Assembly: GCA_023266115.1 (NCBI GenBank)
Contig: JAHFRU010000006.1
Coordinates: 67,496-131,495 of the forward strand
DNA: 64,000 nt
Direction of reading: 5' to 3'
DNA from: Gammaproteobacteria bacterium
GTDB lineage: Bacteria; Pseudomonadota; Gammaproteobacteria; VBWC01
The translations under genes were made by a program, and so were the position numbers. Under the pieces are notes generated by a model, which saw only the letters and a program-made list of their open reading frames with translations, made no database searches and was not told the origin of the DNA. Of the stretch, positions 1 to 64,000 are shown piece after piece. How positions within the stretch are numbered: position 1 is the stretch's first letter; the number at the start of each line of letters is the position of its first letter.

Positions 1-404
1 TCGACGAACGCGCCGATGTTGACGTAGGACGGCATCAGTACCACGCCGGGTGCAATATAGGAGCCGCGCCGGGCGGTGGCCGGCGGGACGACACGCACGC
101 CCTTGTCGCGGAAATCCCGTGAATTGTAATCCGCGAATTTCGACGCAACCTTGTCGTAGTAATTCGTGAAGCCACCCTTGATAAAACTGTTATCCTCGAT
201 CCGGAACGATAGCAGCACGGCTTTTTTGAGCCACTCGTTGACCACCCACTGGCCATTCTTCTTGTCGGCAACGCGCATTTTTCCGGACTCGAGCAGGTTG
301 ATGGCCTCCTGCACGGCATCCTTGACGTGGGTTTCAACGCTGCGCGGCGTTATTTCTGCCCGCCGCTGGAACGCGGTTTCGATAATCTCTTTCAGGTCAC
401 TCAT
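1..404 (-). CDS. dapD: 2,3,4,5-tetrahydropyridine-2,6-dicarboxylate N-succinyltransferase (N-terminal ~134 aa; C-terminus runs off the window start)
   Basis: The reverse-complement translation starts [20 protein letters not shown]...[18 protein letters not shown]...[30 protein letters not shown] and aligns along E. coli DapD. It is absent from the ORF track because it is truncated by the window edge. The ATG is complementary to about 402-404. Confidence 0.9.
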
Positions 405-459
405 TCATTGCTCTCCCAAGCGCATTCCCGTGTCCGATATGCAGGCGGTGTTTGCAACA

Positions 460-525
460 TGTCGCTCACCATGGCGGCCCGGCGAAGGGGCGTAGTATAC
501 GGTATGCCGCCATGGCGGCAAACAC
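460..525. promoter_or_regulatory. Candidate operator cluster upstream of dapD: AT palindrome AGTATACGGTAT (494-505) flanked by two copies of CCATGGCGGC, the second inside a perfect 14-bp palindrome GCCGCCATGGCGGC (about 507-520)
   Basis: Read directly in the sequence. It lies about 90-100 bp upstream of the dapD start on the minus strand and just downstream of the rhomboid stop. The same 12-mer recurs upstream of aguA at 36764-36775. Confidence 0.25.
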
Positions 526-548
526 GACAAGAAATCCGCGACGCATAA

Positions 549-1193
549 TTACGCTGCGCCGGCGCCGTGCGACGAGCCTCGTCGTGTCAGCGCGATGAGC
601 AACAGCGCCAGCACGACGCCGGTCACTGCGCCATACAGATGCGCGTCTACCAGCACCGGCCCGCCGGCGGTTTCTTCCGAACCCGGCAGTGCGCCGTAAA
701 CCTGTTCCCACGCAAGCTTTGCGGCAATAAATACCAGCAATAGCCACTGAAAACGCTCGCCGGCCCGTATCGCCAGCAGGATGCCGCCCGCCAGCGCCGT
801 GTGCAGCACGCCGGACAGACCCACGTACCACTCGATAGACGGATTGAAAAGCAGGATGCCGATGCCGACGCCAACAGCTCCCACCAGTATCATCAGCAGC
901 CAGGTGCCGCTTTCGATCACGCGGATAAACAGGAACCACAACAGCAACAGACCGGCGAGGTTCAGCGACAGATGGCCCCAGCCGAAATGCACGATATTAC
1001 CGGTGACGATCCGCCATATCTCGCCATTGAGTATGGCGGTACGGTCGTAACGCAACCACTGTGACGCGGTCGGTTCGAGCAATCCCAGCGCCGCTATCAA
1101 CAGAGACAAGAGCAGCGGGACCGCGTGCGATCGCCAGAAGGCTGGACGCCGTGCTATCGCGGCTTTTCTGCCAAGGGATTGCTTTGTGACCAT
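549..1193 (-). CDS. Rhomboid-family intramembrane serine protease (short, ~214 aa; rhombosortase-like size)
   Basis: Rhomboid signatures are present. TM2 has WRIVTGNIVHFGWGHLSLNLAGLL (H..H...N). The catalytic motif is GLSGVLH (GxSG). A later helix has AHLYGAVTGVVLALL (AH..G...G). The protein is predicted polytopic. It sits between glnD and dapD. Confidence 0.75.
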   Translation of the reverse strand: MVTKQSLGRKAAIARRPAFWRSHAVPLLLSLLIAALGLLEPTASQWLRYDRTAILNGEIWRIVTGNIVHFGWGHLSLNLAGLLLLWFLFIRVIESGTWLLMILVGAVGVGIGILLFNPSIEWYVGLSGVLHTALAGGILLAIRAGERFQWLLLVFIAAKLAWEQVYGALPGSEETAGGPVLVDAHLYGAVTGVVLALLLIALTRRGSSHGAGAA

Positions 1194-1210
1194 CGGTCAA
1201 ACGGCCATGT

Positions 1211-3877
1211 TCATGGTGCGGGCCGGGTTTTATCCAGCAGTCCGGTTATGGCGTCCGTCAGGCAGCGAAACTGCGTGTCCTGTTGCAGCGGCTTTCCGGA
1301 TTTGTCGGTAATGTAAAACACATCCTCGACGTGTGCACCGATCGTCGCGACCTTGGCGTTCTGCAGTATCACCCCGCATGTCACCAGCGCCTCGCCAATC
1401 AGCGACAACAGTCCGGGCCGGTCCGATGCGACGAGGTCCATGATCGTACGCTGGTTACGCTCGTCACGCCCGAACGTGATTTCCGTCGGTACGGAAAAAT
1501 GTTTCATCTGGCGCGGCATGCGTATCGTCAGGGGCGGAAAATCGGCGATAGGTAACTGTAACCCCTTTTTGATCGCCGCGACGAGTTCCTGCGCCTGGTA
1601 CGTCGAAGCGACCGGCGTGCCATCGGTGTTGAGTACGATGAAGCTGTCCACGGCGAACCGGTTGTGCGTGGTGAGAATCCGCGCCTCGAGAATATTCAGA
1701 CCGTAGCGCGCGAGTATCCGGGTGGTCTTGGCGAATAGATAGTCCTGGTCGGGCGCGTAAATCAACACCTCGGAACCGCCGCGTTCCGGATGCTCGCGCA
1801 CCAGTATCAGGGGTAACGCGTGCGACGGGCACTTCAGTATCTCCTCCGTGTGCCAGGCGATTTCTTCGGCGGAATAACGCAGGAAATAATCTTCGCCGGC
1901 GTTCGCCCACAGCGTTTCGAATTCCGCCTTCTCGACATCCTGCCGGCGTAACAGCGCGCGCGCTGCCGCCTGGGTTTCCAGGATGAGTTCGGTTTTGTCG
2001 ACCGGCTGCTCCACGCCGCGTCGCAAGGCGCGGCGCGTAGCGGCGTACAGTTCCGCGAGCAGCGAATCTTTCCAGCCGTTCCACAGCGATGGATTGGTAG
2101 CCCGTATGTCGGCTACGGTGAGCATATACAGGTAGTCGAGGTGGGTCTCGTCGCCAACCACTCTGGCGAATTCGGCGATCACGTCCGGATCGCTGATGTC
2201 CTTGCGTTGCGCGGTTAGCGACATTTTCAGATGATTTTTGACCAGCCAGGCGACGAACCGCGCGTCGTACTGGCTCAGGCCATGATGCAGGCAGAACGCG
2301 ATCGCCTCCTGTGCGCCGAGATCCGAGTGATCGCCACCGCGGCCCTTGGCGATATCGTGAAACAGTCCGCCGAGATAGAGCACGTCCGGTTTCGGCAGGC
2401 GTTTCGCAACGTCGCTGCAAAGCGGGAACTCATGGGCGTATTCGGGAACGAAGAACCGGCGGATGTTGCGCAGCACGCGCAGCGTGTGTTCATCCACGGT
2501 ATAGACATGAAACAGGTCATACTGCATCTGTCCGACGATGCGGCCGAACGCGGGCCAGTAGGCCGCCAACACGCCGTAGCGGTTCATGCGACGCAATTCG
2601 TGCGTCACGCCACGCGGTTGGCGCAGTATCTCGATGAACAGGCTGCGGCTGGACAGATTATCGCGAAACGCGTCATCGATCAGATGATGATGTTCGCGGA
2701 TCAGGCGTATGGTTGACGCACGGACGCCTTTGAGTTCCTGGTGCTGCTCGAGCAGCAAAAAAATCTCCAGCAGTGCGAACGGGTAACGCCGGAACACGTT
2801 TTCCGCAGTCACTTCGACGAAGCCGTTGCGGGCCTGAAACCGTTTATTGATCGGCTGGATATCCACCGGCGCGTCGCTCTGCAGTATCGCCTCCTGAAAA
2901 AGTTGCAGCAGCATTTCGTTCAACCGGCTCAGCTCCAGCGTCGTGCGGTAAAAGTCCTTCATGAAATGCTCGACGGCGAGCCGGTGGTCCTTGTCGCTGT
3001 AGCCGAAACGCGCGGCGAGCGGTCGCTGGTAATCAAACAACAGGCGCTCCTCGCGCCGGCCACTCAACAGGTGCAGGGCGTAACGGATCTGCCACAGGAA
3101 ATTCTGACCGCTGATCAAAGTCTGAAACTCGTTCTCCGTCAGGAATCCCTGTGCCACCAGTTCATGCAGCGTGGTTGCGCCGGAGTGCCGTTTCAGTACC
3201 CAGCCGATCATCTGGATGTCGCGTAATCCGCCGGGTCCCTCTTTGATGTTCGGTTCCAGGTTGTAGGTGGTGTCATTATATTTGTGGTGACGCGCAATCT
3301 GTTCGCGCCACTTCGCCGCGAAGAATTCGCGGCTGGGCCATATGCTGTCGGGTGCCGTGGCGTCAACCATTTCGTCGTACAGCGCGCGCGGCCCCGTCAG
3401 AAGGCGCGATTCCATCAGGTTGGTGGCGATGGTAATGTCCGTGGCGGAGACATCGACGCAATGCGCGACCGAGCGGACGCTGTGACCGATGTTCAGCCCG
3501 ATGTCCCAGATAAACGTCAAAAAGCCCTCGATACAACGCCGCTGGGCGTCATCCAGCGTGGCCGGCGTCAACACCATCAGGTCAATATCGGAGTGCGGAT
3601 GCAGTTCGCCGCGTCCGTAGCCGCCGACGGCGACGAGTGCGATGTCATCGCAGCCGGCACCGTTTAGTCGGCCCCACGCCTGCAGCAGCAGCTGGTCTAT
3701 CAGTGCGGCGCGATGCCGCACCAAAACTGCCGCAGCAACTCCGGCGTCGAAGCGCTTTCCCAGGATCGTGTTGGCGTTGTCGAGTGCGCTGCGGAACGCG
3801 GCGATCGGCTCGCCCGACCCGGCCAGCGCCAGTTCCAGCGCGTGCAGATCGACCGGTGCGGAATCAGCAGGGATCAT
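1211..3877 (-). CDS. glnD: Bifunctional [protein-PII] uridylyltransferase / uridylyl-removing enzyme
   Basis: The 888-aa protein has an N-terminal nucleotidyltransferase motif (GGYGRGELHPHSDIDL), an HD domain and two C-terminal ACT-like regions. Its position between map and dapD is classic. Confidence 0.95.
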   Translation of the reverse strand: MIPADSAPVDLHALELALAGSGEPIAAFRSALDNANTILGKRFDAGVAAAVLVRHRAALIDQLLLQAWGRLNGAGCDDIALVAVGGYGRGELHPHSDIDLMVLTPATLDDAQRRCIEGFLTFIWDIGLNIGHSVRSVAHCVDVSATDITIATNLMESRLLTGPRALYDEMVDATAPDSIWPSREFFAAKWREQIARHHKYNDTTYNLEPNIKEGPGGLRDIQMIGWVLKRHSGATTLHELVAQGFLTENEFQTLISGQNFLWQIRYALHLLSGRREERLLFDYQRPLAARFGYSDKDHRLAVEHFMKDFYRTTLELSRLNEMLLQLFQEAILQSDAPVDIQPINKRFQARNGFVEVTAENVFRRYPFALLEIFLLLEQHQELKGVRASTIRLIREHHHLIDDAFRDNLSSRSLFIEILRQPRGVTHELRRMNRYGVLAAYWPAFGRIVGQMQYDLFHVYTVDEHTLRVLRNIRRFFVPEYAHEFPLCSDVAKRLPKPDVLYLGGLFHDIAKGRGGDHSDLGAQEAIAFCLHHGLSQYDARFVAWLVKNHLKMSLTAQRKDISDPDVIAEFARVVGDETHLDYLYMLTVADIRATNPSLWNGWKDSLLAELYAATRRALRRGVEQPVDKTELILETQAAARALLRRQDVEKAEFETLWANAGEDYFLRYSAEEIAWHTEEILKCPSHALPLILVREHPERGGSEVLIYAPDQDYLFAKTTRILARYGLNILEARILTTHNRFAVDSFIVLNTDGTPVASTYQAQELVAAIKKGLQLPIADFPPLTIRMPRQMKHFSVPTEITFGRDERNQRTIMDLVASDRPGLLSLIGEALVTCGVILQNAKVATIGAHVEDVFYITDKSGKPLQQDTQFRCLTDAITGLLDKTRPAP

Positions 3878-3918
3878 GGCGTTGCCCGATGGCCGTGCGG
3901 GAAACCGGCGAAACTGAA

Positions 3919-4686
3919 TCAGATGTCATCGCCGGGGAATTGCGTGAGGATCTCGTGGCCGCCGCCGGTGATCGCGATGGTATGCTCCCATTGCGCGGAA
4001 AGGCTGTGATCCTTGGTGACGACCGTCCACTGATCCGACAGCAGTTTGACGTGACGTTTGCCGGCGTTCACCATCGGCTCGATTGTAAACGCCATGCCCG
4101 GCTGCAACACAAGGCCGATGCCGGGCGTGCCGAAGTGCAGGACCTGCGGCTCTTCGTGAAATTGCAGGCCGATGCCGTGACCGCAGTATTCGCGCACCAC
4201 CGAGCAGTTATTGGCCTCGGCGTGACGCTGGATGGCGTGCCCGATATCACCAAGATGGGTTCCCGGTTTGGCAAGGTCGAGTCCGAGCATCAGGCACTCG
4301 TGGCTGATGCGGCAGATGCGCCGCGCCGCGATGGACGGTTCACCGACGAAAAACATCTTGCTGGTGTCGCCATGCCAGCCATCCTTGATGACGGTAATAT
4401 CGATGTTGACGATATCGCCGTCCTTGAGTTTGCGATTACCGGGTATGCCGTGACAGACCTGGTGATTGACCGAGGTGCAGATGGATTTCGGAAAGCCGCG
4501 GTAATTGAGCGGGGCGGGAATGGCGTGCTGTACCGTCACGATGTAATCATGGCAGCGCTGGTCAAGTTCTTCGGTGGAAACGCCGGGCAGGACATAGGGG
4601 CGAATCATGCGCAGTACGTCCGCGGCGAGATGGCCAGCGATACGCATTTTCGCGATTTCCTCGGGCGCCTTGATGAGGTTGGTCAT
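3919..4686 (-). CDS. map: Methionine aminopeptidase type I
   Basis: The 255-aa protein carries the MetAP-I metal-binding residues and motifs, including ...HGIPG... and ...EYCGHGIG...TIEPM.... It is divergent from rpsB as in most gammaproteobacteria. Confidence 0.95.
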   Translation of the reverse strand: MTNLIKAPEEIAKMRIAGHLAADVLRMIRPYVLPGVSTEELDQRCHDYIVTVQHAIPAPLNYRGFPKSICTSVNHQVCHGIPGNRKLKDGDIVNIDITVIKDGWHGDTSKMFFVGEPSIAARRICRISHECLMLGLDLAKPGTHLGDIGHAIQRHAEANNCSVVREYCGHGIGLQFHEEPQVLHFGTPGIGLVLQPGMAFTIEPMVNAGKRHVKLLSDQWTVVTKDHSLSAQWEHTIAITGGGHEILTQFPGDDI

Positions 4687-4727
4687 AAGTAAGTCCGGTG
4701 AGCGTTGTCCCCGCGCTTTTGGGCCCC

Positions 4728-4851
4728 GTATTGTACGGTTTGCAGGGGATGCCCGCCAATTCGTCGTCGTTTGGCGTCAATTTGGCCTAATTCATTGTCG
4801 TACCAAACTATTTATGTTATAAAGCGCGCGCCAAAAGCAGGTATTGTACGG
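4728..4851. repeat. Direct repeat of GTATTGTACGG(G/T) (4728-4738 and 4841-4851) in the map-rpsB divergent intergenic region; each copy sits in a partial CCCCGTA-TTG-TACGGGG dyad
   Basis: Seen in the sequence. It lies in a ~400-bp promoter/leader region. The function is unknown. Confidence 0.3.
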
Positions 4852-5085
4852 GGTAGTTTGACACTGCGGATTACGTCATGTGGTCTTTCGGCCGGTCGGA
4901 CGGTTCCCATTCATAACTTGCAGGCGGTTATACCGGTCAGTCCGGATAGCCAACACTAACGCCACACATGCGTCGTCACATAGATCCGGGTGCCTGGCAG
5001 GTTCCCTGGCGGCATTGCCGCCATATCCGCAGGTTGATTTATGGGATGCATGGAGGTTTAACCCTATATTGCAGGAGAGTTGCAT

Positions 5086-6006
5086 ATGGCTAACGTAACC
5101 ATGCGCCAGATGTTGGAAGCTGGCGTTCATTTCGGGCATCAGACCCGATTCTGGCATCCCAAGATGGCACCTTTTATCTACGGTGCCCGTAACAAGATTC
5201 ACATTATCAATCTGGAAACAACGTTGCCCCTGTATCAGGAAGCGATGAACTTTCTCGGCGGCCTCGCTGCCAACAAGGGCAAGATTCTGTTCGTCGGGAC
5301 CAAGCGTGCCGCGGAAGAAGTCATCGAACAGGAAGCGCAACGTTGTGGCATGCCCTATATCAATCACCGCTGGCTGGGCGGCTTGCTGACGAACTTCCAC
5401 ACCATCCGGCGCTCCGTCAAGCGCCTGAAGGAAATCGAGGCGATGGAAGAGGATGGCAGTATCAACCGGTTCAACAAGCGCGAAGGCCTGGATCTGCGGC
5501 GCGAGATGGCGAAGCTTAACAACAGCCTCGGCGGCATCAAGAACATGGATCGACTGCCGGACGCGTTGTTCGTGATCGACGTGGGCCATGAGAAAATCGC
5601 CGTGAGCGAGGCCGTCAAGCTGGGTATACCGGTCGTCGCGATCGTCGACACCAATAATCCGCCGGATAATATCGATTATGTAATCCCGGGTAACGATGAC
5701 GCGATGCGTGCGATCAAGCTGTATGTCGGCGGTGCAGCGGATACGATCCTCGAAGCGCGTTCGTCGGTGGGTCATCTGGGCAGTGGCGACGAGTTTGTCG
5801 AGCTGGACGACAGCGGTGCGATCGCCCTGACCGAGGCGCCGAAAAAGAAGGGATCGAAGACGGCCAAAAAGCCGGCGAAGAAAGTTGCAATCCAGACCAG
5901 GAAAGAGGCCACTGCTCGCAAGGCCGGACAAAAACCGGATGTCGAGACTGACGCCGCCGCGGCAGCCGGGACGGAAGACGCGGATATGGACGCGGTTGCA
6001 CAGTAA
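5086..6006 (+). CDS. rpsB: 30S ribosomal protein S2, with a Lys/Ala/Glu-rich C-terminal extension of about 65 aa
   Basis: The start was moved from the ORF-track TTG at 5080 to the ATG at 5086, which follows RBS CAGGAGAG. The translation [44 protein letters not shown] matches S2. The protein is 306 aa versus 241 in E. coli because of the tail ...[54 protein letters not shown]. Confidence 0.95.
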
Positions 6007-6042
6007 CGAGCTTGACGAGAGCAGGACGGAAGAGGAAACGAC

Positions 6043-6933
6043 ATGGCGATTGCAGCAGCGTTGGTTAAAGAACTGCGCGAGAGGACCGGCCTGGGCATGA
6101 TGGAGTGCAAGAAAGCCCTGGTTGAAACAGACGGTGATATTGAACTGGCAGCGGAGCACCTGCGCAAGGCGGGGCATGCCAAGGCAGACAAGAAAGCGGG
6201 GCGGATCGCGGCAGACGGACTTATCGTTATTGCCACTAGCGAAGATGGTCGCGAGGCGGCCATGGCCGAGATCAACAGCGAGACCGATTTCGTCGCGAAG
6301 AACGATGACTTCGTCCGGTTTGCGAATCAGGTGGCGCGGCGCGTGCTGGAGAAGCGGCCGGCGGATCTTGACGCCCTGCTGGCGATGCCGCTTGCCGCCG
6401 GTGACAGCAAGACCGTAAATACCGCTCGCCAGGAACTGATTGCCAAGCTCGGCGAAAATATCAACGTGCGCCGCATCGCCCGTCTGGGCAGTGGCAGCGG
6501 CTGCGTGGGCAGTTACTCCCACGGTTCTCGCATCGGCGTGTGCGTCAGCCTCGACAAAGATGATCCTGATCTTGCCAGGGATATTGCAATGCACGTTGCG
6601 GCGAGTCGTCCGGTCGCGATTTCGGCGGCCGATGTGCCGGCGGAGGTGATCGCCAAGGAACGTGAGATATATTTTGCGCAGGCCGCCGACAGCGGTAAGC
6701 CGGCCGACATTATTGAGAAGATGGTCAACGGCCGTGTGCAAAAGTTTCTGAAGGAAACAACGCTGCTCGGACAGTCCTTCGTCAAGGACCCCGATACCAC
6801 GATCGAGAAGCTGCTCAAGAAGTCCGGCGCGTCGGTCGCCGCGTTTGCTCGCTACGAGATTGGCGAGGGTATTGAGAAGAAAGAGGAGAATTTTGCTGCG
6901 GAGGTCATGGCGCAGGCACAAGGAGGCCGCTGA
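6043..6933 (+). CDS. tsf: Translation elongation factor Ts
   Basis: The N-terminal UBA-like motif [26 protein letters not shown] matches EF-Ts, and the gene follows rpsB. Confidence 0.95.
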
Positions 6934-7674
6934 ATGACACAGGCTCAAGGAACGCCCCGGTTCCAGCGCATCATGCTGAAGTTGAGCGGGGAAGTGTTGA
7001 TGGGCGAGGGCGAGTCCGGCATTAACGCCATCGCCATCAATCGGCTGGCGGCGGAAGTCGCCGAGGTGGTCCGGTCCGGCGTGCAGGTTGGCATGGTGAT
7101 CGGTGCCGGCAACATTTGTCGCGGCTCGTGGCTGGCGGCATCCGGTATGGATCGGGTTACCGCTGATCATATGGGAATGCTCGCGACCGTGGTCAACGCC
7201 CTCGCGATGCAGGATGCGCTGGAGCATCAGGGTATTTATACGCGCGTCATGTCGGCTATCCAGGTGAACGAGATCTGCGAAAGTTACATACGGCGTCGCG
7301 CTATACGGCATCTCGAAAAAGGTCGCGTGGTGATCTGTGCCGCGGGTACCGGCAACCCGTTTTTTACCACCGATTCGGCGGCCAGCCTGCGGGCGATCGA
7401 GGTCGGCGCGGACATCGTACTGAAGGCGACGAAGGTGGATGGCGTTTATTCATCCGACCCGGTGCGTAATGCCGACGCCGTGCGGTATACCCACCTGACT
7501 TACGACGAAGTGTTAACCCGCAAGCTCGAAGTCATGGACGCGACGGCGATCGTGTTGTGCCGGGATCACGGCATCCCTTTGCGTATTTTCAACGTTAACA
7601 AGCCTGGCGCGATGATGCGGGCGGTGACGGAGGACGACGAAGGAACCCTCGTTACGGGAGATGCGACGGCATGA
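6934..7674 (+). CDS. pyrH: UMP kinase
   Basis: The sequence [10 protein letters not shown]...[14 protein letters not shown]...[10 protein letters not shown] belongs to the amino-acid kinase family. It sits in the tsf-pyrH-frr order. Confidence 0.95.
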
Positions 7675-8228
7675 TAGAGAATATCAAGAAAGACGCGACC
7701 AGCCGGATGGGCAAATCCATCGAATCGCTGAAAGAGGATTTGATGAAGTTGCGTACCGGCCGTGCGCACACCAGCCTGCTCGATCACATTACCGTTTCGT
7801 ACTACGGCAACGACGTGCCATTGAATCAGGTGGCCAACGTCAACATCGCCGACGCGCGCATGCTGACCGTCACCGTATGGGAAAAAAGCATGGTGCAGAC
7901 CGTCGAGAAAGCGATCCTGACCTCGGACCTCGGGCTGAACCCGGCGACGTCGGGCAACGTGTTGCGTATCAGCCTGCCGGCGCTTACCGAAGAGCGCCGC
8001 CGTGATATGACGAAGATCGTCCGGAATGAGGGCGAGGGTGCGCGTGTCGCGATCCGGAATATCCGTCGGGATGCCAATAACAGCCTCAAGGCGCTGTTGA
8101 AGGAAAAAAAGATTGCTGAGGACGATGAGCGTCGTGCCCAGGAAGAAGTTCAGAAGCTGACCGACAAGTACATTGCCCAGGTGGACAGGATCCTGGCGGA
8201 CAAGGAAGCGGAGTTGATGGAAATCTGA
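7671..8228 (+). CDS. frr: Ribosome recycling factor
   Basis: The 185-aa protein begins [33 protein letters not shown]..., which is RRF. It shows a 4-nt overlap with pyrH. Confidence 0.95.
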
Positions 8229-8325
8229 CATCCCGCCGCCGCGATCTTGTTTCCCGCTTCCGGCACCTACAGGCCGATGTTTTCCAAATATTGATTGATG
8301 CTTAGCAATTGTTGTCCGGACGCCA

Positions 8326-9093
8326 ATGTTGCACAAACCATCACAGTCCGATCCGTCCGACCCGAATGAAGTGATCCCGCGACACGTTGCGATTATCATG
8401 GATGGCAACGGGCGGTGGGCGAAGAAGCGCAACATGCCGCGCATCGCCGGCCATCGTGCGGGCGTCGAGGCCGCCCGCAAAATCGTGCAGGCCTGTGGCA
8501 AGAAAGGCGTCGAAGTGCTGACCCTGTTCGCGTTCAGCAGCGAAAACTGGCGCCGTCCGGCAACGGAAGTATCTCTGCTGATGGAGCTGTTTTTGACCGC
8601 ATTGCGCCGGGAATCCAAGAAGCTTGATAAGAACAATGCACGATTGATGGTGATCGGTGATCGTGCCGCGTTCGCGCCCAAGCTGCAACAGGAAATCGCC
8701 CGTGCCGAGGCGTTGACCGGCGATAACACCGGTTTGACGATCGCCATCGCTGCCAATTACGGCGGGCGCTGGGATATCGTGCAGGCCGCGCAGAAGCTCG
8801 TCCGCAAAATCCAGTCCGGCGAACTGGCGGCGGAGCAAGTCACCGAACAAAGCATCGATGCCGAACTGGCGATGTACGGCTTTCCCGAGCCGGATCTGTT
8901 CATCCGCTCCGGCGGCGAACAGCGTATCAGCAATTTTCTGCTGTGGCAGCTCGCCTATACCGAGCTCTATTTCACCGATATCCTGTGGCCTGATTTCGAC
9001 GTTGCGGTACTGGACAACGCGTTTTCGTCCTATGCCAATCGCCAGCGCCGGTATGGGCGAACCGGCGACCAGGTGCAGGTCAAAGGTGCTTAG
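8326..9093 (+). CDS. uppS: Ditrans,polycis-undecaprenyl-diphosphate synthase
   Basis: The motifs [19 protein letters not shown] and [11 protein letters not shown] are cis-prenyltransferase motifs. Confidence 0.95.
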
Positions 9094-9940
9094 GCAACGC
9101 CTGATTACCGCGGCGATTCTTGTTCCGCTGGTGTTCTGGTGGGTACTGGGTGCATCGACGCAGTGGTTTTCACTGATACTCGCTGGCCTGGTGATGCTTG
9201 GCGCGTGGGAATGGAGCGGTCTGGCCGGCATGCAATATACCGTCGCACGGGTCGTATACATTGCTGTAGTGCTGGCGTGCATAGTCGGCAGCGCGTCGCT
9301 CTCGCTCGATCACTCTCGATTTGTCGTTGGCCTGGCCGTACTCTGGTGGTGCGCGGCGACCGTGCAGATTTATCGTTACAATCAGCAGCCGATGCTGAAC
9401 CTGACGGGTGCGTCAGCGGTCATAGTTTCGGGTGCCCGACGTGATCTGCTATCCAGAACCGGTGCCGGCGTATGGGTTCTGGTGCCGGCGTGGCTGGCGC
9501 TATCCATTATTCACAGTGCGCACGGCGCCGGGTACGTATTGTTTTTGATGCTGCTGGTGTGGGCGGCGGACACCGGCGCCTACTTTGTCGGCAAAAAATG
9601 GGGCAGGCGCAAGCTGGCGGTTAACGTCAGCCCGGGCAAGACGTGGGAGGGTGTTGGTGGGGGATTCGGGTTGGTGCTGCCGTTCGCCGCGGGTGGCGGA
9701 TGGTATTTCGGGGTCACCGGTGCGACGCACTTGCTGTTGTTCGTCGTGCTGTGTGCGATTACCGTGATTTTTTGCATCGTGGGTGATTTGTTCGAGAGCA
9801 TGTACAAGCGTCAGGCCGGAGTAAAGGACAGCGGGCGTCTGTTGCCCGGGCACGGTGGCATACTGGATCGTATTGACAGTCTTACCGCGGCGTCACCGGT
9901 GTTCGCGGCCGGACTATGGGCGCTGGAGGCGTTGGCGTGA
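9086..9940 (+). CDS. cdsA: Phosphatidate cytidylyltransferase (CDP-diglyceride synthase)
   Basis: The ORF-track start at 8858 overlaps uppS. The plausible start is the GTG at 9086, which overlaps the uppS stop. The protein is polytopic and carries the C-terminal CTP-transferase signature ...[10 protein letters not shown]...[33 protein letters not shown]. Confidence 0.9.
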
Positions 9941-11130
9941 TCGGTATCACCATACTCGGTGCGACCGGATCGATCGGGGTCAGTACGCTGGATGTCGTGT
10001 CGCGCCATCGCGATCGCTACCGCGTGGTGGCGCTGACAGCGAACACCGAAGTGGATCGCCTGTATCAACAGTGCATGACTTGCCGGCCGCAGTATGCGGC
10101 GATGGCCGATGAGGCGTCAGCGCAGCGGTTGCGGCAGCGGCTGGACCAGGCGGGTGCGGCTGTCGAGGTGTTGTCGGGCGTTGACGGTCTCAAGCAGGTT
10201 GCGACGCTGGACAGCGCCGACTACGTGATGGCGGCGATCGTCGGTGCAGCGGGGTTATTGCCGACGCTGGCAGCGGCGCATGCGGGCAAGCGCATTTTGC
10301 TGGCCAACAAGGAAGCACTGGTGATGTCCGGCGCGATTTTCATGGACGGCGTGCGGCGTGGTAATGCCCGGTTATTTCCCATCGACAGCGAACACAACGC
10401 GATTTTCCAATGCATGCCGCCGGATTTCTCGCGGGGGCTGGCCGAAGTCGGCGTGCGCAGGATATTCCTGACGGCGTCCGGCGGGCCGTTCCGGACCAGG
10501 GCGATCGACACGCTGGATTCGGTGACGCCGGCGCAGGCATGTGCGCACCCTAACTGGGTCATGGGGCGCAAGATCTCCGTCGACTCCGCGACGATGATGA
10601 ATAAGGGTCTCGAAGTGATCGAGGCGTGCTGGCTGTTCGATACGATGCCGGAGAACGTTCAGGTGGTATTGCACCCGCAGAGCGTCGTGCATTCGCTGGT
10701 GGAGTACGCGGACGGTTCAGTGCTCGCGCAGCTTGGCAGTCCCGACATGCGTACGCCAATCGCCCACGCGCTGGCCTGGCCGGAACGAATTGCGTCGGGC
10801 GTGACCCCGCTGAATCTGTTCGATGTCGCCCGACTGGATTTTGAAGAACCCGACATGGCCCGCTTTCCTTGTCTCGGGCTCGCCTATCAGGCGATGGATC
10901 AGGGGGGCACGGCGACGGCGATATTGAATGCAGCCAACGAGGTGGCGGTGCAGGCATTTCTTGCCGGGAGCATCGCGTTCACATCGATTCCCGTCGTGAT
11001 CGAGCAAACCCTCGGTGCGGTCGGCGCGCGTTCGGTCGACAGTCTTGATGTCGTACTGGAGGACGATGCCGCGGCTCGCAGTCACGCGCTGTCACTTGTC
11101 CGCCGCGATAACGGCCGGATCGCGCTATGA
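9937..11130 (+). CDS. dxr: 1-deoxy-D-xylulose 5-phosphate reductoisomerase
   Basis: The start was moved to the GTG at 9937, which makes a GTGA overlap with the cdsA stop. The N-terminus then reads [21 protein letters not shown], aligning to E. coli Dxr LTILGSTGSIGCSTLDVV. The [17 protein letters not shown] and NKGLEVIEA motifs are present. Confidence 0.93.
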
Positions 11131-12491
11131 ACGGGATATTTTCCTCCATATTTTTCTTCGTCGTCGCGATCGGGGTACTTGTGGTGATACACGAGTATGG
11201 CCATTTCCTGGTCGCGCGCATTTGCGGAGTGAAAGTACTGCGGTTCTCGATCGGGTTTGGCAAACCGCTGTGGCGCTGGAATGGCCGCCGCGACAACACG
11301 GAATATGTCATCGCCGCAATACCGCTGGGTGGCTACGTCAAGATGCTCGATGAACGGGAGAGTGCGGTGCCGGCGAACGAACAGGGGCGCGCCTTCAATC
11401 GCCAGCCGCTCTACCGTCGTTTCGCCATTGTCGCCGCCGGGCCATTGTTCAATTTCCTGCTTGCCGTGGCGATCTACTGGATAATCTTTATCGCCGGTGT
11501 TCCCGGGCTGAAACCGATCGTCGGCAAGGTGGATGCGGCGGGTATCGCCTACCAGGGCGGCTTCCGTGACGGCGATGAGATCGTTTCGATCGCGGGCAAA
11601 CTGACGCCGACGTGGGACGCGACGATCCTGGTGTTGCTGGACAAATTGCTGGATCACGAGGCCGTGACGGTGACGGTCCGAGATCAGGCCGGGCATGACA
11701 GGAGCCGGACCCTGCGGCTCGACACTGCGCCAGTGGATCTGGAACGAACTAACTTTTTGAGCACCATGGGGATGGAGTCGTTCCGGCCGGACATTCCGCC
11801 GCGCGTCGATCGTATCAACGAGGGTAGCGCAGCGGAACGCTCCGGGCTCAGCAGCGGCGACCTGATCATTTCTGCGGACGGAGTGCCCATCCATGACTGG
11901 CAGGCGTGGGTCGAGCTTGTCCGCGCAAAACCCGGTCAGCTGATGGTCATCGACGTCAAGCGCGCTGACGAGGTGCTCCAGCTGCAGATACGGCCTGATC
12001 CGGTGACCGAGAACGGCCACGACGTCGGTCGTATCGGCGCGACGGTGGCATTCCCCGAAGGACTATCCGACCGTCTGCGCGCCGAGGTGAAATATCCGTC
12101 GGCCGCCGCGCTGCGTGCGGCGATAGTGAAGACGTGGGACACGTCGGCGCTAACGCTGCAGTTGCTTGGCAGGATGATCGTCGGCGAAGTTTCGGTGACC
12201 AACATCAGCGGACCGATCAGTATCGCGCAGTACGCCAGTTTTTCCGCAAGCGCCGGACTTATCCCGTTTCTGGGCTTTCTGGCGATTATCAGTATCAGTC
12301 TCGCCGTGCTGAATCTGCTGCCGATCCCGATGCTGGATGGTGGACACCTGCTGTATTTCATCGTCGAAGCATTAAAGGGCAGCCCGGTTTCCGAGCAGAC
12401 GGAGCTGTTAGGGCAGCGTATCGGGATTGTGGCGATCGGTGTGCTGGTGTTTGTTGCGCTATATAACGATATTGCGCGGTTGATCAATTAG
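11127..12491 (+). CDS. rseP: Sigma-E regulated intramembrane zinc metalloprotease RseP (site-2 protease) with PDZ domains
   Basis: The first TM helix has HEYGHF (HExxH). The protein is 454 aa and lies between dxr and bamA. Confidence 0.93.
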
Positions 12492-12500
12492 CAGGGGCCT

Positions 12501-14801
12501 GTGAACGCGATATTTTGCATAACCCGGCGTGGATGGCTGGCGTATTTCCTGTCGATATTGTTCGTCGTATCGTCGGCGTTCGCGTTCGATTCGTTCACTA
12601 TTGAGAATATCCGCGTCACGGGATTGCAGCGCATTTCGGAAGGCGCGGTCTTCAATGAGCTGCCCTTCAATACCGGCGAATTGATGGACGAGCGTCGGTC
12701 GGCGGAGGCGATCCGTGCGCTGTTTCGCACCGGCTTCTTCAAGGATGTCAATCTGCAACGCGATGGTAACGTGCTGGTAATTGCCGTTACCGAGCGGCCG
12801 GCGATTTCCGAGATCACTTTTGCGGGAAATAAGGACATTACGTCCGATCAACTGAAAGAGGCGCTCGAGAAGATCGGTCTTGCCAAGGGTCGGGTCTTTA
12901 ACCCGTCGTCGCTGGACAAGGTCGAAGGGGAATTGCAGCGCCAGTATTTTAATCGTGGCAAGTACGGCGTAAGCATCAAATCGGAAATCAAGCCGCTCGA
13001 GCGCAACCGCGTCGACATTTCGATCAACATCGCAGAAGGCCAGGTAGCGAAGATACGCAGTATTACCATCGTCGGCAACACGGTTTTCGATGACGACACG
13101 CTGCTGGGCAGATTGGAGCTGAATACGCCGACGATGTTTTCGTTTATCAGCGGCAACGATCGCTATGACAAGCCGAAGCTGACGGCGGACCTCGAGACAC
13201 TGCGGTCGTATTATCTGGATCGCGGCTACATCAATTTCACGATCGACTCGACGCAGGTATCGATAACGCCGGACAAGAAGAATGTCTATATCACCATCAA
13301 CATTTCCGAAGGTGACCGGTTTTCCGTCAAGGAGGTCAAGCTCGACGGCGATCTGATTGTCCCGGAAGAAGAGCTTGCCCGCCTCATATCCCTGGCGCCC
13401 GGTGATATTTTTTCGCGCAAGTTGAGCAGCGAGAGTTCCAGCAAGATCAGCGAACGGCTCGGCGACGAGGGTTACGCGTTTACCAACATCAATACCATCC
13501 CGGACATCAATATGGGGACAAAAGAGGTCTCGCTGACATTTTTTGTCGATCCGGGACGGCGGATTTATGTGCGGCGCCTGGGTATTGTCGGCAACGAAAA
13601 GACGCAGGACGAGGTTCTGCGGCGCGAATTTCGCCAGATGGAAGGTGGCTGGATTTCGACCGAAAAGGTCAATCGCTCGCGTGTCCGTCTGCAGCGGCTT
13701 GGCTATTTCGAAGGGATTAATGTCGAGACACCGACTGTGCCGGGCGTCAACGATCAGGTCGATGTGAATTTCAGCGTCAAGGAGCGCCCCGCCGGAACGC
13801 TGACCGCCGGTATCGGTTATTCGGATGCGCAGGGTGTGCTGCTCAATGCCAGCGTCAGCCATAACAATTTTTTTGGTACCGGCAAGCGGGTATCGACCAC
13901 CATCAACAACAGCTCGGTCAATACTATATACAGCCTGGGCTACACGAATCCGTACTACACGCTGGACGGCGTCAGCCGCGGTTTTGAATTTTCGTCGCGT
14001 CAGACGAACGCTGGACAGGCGGATGTTGGCGACTACCTGTCGGACGTCATCGAGGGTAGTGTTAATTATGGCATCCCGATAAATGAACTCCAGACCGTCC
14101 GTCTTGGCATCGGGCTTGAAAGTACTGATCTCCGTACCACGGTCAATACGCCGCAGGCGTTTATCGACTTCCTCAATGCGAATGCGAGCAGCTTTGATAT
14201 AATCAAGGGCACGGCTTCGTGGTCATACGATTCGCGCAACAGTACGTTGCTCGCCACGAGCGGAACGCTGCAATCCGTGTCGCTGGACGTTGCGCTGCCG
14301 GGCAGCGGTTTGACGTATTACAAACTGAATTCGCGCACGCGATGGTTCACTCCGTTAACCCGGTCGCTGACATTGTTGTTTAAGGCGGACATAGGTTACG
14401 GTGACAGTTATAGTGATACGACGGCACTGCCGTTCTTTGAGAATTTTTACGCCGGTGGCAGTCAGAGTGTGCGCGGTTACCGGTCCAATTCGTTGGGTCC
14501 GCAGGAAAACGACAAGCGGTTGGGTGGCGCGTTCCGGACCGTCGGTGGCCTGGAGCTGATATTGCCCGCGCCGTTTGCGTCGGACGTGGAATCATTCCGG
14601 CTCAGCGCCTTTGTCGACGGTGGAAACGTTTTCGCGGACGTGAATGACTACGACTCGGGAGATCTGCGTTTTGCTGCCGGCGTTGCAGCGATCTGGCTGT
14701 CACCGATTGGACCATTGACATTTAGCCTCGCGCGGGCGCTAAATGAGAAACCGGGTGACCGGACCCAGAATTTCCAGTTTTCACTCGGAACTTTTTTCTG
14801 A
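12501..14801 (+). CDS. bamA: Outer membrane protein assembly factor BamA (POTRA domains plus Omp85 barrel)
   Basis: The GTG start is followed by a signal peptide. The 766-aa protein has a POTRA region and a C-terminal beta-barrel ending ...NFQFSLGTFF, an aromatic terminus. Confidence 0.95.
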   Translation: MNAIFCITRRGWLAYFLSILFVVSSAFAFDSFTIENIRVTGLQRISEGAVFNELPFNTGELMDERRSAEAIRALFRTGFFKDVNLQRDGNVLVIAVTERPAISEITFAGNKDITSDQLKEALEKIGLAKGRVFNPSSLDKVEGELQRQYFNRGKYGVSIKSEIKPLERNRVDISINIAEGQVAKIRSITIVGNTVFDDDTLLGRLELNTPTMFSFISGNDRYDKPKLTADLETLRSYYLDRGYINFTIDSTQVSITPDKKNVYITINISEGDRFSVKEVKLDGDLIVPEEELARLISLAPGDIFSRKLSSESSSKISERLGDEGYAFTNINTIPDINMGTKEVSLTFFVDPGRRIYVRRLGIVGNEKTQDEVLRREFRQMEGGWISTEKVNRSRVRLQRLGYFEGINVETPTVPGVNDQVDVNFSVKERPAGTLTAGIGYSDAQGVLLNASVSHNNFFGTGKRVSTTINNSSVNTIYSLGYTNPYYTLDGVSRGFEFSSRQTNAGQADVGDYLSDVIEGSVNYGIPINELQTVRLGIGLESTDLRTTVNTPQAFIDFLNANASSFDIIKGTASWSYDSRNSTLLATSGTLQSVSLDVALPGSGLTYYKLNSRTRWFTPLTRSLTLLFKADIGYGDSYSDTTALPFFENFYAGGSQSVRGYRSNSLGPQENDKRLGGAFRTVGGLELILPAPFASDVESFRLSAFVDGGNVFADVNDYDSGDLRFAAGVAAIWLSPIGPLTFSLARALNEKPGDRTQNFQFSLGTFF

Positions 14802-14835
14802 TTTTTTGGCATATCGAATAGAGAGGACGGAAGTT

Positions 14836-15384
14836 TTGCGAAGCCTTGATCGTTGTCTTTTGGTTGTGCTGACCGCCGCTGTTTTGTTGCCGGGACTGGC
14901 GCTCGCTGACATCAAAATCGGATTCATCAATCCGATAAAAGTACTCGAAATGGCCCCTCAGGCGGAGGCGGCCCGCAATGATCTTGAACGTGAATTCGCG
15001 CAGCGCAAGGAAGACCTTGAGGCGGAGGATGCGAGCATCAAGCGTGCGGAGGAGAAGCTTGGCCGCGATACGGCCATCATGAGCGAATCGGAGCGTCAGA
15101 AACTCGAGCGCGATGTGCTGTCTCGTAAACGGGATGTGCGGCGGGCGAAAGAGGAGTTTCGTGACGACCTGAATCTGCGGCGTAACGATGAGTTGGCGAA
15201 ACTGCAGAAAGAGGTTCTCAAAGTGATCAATGAACTAGCAAAGGAAAAGGGTTTTGATCTGATCGTCGGTGAGGGCGTTGTTTATGCCTCCGAAGCGATT
15301 GATATAAGCGAACAGGTTCTGCAACGTCTGCGGCAGTTGCCGGTACCGGCCAATACCAAGTCCAGCAAGAAGCCCGGTGAATGA
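14836..15384 (+). CDS. skp: Periplasmic chaperone Skp (OmpH)
   Basis: The ORF-track start at 14743 lies inside bamA. The likely start is an in-frame TTG near 14836 after RBS GAGAGGA. That gives signal peptide LRSLDRCLLVVLTAAVLLPGLALA|D followed by a coiled-coil-rich body. It sits in the bamA-skp-lpxD order. Confidence 0.85.
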   Translation: MRSLDRCLLVVLTAAVLLPGLALADIKIGFINPIKVLEMAPQAEAARNDLEREFAQRKEDLEAEDASIKRAEEKLGRDTAIMSESERQKLERDVLSRKRDVRRAKEEFRDDLNLRRNDELAKLQKEVLKVINELAKEKGFDLIVGEGVVYASEAIDISEQVLQRLRQLPVPANTKSSKKPGE

Positions 15385-15387
15385 CGG

Positions 15388-16401
15388 GTGGCATGGACGC
15401 TCGGAGAACTGGCCAGACGAATAGGTGGTGAGGTCGCCGGCGACCCGGACTGCGTGATAACCGGTATCGCCACATTGCAGAATGCCCGGCCCGGCGATAT
15501 CACGTTTCTTGCGAATTCCCGCTATCGAAAGTATCTCGCTACGAACGCGGCGTCGGCGACGATTGTGTCGCCCGGTGACCGGGAGGTCTGTCCGGCGAAT
15601 GCGTTAATCGTCAAGGATCCGTATGCCGGATATGCGCGTATTGCCACAATACTCAACCCGCTGCCGTCCTTCTCCGCCGGGATACACCCGACCGCCAGCG
15701 TCGCCAGTGGCTGCGATATTGATCAAACAGCATTTGTCGGGGCGAACGCCGTCGTTGAACCCGGTGTGGTCATCGGCCGGAACGCCTACGTCGGTCCCGG
15801 TTGCGTCGTGGGCCCTGACGCGACCATCGGTAACGATAGCCGCCTGCTTGCCAACGTGACGGTGTGTAGCCGGGTGAGAATCGGTGAGCGTGCGTTGATA
15901 CACCCCGGCGTTGTGCTCGGCAGTGACGGATTCGGGCTGGCCAACGACAACGGCGTATGGATCAAGGTGCCGCAGCTCGGTGGAGTCAGTATCGGGGACG
16001 ATGTCGAGATCGGTGCGAATACCACCGTTGACCGGGGCGCGATTGAAGATACCGTGCTCGAGGACGGCGTAAAGCTGGATAACCAGATTCAGATTGGCCA
16101 CAATGTTAGTGTTGGCGCCCATACCGCAATCGCGGGATGTGTCGGTATTGCCGGTAGCACGAAGATAGGGCGGCGCTGTACCATAGGCGGCGGTGCCGGT
16201 ATTTCCGGGCATCTGGATATTGTCGATGATGTTCATATTACCGGGATGACATTTGTGTTGAAGTCGATCACCGCGCCCGGAGTCTACTCGTCGGGGATGC
16301 CGGCGGAACCCAATATGGTATGGCGGAAAAATATGGCACGTTTGCGTCATCTGGATGATTTAGCGCGTCGTGTTGGTGGTGTGAAGGCGCAGGAAGAATG
16401 A
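15388..16401 (+). CDS. lpxD: UDP-3-O-(3-hydroxyacyl)glucosamine N-acyltransferase
   Basis: The protein has left-handed beta-helix hexapeptide repeats. Its N-terminus [26 protein letters not shown] aligns to LpxD. Confidence 0.93.
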
Positions 16402-16496
16402 AGAATGACGAACCGGCGAACTCTGCCGGACCGTTGCCGCCGATACAGCGATCGTCCGGGGTGGTTTCTCGAAAAGATGATAATCAAGTGATAAAA

Positions 16497-16937
16497 ATGA
16501 ACATTAATGAAGTATTGCAGCATCTGCCGCACCGCTACCCGTTTCTGTTGATCGACAGGGTCCTGGAGTGTGTGCCCGGCGAATCGCTGACGGCGCTGAA
16601 GAACGTTACATTCAACGAGCCCTATTTTCTGGGTCATTTTCCGATAAAGCCCGTCATGCCTGGCGTACTTGTGCTTGAAGCGCTGGCACAGGCCACCGGC
16701 ATACTGGCATTCAAATCGACGAATTCGCGTCCCGATGACAAGTCTCTTTATTACCTGGTTGGTATAGACAACGCGCGCTTCAAGCAACCGGTCGAGCCCG
16801 GCGATCAGTTGATTCTGAAAGTCGACGTGACGCGGACGTTGCGCGGCGTCTGGCGGTTTAACGGCGTCGCCACAGTGGATGGCAAGGTGGTCAGCACGGC
16901 GGAGCTCATGTGCGTCGAAAAGGAAGTGGAGCCTTGA
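16497..16937 (+). CDS. fabZ: 3-hydroxyacyl-[ACP] dehydratase FabZ
   Basis: The start was moved from 16398 to internal Met-34. The resulting 146-aa protein [24 protein letters not shown]...[19 protein letters not shown] aligns to E. coli FabZ over its length. Confidence 0.9.
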
Positions 16938-17704
16938 TCGATACGCGTGCGATCGTTGATCCCGGCGCGCGACTAGCCAAAGGTGTTACGGTTGGGCCGT
17001 TCTCGATAATCGGACCGGCGGTGGAGATCGGCGCGGGGACGTGGGTCGGCCCGCACGTCATTATCAACGGTCCGACCCGCATCGGCCGCGACAACCGTAT
17101 ATTCCAGTTTGCATCGATCGGTGAAGCGCCGCAGGACAAGAAGTTCGCCGGGGAAGACACGCGGCTTGAAATCGGCGATCGCAATACCTTCCGCGAGTCA
17201 TGCACGGTCCACCGTGGCACCGTGCAGGGCGGCGGGGTGACGCGTATCGGTAACGACAACTGGATCATGGCCTACGTGCATATCGCGCACGACTGCATCG
17301 TCGGCAATAACGTGATTTTTGCCAACGCCGCATCGCTCGCCGGACATGTCACGGTGGACGACTACGCGATACTGGGCGGATTTACGTTGGTACATCAGTT
17401 CTGCGTGATCGGCGCGCACGGTTTTACGGCGATGGGCAGCGTGATACCGAAGGACGTGCCGCCGTATCTGATGGTATCGGGGCACATGGCGCGGCCCTAC
17501 GGCCTGAACGTCGAAGGACTGAAACGGCGCGGCTTCAGCGCGGCCGCGCTCTCGGGTCTGCGTCGCGCCTACAAGATTCTCTACAAGTCCGGATTGACGA
17601 TCGATCAGGCGCGTGAGCAGCTCGCAGCGATGACGGCCGAGTTCCCGGAGGTCAATCTGTTCGTTGAATTTCTCGCCCGTTCGACCCGTGGCATTGTGAG
17701 ATAG
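16934..17704 (+). CDS. lpxA: Acyl-[ACP]--UDP-N-acetylglucosamine O-acyltransferase
   Basis: A TTG start at 16934 overlaps the fabZ stop (TTGA), with RBS AAGGAAGTGGAG upstream. It gives [18 protein letters not shown]..., matching E. coli LpxA MIDKSAFVHPTAIVEEGA. The C-terminus [10 protein letters not shown] is conserved. Confidence 0.92.
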
Positions 17705-17761
17705 CGATGCGGTCGTGCTCCGTCGGGTTTCCGGCGTGCCAAATCCGGTGGTCGTGATCAC

Positions 17762-18901
17762 GTGTTGCGTATCGGCGTCGTAGCCGGTGAGGCATCGGGG
17801 GATCAGCTCGGCGCCGGCTTGATTCGCGCGATTCACGCGCGGCACCCCGATGCCGTGTTCGAAGGCGTGGCCGGGCCGCAGATGGCGGCCGCCGGTTGCA
17901 ATGTGATCGTGCCGGCGGAAAGGCTTGCGGTGATGGGGCTGGTCGAGGTGCTGAAACATTATCGCGAGCTGCGCGCGATCCGCGCCCGGCTGGCACGGCA
18001 CTTTCTGGTAAATCCTCCGGACGTATTCATCGGTATCGATGCGCCTGATTTCAATCTGGGCCTGGAGCAGCGTCTCCGGCGGAGCGGTATCCGAACCGTT
18101 CATTACGTCAGCCCGTCGGTGTGGGCGTGGCGGCAGTCGCGTGTCAAAAAGATCGCCCGGGCGGCGGATCTGATGCTGACGTTGTTTCCGTTCGAGGCCG
18201 AATTCTACCGCCGCTCGGATGTCAACGTCTGCTTCGTCGGCCACCCGCTGGCGGATACGATTCCGCTGGTCATCGATCGTGCAGCCGCCCGCGAGAAATT
18301 GCAGTTACCCGGACAGAAAACGATTATTGCGCTGTTGCCGGGCAGCCGGCTGTCGGAAGTGAATCAGTTGGCACCGCTGTTTATCGACGCGGCGGCCCGC
18401 TGTCTGGAGAAGTGCCCGCAATTGCATTTTGTGGCCCCGTTAATTAATCGCGCAGTGCGTGAGCGGTTTGAGCAGCTGCTGGCTGGCGCCGGCAGTAATC
18501 TGCCAATCACGCTTTGCGATGGCCGTGCTCACGAGGTGATGGCGGCAGCGGACATGGTGCTGGTGGCCAGCGGTACGGCGACGCTGGAGGCCATGCTGTT
18601 AAAGCGGCCGATGGTCGTGGCCTATCGTCTTGCGCCGCTGACCCATTTTTTGTTGAAGCGCATGGTCAGGATCGGGCGGTTTGCCTTGCCGAATCTGCTG
18701 GCGGGCACGGAGCTGGTGCCGGAGTTTATTCAGGAACGTGCGACCGCCGCTAATCTCGCCGGCGCTTTGCTTGATTATCTGGATAACCCGGGCCAGGTGA
18801 GCGAGCTCGGGAAGACGTTCGAGCAGTGGCATATCACCCTGCGCCAGGGGGCGAGCGATAAGGCGGCCACCGCTATTCTGGCGTTGCTCGACAATCAATA
18901 A
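17762..18901 (+). CDS. lpxB: Lipid-A-disaccharide synthase
   Basis: The motifs [39 protein letters not shown] and LPNLLAG are GT19 motifs. Confidence 0.95.
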
Positions 18902-18922
18902 ATAATTTATATATAAACAACA

Positions 18923-19531
18923 ATGACCGAAGTCCATCGTGATCTGTTAGCAGGCGATACCATGCTCATCGCCGGGGTCGACGAAGCTGGCAGGGGGCCG
19001 CTGGCCGGGCCGGTGGTCGCGGCCGCCGTGATACTCGCTCCGGAATATCTTATCGCCGGATTGGACGATTCGAAGAAGTTGTCGCCACTGCGGCGCGAGA
19101 GGCTGGCGGAACAGATACGCAGCCATGCGCTGTGTTATGCCATCGGCCGCGCCGACGTCGGCGAGATCGACGATATGAACATCCTGCAGGCGACCTTGCT
19201 GGCGATGGCCCGGGCGGTGAACGGCCTGGCGATCGCGCCTTATAAAATACTGGTTGACGGTACGCACTGCCCCCGCGTCGCCTGCGTGGCCGAGGCGATC
19301 ATCCGTGGCGATGCGCTGGTACCGGCGATATCGGCCGCGTCGATACTCGCCAAGGTGGAGCGCGATCGGGAGATGGTGGAGCTGGATCGGCAATATCCCG
19401 GTTATGGCTTCGCCGCGCACAAGGGATATCCGACGCGGGACCATGTCGAACGACTCCATGCACTCGGGGTGTCGCCCATACATAGACGTTCATTTTCTCC
19501 TGTTAGTCATATGATTAAGGTTAATAGTTAA
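18923..19531 (+). CDS. rnhB: Ribonuclease HII
   Basis: The motifs [16 protein letters not shown] and DSKKLS are present, and the C-terminal HRRSF is conserved. The last ~60 nt and the downstream spacer are unusually AT-rich. Confidence 0.95.
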
Positions 19532-19627
19532 TTACATTCATTTGATCGTTTCGGTGCGGTTTGCCGGCGCCGGAAGGCGGTTGCTCCGGCCCTTGCAAGT
19601 CCATATCTGAAACTCGACACTAGGCGT

Positions 19628-23119
<3,492 letters not shown>

Positions 23120-23139
23120 CCGCCGCAAAACAAAACGAT

Positions 23140-23167
23140 TTATCCGCAGCGGCGATCACCCTATAAT
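23140..23167 (+). promoter_or_regulatory. Putative sigma-70 promoter for accA (-35 TTATCC, 16-nt spacer, perfect -10 TATAAT)
   Basis: Seen in the dnaE-accA spacer about 40 nt upstream of the accA ATG. The -35 element is weak. Confidence 0.3.
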
Positions 23168-23203
23168 GCCACGCATTAGAACCTGGACGGATTTCACGGT
23201 AGC

Positions 23204-24163
23204 ATGAATCACAACTTTCTGGATTTTGAGCAGCCCATTGCCGAACTCGAGGCCAAGATCGAGGAGCTGCGTTACGTCGTCGGTAACGATGACGGCATCA
23301 ATATCAACGAAGAAATCGAACGTCTGGCGAGCAAAAGCAGGACGCTGACCGAATCGATCTTTGCGTCGCTCTCGGCCTGGCAAATCTCACAGGTCGCGCG
23401 CCACCCGCAACGACCGTACACGCCGGACTACGTGGCGCGCATGTTTACCGGTTTCGAGGAGCTGCACGGCGACCGCACCTACGCGGATGATGCCGCCATT
23501 ATCGGTGGTATCGCGCGCCTCGACAGCCGTCCGGTGATGATCATCGGTCATCACAAGGGGCGCAGCACCAAGGAGAAGATCCAGCGCAACTTCGGCATGC
23601 CGCGGCCGGAAGGCTATCGCAAGGCGCTGCGTCTGATGCAGATGGCCGAACAGTTCGGCCTGCCATTATTTACCTTTATTGATACGCCGGGCGCCTATCC
23701 CGGGGTGGGCGCCGAGGAGCGCGGCCAGAGCGAGGCCATCGCGCGCAACCTGATGGTGATGTCCGGACTCAAGACGCCGGTGATCTGTACCGTCATTGGC
23801 GAAGGCGGTTCGGGCGGTGCGCTGGCGATCGGTGTCGGCGATCAGGTATTGATGCTCGAATACAGTGTCTATTCGGTTATCTCGCCCGAGGGTTGCGCGG
23901 CGATTCTGTGGAAGGATGCGGCCAAGGCGCCGGAAGCGGCGGAAGCCATGGGCATCACCGCGCAGCGCTTGCTGGATTTGAGGCTGATTGATCAGGTCAT
24001 ACCGGAGCCACTGGGCGGTGTGCACCGCGACATCGATACAATGGCCGCGCGCCTGAAGGCGGCGCTAAAAGATAACCTCGACATGCTCGATGAATATTCG
24101 CTGGACCAGCTGCTGGCGCGTCGGCACGAACGATTGTTACGTCACAACTACTCCAGAGGCTGA
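23204..24163 (+). CDS. accA: Acetyl-CoA carboxylase carboxyltransferase subunit alpha
   Basis: The sequence [22 protein letters not shown]...[26 protein letters not shown] is nearly identical in motifs to E. coli AccA. Confidence 0.96.
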
Positions 24164-24165
24164 AC

Positions 24166-28054
<3,889 letters not shown>

Positions 28055-28128
28055 CGCTCGCGTCTTCCGACAGGCGCCGGCATGGCGGCGATAGTTTGGT
28101 AATGATTGCAGAAACAGTGGTGTAGTGA

Positions 28129-29424
<1,296 letters not shown>

Positions 29425-29464
29425 TACGCCGGTTCGGTTCGGCGCCGCCGCATGGTCGGCGAAC

Positions 29465-29743
29465 ATGAGTACAACAATCCTGATGGTGGTACTGCTATTG
29501 GTGATTCTGCTGCTGCAGTACAAGTTGTGGGTCGGTGCCGGCAGTATCGCCGAGGTCTGGCGGTTGCAGGATGCAATCGAAACGCAGCAGCTGGAAAATA
29601 AAGGTCTGCGTGATCGTAACCAGGCGCTGCACGCCGAAGTGCGCGACCTCAAGAGCGGTACCGAAGCGATCGAGGAGCGTGCCCGTAACGATCTGGGCAT
29701 GATAAAAAAGGACGAGACGTTCTATCACATCGTTGATGAATGA
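29465..29743 (+). CDS. ftsB: Cell division protein FtsB
   Basis: The ORF-track start at 29246 lies inside eno. From internal Met-74 it gives a 92-aa bitopic protein, MSTTILMVVLLLVILLLQYKLWVGAGSI...ETFYHIV, which aligns to E. coli FtsB. Confidence 0.85.
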   Translation: MSTTILMVVLLLVILLLQYKLWVGAGSIAEVWRLQDAIETQQLENKGLRDRNQALHAEVRDLKSGTEAIEERARNDLGMIKKDETFYHIVDE

Positions 29744-29823
29744 GCGTTCTATTGCTTTTCCAATGCATAAAAATTAGTTAGTTATAGCGGTTATCCGGCG
29801 GATCGGTTGAGGTATGGCTGGCG

Positions 29824-30519
29824 ATGAATATCTGGGCGGTAGTGCCCGCTGCCGGGACCGGCAGGCGCATGCAGGCCGATATCCCGAAACAGTATCTGCT
29901 TCTCGACGGCCGGTGCGTGATCGAACACGCGCTGGCGGTTATCTGTGAGCATCCGCGTATTACCGGTGTCGTGGTTGCCATCGCCAGTGACGACCGCTGG
30001 TGGCCCACACTGACGCTGGATTTCAGGACGCCGCCGAAAGCGGTAGACGGCGGTCCGGAGCGGCGCCATTCGGTGCTCAATGGTTTGCAGGCGCTCTATG
30101 CTGCGGCTCCCGATGACTGGGTGCTGGTACACGATGCGGCCCGACCGTGCGTGATGCGTAGTGATGTTGACCGCCTGATCGATACGCTGCAGGATCACCC
30201 GATCGGCGGCCTGCTGGGCGTGCCGGTAGCCGATACCGTGAAGCGTACCGACATGCACGGGAACGTGGTTGAGACTGTCGATCGGGCGGGTTTATGGCGG
30301 GCGATGACGCCACAGATGTTTCGCGTCGGGATGCTCACGCAGGCGTTGGCTGCGGCAATCGGGCGTGGTGATCCGGTAACAGATGAGGCGGCTGCGGTGG
30401 AGCAGATGGGGTACAGGCCGGTCATGATCGAAGGACGCGCCGACAACATCAAGATTACCCGTCAGCAGGACTTGGCGCTGGCGGCACTGTATTTGAAACA
30501 ACAACAGGTGCGCCTATGA
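29824..30519 (+). CDS. ispD: 2-C-methyl-D-erythritol 4-phosphate cytidylyltransferase
   Basis: The glycine-rich CTP-binding N-terminus [16 protein letters not shown] and the ...VHDAARPC motif match IspD. Confidence 0.95.
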
Positions 30520-30989
30520 GAATCGGCCATGGTTTCGATGCGCACCGGCTTGAGGCGGGTCAGCGACTGGTGCTGGGCGGTGTTAATATCCCCTGCGACA
30601 AGGGACTGGTAGCGCATTCCGACGGCGATGTGCTGATTCACGCTTTGTGCGACGCGCTGCTCGGTGCCGCCGGTCTCGGTGACATCGGTCGGCATTTTCC
30701 GCCGGGCGATGCCTCGTACCGGGGTATCGATAGCCGCATTCTGTTGCGACGTGTCGTGACAATGCTCAATGAGCAGTCGCTGACGATATCGAACATCGAT
30801 ATCACGGTCGTTGCCGAGGCGCCGAAGCTCGCAACGCATATTCCGGCTATCAAAGCGATACTCGCCGAGGACCTTGGTGTGGAACCGGATCGTATCAACG
30901 TCAAGGCGACGACCACCGAGGGCATGGGTTATACCGGCCGCGGCGAAGGTATCGCTGCGCATGCCGTTACATTGCTCGATGAATATTGA
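30516..30989 (+). CDS. ispF: 2-C-methyl-D-erythritol 2,4-cyclodiphosphate synthase
   Basis: The sequence [12 protein letters not shown]...[18 protein letters not shown] matches IspF. It shows a 4-nt overlap with ispD. Confidence 0.96.
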
Positions 30990-31998
30990 TGCCCTCCCTC
31001 GAGCCTTGGGCGGCGCTCCGGCGGCGGGTTGTTTCCCAGTTCTGCCGCTGGACTTTCAGGTAGACGAGATTCTTGGCTTCGAACCGGACGGTGCGGGGCA
31101 GCACGTGCTTGTTCATATCCGCAAGCAGAATTGTAATACCGAGTGGGTGGCCCGACGCCTGGAAAAAATCGCCGGCGTGCGTCAGTCAGACATCGGTTAT
31201 GCCGGTCTGAAGGATCGGCACGCCGTCACGTCGCAATGGTTCAGTGTCGATCTGGCGGGCCGGCCTGAACCGGACTGGACGCAAATCGAGTCGGAGGATA
31301 TCCATGTGCTGCGCGTTGCCTGTCACGGGCGAAAACTGCGGCGGGGCACTCTGAGTGGCAACCGATTTGTCATGCGTGTCCGGGAGATTCGCGGAAATCA
31401 CACTGATATCGTTGCACGGCTGGAGCAGGTAAAAATCCGGGGCGTGCCGAACTATTTCGGCAAGCAGCGGTTTGGTTCAGACAACGTTGGCCGTGCGGAA
31501 GCGATGTTCACCGGAAAACAAAAGGTGCGCGACCGCCATTTGCGCGGTCTTTATTTATCGGCAGCACGCGCTTTTCTGTTCAACAAGATACTGTCAAGAC
31601 GTGTCGTCGACGGCACATGGGACCAGCCGATCGATGGGGATGCGATGTCATTGGATGGCAGCAACAGTTATTTTGTTGTCGATAACATCGACGAGGCAAC
31701 CGTCGGGCGTGCGGCCGCCCGTGATATCCACCCGACCGGACCGCTGTGGGGCCGCGGCGACATCGCCACGCGCCTGACGGCGCGCGAACTGGAACTGGCC
31801 ACGCTGGATGGTGACGGTATCTGGCGGGACGGGCTGGAGAAATTTGGCTGTATACAGCAGCGGCGTGCGCTGCGGACAACGGCGAGTGGTCTCGACTGGA
31901 AACTATACGACGACGCGCTAGAAGTTTCTTTTCAGCTGCCAGCAGGTAGTTACGCGACAGTATTGTTGCGAGAAATTATTAACGGCTCGGCCGCGTAA
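30979..31998 (+). CDS. truD: tRNA pseudouridine(13) synthase TruD
   Basis: The ORF-track start at 30811 lies inside ispF. The ATG at 30979 overlaps the ispF stop and gives a 339-aa protein with ...[15 protein letters not shown]... and ...[11 protein letters not shown]..., which are TruD motifs. Confidence 0.88.
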
Positions 31999-32025
31999 CC
32001 TGTGGCCCCGGTCTGCGACCGCGCG

Positions 32026-32057
32026 CTTCCCGGTTCCGAGGATCAGAAGCCGGGAAG
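32026..32057. terminator. Hairpin (CTTCCCGG...CCGGGAAG) between the convergent truD and DUF2892 genes; candidate bidirectional terminator
   Basis: An inverted repeat is seen in the sequence. There is no clear U-tract, so it would not be a canonical intrinsic terminator. Confidence 0.3.
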
Positions 32058-32108
32058 TGCTCCTTGCGGCCGGCGACGGTCAGTACGCCGTGTCCGGGGC
32101 GGAACGTT

Positions 32109-32510
32109 CTAGACGTAGTTGCCGCCCAGGTCCACCCCGTGTACGCGTTCACGTTCGTCGCGGCCATGGACCTCGTAACCCTTGTCGTGGTCCGGGTGAT
32201 GGCCTAACGCAGCATCGACCTGATAGCTGACAGTGCCACAGCGGTTTCGATCAGACGTGCCGCAGGATCTGGCGTGAAACAGCGCATAGAACGGATCCCA
32301 GCCCAGCATTGCGGTCAGCAGCGGGTAGAACGACGCTAATGCTGCGTAGCTTTCCCACGTCAACGATTTGGCAAGCTCGGGATGGGTCATCGAGATCTGT
32401 ATCTGGACGACCATGCCGGCGACCAAGGCCAGCCCGATCAGCACGCGGATAATCCTGTCCACGACACTGATATTTTCTACTACGCCAATTACCTCTCTGA
32501 CGCGTTTCAT
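32109..32510 (-). CDS. DUF2892 (YgaP-like) inner-membrane protein with a His/acid-rich C-terminal extension
   Basis: A strong RBS (AGGAGG plus 7 nt) precedes it. The N-terminus VDRIIRVLIGLALVAG...GWDPFYALF resembles the DUF2892 signature. The ~55-aa tail ...HHPDHDKGYEVHGRDERERVHG is unusual for the family. Confidence 0.5.
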   Translation of the reverse strand: MKRVREVIGVVENISVVDRIIRVLIGLALVAGMVVQIQISMTHPELAKSLTWESYAALASFYPLLTAMLGWDPFYALFHARSCGTSDRNRCGTVSYQVDAALGHHPDHDKGYEVHGRDERERVHGVDLGGNYV

Positions 32511-32610
32511 GATGTATCACCTCCTGTGTACGATGCCCGATATTAAGCGGGCTATAACTGATTGGACAGCCGCCAGCCAGACAGTTCTGTGACTATGTTG
32601 CGCAACGCCG

Positions 32611-33279
32611 TCACGTCGCGATGTTCCGCAGAGAGGCCGCGTTCGTAATCTCAATCCACCCGCGATGCAGCTTTACCCAGCCGTAATGCTCGAATTCCTT
32701 CAATAATCGGCTGACTACTTCTCTCGCGGTACCGAGTTCGTTAGCCAGTTCCTGGTGAGTAAGGTGAATGGGGTTCTGCTGGGACATTTTTGTCAGCAGA
32801 AATTCGCCGAGGCGCTCATGCGTCGGCACGAACGCGACGGCTTCTATCACCGAAATCAGTTCGGTCACCTGGCTGTTGATGGAGCGGTAGACGAATTGCC
32901 TGAGTTGTGGTGACTGGTCCAGCGCGTCAAGAAACGGCCGTTTCGGAATCCTGACCAGTGTCAGCGCCATTTCCGCGATCGCGCTGGCCGTCAAACGGGT
33001 GCCACTGAGCAGGGCGCAGGCGGTCAGTGCGCAGGTTTGACCGGGTTCGACATGATAAAGCACAATTTCATGGCCGCCGCCGGTCGCCTTCTGCACCTTG
33101 ATGGAACCTTCGAGCACCAAAGTGTAATGGTTGCACGCGTCGCCTTCACAGAATACGGAGGTTCGCGCCGGTATGCGCGCCAGCCTCGCCGTCGCCGCCA
33201 TGATGTCCCACACAGGCTCATCGACCGCCCGTAACGCCGGATAGAGGTCAAACCATCCATTTGGCACGATTTCTGGCAT
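32611..33279 (-). CDS. Crp/Fnr-family transcriptional regulator (cNMP-binding fold plus C-terminal HTH), with four Cys in the effector domain
   Basis: A beta-roll domain is followed by the HTH THQELANELGTAREVVSRLLKEFEHYGWV. Cys pairs FCEGDAC and CALTAC occur in the sensor domain. The likely start is Met-11 (MPEIV...) rather than the ORF-track 33309. Confidence 0.8.
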   Translation of the reverse strand: MPEIVPNGWFDLYPALRAVDEPVWDIMAATARLARIPARTSVFCEGDACNHYTLVLEGSIKVQKATGGGHEIVLYHVEPGQTCALTACALLSGTRLTASAIAEMALTLVRIPKRPFLDALDQSPQLRQFVYRSINSQVTELISVIEAVAFVPTHERLGEFLLTKMSQQNPIHLTHQELANELGTAREVVSRLLKEFEHYGWVKLHRGWIEITNAASLRNIAT

Positions 33280-33423
33280 GGCGCGCTCGCGTACCCGGCG
33301 CTTGCACAATGCGATAGGCGCCGGCTGTCCTCGGCAAATGATAAATCTATAGACAGCAACATGCGTCGTTAAATCCCGTGTGGAATGTATTTCGCAGCGA
33401 TGATGGGTCCGCGCAAGCGGTCA

Positions 33424-34539
33424 CTAGGCCGGCTGATCCCGCCGCAATTTCTTGCGTGCTTCGTAAGCGCCGCGGGCGATACGGACATCTTCGAGGAAGT
33501 AGGGCAACTCCGCGAGCAACAATGCCTGCGGACCATCGACAAGCGCCTGCCTCGGCGCCGGATGAAAGTCGACCAGTATCATGTTGGCGCCGGCCACGAC
33601 TGCCTGCGCGGTGACATGAAAGAGGTCAAGTATGCCATCCGGATCCCGATCGCGGTTGCCGACCGAATGGGACGGGTCGATGCAGACCGGCATGCGCGTC
33701 AGGCGCTTGATTGCCGGAACCAGTGCGAAATCGACGAAATTGCGGTGCGGGTCATCATGATGGGTTTTCATGCCGCGCAGGCCGAATATCACCTTGCGGT
33801 TACCTTCGCTCGCCAGATACTCCGACGCGTTCAACGATTCATGCAGAGTGATGCCGAAGCCGCGTTTCAACAGCACCGGGAATTCATTTTGCCGACCCAC
33901 TGCCTTTAGCAGCTCGAAGTTCTGGGTGTTGCGCGTTCCGATCTGCAGCATCACTCCGGTCGGGCTGCCGGTGGTATCGAGCGCGTTCCGAATTTCGTCG
34001 ACGTGCGATTCGTGCGTGACCTCCATTGCGATGACCTTGATGCCGTATTTTCCGGCGAGCTCGAACGTGTAAGGCAGGCACGCCTTGCCGTGTCCCTGGA
34101 ACGCGTAGGGGCTGGAACGCGGCTTGTAAGCGCCCATGCGCGTACACACCTGGCTGTTGTCGCGCAACGCCCGCAACATCATCTCGACGTGTTCCGGATT
34201 GTCTACAGCGCATAGCCCGGCGAACACGTTCAGATTGTCCTGGCTGAAAAGAACACCGTTGTATTCGAAGTGCGTCGAGCGTTTGTCGTCCTTGTGGCGC
34301 CCGAGCACGCGGTATTCCCGTGAAATCCGCACGACGCGCTCGACACCCGGCAGCGCCTGCATGTCATCGGTCACCAATGCGCCGGTGTCGCCGACGAGGT
34401 AGATCTCTGTGAGCACCTGCTGTGTGCCGTGTTCTTCATGGGTGCGTATCTGAATGGCCGGCAGCTTGGACAAGTAGTCGATCAACGAAAGGTATTTGGG
34501 TCCTTGCTTGTCAATGTCGGATTCGAGGATCAGTATCAT
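33424..34539 (-). CDS. 3-deoxy-7-phosphoheptulonate (DAHP) synthase, type I-beta, with an N-terminal ferredoxin-like/ACT-like regulatory domain
   Basis: The catalytic signature GAYKPRSSPYAFQG and the metal-site residues (...CIDPSHS...) of the DAHPS/KDO8PS I-beta family are present. The ~90-aa N-terminal extension resembles the regulatory domain of Thermotoga-type DAHPS. Confidence 0.8.
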   Translation of the reverse strand: MILILESDIDKQGPKYLSLIDYLSKLPAIQIRTHEEHGTQQVLTEIYLVGDTGALVTDDMQALPGVERVVRISREYRVLGRHKDDKRSTHFEYNGVLFSQDNLNVFAGLCAVDNPEHVEMMLRALRDNSQVCTRMGAYKPRSSPYAFQGHGKACLPYTFELAGKYGIKVIAMEVTHESHVDEIRNALDTTGSPTGVMLQIGTRNTQNFELLKAVGRQNEFPVLLKRGFGITLHESLNASEYLASEGNRKVIFGLRGMKTHHDDPHRNFVDFALVPAIKRLTRMPVCIDPSHSVGNRDRDPDGILDLFHVTAQAVVAGANMILVDFHPAPRQALVDGPQALLLAELPYFLEDVRIARGAYEARKKLRRDQPA

Positions 34540-34607
34540 AAGGCTGGGTGACTCGCTGTTAGTCGATTGCCAATAGTTTGTCCGTTAATTCTTGTCATTC
34601 CGGCCGT

Positions 34608-35507
34608 TCATTGCCGGGCGTCGAGATACCGGCGTTCCAGATCATGGTACGCGTCGATGCGCCGGTCGCGCAGGTAGGGCCAGACGCGGCGTACCTGTTC
34701 GCAGCGATCGAAATCGACTTCCGCGTTGATCACCGCCGGCTGATCCGCAGTGGCCGTCACGATCGTTTCCCCCTGCGGTCCCGAGACGAAGCTCGATCCC
34801 CAGAAATCGATACCGGCGGACTGCCCGGACGGATCGTCTTCGTGGCCGGTACGATTGCAGACAATCACCGGACTCCCGTTGGCGATTGCGTGGGCGCGCT
34901 GCACGGTGATCCACGCATCGCGCTGACGCTGACGTTCCGCCAGTTCATCGTCGGGATTCCAGCCGATCGCCGTCGGATAGATCAGCAGGTCAGCTCCCGC
35001 CAGCGTCATCAATCGCGCCGCTTCGGGAAACCACTGGTCCCAGCAGATCAGCACACCCAGGCGTCCGACGGTTGTGTTGATCGGGGTAAAGCCGAGATCG
35101 CCGGGGGCAAAGTAATATTTCTCGTAGTAGCCGGGGTCGTCCGGGATATGCATCTTGCGGTAAATGCCGGCGAGCGAGCCGTCACTGTCGATGACGGCTG
35201 CAGTATTATGATAAACACCGCGCGCACGGCGTTCGAACAGTGAGCCGACGATAACCGTTCCGAGTTCCTCCGCCAGCTGCGACAGCCGCTGCGTGGTCGG
35301 ACCGGGAATGGTTTCCGCCAGGTCGAAATTGGCATCATTCTCCGTCTGGCAAAAATACCGGGTGTTGTGCAGTTCCGGCAGGATCACGAGTCGAGCACCG
35401 TTGCCGGCAGCCTCGCGTATGCCGGCAACGCAGTTGTTGAGATTGGTCGCGGTATCGGCCGAGCACTCGTGCTGTACCAGTCCGACTGTCAATTTCCCGG
35501 TTACCAT
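34608..35507 (-). CDS. aguB: N-carbamoylputrescine amidohydrolase (nitrilase-superfamily C-N hydrolase)
   Basis: The motifs VGLVQ...LVILPEL, YRKMHIPDDPGYYEKYYFAPGD and the catalytic Cys context GVLICWDQWFPE align closely to characterised AguB/CPA. Confidence 0.88.
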   Translation of the reverse strand: MVTGKLTVGLVQHECSADTATNLNNCVAGIREAAGNGARLVILPELHNTRYFCQTENDANFDLAETIPGPTTQRLSQLAEELGTVIVGSLFERRARGVYHNTAAVIDSDGSLAGIYRKMHIPDDPGYYEKYYFAPGDLGFTPINTTVGRLGVLICWDQWFPEAARLMTLAGADLLIYPTAIGWNPDDELAERQRQRDAWITVQRAHAIANGSPVIVCNRTGHEDDPSGQSAGIDFWGSSFVSGPQGETIVTATADQPAVINAEVDFDRCEQVRRVWPYLRDRRIDAYHDLERRYLDARQ

Positions 35508-35588
35508 GGTTTCGGTGTTCCTGAATTTTCGGGGGCGCGGCCTTATTGTAAAACATCCGCGCCGGATTGCAGTGGTAAAGCGTGGTGC

Positions 35589-36623
35589 TCAGCGATCGGC
35601 CGGGAGCTGCATGGTGACACAGTGCAGGCTGCCGCCCTGGGTAATCAGCGGCAACGACGGTACTCCGACAATCTCGCGCTTGGGAAAGCAGTCGCGCAAG
35701 CGTTGCAGCGCCACGACGTCTGCCGGATCATCGTAGGTGGGTACGAGAACCGCGCCATTGATGATCAGGAAGTTCGCGTAGCCGGCTGGCAGCCGACGTC
35801 CGTCCTCGCCATATTTCGGCTGTGGCCACGGCAGCGGCACGAGACGGTAGGGTGCCCCGGTCCAGGAGTGGAATGCATGTAGCTCCTTCTGCATCCGTGC
35901 CAGCGGCCCGTAATGTTCGTCAGCGGGGTCATCGCAGGTGACATAGGCGATTGTGTCGGGATCGCAGAATCTTGCCAGGATATCGATGTGGCTATCCGTG
36001 TCGTCGCCGGCAAGATGCCCCTCGGTCAGCCACAGCACGCGTTTGATACCGAGGGTTTCGTGCAGCTTCGCTTCTATCGCCGCGCGGTCGCATGAGGGGT
36101 TGCGCGACGGCGCCAGCAGACAGCTTGCAGTTGTCAGCAACGTTCCGTGCCCGTCGACATCGATGCTGCCGCCTTCGAGTACGAAATCGATATGGCGCAA
36201 GGTGGTGTCGGCGAATGCCCCCTGCGCGTGGATGCTTGTGGTAACGTCATTGTCCAGTGTGGCGGAAAATTTCCCGCCCCAACCGTTGAACACGAAATCC
36301 ATCAACACCTTGCCATCGGCGCCGAAGACGGTGATCGGTCCATGGTCACGTACCCAGCAGTCGTTGGACGGTGCGATGAACGTGGACAGACGTGTTGAGT
36401 CGAGTCCTCGGGACGTTAGCAGATGAGTGACGTGCCGCCGATGGTTAACGTCGTGGCAGACGACGATCAGGTTTTCGAAACGGGCAATATGTGCGGCGAG
36501 ATCGACAAAGACCCGTTCGGCGCCCGGCAAATTGCTGCCCCAGTCGGAGCGGTCATGCGGCCAGGTGAGCAATACACCGCGTTGTGGCGCCCATTCGGGC
36601 GGCAGGAAATAGGTATTACGCAT
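35589..36623 (-). CDS. aguA: Agmatine deiminase
   Basis: The 344-aa protein from Met-23 of the track ORF begins MRNTYFLPPEWAPQ. The C-terminal motif GGSLHCVTMQ holds the catalytic Cys of the agmatine/peptidylarginine deiminase family. It is adjacent to aguB. Confidence 0.88.
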   Translation of the reverse strand: MRNTYFLPPEWAPQRGVLLTWPHDRSDWGSNLPGAERVFVDLAAHIARFENLIVVCHDVNHRRHVTHLLTSRGLDSTRLSTFIAPSNDCWVRDHGPITVFGADGKVLMDFVFNGWGGKFSATLDNDVTTSIHAQGAFADTTLRHIDFVLEGGSIDVDGHGTLLTTASCLLAPSRNPSCDRAAIEAKLHETLGIKRVLWLTEGHLAGDDTDSHIDILARFCDPDTIAYVTCDDPADEHYGPLARMQKELHAFHSWTGAPYRLVPLPWPQPKYGEDGRRLPAGYANFLIINGAVLVPTYDDPADVVALQRLRDCFPKREIVGVPSLPLITQGGSLHCVTMQLPADR

Positions 36624-36763
36624 AAGCAATCCGTGAGTTGTAGTGAGATAGACAAGAATCGGCAGACGATGGCAATCCGCGATGCGCACCGTCAGGCGCC
36701 GCTTCAGGGTGTGGCGGGTGCGATCACTGTATGAATCACATACTGGCCCTCTAAGTATACGGT

Positions 36764-36776
36764 ATATTCCGCGTAT
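36764..36776. promoter_or_regulatory. 13-bp perfect palindrome AG-TATAC-G-GTATA ~140 bp upstream of aguA; second copy of the AGTATACGGTAT 12-mer also found upstream of dapD
   Basis: Seen in the sequence. It is an AT-rich dyad inside a GC-rich 490-bp intergenic region. Confidence 0.25.
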
Positions 36777-37109
36777 CCCCAGCGAGTGATCGGCGGGTCG
36801 CCTGCCGGTGCAAGCTTTCGCAGCGGTGTGCCGAAACGGCTTTCCACATCCTGCATAGACATGCCGCGGTTCGGTTACCCGGTGACTGAGCGTGCGTCGC
36901 CTGGACTTCCGTTGTCAGCGATGGCGCTGACTCCTCCAGGCGACAGCATGGCGGTGACTAGGGCGCAAATCAGTGTTTTTTTCACTACAGTTTTCCTGAT
37001 AGCGGGCCCGATGTCCGAGGCAAGGTGGGGAAGAGAATACCGTGCTGCGAAACCCCGCGTAAAGACAGCGCCGTCAGAGGATGCCCGCCGCCACCGGTCG
37101 TGGGACGGA

Positions 37110-38054
37110 TCAGGCGGCGGGGGCTGCTTCGTAGGCAATGACGCAGTTGCGGCCGGCCGATTTCGCCTGGTACATGGCGACATCTGCCTTGTCGAACAGC
37201 GATTCCCGTGTGTCGGCGGCATCGGCGGTGGCAAGTCCGATGCTGACGGTGAGCGGGATGTGCCGGTTATTGGCCGTGATGGTCCTGGATTCAATTGCTT
37301 TTCGGACGCGCTCGGCAAGCAATGTCGCGCCCCTAAGTCCGGTATTGCTCAATATGATCGTAAATTCTTCGCCACCGTAGCGGAACAGGATATCGGAGCT
37401 GCGCATACATTCGGCAATGATATCGGTCACGGCCTTAAGTACATGGTCGCCGGCCAGATGCCCGTGCGTATCGTTGATCTGCTTGAATCTGTCGATATCC
37501 AGCGTGATCAACGTCAGCGGGGTCTTGTGACGCCGCGCCAGCTCAAGCTCGCGTGCCAGTGTAATGTCCATCGCGGCACGATTATTAATGCCGGTTAGCG
37601 GGTCTTTTAGAGCGGCCTGCTGAGCGTTGCGGAATAGCAATGAGTTTCGTAATGGATAAACCAGGCTGCACAGCAGCTTCTCGAGAAGCGCGGTTTCCTG
37701 CGGCGAAAATTTTTTGCTGCGGGTCAGTTTGATCTGGCCCAGTGATTGCCCGCAGACCACCAATTGATAGCTGCACGAATTCCGTGCTTTGTCGCCGACT
37801 TCGACGGTGATCTGCTGTTCCAGATAGTGATAGTGGATGCTGTGATGAGGCAGTATAGATTTGATTTCAATGGAAAATGTCTCGATTACCTTATTGACGT
37901 CCAGCGATGTCTGCAGCGCTCCCGTAATATGCAGCAGCCGATTCAGGTATTGTTTGCCAGGACCGGAATCGTCTAGCTGCGGTGACGCCGGCACCTCCAG
38001 GTTTCGCAACCCGGCGTCGTCTAGCACCGTTTTTGATTGTGTTACGCCTGACAC
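37110..38054 (-). CDS. GGDEF-domain diguanylate cyclase with an N-terminal GAF-like sensor region
   Basis: The active-site motif RYGGEEF, DIDRFKQINDTHGH and the I-site-like RESLFD are present. The ORF track extends to 38228, but those first 58 codons are extremely basic and low complexity and lie in AT-rich promoter-like DNA. The GTG at ~38054 is preceded by GGGAGAG plus 9 nt and is the more plausible start. Confidence 0.8.
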   Translation of the reverse strand: MSGVTQSKTVLDDAGLRNLEVPASPQLDDSGPGKQYLNRLLHITGALQTSLDVNKVIETFSIEIKSILPHHSIHYHYLEQQITVEVGDKARNSCSYQLVVCGQSLGQIKLTRSKKFSPQETALLEKLLCSLVYPLRNSLLFRNAQQAALKDPLTGINNRAAMDITLARELELARRHKTPLTLITLDIDRFKQINDTHGHLAGDHVLKAVTDIIAECMRSSDILFRYGGEEFTIILSNTGLRGATLLAERVRKAIESRTITANNRHIPLTVSIGLATADAADTRESLFDKADVAMYQAKSAGRNCVIAYEAAPAA

Positions 38055-38340
38055 GAGAAATATCTCTCCCAGTTGCCCTCGATGACGCCGTGGTAGACAT
38101 GCTATTTCTGTGCCATGGGTCGGGCGACGCGGATATTTGGGAATTAGATTCAGTTGGTTAGCGGTTTTTGTTATAATTCGTAAGCATTTCCGACAGCGCT
38201 TGCCAATAATCTGGCGGAAAAGTGGCATTTTATCTCCGCAACGGCGGTAATATTGCGCGAGAGTGAAGGCCGAATCTGAATGATAATTCTTTTATGACAT
38301 CTATTTTTACAATCGGGCGGCAGACGGAGTGCCGGTAGTC

Positions 38341-40089
38341 ATGGTGCGCGCTGAAGCAGTCAAAAACTTCGAAGACCTTGAGGCGTTGCTGACGACACGC
38401 AGCTGGGCGTCTCAGCCGGAGATATACCTGGGCGACGCCCTCGTCGACGGCGGGGTGATCAACCGACAGCAGTTGGCGCAGGCGCTTGAGCTGCAGCGCG
38501 AGCAGGTTGGCAAGCATCTTGGCCGTATCCTGGTCGAAATGGGTTTGATCACCACCGAGCAGATCAATACCGCGCTCGCCAGAAAATTTCATATTCCGTA
38601 CGTCAAGCTCGATGACTTCGACATATCGCCACAGATTTTGTCGCGGGTGCCAGCCGATATCGCGCTGCAATATAACTTGTTGCCGCTGGGGAAATCCGGC
38701 GGGCGCCTGATCGTTGCGATGGAGAATCCTCTCGACAGCACCGGCATCGAAGTGCTGCGCTTCAACACAAATCTAAATATTGAAACGGTCATTGCCGCCC
38801 CCGACGACATCGCCCGGGCGCGCAGCAAATACTACAGCCAGGCGGACGAGGACGCGGCGCTGGAAGACATGGCATTGCAGGCCGTTGAGGACTTCCCGGG
38901 CGGCGAAGAAGCCATCCACCTGATCGAACAGCAGGCAAAGAAGAAACCCATTGTTCGGCTGCTGAACGCCATATTGTTGCAGGCTGTGACACGTGGCGCT
39001 TCCGACATCAACATCCGTCCGGAAGGAGATCGTATCGCGATCTATTACCGTATCGATGGCAAGGTGCAGTTCTCCCGGGCGTTGCCGCGTTCCGTGCTGC
39101 CGACCCTGGTGAGTCGCGTCAAGATCATTGGTCAGATGGACATCGCTGAACGGCGCTTGCCACAGGACGGTCATGCCCGCATGGTGCGCGGCCGGCAGAC
39201 CATAGACCTGCGTATTTCCATTATTCCGACCGTCAAGGGCGAAAGCGTTGTTATCCGTATCCTCGACAAGGAAGCGGGTATGAAAACGCTTGACCGGCTT
39301 GGTATGAATCCGACCGAGGTTCACACCGTCAAACGGTTGCTGAATCGGGCCCATGGCATGTTTCTGGTAACCGGGCCGACCGGGTCCGGTAAATCAACGA
39401 CGCTTTACGCATTGCTGAACGAGCTGAAGAAACGCGGGCCGCACATTCTGACCGTCGAGGACCCTGTCGAGTATGATATCGAGAATATCGAACAGGTGCA
39501 GATTTCCAAGGTAAAAGGGACGACGTTTTCATCAGTATTGCGTCACTTCCTGCGGCATGATCCGGACGTTATTATGGTTGGCGAGATCCGCGATCAGGAA
39601 ACGGCCAAGATTGCTGCCAAGGCATCGCTGACCGGGCATCTGGTCCTGAGTACCCTGCATACCAATGATGCGGCGAGTGCCGTGACCCGTCTTGCCGATA
39701 TGGGTATTGAATCGTATCTGCTGAGCACGACGATGCTTGGCGTTATGGCGCAGCGATTGATTCGCTTGAATTGCGAGATATGCAAGGCGGATGTTCATGT
39801 CGAGCCGTATATGCGACGTGCACTGAATCTTGGCGAACACGAAAAGTTTTTCAGTGGCAAAGGCTGCATGGAGTGCAATTTTACCGGTTATCGCGGGCGT
39901 ACGTCGGCGTGCGAATTGCTGGTGGTTACACCGGAAATCGCCAATCTGATTGTTGCCGGAAAACCGAGTAACGTTATTACGGAAATGGCCGTATCACAGG
40001 GTATGACACGCTTGCGCGACAATGCCTTGAATCTGGCAAGATCAGGACGCACCTCGATCGAGGAAGTGATTGGCATCGCGCTGGAGTAG
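38341..40089 (+). CDS. MshE-like GspE/PilB-family secretion ATPase with an N-terminal MshEN c-di-GMP-binding domain (orphan)
   Basis: The N-terminus holds two tandem 24-residue repeats, YLGDALVDGGVINRQQLAQALELQ and HLGRILVEMGLITTEQINTALARK, matching the MshEN motif. The ATPase core has Walker A GPTGSGKST, the Asp box LTVEDPVEY, Walker B DPDVIMVGEIRD, the His box LVLSTLHTND and a CEIC...CMEC zinc knuckle. The start is either the GTG at 38329 or the ATG at 38341. Confidence 0.88.
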   Translation: MVRAEAVKNFEDLEALLTTRSWASQPEIYLGDALVDGGVINRQQLAQALELQREQVGKHLGRILVEMGLITTEQINTALARKFHIPYVKLDDFDISPQILSRVPADIALQYNLLPLGKSGGRLIVAMENPLDSTGIEVLRFNTNLNIETVIAAPDDIARARSKYYSQADEDAALEDMALQAVEDFPGGEEAIHLIEQQAKKKPIVRLLNAILLQAVTRGASDINIRPEGDRIAIYYRIDGKVQFSRALPRSVLPTLVSRVKIIGQMDIAERRLPQDGHARMVRGRQTIDLRISIIPTVKGESVVIRILDKEAGMKTLDRLGMNPTEVHTVKRLLNRAHGMFLVTGPTGSGKSTTLYALLNELKKRGPHILTVEDPVEYDIENIEQVQISKVKGTTFSSVLRHFLRHDPDVIMVGEIRDQETAKIAAKASLTGHLVLSTLHTNDAASAVTRLADMGIESYLLSTTMLGVMAQRLIRLNCEICKADVHVEPYMRRALNLGEHEKFFSGKGCMECNFTGYRGRTSACELLVVTPEIANLIVAGKPSNVITEMAVSQGMTRLRDNALNLARSGRTSIEEVIGIALE

Positions 40090-40095
40090 ACTTCC

Positions 40096-40112
40096 GCCTG
40101 ATGACTTCAGGC
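40096..40112. terminator. Short hairpin GCCTGA-tgact-TCAGGC in the 17-bp gap between the convergent mshE-like and hpnE genes
   Basis: An inverted repeat is seen in the sequence. It overlaps the hpnE stop codon. Confidence 0.25.
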
Positions 40113-41423
40113 AGCCCCTGATTCCTGCATGACGCCACGCGCCGCCGCGATACCGCTGCGTATCGCGCCCTCAAGTGTGGCTGGATAGCCGGTTGCCGTA
40201 TAGTCTCCCGCCAGCCACAGGCCGCGCACCGGCGTACGATTTGCCGGGCGCATGGCGTTGACCTCGGGTCGCGCAACGAAGGTTGCATGTTTCTCCCGTA
40301 TCACGTGCCAGTCGACCGGCGGTGGCCAGTGCGGAAAAAGCATGGCCATTTCACGGATGACGGTTTCCGCTAGTGTTTTTTTGTCTGCGTCCATGTGGTT
40401 GCCGGTGCCGCTGATGACCACGGCCATGAGGCCCGCCTGCCCGTTGCGAGCGCGATCAAACACCCATTGCGCGGTGGTGTCCACCAGGCCTATCAGTGGT
40501 CGGCTCAGTGTGGTTCCCGATGCATACTGTATATAGATCGTGCAGATTGGCGCCTCCGGCATTGCGCCGATCGTTTCGGCGAGCGGGAGCAGTATCGGGT
40601 GGGGTGCGAGCAAACGATGACACGTCGTCGGCGGTACAGCGAGAATGACGTGGTCCGACCAGACATTCTGGTGTGCCACGGATACCGCGCTAATCGCATG
40701 TTCGCTGATCCGCAGGGCGTTGACGCGGTGTTTCATTCGTATCGTTCCGCCGTGCGCTTCGACGTAGCGCCCCGCCGGTTCAGGAAATACTGCACCGAGA
40801 TCCCGGCGGGTGAGTAATAAATCGGCGTCGCGGGACTGACGGGTGAATACGTCGCGCATAACTCGTAGAAACAACCGTGTCGATGCTTCGTCCAGCGAGG
40901 TATTCATGGTGGCGAGACACAGGGGTTCCCATAGCCGTTGCCGCAGCGAATCCGGTTGCCGATGCTGTTCCAGCCATTGCGCGAGGCTGGTATCGCGGTC
41001 GGTGGTATCGCGCCGTAACAGCAACGAGGTGCACAGGCGTACGAGATCCATTTTTTCGCTAAAATTTATGCCGGTCGCGCGGTACAGACCGGATACCATG
41101 TGAAGCGGCGCTGGTTGCCTTGGCAGCGATATTCGGACAGGAGCTGTGCGCAGCCCGGTCATGAACAGTTCCAGCGGAAGCCGCTCGAATACGTCTTCTT
41201 CGTTGACGCCGACGATATGCATCAGGCGCAACATATCGTGATAGGCGCCGAGCATCAGGTGCTGGCCGTTATCGATGCGGTAACGATTGACCTCGACCGT
41301 GCGGGCGCGGCCGCCCAGCTGGCCGGCCGCTTCGATCACTGTGACCGGGATCCGGTGCGAAGTCAGCTCAACCGCCGCGGCCAGCCCAGCCCAGCCACCG
41401 CCGACAATAGCGACCGGCGTCAT
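40107..41423 (-). CDS. hpnE: Hydroxysqualene dehydroxylase (FAD-dependent amine-oxidase fold)
   Basis: The N-terminal Rossmann motif VAIVGGGWAGLAAA is present. The 438-aa protein is the last gene of the hpnC-hpnD-hpnE order. Confidence 0.8.
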   Translation of the reverse strand: MTPVAIVGGGWAGLAAAVELTSHRIPVTVIEAAGQLGGRARTVEVNRYRIDNGQHLMLGAYHDMLRLMHIVGVNEEDVFERLPLELFMTGLRTAPVRISLPRQPAPLHMVSGLYRATGINFSEKMDLVRLCTSLLLRRDTTDRDTSLAQWLEQHRQPDSLRQRLWEPLCLATMNTSLDEASTRLFLRVMRDVFTRQSRDADLLLTRRDLGAVFPEPAGRYVEAHGGTIRMKHRVNALRISEHAISAVSVAHQNVWSDHVILAVPPTTCHRLLAPHPILLPLAETIGAMPEAPICTIYIQYASGTTLSRPLIGLVDTTAQWVFDRARNGQAGLMAVVISGTGNHMDADKKTLAETVIREMAMLFPHWPPPVDWHVIREKHATFVARPEVNAMRPANRTPVRGLWLAGDYTATGYPATLEGAIRSGIAAARGVMQESGAA

Positions 41424-41438
41424 CGGCGGAGATACCGC

Positions 41439-42353
41439 TCAAGGCTGATGTGGATCGCGATCATGCGGATCGTTGCCACCTGATTGATTCGGCTTGCGCC
41501 GTATCTGCGCATCGCGGCGCTTTTCGCTGCGCGATGTACGCCATGCGATCCAGAGCTTGCGCAACGGCGTTAACGCGATCCGATGCTCAAGCACCCGGTA
41601 GCCGTCAACGGCGATTTCATCGAGAGTCTTCAGATAAATGGCTGCCATGATAAGTCCGGAGCGCTGCGCGTAGCGGTCAACATCCGGTAATTGCTGAAAG
41701 GCCTGCTGATAGTAGCGCCGCGCCCGCTCGCCTTGATACTCCAGCAGCTGGCGCATGTTGTCGGACATGCGATGCTCCGTGATGTCGCTGTGACTGACAC
41801 CGAAGCGCAAGACTTCGTCCAGCGGGATATACACCCGGTCGCGCCCCGCGTCTTCACGTACGTCACGCAGGATATTCGTCAATTGAAACGCCGTTCCCAG
41901 GTCCTTGGCATACTTTTGCGTTTGACGGTCCTGGTAGCCGAATATCTCGGCAGCCATCAGGCCAACGACGCCGGCGACGCGATAACAATAGAGGGCGAGT
42001 TCACGAAATGAAGGGTACGAGGAATAGGTAAGGTCCATTTCCATGCCATCGATGATTTCCTGGAAATACTCCGCCGGCAGTTCATAGCGGCGTATCGCCG
42101 GGAGCAGCGCCTTGGTCACCGGGTGTCGCGGCGCGTCGCCGAACATTCTGGCGATCTCCTCACGCCACCACTGTAACTTGGTCCGGGCGACCGCTGCATC
42201 GTGGCACTCGTCCACCACATCGTCGACCTCACGGCAAAACGCGTATAACGCAGTAATAGCCTCACGCCGTTCGGTAGGCAGGAACAGGAAGCTGTAGTAA
42301 AAGCTTGAGCCGCTCTTGGCGGCTTTGTTTTCGCAGTACTGTTGCGGGGTCAA
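41439..42353 (-). CDS. hpnD: Presqualene diphosphate synthase (squalene/phytoene synthase family)
   Basis: Two Asp-rich motifs are present (FCREVDDVVD... and ILRDVREDAGR). The N-terminus SFYYSF is typical of HpnD. Confidence 0.8.
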   Translation of the reverse strand: MTPQQYCENKAAKSGSSFYYSFLFLPTERREAITALYAFCREVDDVVDECHDAAVARTKLQWWREEIARMFGDAPRHPVTKALLPAIRRYELPAEYFQEIIDGMEMDLTYSSYPSFRELALYCYRVAGVVGLMAAEIFGYQDRQTQKYAKDLGTAFQLTNILRDVREDAGRDRVYIPLDEVLRFGVSHSDITEHRMSDNMRQLLEYQGERARRYYQQAFQQLPDVDRYAQRSGLIMAAIYLKTLDEIAVDGYRVLEHRIALTPLRKLWIAWRTSRSEKRRDAQIRRKPNQSGGNDPHDRDPHQP

Positions 42354-42483
42354 TGAGTGTTCCGTCGGTTAATGTGCCTGATGTTGCCTCGCTGCGGTGC
42401 CGTTATGGCACGAATCCCGATTGATACGGCCCGCCACGGTTGACGATGATACGGTACCAGGCCATTCTGCCGCCAGCTCGTAT

Positions 42484-43347
42484 CTATCTGCGCAGGCATG
42501 CTCGTGCAATGATGCCTATCCAGTCTTTTTTTCCGAGGCGTGGTCGGGCATAAACATCCGGTTGTGTGGCGATTGCGTCAAGCACGCGTAATCCACCCAT
42601 GACGGTGCAGCGGATTTCCAGGCCAATCCGTCCGGGCAAGCGCGCGCCAAGCGGCATTCCGGACTGCAGCAGCGTACGGGCGCGATCGGTTTGAAATGCG
42701 ATGAGCCGTTTCATCGCGGGTCCGTTCCGCTGCTGCGATATATCTGCTTCCGGAATGTCGAACTGTGCCAGCTCATCCTGCGGCAGGTAGATGCGTTTGT
42801 TTTCGTCGTAGTCCTGCCTGATATCCTGCAGAAAATTGATCAGTTGCAGCGCGGTGCAGATATTGTCGGAATCGTTTATGTTTCGGGCACTGTTTTGTCC
42901 ACATAGTTCCAATACCAGTTGCCCGATCGGGTTCGCTGAATAGCGGCAGTAACCTGACAATTCCGTGAAGCTGGCGTAACGTTTTTGTTTTACGTCCATG
43001 CGGAATGCGGTGAGCAGGTCGTGGAAATGGCCGATGGACAGTTGGTGCCGGTTTACGACATCGCATAGCGCGATAAAGATCGGCTGTTCTTCGATGATGC
43101 TGTGTTGGTTTAATGCATCCAGGGCGCGAGCATATCCGTCGAGCAACGCCAGACGTTGTTCGTCAGGGATGCCGCCTTCGTCGGCGAAGTCGTCTGCAGT
43201 GCGGGCAAAGGCGTAAATGACGCTGATCGGGCGCCGAAGTTTCGCCGGCAACAGCAGCGAGGCGACCGGGAAATTTTCATAGTGACGGCGCGTAATCGTC
43301 GCACAGTGGTCATATGCCTGGTTCAGACGTGGATCGCTGCGGGTCAT
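42484..43347 (-). CDS. hpnC: Hydroxysqualene synthase (squalene/phytoene synthase family)
   Basis: The sequence HYENFPVAS...YAFARTADDFADE...NFLQDIRQDYDENKRIYLP has the HpnC-type N-terminus. Confidence 0.8.
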   Translation of the reverse strand: MTRSDPRLNQAYDHCATITRRHYENFPVASLLLPAKLRRPISVIYAFARTADDFADEGGIPDEQRLALLDGYARALDALNQHSIIEEQPIFIALCDVVNRHQLSIGHFHDLLTAFRMDVKQKRYASFTELSGYCRYSANPIGQLVLELCGQNSARNINDSDNICTALQLINFLQDIRQDYDENKRIYLPQDELAQFDIPEADISQQRNGPAMKRLIAFQTDRARTLLQSGMPLGARLPGRIGLEIRCTVMGGLRVLDAIATQPDVYARPRLGKKDWIGIIARACLRR

Positions 43348-43589
43348 GATCTGCGTGCCCCCTGTTTGCCGGTCTCGACGGGTCGTTCGGGGAAAACATA
43401 GGCGATCCGTACGATTTTACGGCGCTGACGGCCCCCGGCGTGTCCGTTTAAGTTAAAATCCACCGCCCCTTCGCCGCTAATTGGTTGCAGAGTGTCTGGG
43501 CGCGGCCTGTGGGAAGCACGCACGTCCGGTTCGGATCATCAGACATTAATAAAAAAAGCATTATATATCAGGAGGCTTTGCTAGGCCTA

Positions 43590-45320
43590 ATGGACTTTTC
43601 CTCGATGTTGCGCCGTCGGAAGTGGTCATTGCTTATTCTCGTCAGTATCGGGCTGGCGATAACCTTGGCGCTGGTCACCAGCTGGCCGAGTTTTTACCGT
43701 TCGACAGCGACGATTTCCATTGAGGAGTATCTGACTGCGGGCGATCTTCAAGGTATCCCGGTCGTCGAGTATGCCGCCGCGCGGCTACGACAAATTAACT
43801 CACTTACCGGTACGAAAGAAGGTCTGGCTAACATGATAACCGCTGCCGGCGTATATTCGGAAAAGCGGGGATCGGCGAACGATAACGGACTGGCGGACTT
43901 TGTGCGGCGTCGCGCGTCGATCGATCTGGTCGGTGCGAAGGTCGAGCCGGTCGACGGGGAAAGGGCCGGCAAAATGAATTTGACCTATACGGTCGCCTAC
44001 CGTGATACGGATCCGACCGTCGCGAAACAGGTGGCCGACAGCCTGGCCGAAACACATATGGCTGAGAACAGGCGGTTAATGGCAAGCAAACGCGCGGAGA
44101 GGAGCGCGCGGCTAACAGAACGTCAAGTACAGCTCGATGAGAAACGGCTGGCTTTGGGCGGTCAACTTGAAGCGATCAATAAGCGCATCGATCAATCGCG
44201 ACCGGCGGATGCCGAAAATCGAGCGTTGCAAGCGGCCGACGCGAAACAGCGCGCGGCAGCGGCCCGAACGAATCTTGACTCCACGGTGAGCAGTATCGCT
44301 GGACTGGAGGACGAGCAAGGCCGCCTGGAACACGCGCTGGCCGGGCACGAGCCGGTGATCGTGGTCACGCGTGAGGAAAAAATAGCGATCAATCTTGATG
44401 CCAGAAAGAAAGAGCTCACTATCGAACTTGAAGCAGCGACGGCGCGCCATGGGAGCAGTCACGCGGAAGTAAAGAAAATGCAGAAGTCGCTGGATGAGAT
44501 AAACCTCCGCATTCGGCAGCGGGGCGCGGCGCAAACAAAACGAGCTGAATTGAGCGAGCTGCGCAAGGTGCTCGATCGTATGCGCAAAACCAAGCCGGCC
44601 AACGATCCGGATCTCGTGATGATGGCTGAACTTGAACAAAGGTTCATGCAGGAAATCGCCACGCAGTCGCCGGAGCTGATAGAAACCCGTGTGCTCGAGA
44701 CCAAGCGCCCGAATCCTGAATATCAGTCGCTTGAAAGCAATTTGCGCGCTGTGCGGGAACGTCACAGAATGGCTGTCGAAACAGCCAATGCCTTGCGCGC
44801 TTCCGTTGGCGCGCTGGAAGAGGAGTCGGCCAGGCTGGCGGCTGCCGACCGGGACCAGGATGACTTGGTTCGGCAACGGCAGGCGCTGAAGGCGAGTTAT
44901 GCCGCGGCTGTTGCGGAACTGGAAAAATTTTCCAAAGCGAGCGATATTGCACTAGAGGACGGGGGTGGCGAGGTGACGCTCGTCAAGGCGGCGCAGTTAG
45001 CGGCCTACTCCGAAAAATCGGGTAGTTATGTTGTGTTAATTGTCGGCGTAGTTGTTTCCTTGGCGCTCGGCGTACTCTACGTGTGGTTGAGAAGTCGGGG
45101 AGATGTGGCTGTGCGGAGCATCGCTATGCTGGCGCGATTGACCGGGAAGACCCGCTCGACCGTTGTGATACCGTATATTTTCACGGAGGCGGAACTCCGG
45201 CATGTCCGGATGCGATCCGCGCTTAGCGGTGTAGCGTTGGCGGGCGGAGGGTTGCTATTAATCGCGGCCGTGAATTATGTGCGGCACCCGTTGAGCGAAT
45301 TGTTCGCCCAGCTGTTTTGA
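43590..45320 (+). CDS. Polysaccharide chain-length determinant (Wzz/GumC/EpsF-like; N- and C-terminal TM helices flanking a long coiled-coil periplasmic domain)
   Basis: The first TM helix is WSLLILVSIGLAITLALV and the last is YVVLIVGVVVSLALGVLYVWL. Between them is a ~450-aa coiled-coil-rich region and there is no kinase domain. The ORF track starts at 43485; the ATG at 43590 (MDFSSM...) follows AGGAGG. Confidence 0.78.
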   Translation: MDFSSMLRRRKWSLLILVSIGLAITLALVTSWPSFYRSTATISIEEYLTAGDLQGIPVVEYAAARLRQINSLTGTKEGLANMITAAGVYSEKRGSANDNGLADFVRRRASIDLVGAKVEPVDGERAGKMNLTYTVAYRDTDPTVAKQVADSLAETHMAENRRLMASKRAERSARLTERQVQLDEKRLALGGQLEAINKRIDQSRPADAENRALQAADAKQRAAAARTNLDSTVSSIAGLEDEQGRLEHALAGHEPVIVVTREEKIAINLDARKKELTIELEAATARHGSSHAEVKKMQKSLDEINLRIRQRGAAQTKRAELSELRKVLDRMRKTKPANDPDLVMMAELEQRFMQEIATQSPELIETRVLETKRPNPEYQSLESNLRAVRERHRMAVETANALRASVGALEEESARLAAADRDQDDLVRQRQALKASYAAAVAELEKFSKASDIALEDGGGEVTLVKAAQLAAYSEKSGSYVVLIVGVVVSLALGVLYVWLRSRGDVAVRSIAMLARLTGKTRSTVVIPYIFTEAELRHVRMRSALSGVALAGGGLLLIAAVNYVRHPLSELFAQLF

Positions 45321-45347
45321 TCAACGATCGGAAAGACGGATATTTTA

Positions 45348-46235
45348 ATGTCGATTTCCCGCATCGAAGAGGCGCTCCGGAAGGCGAAGGAGGCAAAGCA
45401 GGCGCCGTCGCCGGTCAGGCAGCCCGTGGATCGTGCACCGCAGGCGGCCATCCGCGAGCCCGGTAATGTCACCGTTCCGGAACCGCCCGTATCGCCGGTC
45501 GTGCGGCCCGCTGCTCGACCAGCCATTGCGCCACCCGGCATCAGTTTTCGTTTTGACGATGGACGGATAGTCAACGTACCGTTCTCCAGGCTGCGAAAGA
45601 ACCGGGTTATTACCGCAGGCGATAAAAGCAGGTGGGTCGCACGGTTCCGCGATCTTCAGCTAGCGGTTCAAGGACCCGGTCTCATTAAATCGGGTGCGCC
45701 TGTCGTCGCAGTGATGAGCGCCAACCCACGTGAGGGCAGGACATTGTGCGCGATTAATCTGGCGATGAGTCTGGCGGCGTCAAGTGCGGAGCCGGTGATA
45801 CTGATGGATATGGATTTCTTCAAGCCGGCAATGCACGCATTTCTCGAGATTTTGCCGGACACCGGATTGACGGATGTCCTGGAGGGCGGCAAGGAGATAG
45901 CGGATATCCTTGTTCGGGCAGAGGCGGAAAAGTTGATACTTGTTCCTGCGGGACCGCGATCCCGTAGCCATGTGGCGTTACTCACGCGCGACAACGTGCG
46001 TGCTGTTATCGGGAAGCTGCGGGCACTGTTTCCATCGTCTGCATTGATCGTTGACCTGCCGCCGTTGTCATTGAACATCGATACGTCAATATTCGAAGGT
46101 ATTGTCGATCACGTTGTGCTGGTGGTCGAGGAGGGGAAGACGCCGCGGGGGGATGTTCTGCGGGTATTGGGCAAGCTGAAATACGTCGAGCACGTAGAGT
46201 TGGTGTTGAACAAGGCGGTGGCAAGTAGCATCTGA
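45348..46235 (+). CDS. BY-kinase-like (CpsD/CapB/EpsG-type) P-loop ATPase with a degenerate Walker A (GR instead of GK) and no C-terminal Tyr cluster
   Basis: The catalytic-domain homology is clear: Walker A-like SANPREGRT (consensus SxxxGEGKT), Walker A-prime VILMDMDF, Walker B ALIVDLPPL and the conserved GLTDVLEGG are all present. The Walker A lysine is Arg. The C-terminus ...VELVLNKAVASSI lacks tyrosines. A Pro-rich ~120-aa N-terminal region precedes the domain. Confidence 0.75.
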   Translation: MSISRIEEALRKAKEAKQAPSPVRQPVDRAPQAAIREPGNVTVPEPPVSPVVRPAARPAIAPPGISFRFDDGRIVNVPFSRLRKNRVITAGDKSRWVARFRDLQLAVQGPGLIKSGAPVVAVMSANPREGRTLCAINLAMSLAASSAEPVILMDMDFFKPAMHAFLEILPDTGLTDVLEGGKEIADILVRAEAEKLILVPAGPRSRSHVALLTRDNVRAVIGKLRALFPSSALIVDLPPLSLNIDTSIFEGIVDHVVLVVEEGKTPRGDVLRVLGKLKYVEHVELVLNKAVASSI

Positions 46236-46392
46236 AACCAATATTATATGGCCGTCGCCCGGTGTCAGGCGACGAATATGGAACGCGGTCTGGTTGACAT
46301 CATTCGTGTTGAGATTCCCTGTCCATCTATAATATTCGCGGGGTTCTGCGATTTTCTCCCGGGTTTATTCATATGGGGTGCTATGAGCGATT

Positions 46393-47397
46393 ATGAGTAA
46401 TTCCACCGTACTGGTTGTTGGCGGCGCCGGCTATATTGGTTCGCATATGGTGAACGCATTGCTCGGGGCCGGCCATCGCGTTGTCGTGCTGGACGATTTG
46501 TCGCGAGGACATCGCGATCTGGTTCCTGGCGGGACTTTTATCGAGGGCGACCTCGGTGATCGGCCGGTGCTTGAGGATATATTCGACACTCATCGCATCG
46601 ACGCTGTCATGCATTTTGCGGCGTTGTCGCTTGTGGGCGAGTCAGTGGAAAAGCCGTTACTCTATTATCAGAATAACGTCGCGAAAACCTTGACGCTTAT
46701 TCAGCAGATGGACCTGTTTGGCGTGGACAAATTTATTTTTTCCTCGACAGCTGCGGTTTACGGCGAGAGTGGGGACGGGCCGATCGATGAAGGCCGTCGT
46801 TGTGATCCGGTAAATCCATATGGCGTTACCAAAATGGTCATCGAGCGTGTGCTCCAGGATTGCAGCCGTTCGCAGGGCATCAAGTCCGTGTGTTTACGGT
46901 ATTTCAATGCAGCCGGTGCCGACGAATCCGGCCGTCTGGGGGAGCGTCATGAACCGGAAACACACCTCATTCCAATCATATTGCAGGTCGCTGCGGGCAT
47001 TCGGGATCAGGTCAAGATATTTGGCACGGATTATCCGACACCGGACGGCACCTGTATCCGGGATTACGTGCACGTGAACGACCTCGCGCAGGCACACCTG
47101 CTGGCACTGGATTCGTTATTGGCCGGCGGGCAAAGCAGGATATACAACCTCGGTAATTCTCGCGGACGGTCCGTGCGCGAGGTGGTTGATACCGCGCGCG
47201 CGGTGACCGGGCACGCGATTCCGTGTATAGAAGCCCCCCGGCGTGCTGGCGACCCTGCGGTGCTCGTTGCTGATTCCCGAAAGATTCGTGAGGAACTGGG
47301 ATGGAAGCCGCGTTACGAAGACCTGACCACGATCATAGCCACGGCCTGGCAGTGGCATCAGCGCGAAATGGGCAGCGCCGCGGCGCGCGTCAAATGA
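46393..47397 (+). CDS. galE: UDP-glucose 4-epimerase
   Basis: The sequence [13 protein letters not shown]...YxxxK (PYGVTK) is present in a 334-aa protein with high similarity to GalE over its length. Confidence 0.9.
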
Positions 47398-47783
47398 GCC
47401 TGCGTATCCAGAACAAGCCGTTCGCTTACCTGTCGATCTTTTGGATGGCGGTCATATACTTTCTCTCGTCACGTCCCGGCAGTGATTTCCCGGCGATGTT
47501 TGTTGGCGCCGATAAACTGGTCCATTTTGCTGTTTTTGGCATGCTTGGGCCGCTGATTACAGGTGCGCTTGGTCGACCAGGAACAGGCGACCCGTGGGGC
47601 CGGATTTTGCTGGTGACGGTTGTCGTGGCACTATACGGTGTGCTGGATGAGTTCCATCAGAGCTTCGTGCCGGGGCGAACTTCGAGCGCAGGCGATGTTA
47701 TGGCGGATGCCGCGGGCGGTTTTGTCGCAACGGCCGGCGCCTATCGTTTCTGGCTGCCTTTCGACAAGGCAGGACATGGATAA
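47394..47783 (+). CDS. VanZ-family membrane protein
   Basis: The ATG overlaps the galE stop (ATGA). The 129-aa polytopic protein has the VanZ-like pattern [12 protein letters not shown]...[11 protein letters not shown]. Confidence 0.7.
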
Positions 47784-47816
47784 TCGCAAAAAATATCATC
47801 GAGTAGTGGAGGACAT

Positions 47817-49097
47817 GTGAAAACGGTTGCAGTGATAGGGTTGGGATATGTCGGATTGCCGCTTGCTATTGCATTCGGCAAAAAGTTTTCGACCATCGGT
47901 TTTGACATCAATCCGGAAAGAATACGGAGATGTCGTCAGGGCGACGGGATTGACCTGGATATTACACCGGACGATTTCAAACAGGCGCGGCTGCTCGAAA
48001 TTACCGACGATCCGGCGGCGCTGAAACGGGCAGATTACGTGGTAATTGCGGTGCCGACGCCGGTTGATGGGGCGCATCGTCCCGATTTCGGCCCGTTGAT
48101 CTCGGCAAGTACGCTGGTCGGAAAGCACCTCAAGAAAAACGCCATCGTTATATATGAGTCGACAGTGTACCCGGGGGCTACCGAGGAGGTCTGCGTGCCG
48201 GTGCTGGAGAGTCAGTCCGGAATGAAATGGCGTGAAGGTTTCAACGTCGGTTATTCTCCGGAGCGAATTAATCCGGGCGATAAGATACATACGCTGGAAA
48301 ATATCGTCAAGGTAGTTTCGGGCGATTGCGCAGCGACTCTTGATAAAGTCGCCGAATTGTATGCGAGCGTTATTACGGCGGGTGTTTGCCGAGCTTCAAG
48401 CATCAAGGCAGCCGAGGCGGCAAAAGTTATCGAAAATACGCAGCGTGACCTGAATATCGCGTTGATGAACGAGTTGGCCATGGTTTTTAACATTATGGGA
48501 ATCGATACCGTCGAGGTGCTGGAAGCGGCTGGCACGAAGTGGAATTTTCTGCCGTTCCGGCCGGGCCTCGTTGGCGGACATTGCATAGGCGTTGATCCAT
48601 ACTACCTGACACACAAGGCCGAAACGCTCGGATACCATCCGCAGGTGATACTCGCAGGTAGGCGTATCAATGACGGGATGGGCAAGTTCGTCGCCGAGCA
48701 GACCGTAAAGAAGTTGATCGCCAGTGGCAGCGCCATTCGCGGGGCCAGGGTCAGTGTGCTTGGCTTGAGTTTCAAGGAAAATTGCAATGATTTGCGCAAT
48801 ACGCGCGTCATCGATGTGATCAATGAGCTGCGTTCCTATGGCATCGACGTGTCGGTGCATGATCCAGTTGTCGATAGCGGCCATGCTCGCCATGAGTACG
48901 GTATCGACCTTGTGTCGTGGGATGATCTGCCCGTGGCCGATGCGATGGTGGTGGCAGTTGCGCATGACGCATTTACCGCCACGGACGTATCCGCTTATGC
49001 AGGCAAAATCGTCTCCGGGGGCGTTTTCGTCGACGTCAAGTCGGCTTTTGATCGGGGCGCATTGGAGAATGCTGGCCTCGAAGTGTGGAGGCTGTGA
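47817..49097 (+). CDS. Nucleotide-sugar dehydrogenase of the UDP-N-acetyl-hexosamine 6-dehydrogenase type (TviB/WbpO-like)
   Basis: A GTG start follows GGAGGA. The sequence [17 protein letters not shown] is present, and the catalytic Cys lies in [12 protein letters not shown]. At 426 aa it groups with the UDP-GlcNAc/GalNAc dehydrogenases rather than Ugd. Confidence 0.8.
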
Positions 49098-50122
49098 TGC
49101 CACGTAAAGTATTGGTTACCGGCGCTGCCGGATTCATCGGGTCGACGCTCTCGCTCAGACTTCTTGCCCACGGCGATCACGTCCATGGAATCGACAACCT
49201 GAACGACTATTACGATGTATCGCTGAAGGAGGCACGTCTGGCGCGGTGTGTTGCATCCGGGAATTTCACGTTCGACAAGCTCGATATTGCGGATCGCGCC
49301 GCGATGGCCGCGTTGTTTGGCAAGCATCGGTTTGATGTGGTCGTTAACCTGGCCGCGCAGGCTGGAGTCCGCTATTCGATTGAGAATCCGCACGCCTATA
49401 TTGACGCCAATCTGGTCGGGTTCGGCAATATCCTGGAGGGCTGCCGGCATTCGAAGGTCAAGCATCTGGTGTATGCCTCCACCAGCTCGGTCTATGGCGC
49501 CAATACCAAGTTGCCGTTCTCGGAGCACGACAACGTGGATCATCCGGTGTCACTTTACGCCGCGACGAAGAAAGCCAATGAGTTGATGGCGCACAGCTAC
49601 GCCCATCTGTACAAACTACCGGTGACGGGGCTGCGTTTCTTTACCGTATACGGTCCATGGGGCAGGCCCGACATGGCGCTGTTCAAGTTTACCAAGGGGA
49701 TTCTCGCCGACGAGCCAATCCCGGTGTTCAACAGAGGCGAGATGACGCGTGATTTTACCTATATTGACGACATCGTCGACGGAATAGCCCGGGTAATGGA
49801 CAAGGCGCCGGTTTCTGACAAGGCCTGGTCCGGCAACCACCCTGACCCGGCGACGAGCTATGCGCCGTATCGGGTATTCAATATCGGCAACAATCAACCG
49901 GAAAAGCTGATGAGGTATATCGAGGTTCTCGAGGCCGCGTTGGGCAGGAAGGCGAAACTCGATCTTTTGCCGATGCAGTTGGGAGATGTGCCGGCGACCA
50001 TGGCGGATACAACGGAACTGGAGCGTGCGGTTGGCTACAAGCCAGCGACGACGATCGAGGTAGGCGTCCGGAAATTTGTCGAGTGGTATCGGGGGTACTA
50101 CACTGGGTCGGCGCGCCGGTAA
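49097..50122 (+). CDS. NAD-dependent nucleotide-sugar 4-epimerase (extended SDR; UDP-glucuronate/UDP-HexNAcA 4-epimerase-like)
   Basis: The sequence [12 protein letters not shown]...YAATK...(YxxxK) is present. Its pairing with the upstream dehydrogenase is typical of the WbpO/WbpP or TviB/TviC pair. Start Met-5 overlaps the upstream stop. Confidence 0.8.
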
Positions 50123-50193
50123 GCAGGTTGCTATGACGACAGGGAATGCCGGATTTTGAGACGTGTAACGGAACAGCAGGGAACGGGGCGGTA

Positions 50194-51300
50194 ATGTCGG
50201 AGCGGATTGCGGGTCGTAAGGTGGCGCTGATAACCGGCGTGACAGGGCAGGATGGCGCGTATCTAGCCGAGTTTCTCTTGCAAAAAAATTATATTGTGCA
50301 CGGCATTAAACGCCGTTCGTCTTCTTTTAATACCGGTCGTATTGACCATCTTTACCAGGATCCGCACGTCCGTGACCGGCGGCTCGTGCTGCATTACGGT
50401 GACCTTGGCGACGCTACCAACCTGATCCGTATCATCCAGGAAGTCCAGCCGGACGAGATTTACAACCTGGCCGCGCAAAGCCATGTCGCGGTGTCGTTTG
50501 AAACCCCCGAGTACACCGCGAATTCCGACGCGCTGGGTACGCTGCGTCTGCTGGAGGCCATCCGGATTCTTGGTCTTGGCGGCAAGACACGGTTCTATCA
50601 GGCGTCGACCAGCGAAATGTTCGGCAAGGTTCAGGAAATTCCGCAAAAGGAAACGACGCCGTTTTATCCGCGCAGCCCATACGGCGCGGCGAAGGTATAT
50701 GCTTACTGGATTACGGTGAATTATCGCGAAGCGTACTGCATGTACGCGTGCAACGGCATCTTGTTTAATCATGAGTCGCCCATTCGTGGTGAAACGTTTG
50801 TCACACGCAAGATCACGCGTGCTGTGGCGAGGATGAAGCTGGAGCTCCAGGATAAACTGTATCTGGGAAATCTTGATGCGTTGCGGGACTGGGGCCATGC
50901 GCGTGACTACGTGGAGGCACAGTGGTTGATGCTGCAGCAGGAAGACGCGGATGATTACGTGATCGCAACCGGTCGACAGTGGTCAGTGCGTCAGTTTGTC
51001 GATGCGGCCTTTGCGGAAATTGGTGTTACGCTCGATTGGCAAGGCAAGGGAGTCGATGAAAGGGGGGTGGATTCCAGATCCGGGCGGATACTCGTTGAAG
51101 TAGATCCTCGATATTTCCGGCCTACCGAAGTCGATACATTGCTCGGTGACGCCAGCAAGGCCAAGGCAAAACTCGGGTGGTCGCCGACGACCTCGCTTGA
51201 GGAGATGGTCAGCGAGATGGTGCGTGAGGATTTAAAATCCGCCGAGAAGGATGATCTGTGCCGGCGCGAGGGCTTCCGCATCTTCGACAACATAGAATAA
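50194..51300 (+). CDS. gmd: GDP-mannose 4,6-dehydratase
   Basis: From internal Met-17 the protein begins [29 protein letters not shown] and aligns to E. coli Gmd [23 protein letters not shown]. Downstream motifs are near-identical. Confidence 0.93.
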
Positions 51301-51308
51301 TCCCGTTG

Positions 51309-52250
51309 ATGGACAAACAAGCGAAGGTCTACGTTGCAGGTCATCGCGGCCTGGTTGGCTCCGCGCTTGTCCGCAAGTTGGAGGAGAGGGGCTTCGCGAA
51401 TATTGTGACAGCGACGAGCAAACAGCTCGACCTGCGTGACAACGCGGCGGTCGCCAATTTCTTCCGCAGCAATCGGCCGGATTATGTGTATGTGGCCGCG
51501 GCCAAGGTTGGCGGCATTCTCGCCAACGATACCTATCCGGCGGAGTTTCTTTACGACAACCTCATGATTGAGGCGAATCTGATACACGAAGCCTACCGCA
51601 GCGGTGTCGAAAAGCTGCTGTTTCTGGGTAGCACCTGTATCTATCCGAAACTCGCGCCACAACCGTTGAAAGAGGAATATCTGTTAACGGGTGCTCTGGA
51701 GCCGACAAACGAGTGGTACGCGGTGGCGAAGATTACCGGCATCAAACTATGCCAGGCCTATCGCCGGCAGTACGGTTGTCGTTTTATCGCGGCGATGCCG
51801 ACGAATCTGTATGGGCCGGGGGACAATTTCGATCTGAACCGTTCGCATGTACTGCCGGCGTTGATACGCAAGTTCCACGATGCCCGGCTGAGCGGTGCGC
51901 CCACTGTAACGGTTTGGGGCACCGGCAGTCCGCGTCGCGAATTTCTGCACAGCGATGATTGCGCCGATGCTTGCCTGTTTTTGATGGGGGAGTATGATAA
52001 CGAAGGCATCATTAATATCGGCGTCGGCAAGGACATTCCGATCAGGGAGCTGGCAATGCTTGTCGGCGAGGCGGTTGGATACAGGGGCGATATTGTGTTT
52101 GACACGTCGAAGCCGGACGGTACGCCACGAAAACTGGTGGATGTCGGCAAATTGACTGCGCTGGGCTGGACCGCGTCTATTCCGCTTGCTGATGGTATCC
52201 GGCAGGCATATCGGTGGTTTCTGCAGCATCCCCCGGGCGATGCATCATGA
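51309..52250 (+). CDS. fcl: GDP-L-fucose synthase (GDP-4-keto-6-deoxymannose 3,5-epimerase/4-reductase)
   Basis: From Met-18 the protein begins MDKQAKVYVAGHRGLVGSALVRKL, and STCIYPK and YAVAKI are present. It follows gmd. Confidence 0.92.
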   Translation: MDKQAKVYVAGHRGLVGSALVRKLEERGFANIVTATSKQLDLRDNAAVANFFRSNRPDYVYVAAAKVGGILANDTYPAEFLYDNLMIEANLIHEAYRSGVEKLLFLGSTCIYPKLAPQPLKEEYLLTGALEPTNEWYAVAKITGIKLCQAYRRQYGCRFIAAMPTNLYGPGDNFDLNRSHVLPALIRKFHDARLSGAPTVTVWGTGSPRREFLHSDDCADACLFLMGEYDNEGIINIGVGKDIPIRELAMLVGEAVGYRGDIVFDTSKPDGTPRKLVDVGKLTALGWTASIPLADGIRQAYRWFLQHPPGDAS

Positions 52251-54673
52251 TGTCGCGGGTTCGTGATCGCAAAATGACAGGCGCTCGTACCGCGGTACAA
52301 TTCATTTTGGTGTTGCTGGCGATATTGCTGGTTGCGGCTTGCACTAATGTCGACGAGCGGAAGCGCGAGCATCTGCACCTGGGCAAGTCGCTGTATGAAG
52401 CCGGCGATCTGGCAAAGGCGCACACCGAGTTTACGCAGTTGCTCGCGATTGACGGTGGGGTTGCGGAAGGTTATTACTACCTCGGGCTGATTGGGGAGAA
52501 GCAGCAGAACTGGCGCGAAGCATTTGCCAATTTTCGCAAGACTATCGAGCTCGATCCCGCGCATGCGGATGCCCAAATCCGGCTCGGCCGCCTCTACCTG
52601 CTCGGACGACAAGCGGAACAGGCATTGCGCGCTGCGGACAGCGTGCTGACGCGCGAGCCAGAGAATTCGCGCGCTCTGACATTAAAAGCGGCGGCGGTTT
52701 CCCATTTGGGTGACTGGTCCGAGGCGATGCGCCTGGCCGAGTCGGCGTACCGGCTGGATCCTGGCAATGAGGACACGATTTCGCTGCTGGCGTTGATATA
52801 TCAGCACGAAAGCCTGCCGGAAAAGGCGATAGGATTTCTGGAACAAGGCATCAAGAACCTGCCACGCAGCGTGCCGTTGCGTCTTCAGCTTGCAAACGCG
52901 TTCAGTGAACGTAACGAATATGATCGTGCTGAGGTGCTGTTTCAGGAACTCGTCGCGCTGGCGCCTGAACAGACCGCCTATCGGGCGCAGTTGGCCGAGT
53001 TTTATTCGAAGCTGGGCCATCTTGATCAAGCCGAGAAGGTCTTGTGGGATGCGATAAGCGCCGATCCTGATGATGAAAGTCGGCGGTTGTTACTGGCCGA
53101 GTTTCTGGTAGCGAAGCGTAGCGCGCAGGATGCGGAGAAGGAGCTGCTCGCGTTTCTGGATGAGGAACCCGGTGCGTTTTCCGTCCGATTTCGGCTGGCC
53201 AGGCTTTACGAATCCGCAAACGAACTTGATCGGGCGGAAAAGGCCTACCGCGACATCATCAAATTAAGCCGCAGCGGTCCGGACAATGCGCTGGCGAAAA
53301 ACAAGCTGGCGCTGATATTGATGGACAAGGGCCGCAAGCCGGAAGCGTTGCAGTTGATTACGGAAATACTCGACGAAAATCACAGTAACGTCGATGCGCT
53401 CGCCATCCGGGGCAGGATGGCGCTCGCTGATCGCGATGCGGCGGGCGCGATCCGGGATTTCGAGAACGTGTTGTCGGTGCAGCCGGACGCGGTAGCCGTT
53501 GTCGGCAATCTGGCGGACGCCTATGTCGCCAATAACGAGCCGGAAAAGGCCAATGACATATTGCGCAAGGCGATCGCGGTGCATCCTCGCGCCCTTGAAG
53601 CGCGTTACGCATTAATCAACATGTTGGTGGCTGCGCAGGATTTTGCAGCGGCGGATCAGGTCGCGAAGGAGCTGCTGGCGGTTTCGCCGGGTGACATCCA
53701 GGCGCTCAAGCTGGTCGTTGACCTGCAGATTGCGCGTAAGGACTGGGCGGCGGCGGCCGGTACTGCCGAGGTAATTACGCGTACTTATCCGGACCAGGCG
53801 GTCGGCTATTTCAAGCTCGGTGAAACCCTCGGCAAGCAAGGCAAGCTCGATGCGGCAATCAAGCAGTATGTGATCGCCGTCGAGAAGGCGCCCGAGGTGT
53901 TCGAAACAAACGCGGCGGTTGTTCGTGGTTATCTCGCGACGAACAGCCCGGCGCCCGCCATGCAGCATGTGCAGCGCTTTATCAAGGCGTATCCGGCCAG
54001 CGCGGGCGCCTACGATCTGCTCGGTGAGGTGTATCTCTACCAGAACAAGGAAAAAGAGGCGATTACGGCGTTTCGCAAGGCGATAAACCTGAATCCGAAG
54101 CAGCCGGAACCCTACAGAAATCTGACCAATCTCTACACGGTGCGCGGTGATCTGGATAGCGCGATCGCCGTTTACAAGGAGGCGCTCGCCATCGCACCTG
54201 GAAAATCCCAGTTGGCGATGTTGCTGGCCGGTGCGTATGAGAGTAACGGTCAGTTTGACGATGCCATGCAGACGTACGAGGGAATAGTCACGCGGAATCC
54301 GGCGCAGTCCGATGCGGCCAACCGGCTGGCGCGGCTGTTGACCGAGCGCCGCGGCGATCCTGCTGCATTGCGCAAGGCGCTGGATTACGCCAGGGGGTTT
54401 GAGGGTTCGACCAATCCCGAGTATCTGGACACGCTTGGCTGGATCCACTATCACCAGGGCGACGCTATCGCAGCGATCGCCAGGTTAAAGAACGCAGCGG
54501 AGCTGGCGCCACAGATTCCGTTGCTGCAATACCATCTGGGTATGGCATACGCGTTGAACCAGCAGAACGAAGAGGCGGTGGCCCACCTGCGGCGCGCCGT
54601 TGATGCCGGTCAGGAATTTACCGGTCTGGCGGTTGCCCGGGAGACACTGGAAAGGCTGGCCCCTGCTCAGTGA
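52247..54673 (+). CDS. Large TPR-repeat lipoprotein (PrsT-like, of the type found in PEP-CTERM/exosortase EPS loci)
   Basis: The lipobox LLVAAC follows a basic N-region. About 800 aa are made almost entirely of TPR-like repeats. The start is near 52247-52274. Confidence 0.7.
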   Translation: MMSRVRDRKMTGARTAVQFILVLLAILLVAACTNVDERKREHLHLGKSLYEAGDLAKAHTEFTQLLAIDGGVAEGYYYLGLIGEKQQNWREAFANFRKTIELDPAHADAQIRLGRLYLLGRQAEQALRAADSVLTREPENSRALTLKAAAVSHLGDWSEAMRLAESAYRLDPGNEDTISLLALIYQHESLPEKAIGFLEQGIKNLPRSVPLRLQLANAFSERNEYDRAEVLFQELVALAPEQTAYRAQLAEFYSKLGHLDQAEKVLWDAISADPDDESRRLLLAEFLVAKRSAQDAEKELLAFLDEEPGAFSVRFRLARLYESANELDRAEKAYRDIIKLSRSGPDNALAKNKLALILMDKGRKPEALQLITEILDENHSNVDALAIRGRMALADRDAAGAIRDFENVLSVQPDAVAVVGNLADAYVANNEPEKANDILRKAIAVHPRALEARYALINMLVAAQDFAAADQVAKELLAVSPGDIQALKLVVDLQIARKDWAAAAGTAEVITRTYPDQAVGYFKLGETLGKQGKLDAAIKQYVIAVEKAPEVFETNAAVVRGYLATNSPAPAMQHVQRFIKAYPASAGAYDLLGEVYLYQNKEKEAITAFRKAINLNPKQPEPYRNLTNLYTVRGDLDSAIAVYKEALAIAPGKSQLAMLLAGAYESNGQFDDAMQTYEGIVTRNPAQSDAANRLARLLTERRGDPAALRKALDYARGFEGSTNPEYLDTLGWIHYHQGDAIAAIARLKNAAELAPQIPLLQYHLGMAYALNQQNEEAVAHLRRAVDAGQEFTGLAVARETLERLAPAQ

Positions 54674-55935
54674 TCGGGTGATTCCTGCGCGACTTCTCGT
54701 GCGCTTTTCTCGACTGGTTCCAGCGGATCGAGGGGGCGATTGGCGTGGATGCCCATTTCCGTGAATTTGCGCGCTCCGGGAACCACCTGACGTTCGAATG
54801 AACCTACCGCCCGGTTGTAATGATCCAGGCTGCTGTTGAGTGTTTTTCCCAGCCGGCCCAGATGTTCGCTAAATGTAGCTAGCCGCTTGTACAGTTCCTC
54901 GCCGACATGGCGAATATGCTCGGCGTTATCAGCCAGCACCTGTTGCCGCCAGCCATAGGCGACCGCGCGCAGCAGCGCGACTAAACTGGTCGGTGTCGCC
55001 AGTATCACCTTCTGACGCAGCGCGTCCTCCAGCAGGCTGCGGTCATGGTCCAGCGCCGCGCTGAGAAACTGATCCCCTGGAATAAACAGCACGATGAAAT
55101 CCGGGCTCCGGGCAAACTGATCCCAGTAGGCCTTGTTGGCAAGTTCGCGTACCCGCTCACGAACGTTGCGCGCGTGTTTTTCAAGAAACCGGGTGCGGGT
55201 GTCGTCGTCAGTCGCTTCGACGGCGTTCAGGTACGCATCGAGCGGCGTTTTGACGTCGACAATAATCTCGCGCTCATCCGGCATCCGTACGATCATATCC
55301 GGGCGCATCGCGCCGTCGCCGGAGACCGTGTGCTCCTGCTCGAAGAAATCGCAGTGTTCGACCATGCCGGCGAGTTCGACCAGCCGCCGTAACGTCATTT
55401 CTCCCCATTGACCGCGCACCTCCGGGCGGCGCAGGGCCTGCACCAGATTGCGTGTTTCGCTATGCAGCAGCTGCTGGGTCTGGGCCATTGATTCCATGTG
55501 CCTGGTGAGCGATCCATAGGCCTCCTTGCGGGAATTCTCGAGTTCGTTTATCTGGCGCTCCGTTTTCTCGAGTGCTTCCCGGATCGGTTTGACGAATCCT
55601 TCGATCGCCTTCTCGCGCGTTTTCAGTTCACCTTGTGCCTGGGCATGAAAACCTTTGAGGTTTTCGTTAGCAAGCTTGAGAAATTCCTCAGTGTTGCTCT
55701 TGAGCGCCTGGTGCGACAACGCCGTAAACGTATCCGCCAGGGTTGCACGCGCGTTTTCCATCGCGGCGATCCGTTCGGCTGCTGCCCGACGCTCTGATTC
55801 AATCTCCGCGCCCAGAGCGGCGTTACGCTCCCGCAGTTGAGCGATGTCGCGATGGGCAGACAGACGCGCGATCAGCCAGCCGATGACCAGCGCGGCGATG
55901 GCGACCGTGATCAGGATGGGCAGCCCCGGGCTCAC
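54667..55935 (-). CDS. rmuC: DNA recombination protein RmuC
   Basis: The protein has an N-terminal TM helix, a long coiled coil and the C-terminal RmuC nuclease-like domain (...DFIVLFIPGDQFL...). Confidence 0.88.
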   Translation of the reverse strand: MSPGLPILITVAIAALVIGWLIARLSAHRDIAQLRERNAALGAEIESERRAAAERIAAMENARATLADTFTALSHQALKSNTEEFLKLANENLKGFHAQAQGELKTREKAIEGFVKPIREALEKTERQINELENSRKEAYGSLTRHMESMAQTQQLLHSETRNLVQALRRPEVRGQWGEMTLRRLVELAGMVEHCDFFEQEHTVSGDGAMRPDMIVRMPDEREIIVDVKTPLDAYLNAVEATDDDTRTRFLEKHARNVRERVRELANKAYWDQFARSPDFIVLFIPGDQFLSAALDHDRSLLEDALRQKVILATPTSLVALLRAVAYGWRQQVLADNAEHIRHVGEELYKRLATFSEHLGRLGKTLNSSLDHYNRAVGSFERQVVPGARKFTEMGIHANRPLDPLEPVEKSAREVAQESPDH

Positions 55936-55998
55936 CGCCGGTTACGCCTGCCGCGACAGCGCGTGGCAGCCCGGAGTGGTGAGGCGTTGGTTCGCGTC

Positions 55999-56688
55999 TT
56001 ACTCATTGCCGTGTGCCTTTATCCAGTCGAGGATTTCCAGCGGCTGTTTTACCATGCCGTCCGCCTGCCAGGTTTCCGGGTGGTCGTCATCACCAAGATA
56101 GCCGAACAGCGCGACCAGTGTCTTCATGCCGGCGCGCCGGCCGGCCTCGATGTCGCGCTCGGCGTCGCCGACGTAAAGGCAATGGCGTGCCTCGCTGCCG
56201 GCTTCGCGGCACGCATGCAGCATCGGTTCCGGATGCGGTTTGCGGTTGGTCGTGCTGTCGCCACTGACGATACTGGCCGCGCGGGCGCTAAGTCCCAGTG
56301 CCGCCATCAGCGGTTCCGTCAGCCAACGGGGTTTGTTGGTGACCACGCCCCAGTTGAGTCCTTGTACCTGCAACGCCGCCAATACCTCGTCGATGCCGGG
56401 AAACAACCGCGTGCGGTCGCCAATGTGCCGCCGGTAGGTTTGCAGAAACTGTTTGCGTAGTCCTTCGAATTCAGGGGTATCGGCTGGTATTTGAAAGCCA
56501 AGGCGCAGTAATGCGGTGCCGCCATGCGATACCACCGGACGGATCTGTTCGAATGGTAGCGGCGCGCGACCCTGTCCGGCGAGCGTCTGATTTAACGCGT
56601 GGGCGAGATCGGGGGCGGTATCCGCCAGCGTGCCGTCGAGATCGAAGAGCACGGTACGTATGCGGGTGGGTCCGTCAGGCGATCTCAT
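55999..56688 (-). CDS. gph: Phosphoglycolate phosphatase (HAD superfamily)
   Basis: HAD motif I is VLFDLDGTLADT and the C-terminal motif is YVGDAERDIEAGRRAG. It is adjacent to ubiG. Confidence 0.8.
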   Translation of the reverse strand: MRSPDGPTRIRTVLFDLDGTLADTAPDLAHALNQTLAGQGRAPLPFEQIRPVVSHGGTALLRLGFQIPADTPEFEGLRKQFLQTYRRHIGDRTRLFPGIDEVLAALQVQGLNWGVVTNKPRWLTEPLMAALGLSARAASIVSGDSTTNRKPHPEPMLHACREAGSEARHCLYVGDAERDIEAGRRAGMKTLVALFGYLGDDDHPETWQADGMVKQPLEILDWIKAHGNE

Positions 56689-56759
56689 GGAAGTAATAGG
56701 CCGTATTTTTAGATGCTTGTATTGTTATTGCAATCAATTCACTTAGACGGCAGAGTGGT

Positions 56760-57467
56760 TCAGGCCTTGCGAAAGCAGGCCAGGTAGTTGACGTCCACGT
56801 CGTTGTTCAACGAATACCGGCGCGTCAGCGGGTTGAATCCGATACCGCCGAGTGTCTCTAACGACAGGCCGGCTTGGCGAGACCACGCGCCGAGCTCGGA
56901 AGGCCGTACAAACCGCCGGTAATCGTGGGTGCCCTTGGGCAACATGTTCAACAAGTACTCCGCGCCGATAACCGCCAGCAGGTAGGCCTTGGGATTTCGA
57001 TTGATCGTCGAGAAGAATACGTGGCCGCCCGGGCGAACGAGCGCCGCGCAAGCCGCCACCAGTGATACCGGGTCCGGAACATGCTCCAGCAGCTCCATGC
57101 AGGTAACCACATCAAACGCCCCGGGTTGCCCGGCGGCGAATGATTCCGCCGTGGATTGCCGGTAGTCCACGGCGATACCATTCTCAGCCAGGTGCAGACG
57201 CGCGACGGACAACGACGCCCCGGCCATATCGATGCCGGTCACCTGCGCGCCGCGTTGGGCCAGTGCCTCGGACAGAATTCCTCCGCCACAGCCGACGTCA
57301 ACCACCCGGGTTCCGGAGAGATCGACATACCCGGCGATGAAGTGGAGCCGCAATGGATTGATGTCGTGGAGTGGTTTGCACTCACCGGCGGGGTCCCACC
57401 AGCGCGCCGCCAGTTTCTCGAACTTGGCAACTTCTCGCGGGTCGACATTTTCAGTAACGCTGGACAT
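56760..57467 (-). CDS. ubiG: Bifunctional 2-polyprenyl-6-hydroxyphenol methylase / 3-demethylubiquinol 3-O-methyltransferase
   Basis: The SAM motif [13 protein letters not shown] is present in a 235-aa protein. The N-terminus [18 protein letters not shown] is typical of UbiG. Confidence 0.92.
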
Positions 57468-57538
57468 AGCCCGACATTATACGTCAACTCGTCGGGGACT
57501 ATCGGGGGCTGCGTGTTACGAGCTAAGTGTTTTCGACG

Positions 57539-58888
57539 CTAATGGGACGTGCGGCCGGGGAAACCGTTCGTTGCGGCAATGCGCTCTCGCCATTGCCGTG
57601 CCTTGGCGAGCACGGCCGCCGTATCTAGCGTCAGCAACTCACGGTTTTTCAGCAATTGCCTGCCGGCGACCCAGACATCGGTTACCTGTTGGCGGCTTGC
57701 GGCGTAGACGAGATGGGAGACCGGGTCATACAACGGCTGCGTTTCGATGTCATCCAGTCTGACCGCCGTAAAATCAGCCGCTTTCCCCGGCAGCAGCGAG
57801 CCGATCTTACTGTCCATTCCCATGGCCTTCGCGCCGCCGAGCGTCGCGATCTTCAGCGCCTGCATTGCCGGCAGTGCGCTGGCATCACCGGCGACTGCTT
57901 TGGCAATCAGGGCCGCCGTGCGCATTTCTCCAAACATATCCAGATCATTATTGCTGGCCGCGCCATCGGTGCCCAGGCCGATGTTGATTCCAGAACGCGC
58001 AACGTTCGCGACCGGGCAGAAGCCACTCGCCAGTTTCAGATTCGATTCCGGGCAGTGAACAATGTGCGCACCGCCGGCAGCGATCATCGCGATTTCGTCA
58101 TCGTTGAGTTGTGTCATGTGAACCGCCATCAGCCGCGGCGATAGCAGGCCGAGGCGGGCGAGACGTTGTAAAGGGCGCTCGTTATGCTGTGCGAGACTTT
58201 GACCGATCTCGTCCGCGGTTTCGTGTACGTGCATATGTATTGGAATGTCGAGTTCGTCCGCCAGCACCCGCACTTTCTCCAGCGGGCTATTGGAAACCGT
58301 GTAAGGCGCATGGGGCGCGAATGCGGTGCGTATCAACGGATCAGAACGGAACTGGTCATGTATCGCCAGCCCCTTGCTGATGTATTCATCGCTGCTCGCT
58401 GCCCACACAGTCGGGAAGTCGATGAGTATCAGGCCGACCATGGCACGCATACCGGCGTCAGCCGCGACGCGTGCGGTTTCATCGGCAAAAAAATACATGT
58501 CGTTGAAGCAGGTGGTACCCCCACGCAGCATTTCTGCAACGGCGAGTTCGGTGCCATCGCTGGCAAATTCCGCGCTGACCCAGGCCTGTTCGGCCGGCCA
58601 GATGTGTTTGTTCAGCCAGTCCATCAGAGGCAGATCGTCGGCGAGGCCGCGGAACAACGTCATGGCCGCGTGCGTGTGGGCGTTTACCAGGCCGGGAATA
58701 ATGGCGTGATCGGTCAGGCGCGCGGTCGTGTTCGCCTGATATCTTTGGTCAGCCTCGGCGGACGGCAAGACCGCGACAATGCGACCGCTGTGCACCACCA
58801 GCGCGTGATTTTCATATGTCACGCCTTCCGGTTCGACCGGGATGAGCCAGCGCGCATGAGCGATCAGATCGACAGTATTCATAGGCAA
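57539..58888 (-). CDS. mtaD: 5-methylthioadenosine/S-adenosylhomocysteine deaminase (TRZ/ATZ amidohydrolase family)
   Basis: The metal ligands HTH (...NAHTHAAM...) and ...HMHVHE... are present, with DGAASNN near the C-terminus. The mtaD-ubiG-gph order is as in Pseudomonas. Confidence 0.75.
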   Translation of the reverse strand: MPMNTVDLIAHARWLIPVEPEGVTYENHALVVHSGRIVAVLPSAEADQRYQANTTARLTDHAIIPGLVNAHTHAAMTLFRGLADDLPLMDWLNKHIWPAEQAWVSAEFASDGTELAVAEMLRGGTTCFNDMYFFADETARVAADAGMRAMVGLILIDFPTVWAASSDEYISKGLAIHDQFRSDPLIRTAFAPHAPYTVSNSPLEKVRVLADELDIPIHMHVHETADEIGQSLAQHNERPLQRLARLGLLSPRLMAVHMTQLNDDEIAMIAAGGAHIVHCPESNLKLASGFCPVANVARSGINIGLGTDGAASNNDLDMFGEMRTAALIAKAVAGDASALPAMQALKIATLGGAKAMGMDSKIGSLLPGKAADFTAVRLDDIETQPLYDPVSHLVYAASRQQVTDVWVAGRQLLKNRELLTLDTAAVLAKARQWRERIAATNGFPGRTSH

Positions 58889-59017
58889 GAATTTTTCCGC
58901 AGGCAGTATAACCCGAACGGAGAAATTTTCGCCAAGACCGCGAAGTACCAGGCGATCGGCACGGAGAGTGGTGTGCGGTGCTAACCAGGCAGCGGCGCGG
59001 GACTGGCGCCGCGATTC

Positions 59018-59608
59018 TCACGGCGCCGGGCGGCGCATCACTACGTACAAGCTAACGTTACGATTGTTGGCGCGGCCTGCAGCGTTCCAGTGTTCGTCGA
59101 CCGGATCACGTTCGCCGGCCGCGCCCATCGCCAGGCGTTCACCGGCAATGCCGCGATTGATCAAATACGTTTTGACCGCTATGGCGCGCTTCTCGGCGAG
59201 GTTATCGTTATACCCCTCGGTGCCGGTGCTATCGGTATGCCCGTTGATATACACCCGATGTACGTTTTCAAGATTGAGTAACAGATATATGGCGGCGGCA
59301 TCGAGTGAGCGGGTGGCCTGTCCGTTGACCGAGGCTTTATTATGGTCGAAAGGCACTCTCGCGAGCGTCACGTACGCGAATTCCGTCCCGACACAACTCA
59401 TCGCCTTGGGATCAATATTGAGCGGCGGGCATTCAAACAGCACATCGGCTGACTGCCGGATGGTCGGGGCGCCTGGCGCCGACGATACCTGTGGCGCCAT
59501 TGCAACCGTGACAGGTTCCGGCACGCCAGTGTCTCCGATCACGAACCCGGTGACTAACCAGCCCGATATCGCGAGGGAAATGGCGCCGAGTTTCCGTTGT
59601 TTTTCCAT
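59018..59608 (-). CDS. OmpA-family protein (C-terminal OmpA/MotB peptidoglycan-binding domain, N-terminal signal/anchor)
   Basis: The OmpA-like motif NGHTDSTGTEGYNDNLAEKRAIAVKTYL is present. The likely start is Met-24 of the track ORF (MEKQRKLGAISLAISGWLVTGFVIG). Confidence 0.7.
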   Translation of the reverse strand: MEKQRKLGAISLAISGWLVTGFVIGDTGVPEPVTVAMAPQVSSAPGAPTIRQSADVLFECPPLNIDPKAMSCVGTEFAYVTLARVPFDHNKASVNGQATRSLDAAAIYLLLNLENVHRVYINGHTDSTGTEGYNDNLAEKRAIAVKTYLINRGIAGERLAMGAAGERDPVDEHWNAAGRANNRNVSLYVVMRRPAP

Positions 59609-59809
59609 TGGTGACAGCACCCAGGCTGGTGATGGCAAGGTGGCAAAAGCTGCCGTATTACCCCCAGATATCGGCAAGATGTGCCCCTTCTTAAATTGCG
59701 GAATCGCCGGGTTTTGAGCCGGCAGAGTTCTGTGCGGAGGCTATTCTGCTGGTGTCACGAAGCCAACAAACTTATTATGGCTGTTTCTCGGATCAATCGG
59801 GTCACGGCG

Positions 59810-60862
59810 ATGGCGAGCGCGCAAGGTTCGGTAATAAAGGCAGTGGAATGGGCTGGTGGCGGCGTGCGGCTGCTCGATCAGCGCATCCTGCCGGGAAAAA
59901 TTAACTATTTGTTTTATAAAGAATCATCCGGCGTCGCGTCAGCAATACGGGAGATGGTCGTCCGCGGTGCGCCGGCGATCGGTATTGCGGCGGCCTACGG
60001 CGTCGTTTGTGCAGCGCGCCGCCGGTACGCACTATCGCCCGGAACCTGGCAGCGGGAAATTGCTGTGGATTTTGCCGAGCTTGCCGACAGTCGGCCGACG
60101 GCCGTCAATCTGCGCTGGGCGCTGGATCGCATGAAGTCCCGGCTGGGCGACATTTCCGGCGATCCCGAGCCCGCTCTGCTCGCCGAAGCGCGCCGTGTCC
60201 ACGACGAGGACATCGCGGCCAACCGCCGCATGGGCGACCTGGGTGCGCAGCTTATCGATCAACGCTGTGCGGTGCTGACCCATTGCAATGCCGGCGCGCT
60301 CGCGACCGGTGGTTTTGGGACCGCCCTCGGGGTGGTGCGGGCGGCCTATGCGAGCGGGCACATTTCTCTGGTGTATGCCGACGAGACGCGGCCGTGGTTG
60401 CAAGGGTCCCGGCTGACAGCGTGGGAACTCGTGCAGGATCACATTCCGGTAACGCTGATAGGTGATGGCGCCGCCGCGCACTTGCTCAAACAGGGTGGCG
60501 TCAAGTGGATTATCGTTGGTGCGGACCGTATCGCCGCGAACGGCGATGCCGCCAACAAGATCGGCACCTACAATCTGGCGGTGGTAGCACGCCACCATGG
60601 CGTGAAGTTTATGGTGGTGGCGCCGACGTCGACGATCGATATGCAGACAGCAACCGGCCACGATATCCCGATCGAGGAGCGCGCGGCCGATGAGTTGCTG
60701 AGCGTTGCCGGTGTCAGGATTGCCGCCGAGGGCGCGCAGGCCTGGAATCCAGTGTTCGACGTGACACCGGCGGACCTGATCGATGTCATAGTCACCGAAA
60801 AGGGTGTTGTCGCTGCGCCGGATGCCCGGAAAATGGCTGCCTTGATGAAAGCTGATCGTTAG
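59810..60862 (+). CDS. mtnA: S-methyl-5-thioribose-1-phosphate isomerase (eIF-2B alpha/beta/delta family)
   Basis: The motifs [33 protein letters not shown] and ...HCNAGALAT... are present. The start is Met-44 (59810) or Met-33 (59777) of the track ORF, not 59681. Confidence 0.85.
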
Positions 60863-61018
60863 TGACTTGGTTTATGGCATCGCGTTATTTCTGATGAATT
60901 TTACGCGGCTATTTATGCTAAAATTCCTTCGTTCAAGAAGTATCAGGGTTCCCGGCGGACTAATAAACAAAAATCATGATGCCCGCACCGAAACACAGTT
61001 GATCGATCCAGTCACACG

Positions 61019-63556
<2,538 letters not shown>

Positions 63557-63622
63557 CAATTTCGAACGCGTGGTGACAATACTCTGCACCGTTCCGGGTA
63601 GCAGACAATGGGAGCATATTTG

Positions 63623-64000
63623 ATGTCGCGTGTGTATAACTTCAGCCCCGGGCCGGCCATGCTGCCCGAGGAAGTGTTGCAGCGGGTCCAGCACGAATTA
63701 CTGGATTGGCAAGGCCGCGGAATGTCCGTGATGGAAATGAGTCATCGCGGTAACGCATTCATGTCGATTGCGACGAAGTCGCTCGCGGATTTACGCGAAT
63801 TGCTGGTGATTCCGGACAATTATCGCGTGCTGTTTCTGCAGGGTGGCGCGACCGGACAATTTGCCGCCGTGCCGATGAATCTTCTCGGCGGCAAGAGCCA
63901 GGCCGACTATGTCAACACGGGCATCTGGTCGAAAAAGGCGATCGAAGAGGCCGGGAAATACTGCCGTGTGAACGTCGCGGCGTCGGCGGAGCGCAGCAAA
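63623..64000 (+). CDS. serC: Phosphoserine aminotransferase (5' part; continues beyond the window end)
   Basis: ATG at 63623 begins [50 protein letters not shown], the characteristic SerC N-terminus. The gyrA-serC order is as in Pseudomonas. It is absent from the ORF track because it is open at the window end. Confidence 0.9.

Follow-up and report, generated by a model that had tools for sequence, protein, structure and literature searches.

The window, by which the whole stretch of DNA analysed (64,000 nucleotides) is meant, carries on its forward strand a gene for a polysaccharide co-polymerase (PCP), a gene for a BY-kinase-like protein that follows the end of the PCP gene after 27 nt, and a series of further genes from galE to a TPR lipoprotein:

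43590..45320, + strand: kinase-less PCP (PCP-2-like, XrtA/PEP-CTERM type), 576 aa, start codon ATG at 43590
45348..46235, + strand: BY-kinase-like protein, candidate BY pseudokinase, 295 aa plus stop
46336..46351, + strand: weak terminator-like hairpin within the 157 nt that separate the kinase-like gene from galE, from a consensus scan only
46393..52250, + strand: galE, vanZ, TviB-like UDP-sugar dehydrogenase, TviC-like epimerase, gmd and fcl, from NCBIfam matches
52214..54673, + strand: PrsT-like TPR lipoprotein, 819 aa (TIGR02917, 287.1 bits against a cutoff of 312.2)

The position of the kinase-like gene directly after a Wzz-like protein (43590–45320), as given in the initial annotation, was borne out; the adjacency to a PCP gene is conserved in all relatives, in which the order PCP, kinase-like gene, galE and onwards to the TPR gene is the same. 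As judged from the sequence, the PCP and kinase-like genes may constitute a bicistronic unit of their own. Over 787 aa, the TPR lipoprotein shares 32% identity with the TPR protein encoded in the XrtA locus of Nitrospira lenta. Searches of the 64-kb window for an exosortase, OPX, beta-barrel, AAA_22 ATPase or PEP-CTERM-tailed ORF were negative, as were those for an LMW-PTP or a second kinase-like ORF. The rest of the pathway (glycosyltransferases, flippase and polymerase) is absent from the window as well; since this remainder lies outside it, the assignment to a pathway is based on homology to XrtA loci, with all scores below the NCBIfam cutoffs. A literature search joining PEP-CTERM, tyrosine kinase and chain length determinant returned no paper.

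The mechanically called ORF of the PCP opens at TTG 43485; the relatives begin at the ATG equivalent to 43590. The best-scoring family of the PCP is TIGR03007 (pepcterm_ChnLen; E 3e-22, 78.5 bits, below the cutoff of 278.85), and the match to Pfam Wzz is weak. In alignments the protein is collinear with the 590-aa PCPs of the XrtA loci L008 and L009, including the segment behind the second membrane helix (TM2). The following features were located:

43626..43682, + strand: PCP hydrophobic segment 1 (TM1), Kyte–Doolittle 2.32 in a 19-residue window
45030..45086, + strand: PCP hydrophobic segment 2 (TM2), Kyte–Doolittle 2.70
45087..45215, + strand: PCP post-TM2 segment RSRGDVAVRSIAMLARLTGKTRSTVVIPYIFTEAELRHVRMR, presumed cytoplasmic, candidate docking peptide for the kinase-like protein
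45216..45272, + strand: PCP third hydrophobic segment, near the C-terminus, Kyte–Doolittle 1.98, common to XrtA-locus PCPs

The PCP lacks a kinase domain, as is characteristic of the PCP-2 in a BY pseudokinase pair, and terminates about 15 residues past its third hydrophobic segment. The pattern D..[VI]R[SG]...L..LTG....V[IV]P[YF] of the post-TM2 segment is conserved with the XrtA-locus PCPs, and a docking role of this segment is suggested by analogy with CapA/CapB and EpsV/EcpK (PMC12004946).

An exact look-up of the sequence of the kinase-like protein found none on record. When ORF 45348..46235 was compared with PDB chains by phmmer, matches were obtained with VpsO (E 3e-14), CapB (4e-9), BceF, Etk and Wzc; in the alignments SANPREGRT stands opposite SCLPGEGKT / SEAPGAGKS, DMDFFKP opposite DCDLRKP / DGDMRKP, and VDLPP opposite IDTPP. 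The AlphaFold2 model (pLDDT 83.4) was matched by Foldseek with a probability of 1.00 to the kinase domains of Etk, Wzc, CapAB, VpsO and BceF. The protein has the BY-kinase catalytic-domain fold (P-loop/Rossmann-like), and the homology claimed in the initial annotation holds both in the phmmer register and in the Foldseek comparison. Its best-scoring family is TIGR03018 (XrtA-associated tyrosine autokinase), with 132.4 bits, below the curated cutoff of 230.65; the orthologues score 127–153, tail-less Lys-bearing relatives 168–194, and the tailed member P0097 249.8. Two other identities were rejected, namely MinD/ParA type (MinD, 19.4 bits against a cutoff of 212.9) and KGGVGR-motif variant AAA ATPase (NF047398, 18.2 bits against a cutoff of 90; the KGG signature is lacking). 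The protein and its four orthologues (51–91% identical; five independent assemblies in all) are collectively called the clade. The features of the protein are:

45354..45398, + strand: N-terminal helix ISRIEEALRKAKEAK, residues 3–17, from the AlphaFold2 model, conserved in the clade
45399..45536, + strand: Pro-rich low-confidence linker, residues 18–63, 13 Pro, pLDDT 48–59
45588..45605, + strand: basic RLRKNR block, residues 81–86, invariant in the clade
45639..45659, + strand: degenerate oligomerisation (ExxRxxR) motif ARFRDLQ, residues 98–104
45717..45743, + strand: variant P-loop SANPREGRT, residues 124–132, with Arg131 (AGG, 45738–45740) at the Walker-A Lys position
45795..45827, + strand: Walker A' VILMDMDFFKP, residues 150–160, Asp pair kept, motif Arg replaced by Phe
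46041..46064, + strand: Walker B ALIVDLPP, residues 232–239, intact, with D236, P238 and P239 invariant in 121 sequences
46203..46217, + strand: C-terminal VLNKA block, residues 286–290, followed by only five residues, none of them Tyr

Lys-bearing relatives and genuine members of TIGR03018 have N-termini that resemble the helix of residues 3–17, and the linker differs in length between orthologues. The folded domain begins near residue 64, so the Pro-rich segment is not about 120 aa long as had been annotated; its disordered part is confined to residues 18–63, behind the conserved helix.

The motif set of BY-kinases comprises Walker A (GX5GK[ST]), Walker A' (four hydrophobic residues and DxDxR), Walker B (four hydrophobic residues and DxxP), a C-terminal tyrosine cluster and the ExxRxxR oligomerisation motif (PMC9800525). 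Walker A departs from GX5GK[ST] in the kinase-like protein: the replacement of its Lys by Arg in NPREGRT, as initially annotated, was confirmed as Arg131, and this position is Arg in 5/5 clade members, against Lys (G-K-[ST]) in 264 of the 274 related domains, a difference that exceeds chance. The further departure from PGEGK at Gly −3, contained in the motif comparison of the initial annotation, is not diagnostic. Lys-bearing relatives have SANPREGKT or SALPREGKT, Wzc has Ser at this position, and Gly-to-Arg at P-loop −3 was accordingly rejected as a sign of inactivation; because Gly −3 is not invariant, only the Lys-to-Arg exchange is diagnostic. An extra P-loop Arg was observed in all three independent Lys-to-Arg lineages, compared with 29/264 Lys-type domains, but it is not relied on as a compensation since the hits were ranked with a clade-built profile that is biased towards such P-loops.

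The remaining motifs are retained to different degrees. The annotated Walker A' retains its Asp pair, but the Arg of DxDxR has given way to Phe/Tyr across the clade; on a crude regular-expression reading this position is seemingly variable among the relatives too. Walker B was found as annotated. In the basic block, L82, R83 and R86 are retained relative to the Lys-bearing relatives, and by its position RLRKNR is possibly the equivalent of the RK-cluster / arginine finger of Wzc (PMC9800525). The ExxRxxR motif is lacking in its canonical form: the relatives have D-x-x-K-x-x-R and the clade A/D-x-x-R/Q/K-x-x-Q/H, which is degenerate in every member. The blocks that are invariant in the clade are S124–L133 (P-loop), DLPPLS, VLNKA and RLRKNR.

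The C-terminal tyrosine cluster is missing. The C-terminus (...VLNKAVASSI, in which L287, N288 and K289 do not vary across 121 sequences) is free of Tyr, and the single Tyr of the whole protein, Y279, is not conserved. No Tyr is invariant in the clade and the last 25 residues are Tyr-free in every member, in agreement with the initial annotation, which had noted the lack of a Tyr-rich tail. The lack of a conserved Tyr argues against tyrosine autophosphorylation; for the orthologue P0001 (91% identical), which contains 0 Tyr in the entire protein, it is impossible.

Conservation across related genomes had been proposed as a check on both changes, and all four orthologues have SANPREGRT and lack a Tyr tail. 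The clade is very rare, being known from a single MAG species and a handful of raw assemblies: a scan of GTDB species found only MAG VBWC01, a scan of JGI metagenomes found no further member, and an exhaustive profile search of 1.84 billion representatives gave only 2 clusters before the scores fell from 423 to 169 bits. Beyond the clade, the closest homologues (30–35% identity) are "CpsD/CapB family" proteins without a tail, encoded in XrtA loci, among them those of Nitrospira. The nearest Lys-bearing relatives adjoin a PCP in exosortase loci and most are also tail-less; among the nearest homologues, 109/120 are tail-less with an intact Lys.

Pairs of a BY pseudokinase, i.e. a BY-kinase fold without catalytic residue(s) and without a Tyr tail, and a kinase-less PCP-2 have already been described, and the clade, which shows both features, is best read as another, very rare member of this kind. 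The kind was first described in other bacteria in 2025 (PMC12004946). EcpK/EpsV of Myxococcus xanthus resemble the pair of the window in that a stand-alone BY-kinase fold without catalytic Lys and Tyr tail accompanies a kinase-less PCP-2, and the proposed scaffold acts via the cytoplasmic C-terminal segment of the PCP, as is suggested here (PMC12004946). In EcpK, however, none of the three Walker motifs is left and several elements of secondary structure are gone, whereas the protein of the window keeps the Asp pair, Walker B and the P-loop Gly/Thr; moreover, ecpK is not adjacent to epsV, unlike the window gene with its own PCP, and the likeness to EcpK is one by description. HfsB/HfsA of Caulobacter crescentus (holdfast export) are, by the summary given in PMC12004946, likewise a kinase-like protein without catalytic residues and Tyr tail and a kinase-less PCP-2, both of which are required for polysaccharide production, with HfsB stabilising HfsA; lineage and pathway differ from those of the window pair. 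The XrtA-associated TIGR03018/TIGR03007 systems share with the window pair the N-terminal helix, the domain order, the PCP architecture and a PrsT-like TPR protein in the operon, but differ from it in that the window proteins score far below the cutoffs (132 vs 230.65 and 78.5 vs 278.85), lack the Tyr-rich tail and have the Lys-to-Arg exchange. Tail-less proteins of Nitrospira/XrtA loci (P0021, P0008) are of the same length class, lack a Tyr tail and follow a 590-aa PCP; unlike the clade, relatives of this type keep GEGK[ST], DxDxR and D/ExxKxxR. CapB1 of Staphylococcus aureus also has a kinase fold and is catalytically silent; according to the description in PMC3795738 it was crystallised with ADP-Mg (PDB 4jlv) and proposed to act like a pseudokinase, and by the title of that paper it is a Tyr-kinase paralogue, which coexists with the active CapB2. 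GumC of Xanthomonas ("pseudo-BY-kinase") resembles the window protein in its phosphorylation-independent control of chain length and in a kinase-like cytosolic domain without Y-cluster, but there this domain is fused to the PCP, whereas it is a separate protein in the system of the window (PMC9800525).

On balance, we favour the reading that the gene encodes a soluble protein of BY-kinase fold that is a non-autokinase partner of the upstream PCP-2-like protein, probably nucleotide-binding and acting without Tyr phosphorylation. The conserved Lys-to-Arg exchange, the missing Tyr tail and the adjacency to a kinase-less PCP all support the pseudokinase-partner role that had been put forward at the outset. 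Apart from the Lys, the nucleotide pocket is preserved without variation throughout the clade (P-loop Gly-x-Thr, Walker A' Asp pair, Walker B Asp, LNK block and RLRKNR), so the protein probably still binds ATP/ADP, and hydrolysis would be strongly reduced through the exchange. A precedent is the Walker-A Lys-to-Arg mutant Rad51-K191R, which binds ATP with reduced affinity and has only background ATPase activity (PMC1919488). The kinase-like protein would dock on the PCP segment behind the second membrane helix, as in CapB–CapA and EcpK–EpsV, and its binding and unbinding would, in the manner of a scaffold, help to determine whether the PCP is in its oligomeric, active state. The setting would be the export of a polysaccharide by a pathway of XrtA/PEP-CTERM descent, with no tyrosine phosphorylation involved.

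Other explanations were weighed against this one. That Arg131 is an artefact, whether because the Lys codon was misread or misassembled or because the gene is a decaying pseudogene, has a negligible probability and was rejected: AGG is one transition from AAG, but five independent assemblies agree on Arg, three lineages use AGG and one uses CGT, two changes from a Lys codon, and the reading frame is intact in all members, with dN/dS values of 0.19–0.31, i.e. under purifying selection. A sequencing error, which the initial annotation had named as the circumstance that would overturn its reading, and likewise a decaying gene are refuted by the same residue in the orthologues, the CGT codon and the low dN/dS. 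If the protein were, like EcpK, a structural relic without any activity or nucleotide binding, this would fit the Lys-to-Arg exchange together with the lost Walker A' Arg and the lost ExxRxxR; such a reading is improbable, as the ten-residue P-loop block, Walker B and LNK are invariant among sequences that are only 51–57% identical overall, which points to continued selection on the pocket.

Rather unlikely, yet the most serious of these alternatives, is a still active ATPase, in which Arg131, perhaps with Arg128 and RLRKNR, replaces the Lys, and the PCP assembles and disassembles at the expense of ATP hydrolysis, rather than through tyrosine phosphorylation, in a MinD/ParA-like manner; the tail-less Lys-bearing relatives of exosortase loci would act likewise. 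Every other catalytic element is invariant in the clade, and with the active site nearly intact (Asp pair, Walker B, P-loop Thr and basic block) a residual or rewired ATPase is possible. Arg at P-loop −3 co-occurs with Lys in relatives (SANPREGKT), and most of the nearest homologues are tail-less and Lys-bearing, which makes it plausible that the wider family works in an ATPase-only mode. Against this, the Walker-A Lys is retained in nearly all related domains, and K-to-R/K-to-M changes abolish or strongly cut ATPase activity (Wzc K540M, ExoP K589I, Rad51-K191R). Very improbable, finally, is a tyrosine kinase working exclusively in trans, with the PCP or other proteins as its targets, for which a Tyr tail would be dispensable. 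BY-kinases do phosphorylate other proteins, and the post-TM2 segment of the PCP has a Tyr (IPYIF); this Tyr is, however, Phe in a Lys-bearing relative (VPFM in L008), the catalytic Lys is absent, no phosphotyrosine phosphatase is encoded nearby, and the ring-forming ExxRxxR, which is needed for efficient kinase activity, is degenerate.

PCP-2 co-polymerases are thought to cycle between oligomeric states under the control of tyrosine phosphorylation. To our knowledge, few examples of pseudokinase partners of PCP-2 proteins are known, and none has been studied biochemically; such partners show that PCP-2 control can operate without phosphorylation. Most of the nearest exosortase-locus entries named "CpsD/CapB family tyrosine-protein kinase" have no Tyr tail, and this name is therefore probably wrong for many of them. 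We suggest, tentatively and with less confidence than the non-autokinase partner role itself, that the clade is a natural "K-to-R locked" BY-kinase homologue, the fully maintained pocket of which would bind ATP without phosphate transfer, so that nucleotide occupancy itself, and neither hydrolysis nor tyrosine phosphorylation, would gate the assembly of the XrtA-type co-polymerase. If this is true, the clade would mark an intermediate stage in evolution between the ATPase-like partners of exosortase loci, which are tail-less and Lys-bearing, and fully degenerate pseudokinases like EcpK, and would represent a ready-made system in which nucleotide binding is separated from phosphotransfer in the regulation of PCP-2 proteins. 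Since what sets the clade apart from an active relative is in essence one catalytic residue and the absence of tyrosines, with every other pocket residue conserved, the clade offers a clean natural test and could be used to determine whether nucleotide binding alone suffices for the scaffold function.

The kinase-like ORF (45348–46235, + strand) was found to be genuine, with a product of 295 aa. No Pfam model matched this protein at gathering score; its top NCBIfam match was TIGR03018 ("XrtA-associated tyrosine autokinase"), with 132.4 bits against a curated cutoff of 230.65, and the general BY-kinase model TIGR01007 gave 81 bits (cutoff 108). When all PDB chains were searched with phmmer, residues 114–279 aligned to the kinase domains of VpsO (E 3e-14), CapB, BceF, Etk, and Wzc, in a register that placed SANPREGRT over SCLPGEGKT and SEAPGAGKS, DMDFFKP over DCDLRKP and DGDMRKP, and VDLPP over IDTPP. 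The AlphaFold2 model (121 homologues as input) had a mean pLDDT of 83.4, and its top PDB matches in Foldseek were Etk, Wzc, CapAB, VpsO, and BceF, each with probability 1.00. The N-terminal part of the model is organised as follows:

Residues 3–17: conserved N-terminal helix
Residues 18–63: Pro-rich linker of low confidence, with 13 Pro
Near residue 64: beta-hairpin that starts the folded domain

Because the folded domain opens near residue 64, the Pro-rich segment, estimated at ~120 aa in the initial annotation, shortens to ~45 residues.

The Walker-A Lys position is occupied by Arg131 (codon AGG, 45738–45740), and the P-loop residues Gly130 and Thr132 are both kept. The description of Walker A′ and Walker B as present applied to the Asp pair (D154, D156) and to D236-L-P-P, and had to be amended for the Arg of DxDxR, which is replaced by Phe or Tyr in the clade (the window protein and its four close orthologues). 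The L-N-K block near the C terminus shows no variation across 121 sequences. The ExxRxxR oligomerisation motif reads ARFRDLQ, the last Arg position being Q or H in all clade members. The Gly-to-Arg exchange at P-loop position −3, also stressed initially, is not diagnostic: the Lys-bearing variants SANPREGKT, SALPREGKT, and SSLPREGKT exist, and the P-loop of E. coli Wzc (GVSPSIGKT) has Ser at −3 (PMC9800525). In the homologue P0172, the P-loop is identical to that of the clade except for Lys (SANPREGKT).

The reported lack of a Tyr tail was borne out. Only five residues follow the LNK block, none of them Tyr; the sole Tyr of the protein, Y279, is Asn in the closest orthologue, which contains no Tyr at all, and a search of the clade alignment for an invariant Tyr column gave none. 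Since no Tyr is conserved and one orthologue is Tyr-free, the sequence speaks strongly against activity as a tyrosine autokinase. Tail loss is common to a large set of relatives, because Tyr is absent from the last 25 residues in 109 of the 120 best matches, and only the Lys-to-Arg exchange and the ExxRxxR loss are clade-specific. The true TIGR03018 member P0097 (249.8 bits) has a Tyr-rich C-terminal tail. The nearest homologues (P0005–P0120), where named by their source, are mostly called "CpsD/CapB family tyrosine-protein kinase" and have the canonical GK[ST] P-loop; this annotation looks doubtful for those without a tail.

Of 5.8 billion clusters searched with a word index, four were close relatives (91, 58, 51, and 57% identity), the next matches being at ≤35%; when 1.84 billion representatives were searched exhaustively with a HMMER profile, the clade appeared as two clusters only (440 and 423 bits; next match 169 bits). 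When each GTDB species was represented by one genome, the sole clade find was the MAG VBWC01 ("Gammaproteobacteria bacterium X1_MaxBin.010", GCA_006218035.1), and zero clade members were found in JGI metagenome contigs; the clade is known from a single MAG species plus three assemblies of raw reads. The proposed check on conservation of the exchange came out in its favour, with SANPREGRT present in 5/5 clade sequences. Among 274 related domains, the Walker-A position is Lys in 264, Arg in 7, and degenerate in 3, and the Arg cases comprise the five clade members and two independent ones (P0159, SPREGEGRT; P0222, SARRGEGRT). Three lineages encode this Arg by AGG, a fourth by CGT; as CGT lies two substitutions from any Lys codon, Arg itself is under selection. 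An artefact is excluded, both as a sequencing error at the Lys codon, by the Arg in all five sequences and its two codons, and as a decaying gene, by pairwise dN/dS values of 0.19–0.31. Other arrangements were seen in P0121 and P0122 (in each, a degenerate kinase-like domain precedes a canonical one) and in P0238 (an AAA_22-like ATPase fused to a kinase-like domain whose P-loop reads GAGTT).

The surrounding features are:

4945–5062, +: t44 sRNA (Rfam RF00127; 67.6 bits, gathering score 44), the sole Rfam match in the window
37110–38228, −: GGDEF diguanylate cyclase, just upstream of the hpnCDE/PCP locus
38329–40089, +: MshE-like type II/IV secretion ATPase carrying an MshEN domain that binds c-di-GMP, upstream of the same locus
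40107–43347, −: hopanoid/squalene genes hpnE, hpnD, and hpnC, each above its NCBIfam cutoff, divergent from the PCP gene
43590–45320, +: polysaccharide co-polymerase (PCP)
45216–45272, +: third hydrophobic segment of the PCP, which may be membrane-spanning or re-entrant, common to PCPs of the XrtA loci L008 and L009
47301–47783, +: VanZ-family ORF in the sugar operon
52214–54673, +: PrsT-like TPR lipoprotein (TIGR02917, 287 bits vs cutoff 312)

The Wzz-like membrane protein noted directly upstream is indeed there: a PCP of 576 aa (ATG at 43590) without a kinase domain, the stop of which lies 27 nt from the kinase-like start and which matches TIGR03007 (XrtA-system chain-length determinant) with E 3e-22 at a score under cutoff. 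Two strong hydrophobic segments around a long coiled region are followed by a conserved segment of ~43 residues, presumed to be cytoplasmic, and by the third hydrophobic segment. The protein is collinear over its whole length with 590-aa co-polymerases from two exosortase loci, post-TM2 and third hydrophobic segments included; the conserved PL..L..[LW]F end that follows is likewise common to the L008 and L009 PCPs. No other kinase-like ORF is present in the 64-kb window.

The kinase-like gene is followed by galE, vanZ, genes for a TviB-like dehydrogenase and a TviC-like epimerase, gmd, fcl, and the gene for the 819-aa TPR lipoprotein, which is collinear with the PrsT-type protein encoded in the exosortase locus of Nitrospira lenta (32% identity over 787 residues). 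The VanZ-family ORF is listed with 160 aa, overlapping the galE end, and has 129 aa in relatives; its true start is probably further downstream. The order MshE-like ATPase/hpnE-D-C/PCP/kinase-like/sugar genes/TPR/rmuC is the same in two relatives with region-spanning contigs and, over the part covered, on two shorter contigs. The GGDEF and MshE-like genes keep their position where contigs extend that far, and c-di-GMP may be linked to the polysaccharide genes. Among Lys-bearing homologues, the nearest are P0021 (Nitrospira lenta) and P0008 (a gammaproteobacterial MAG), each encoded directly 3′ of a 590-aa PCP. Both loci hold a short OPX together with a beta-barrel protein and an AAA_22 ATPase; the Nitrospira locus additionally holds exosortase EpsH/EpsI and a TPR protein. 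As no exosortase, OPX, glycosyltransferase, flippase, or PEP-CTERM-tailed ORF was found in the 64-kb window, the remaining pathway genes must be outside it. The window also contains no tRNA genes.

By analogy with mutants of other proteins, the Lys-to-Arg exchange should remove or strongly lower phosphoryl transfer: ATPase activity was lost in Wzc K540M and ExoP K589I, and kinase activity was lowered in the former and abolished in the latter (PMC9800525), and Rad51-K191R had ~six-fold lower ATP affinity and ATPase at background only (PMC1919488). The ten-residue P-loop block, Walker B, LNK, and the basic RLRKNR are invariant across clade sequences of only 51–57% overall identity, a pattern that would not be expected for an abandoned pocket. 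Because the Lys is replaced and these blocks are nevertheless invariant, we infer a probable nucleotide-binding, non-phosphorylating partner of the PCP. The PCP segment after TM2 would be its docking site, by analogy with CapB on CapA and with EcpK and HfsB on kinase-less PCPs, and the protein may help to control PCP assembly as a scaffold. That the ring-forming ExxRxxR motif has been lost points to oligomerisation being set by the PCP rather than by a kinase ring; VpsO loses function when this motif is mutated (PMC9800525).

The main alternative, a rewired yet active ATPase, is considered rather improbable. A tyrosine kinase acting in trans is unlikely, given that the Walker-A Lys is missing, that a phosphatase is absent from the neighbourhood (no LMW phosphotyrosine phosphatase in the 64-kb window), and that a relative has Phe in place of the single Tyr in the PCP segment after TM2. 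Conservation of the pocket disfavours a fully inert remnant.

BY-kinase-like proteins without catalytic residues and/or Tyr tail, paired with a kinase-less PCP-2, are a known kind: the EcpK/EpsV pair was demonstrated experimentally in 2025, and HfsB/HfsA and sequence-predicted pairs in several Gram-negative bacteria belong to it (PMC12004946). GumC has been termed a "pseudo-BY-kinase" (PMC9800525). The window protein departs from canonical BY-kinases in Lys, Y-cluster, and ExxRxxR, and from TIGR03018 in score and tail, and agrees with the pseudokinase/PCP-2 class in every feature that can be tested, for which reasons it is regarded as a further member of this kind. Zero Walker motifs survive in EcpK (PMC12004946), whereas the pocket blocks of the window protein are invariant. 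Inactive CapB1 (PMC3795738) was crystallised with ADP-Mg (PDB 4jlv) and so shows that a silent BY-kinase fold can retain nucleotide, as the window protein may do. The Lys-to-Arg exchange is confirmed, and the pseudokinase interpretation is supported within the limits of sequence, structure prediction, and comparative genomics. The window protein is distinguished by its origin in the XrtA-associated lineage, its near-intact pocket, and its extreme rarity; tentatively, it might represent a naturally occurring nucleotide switch of a "binding-only" type that acts on co-polymerase assembly.
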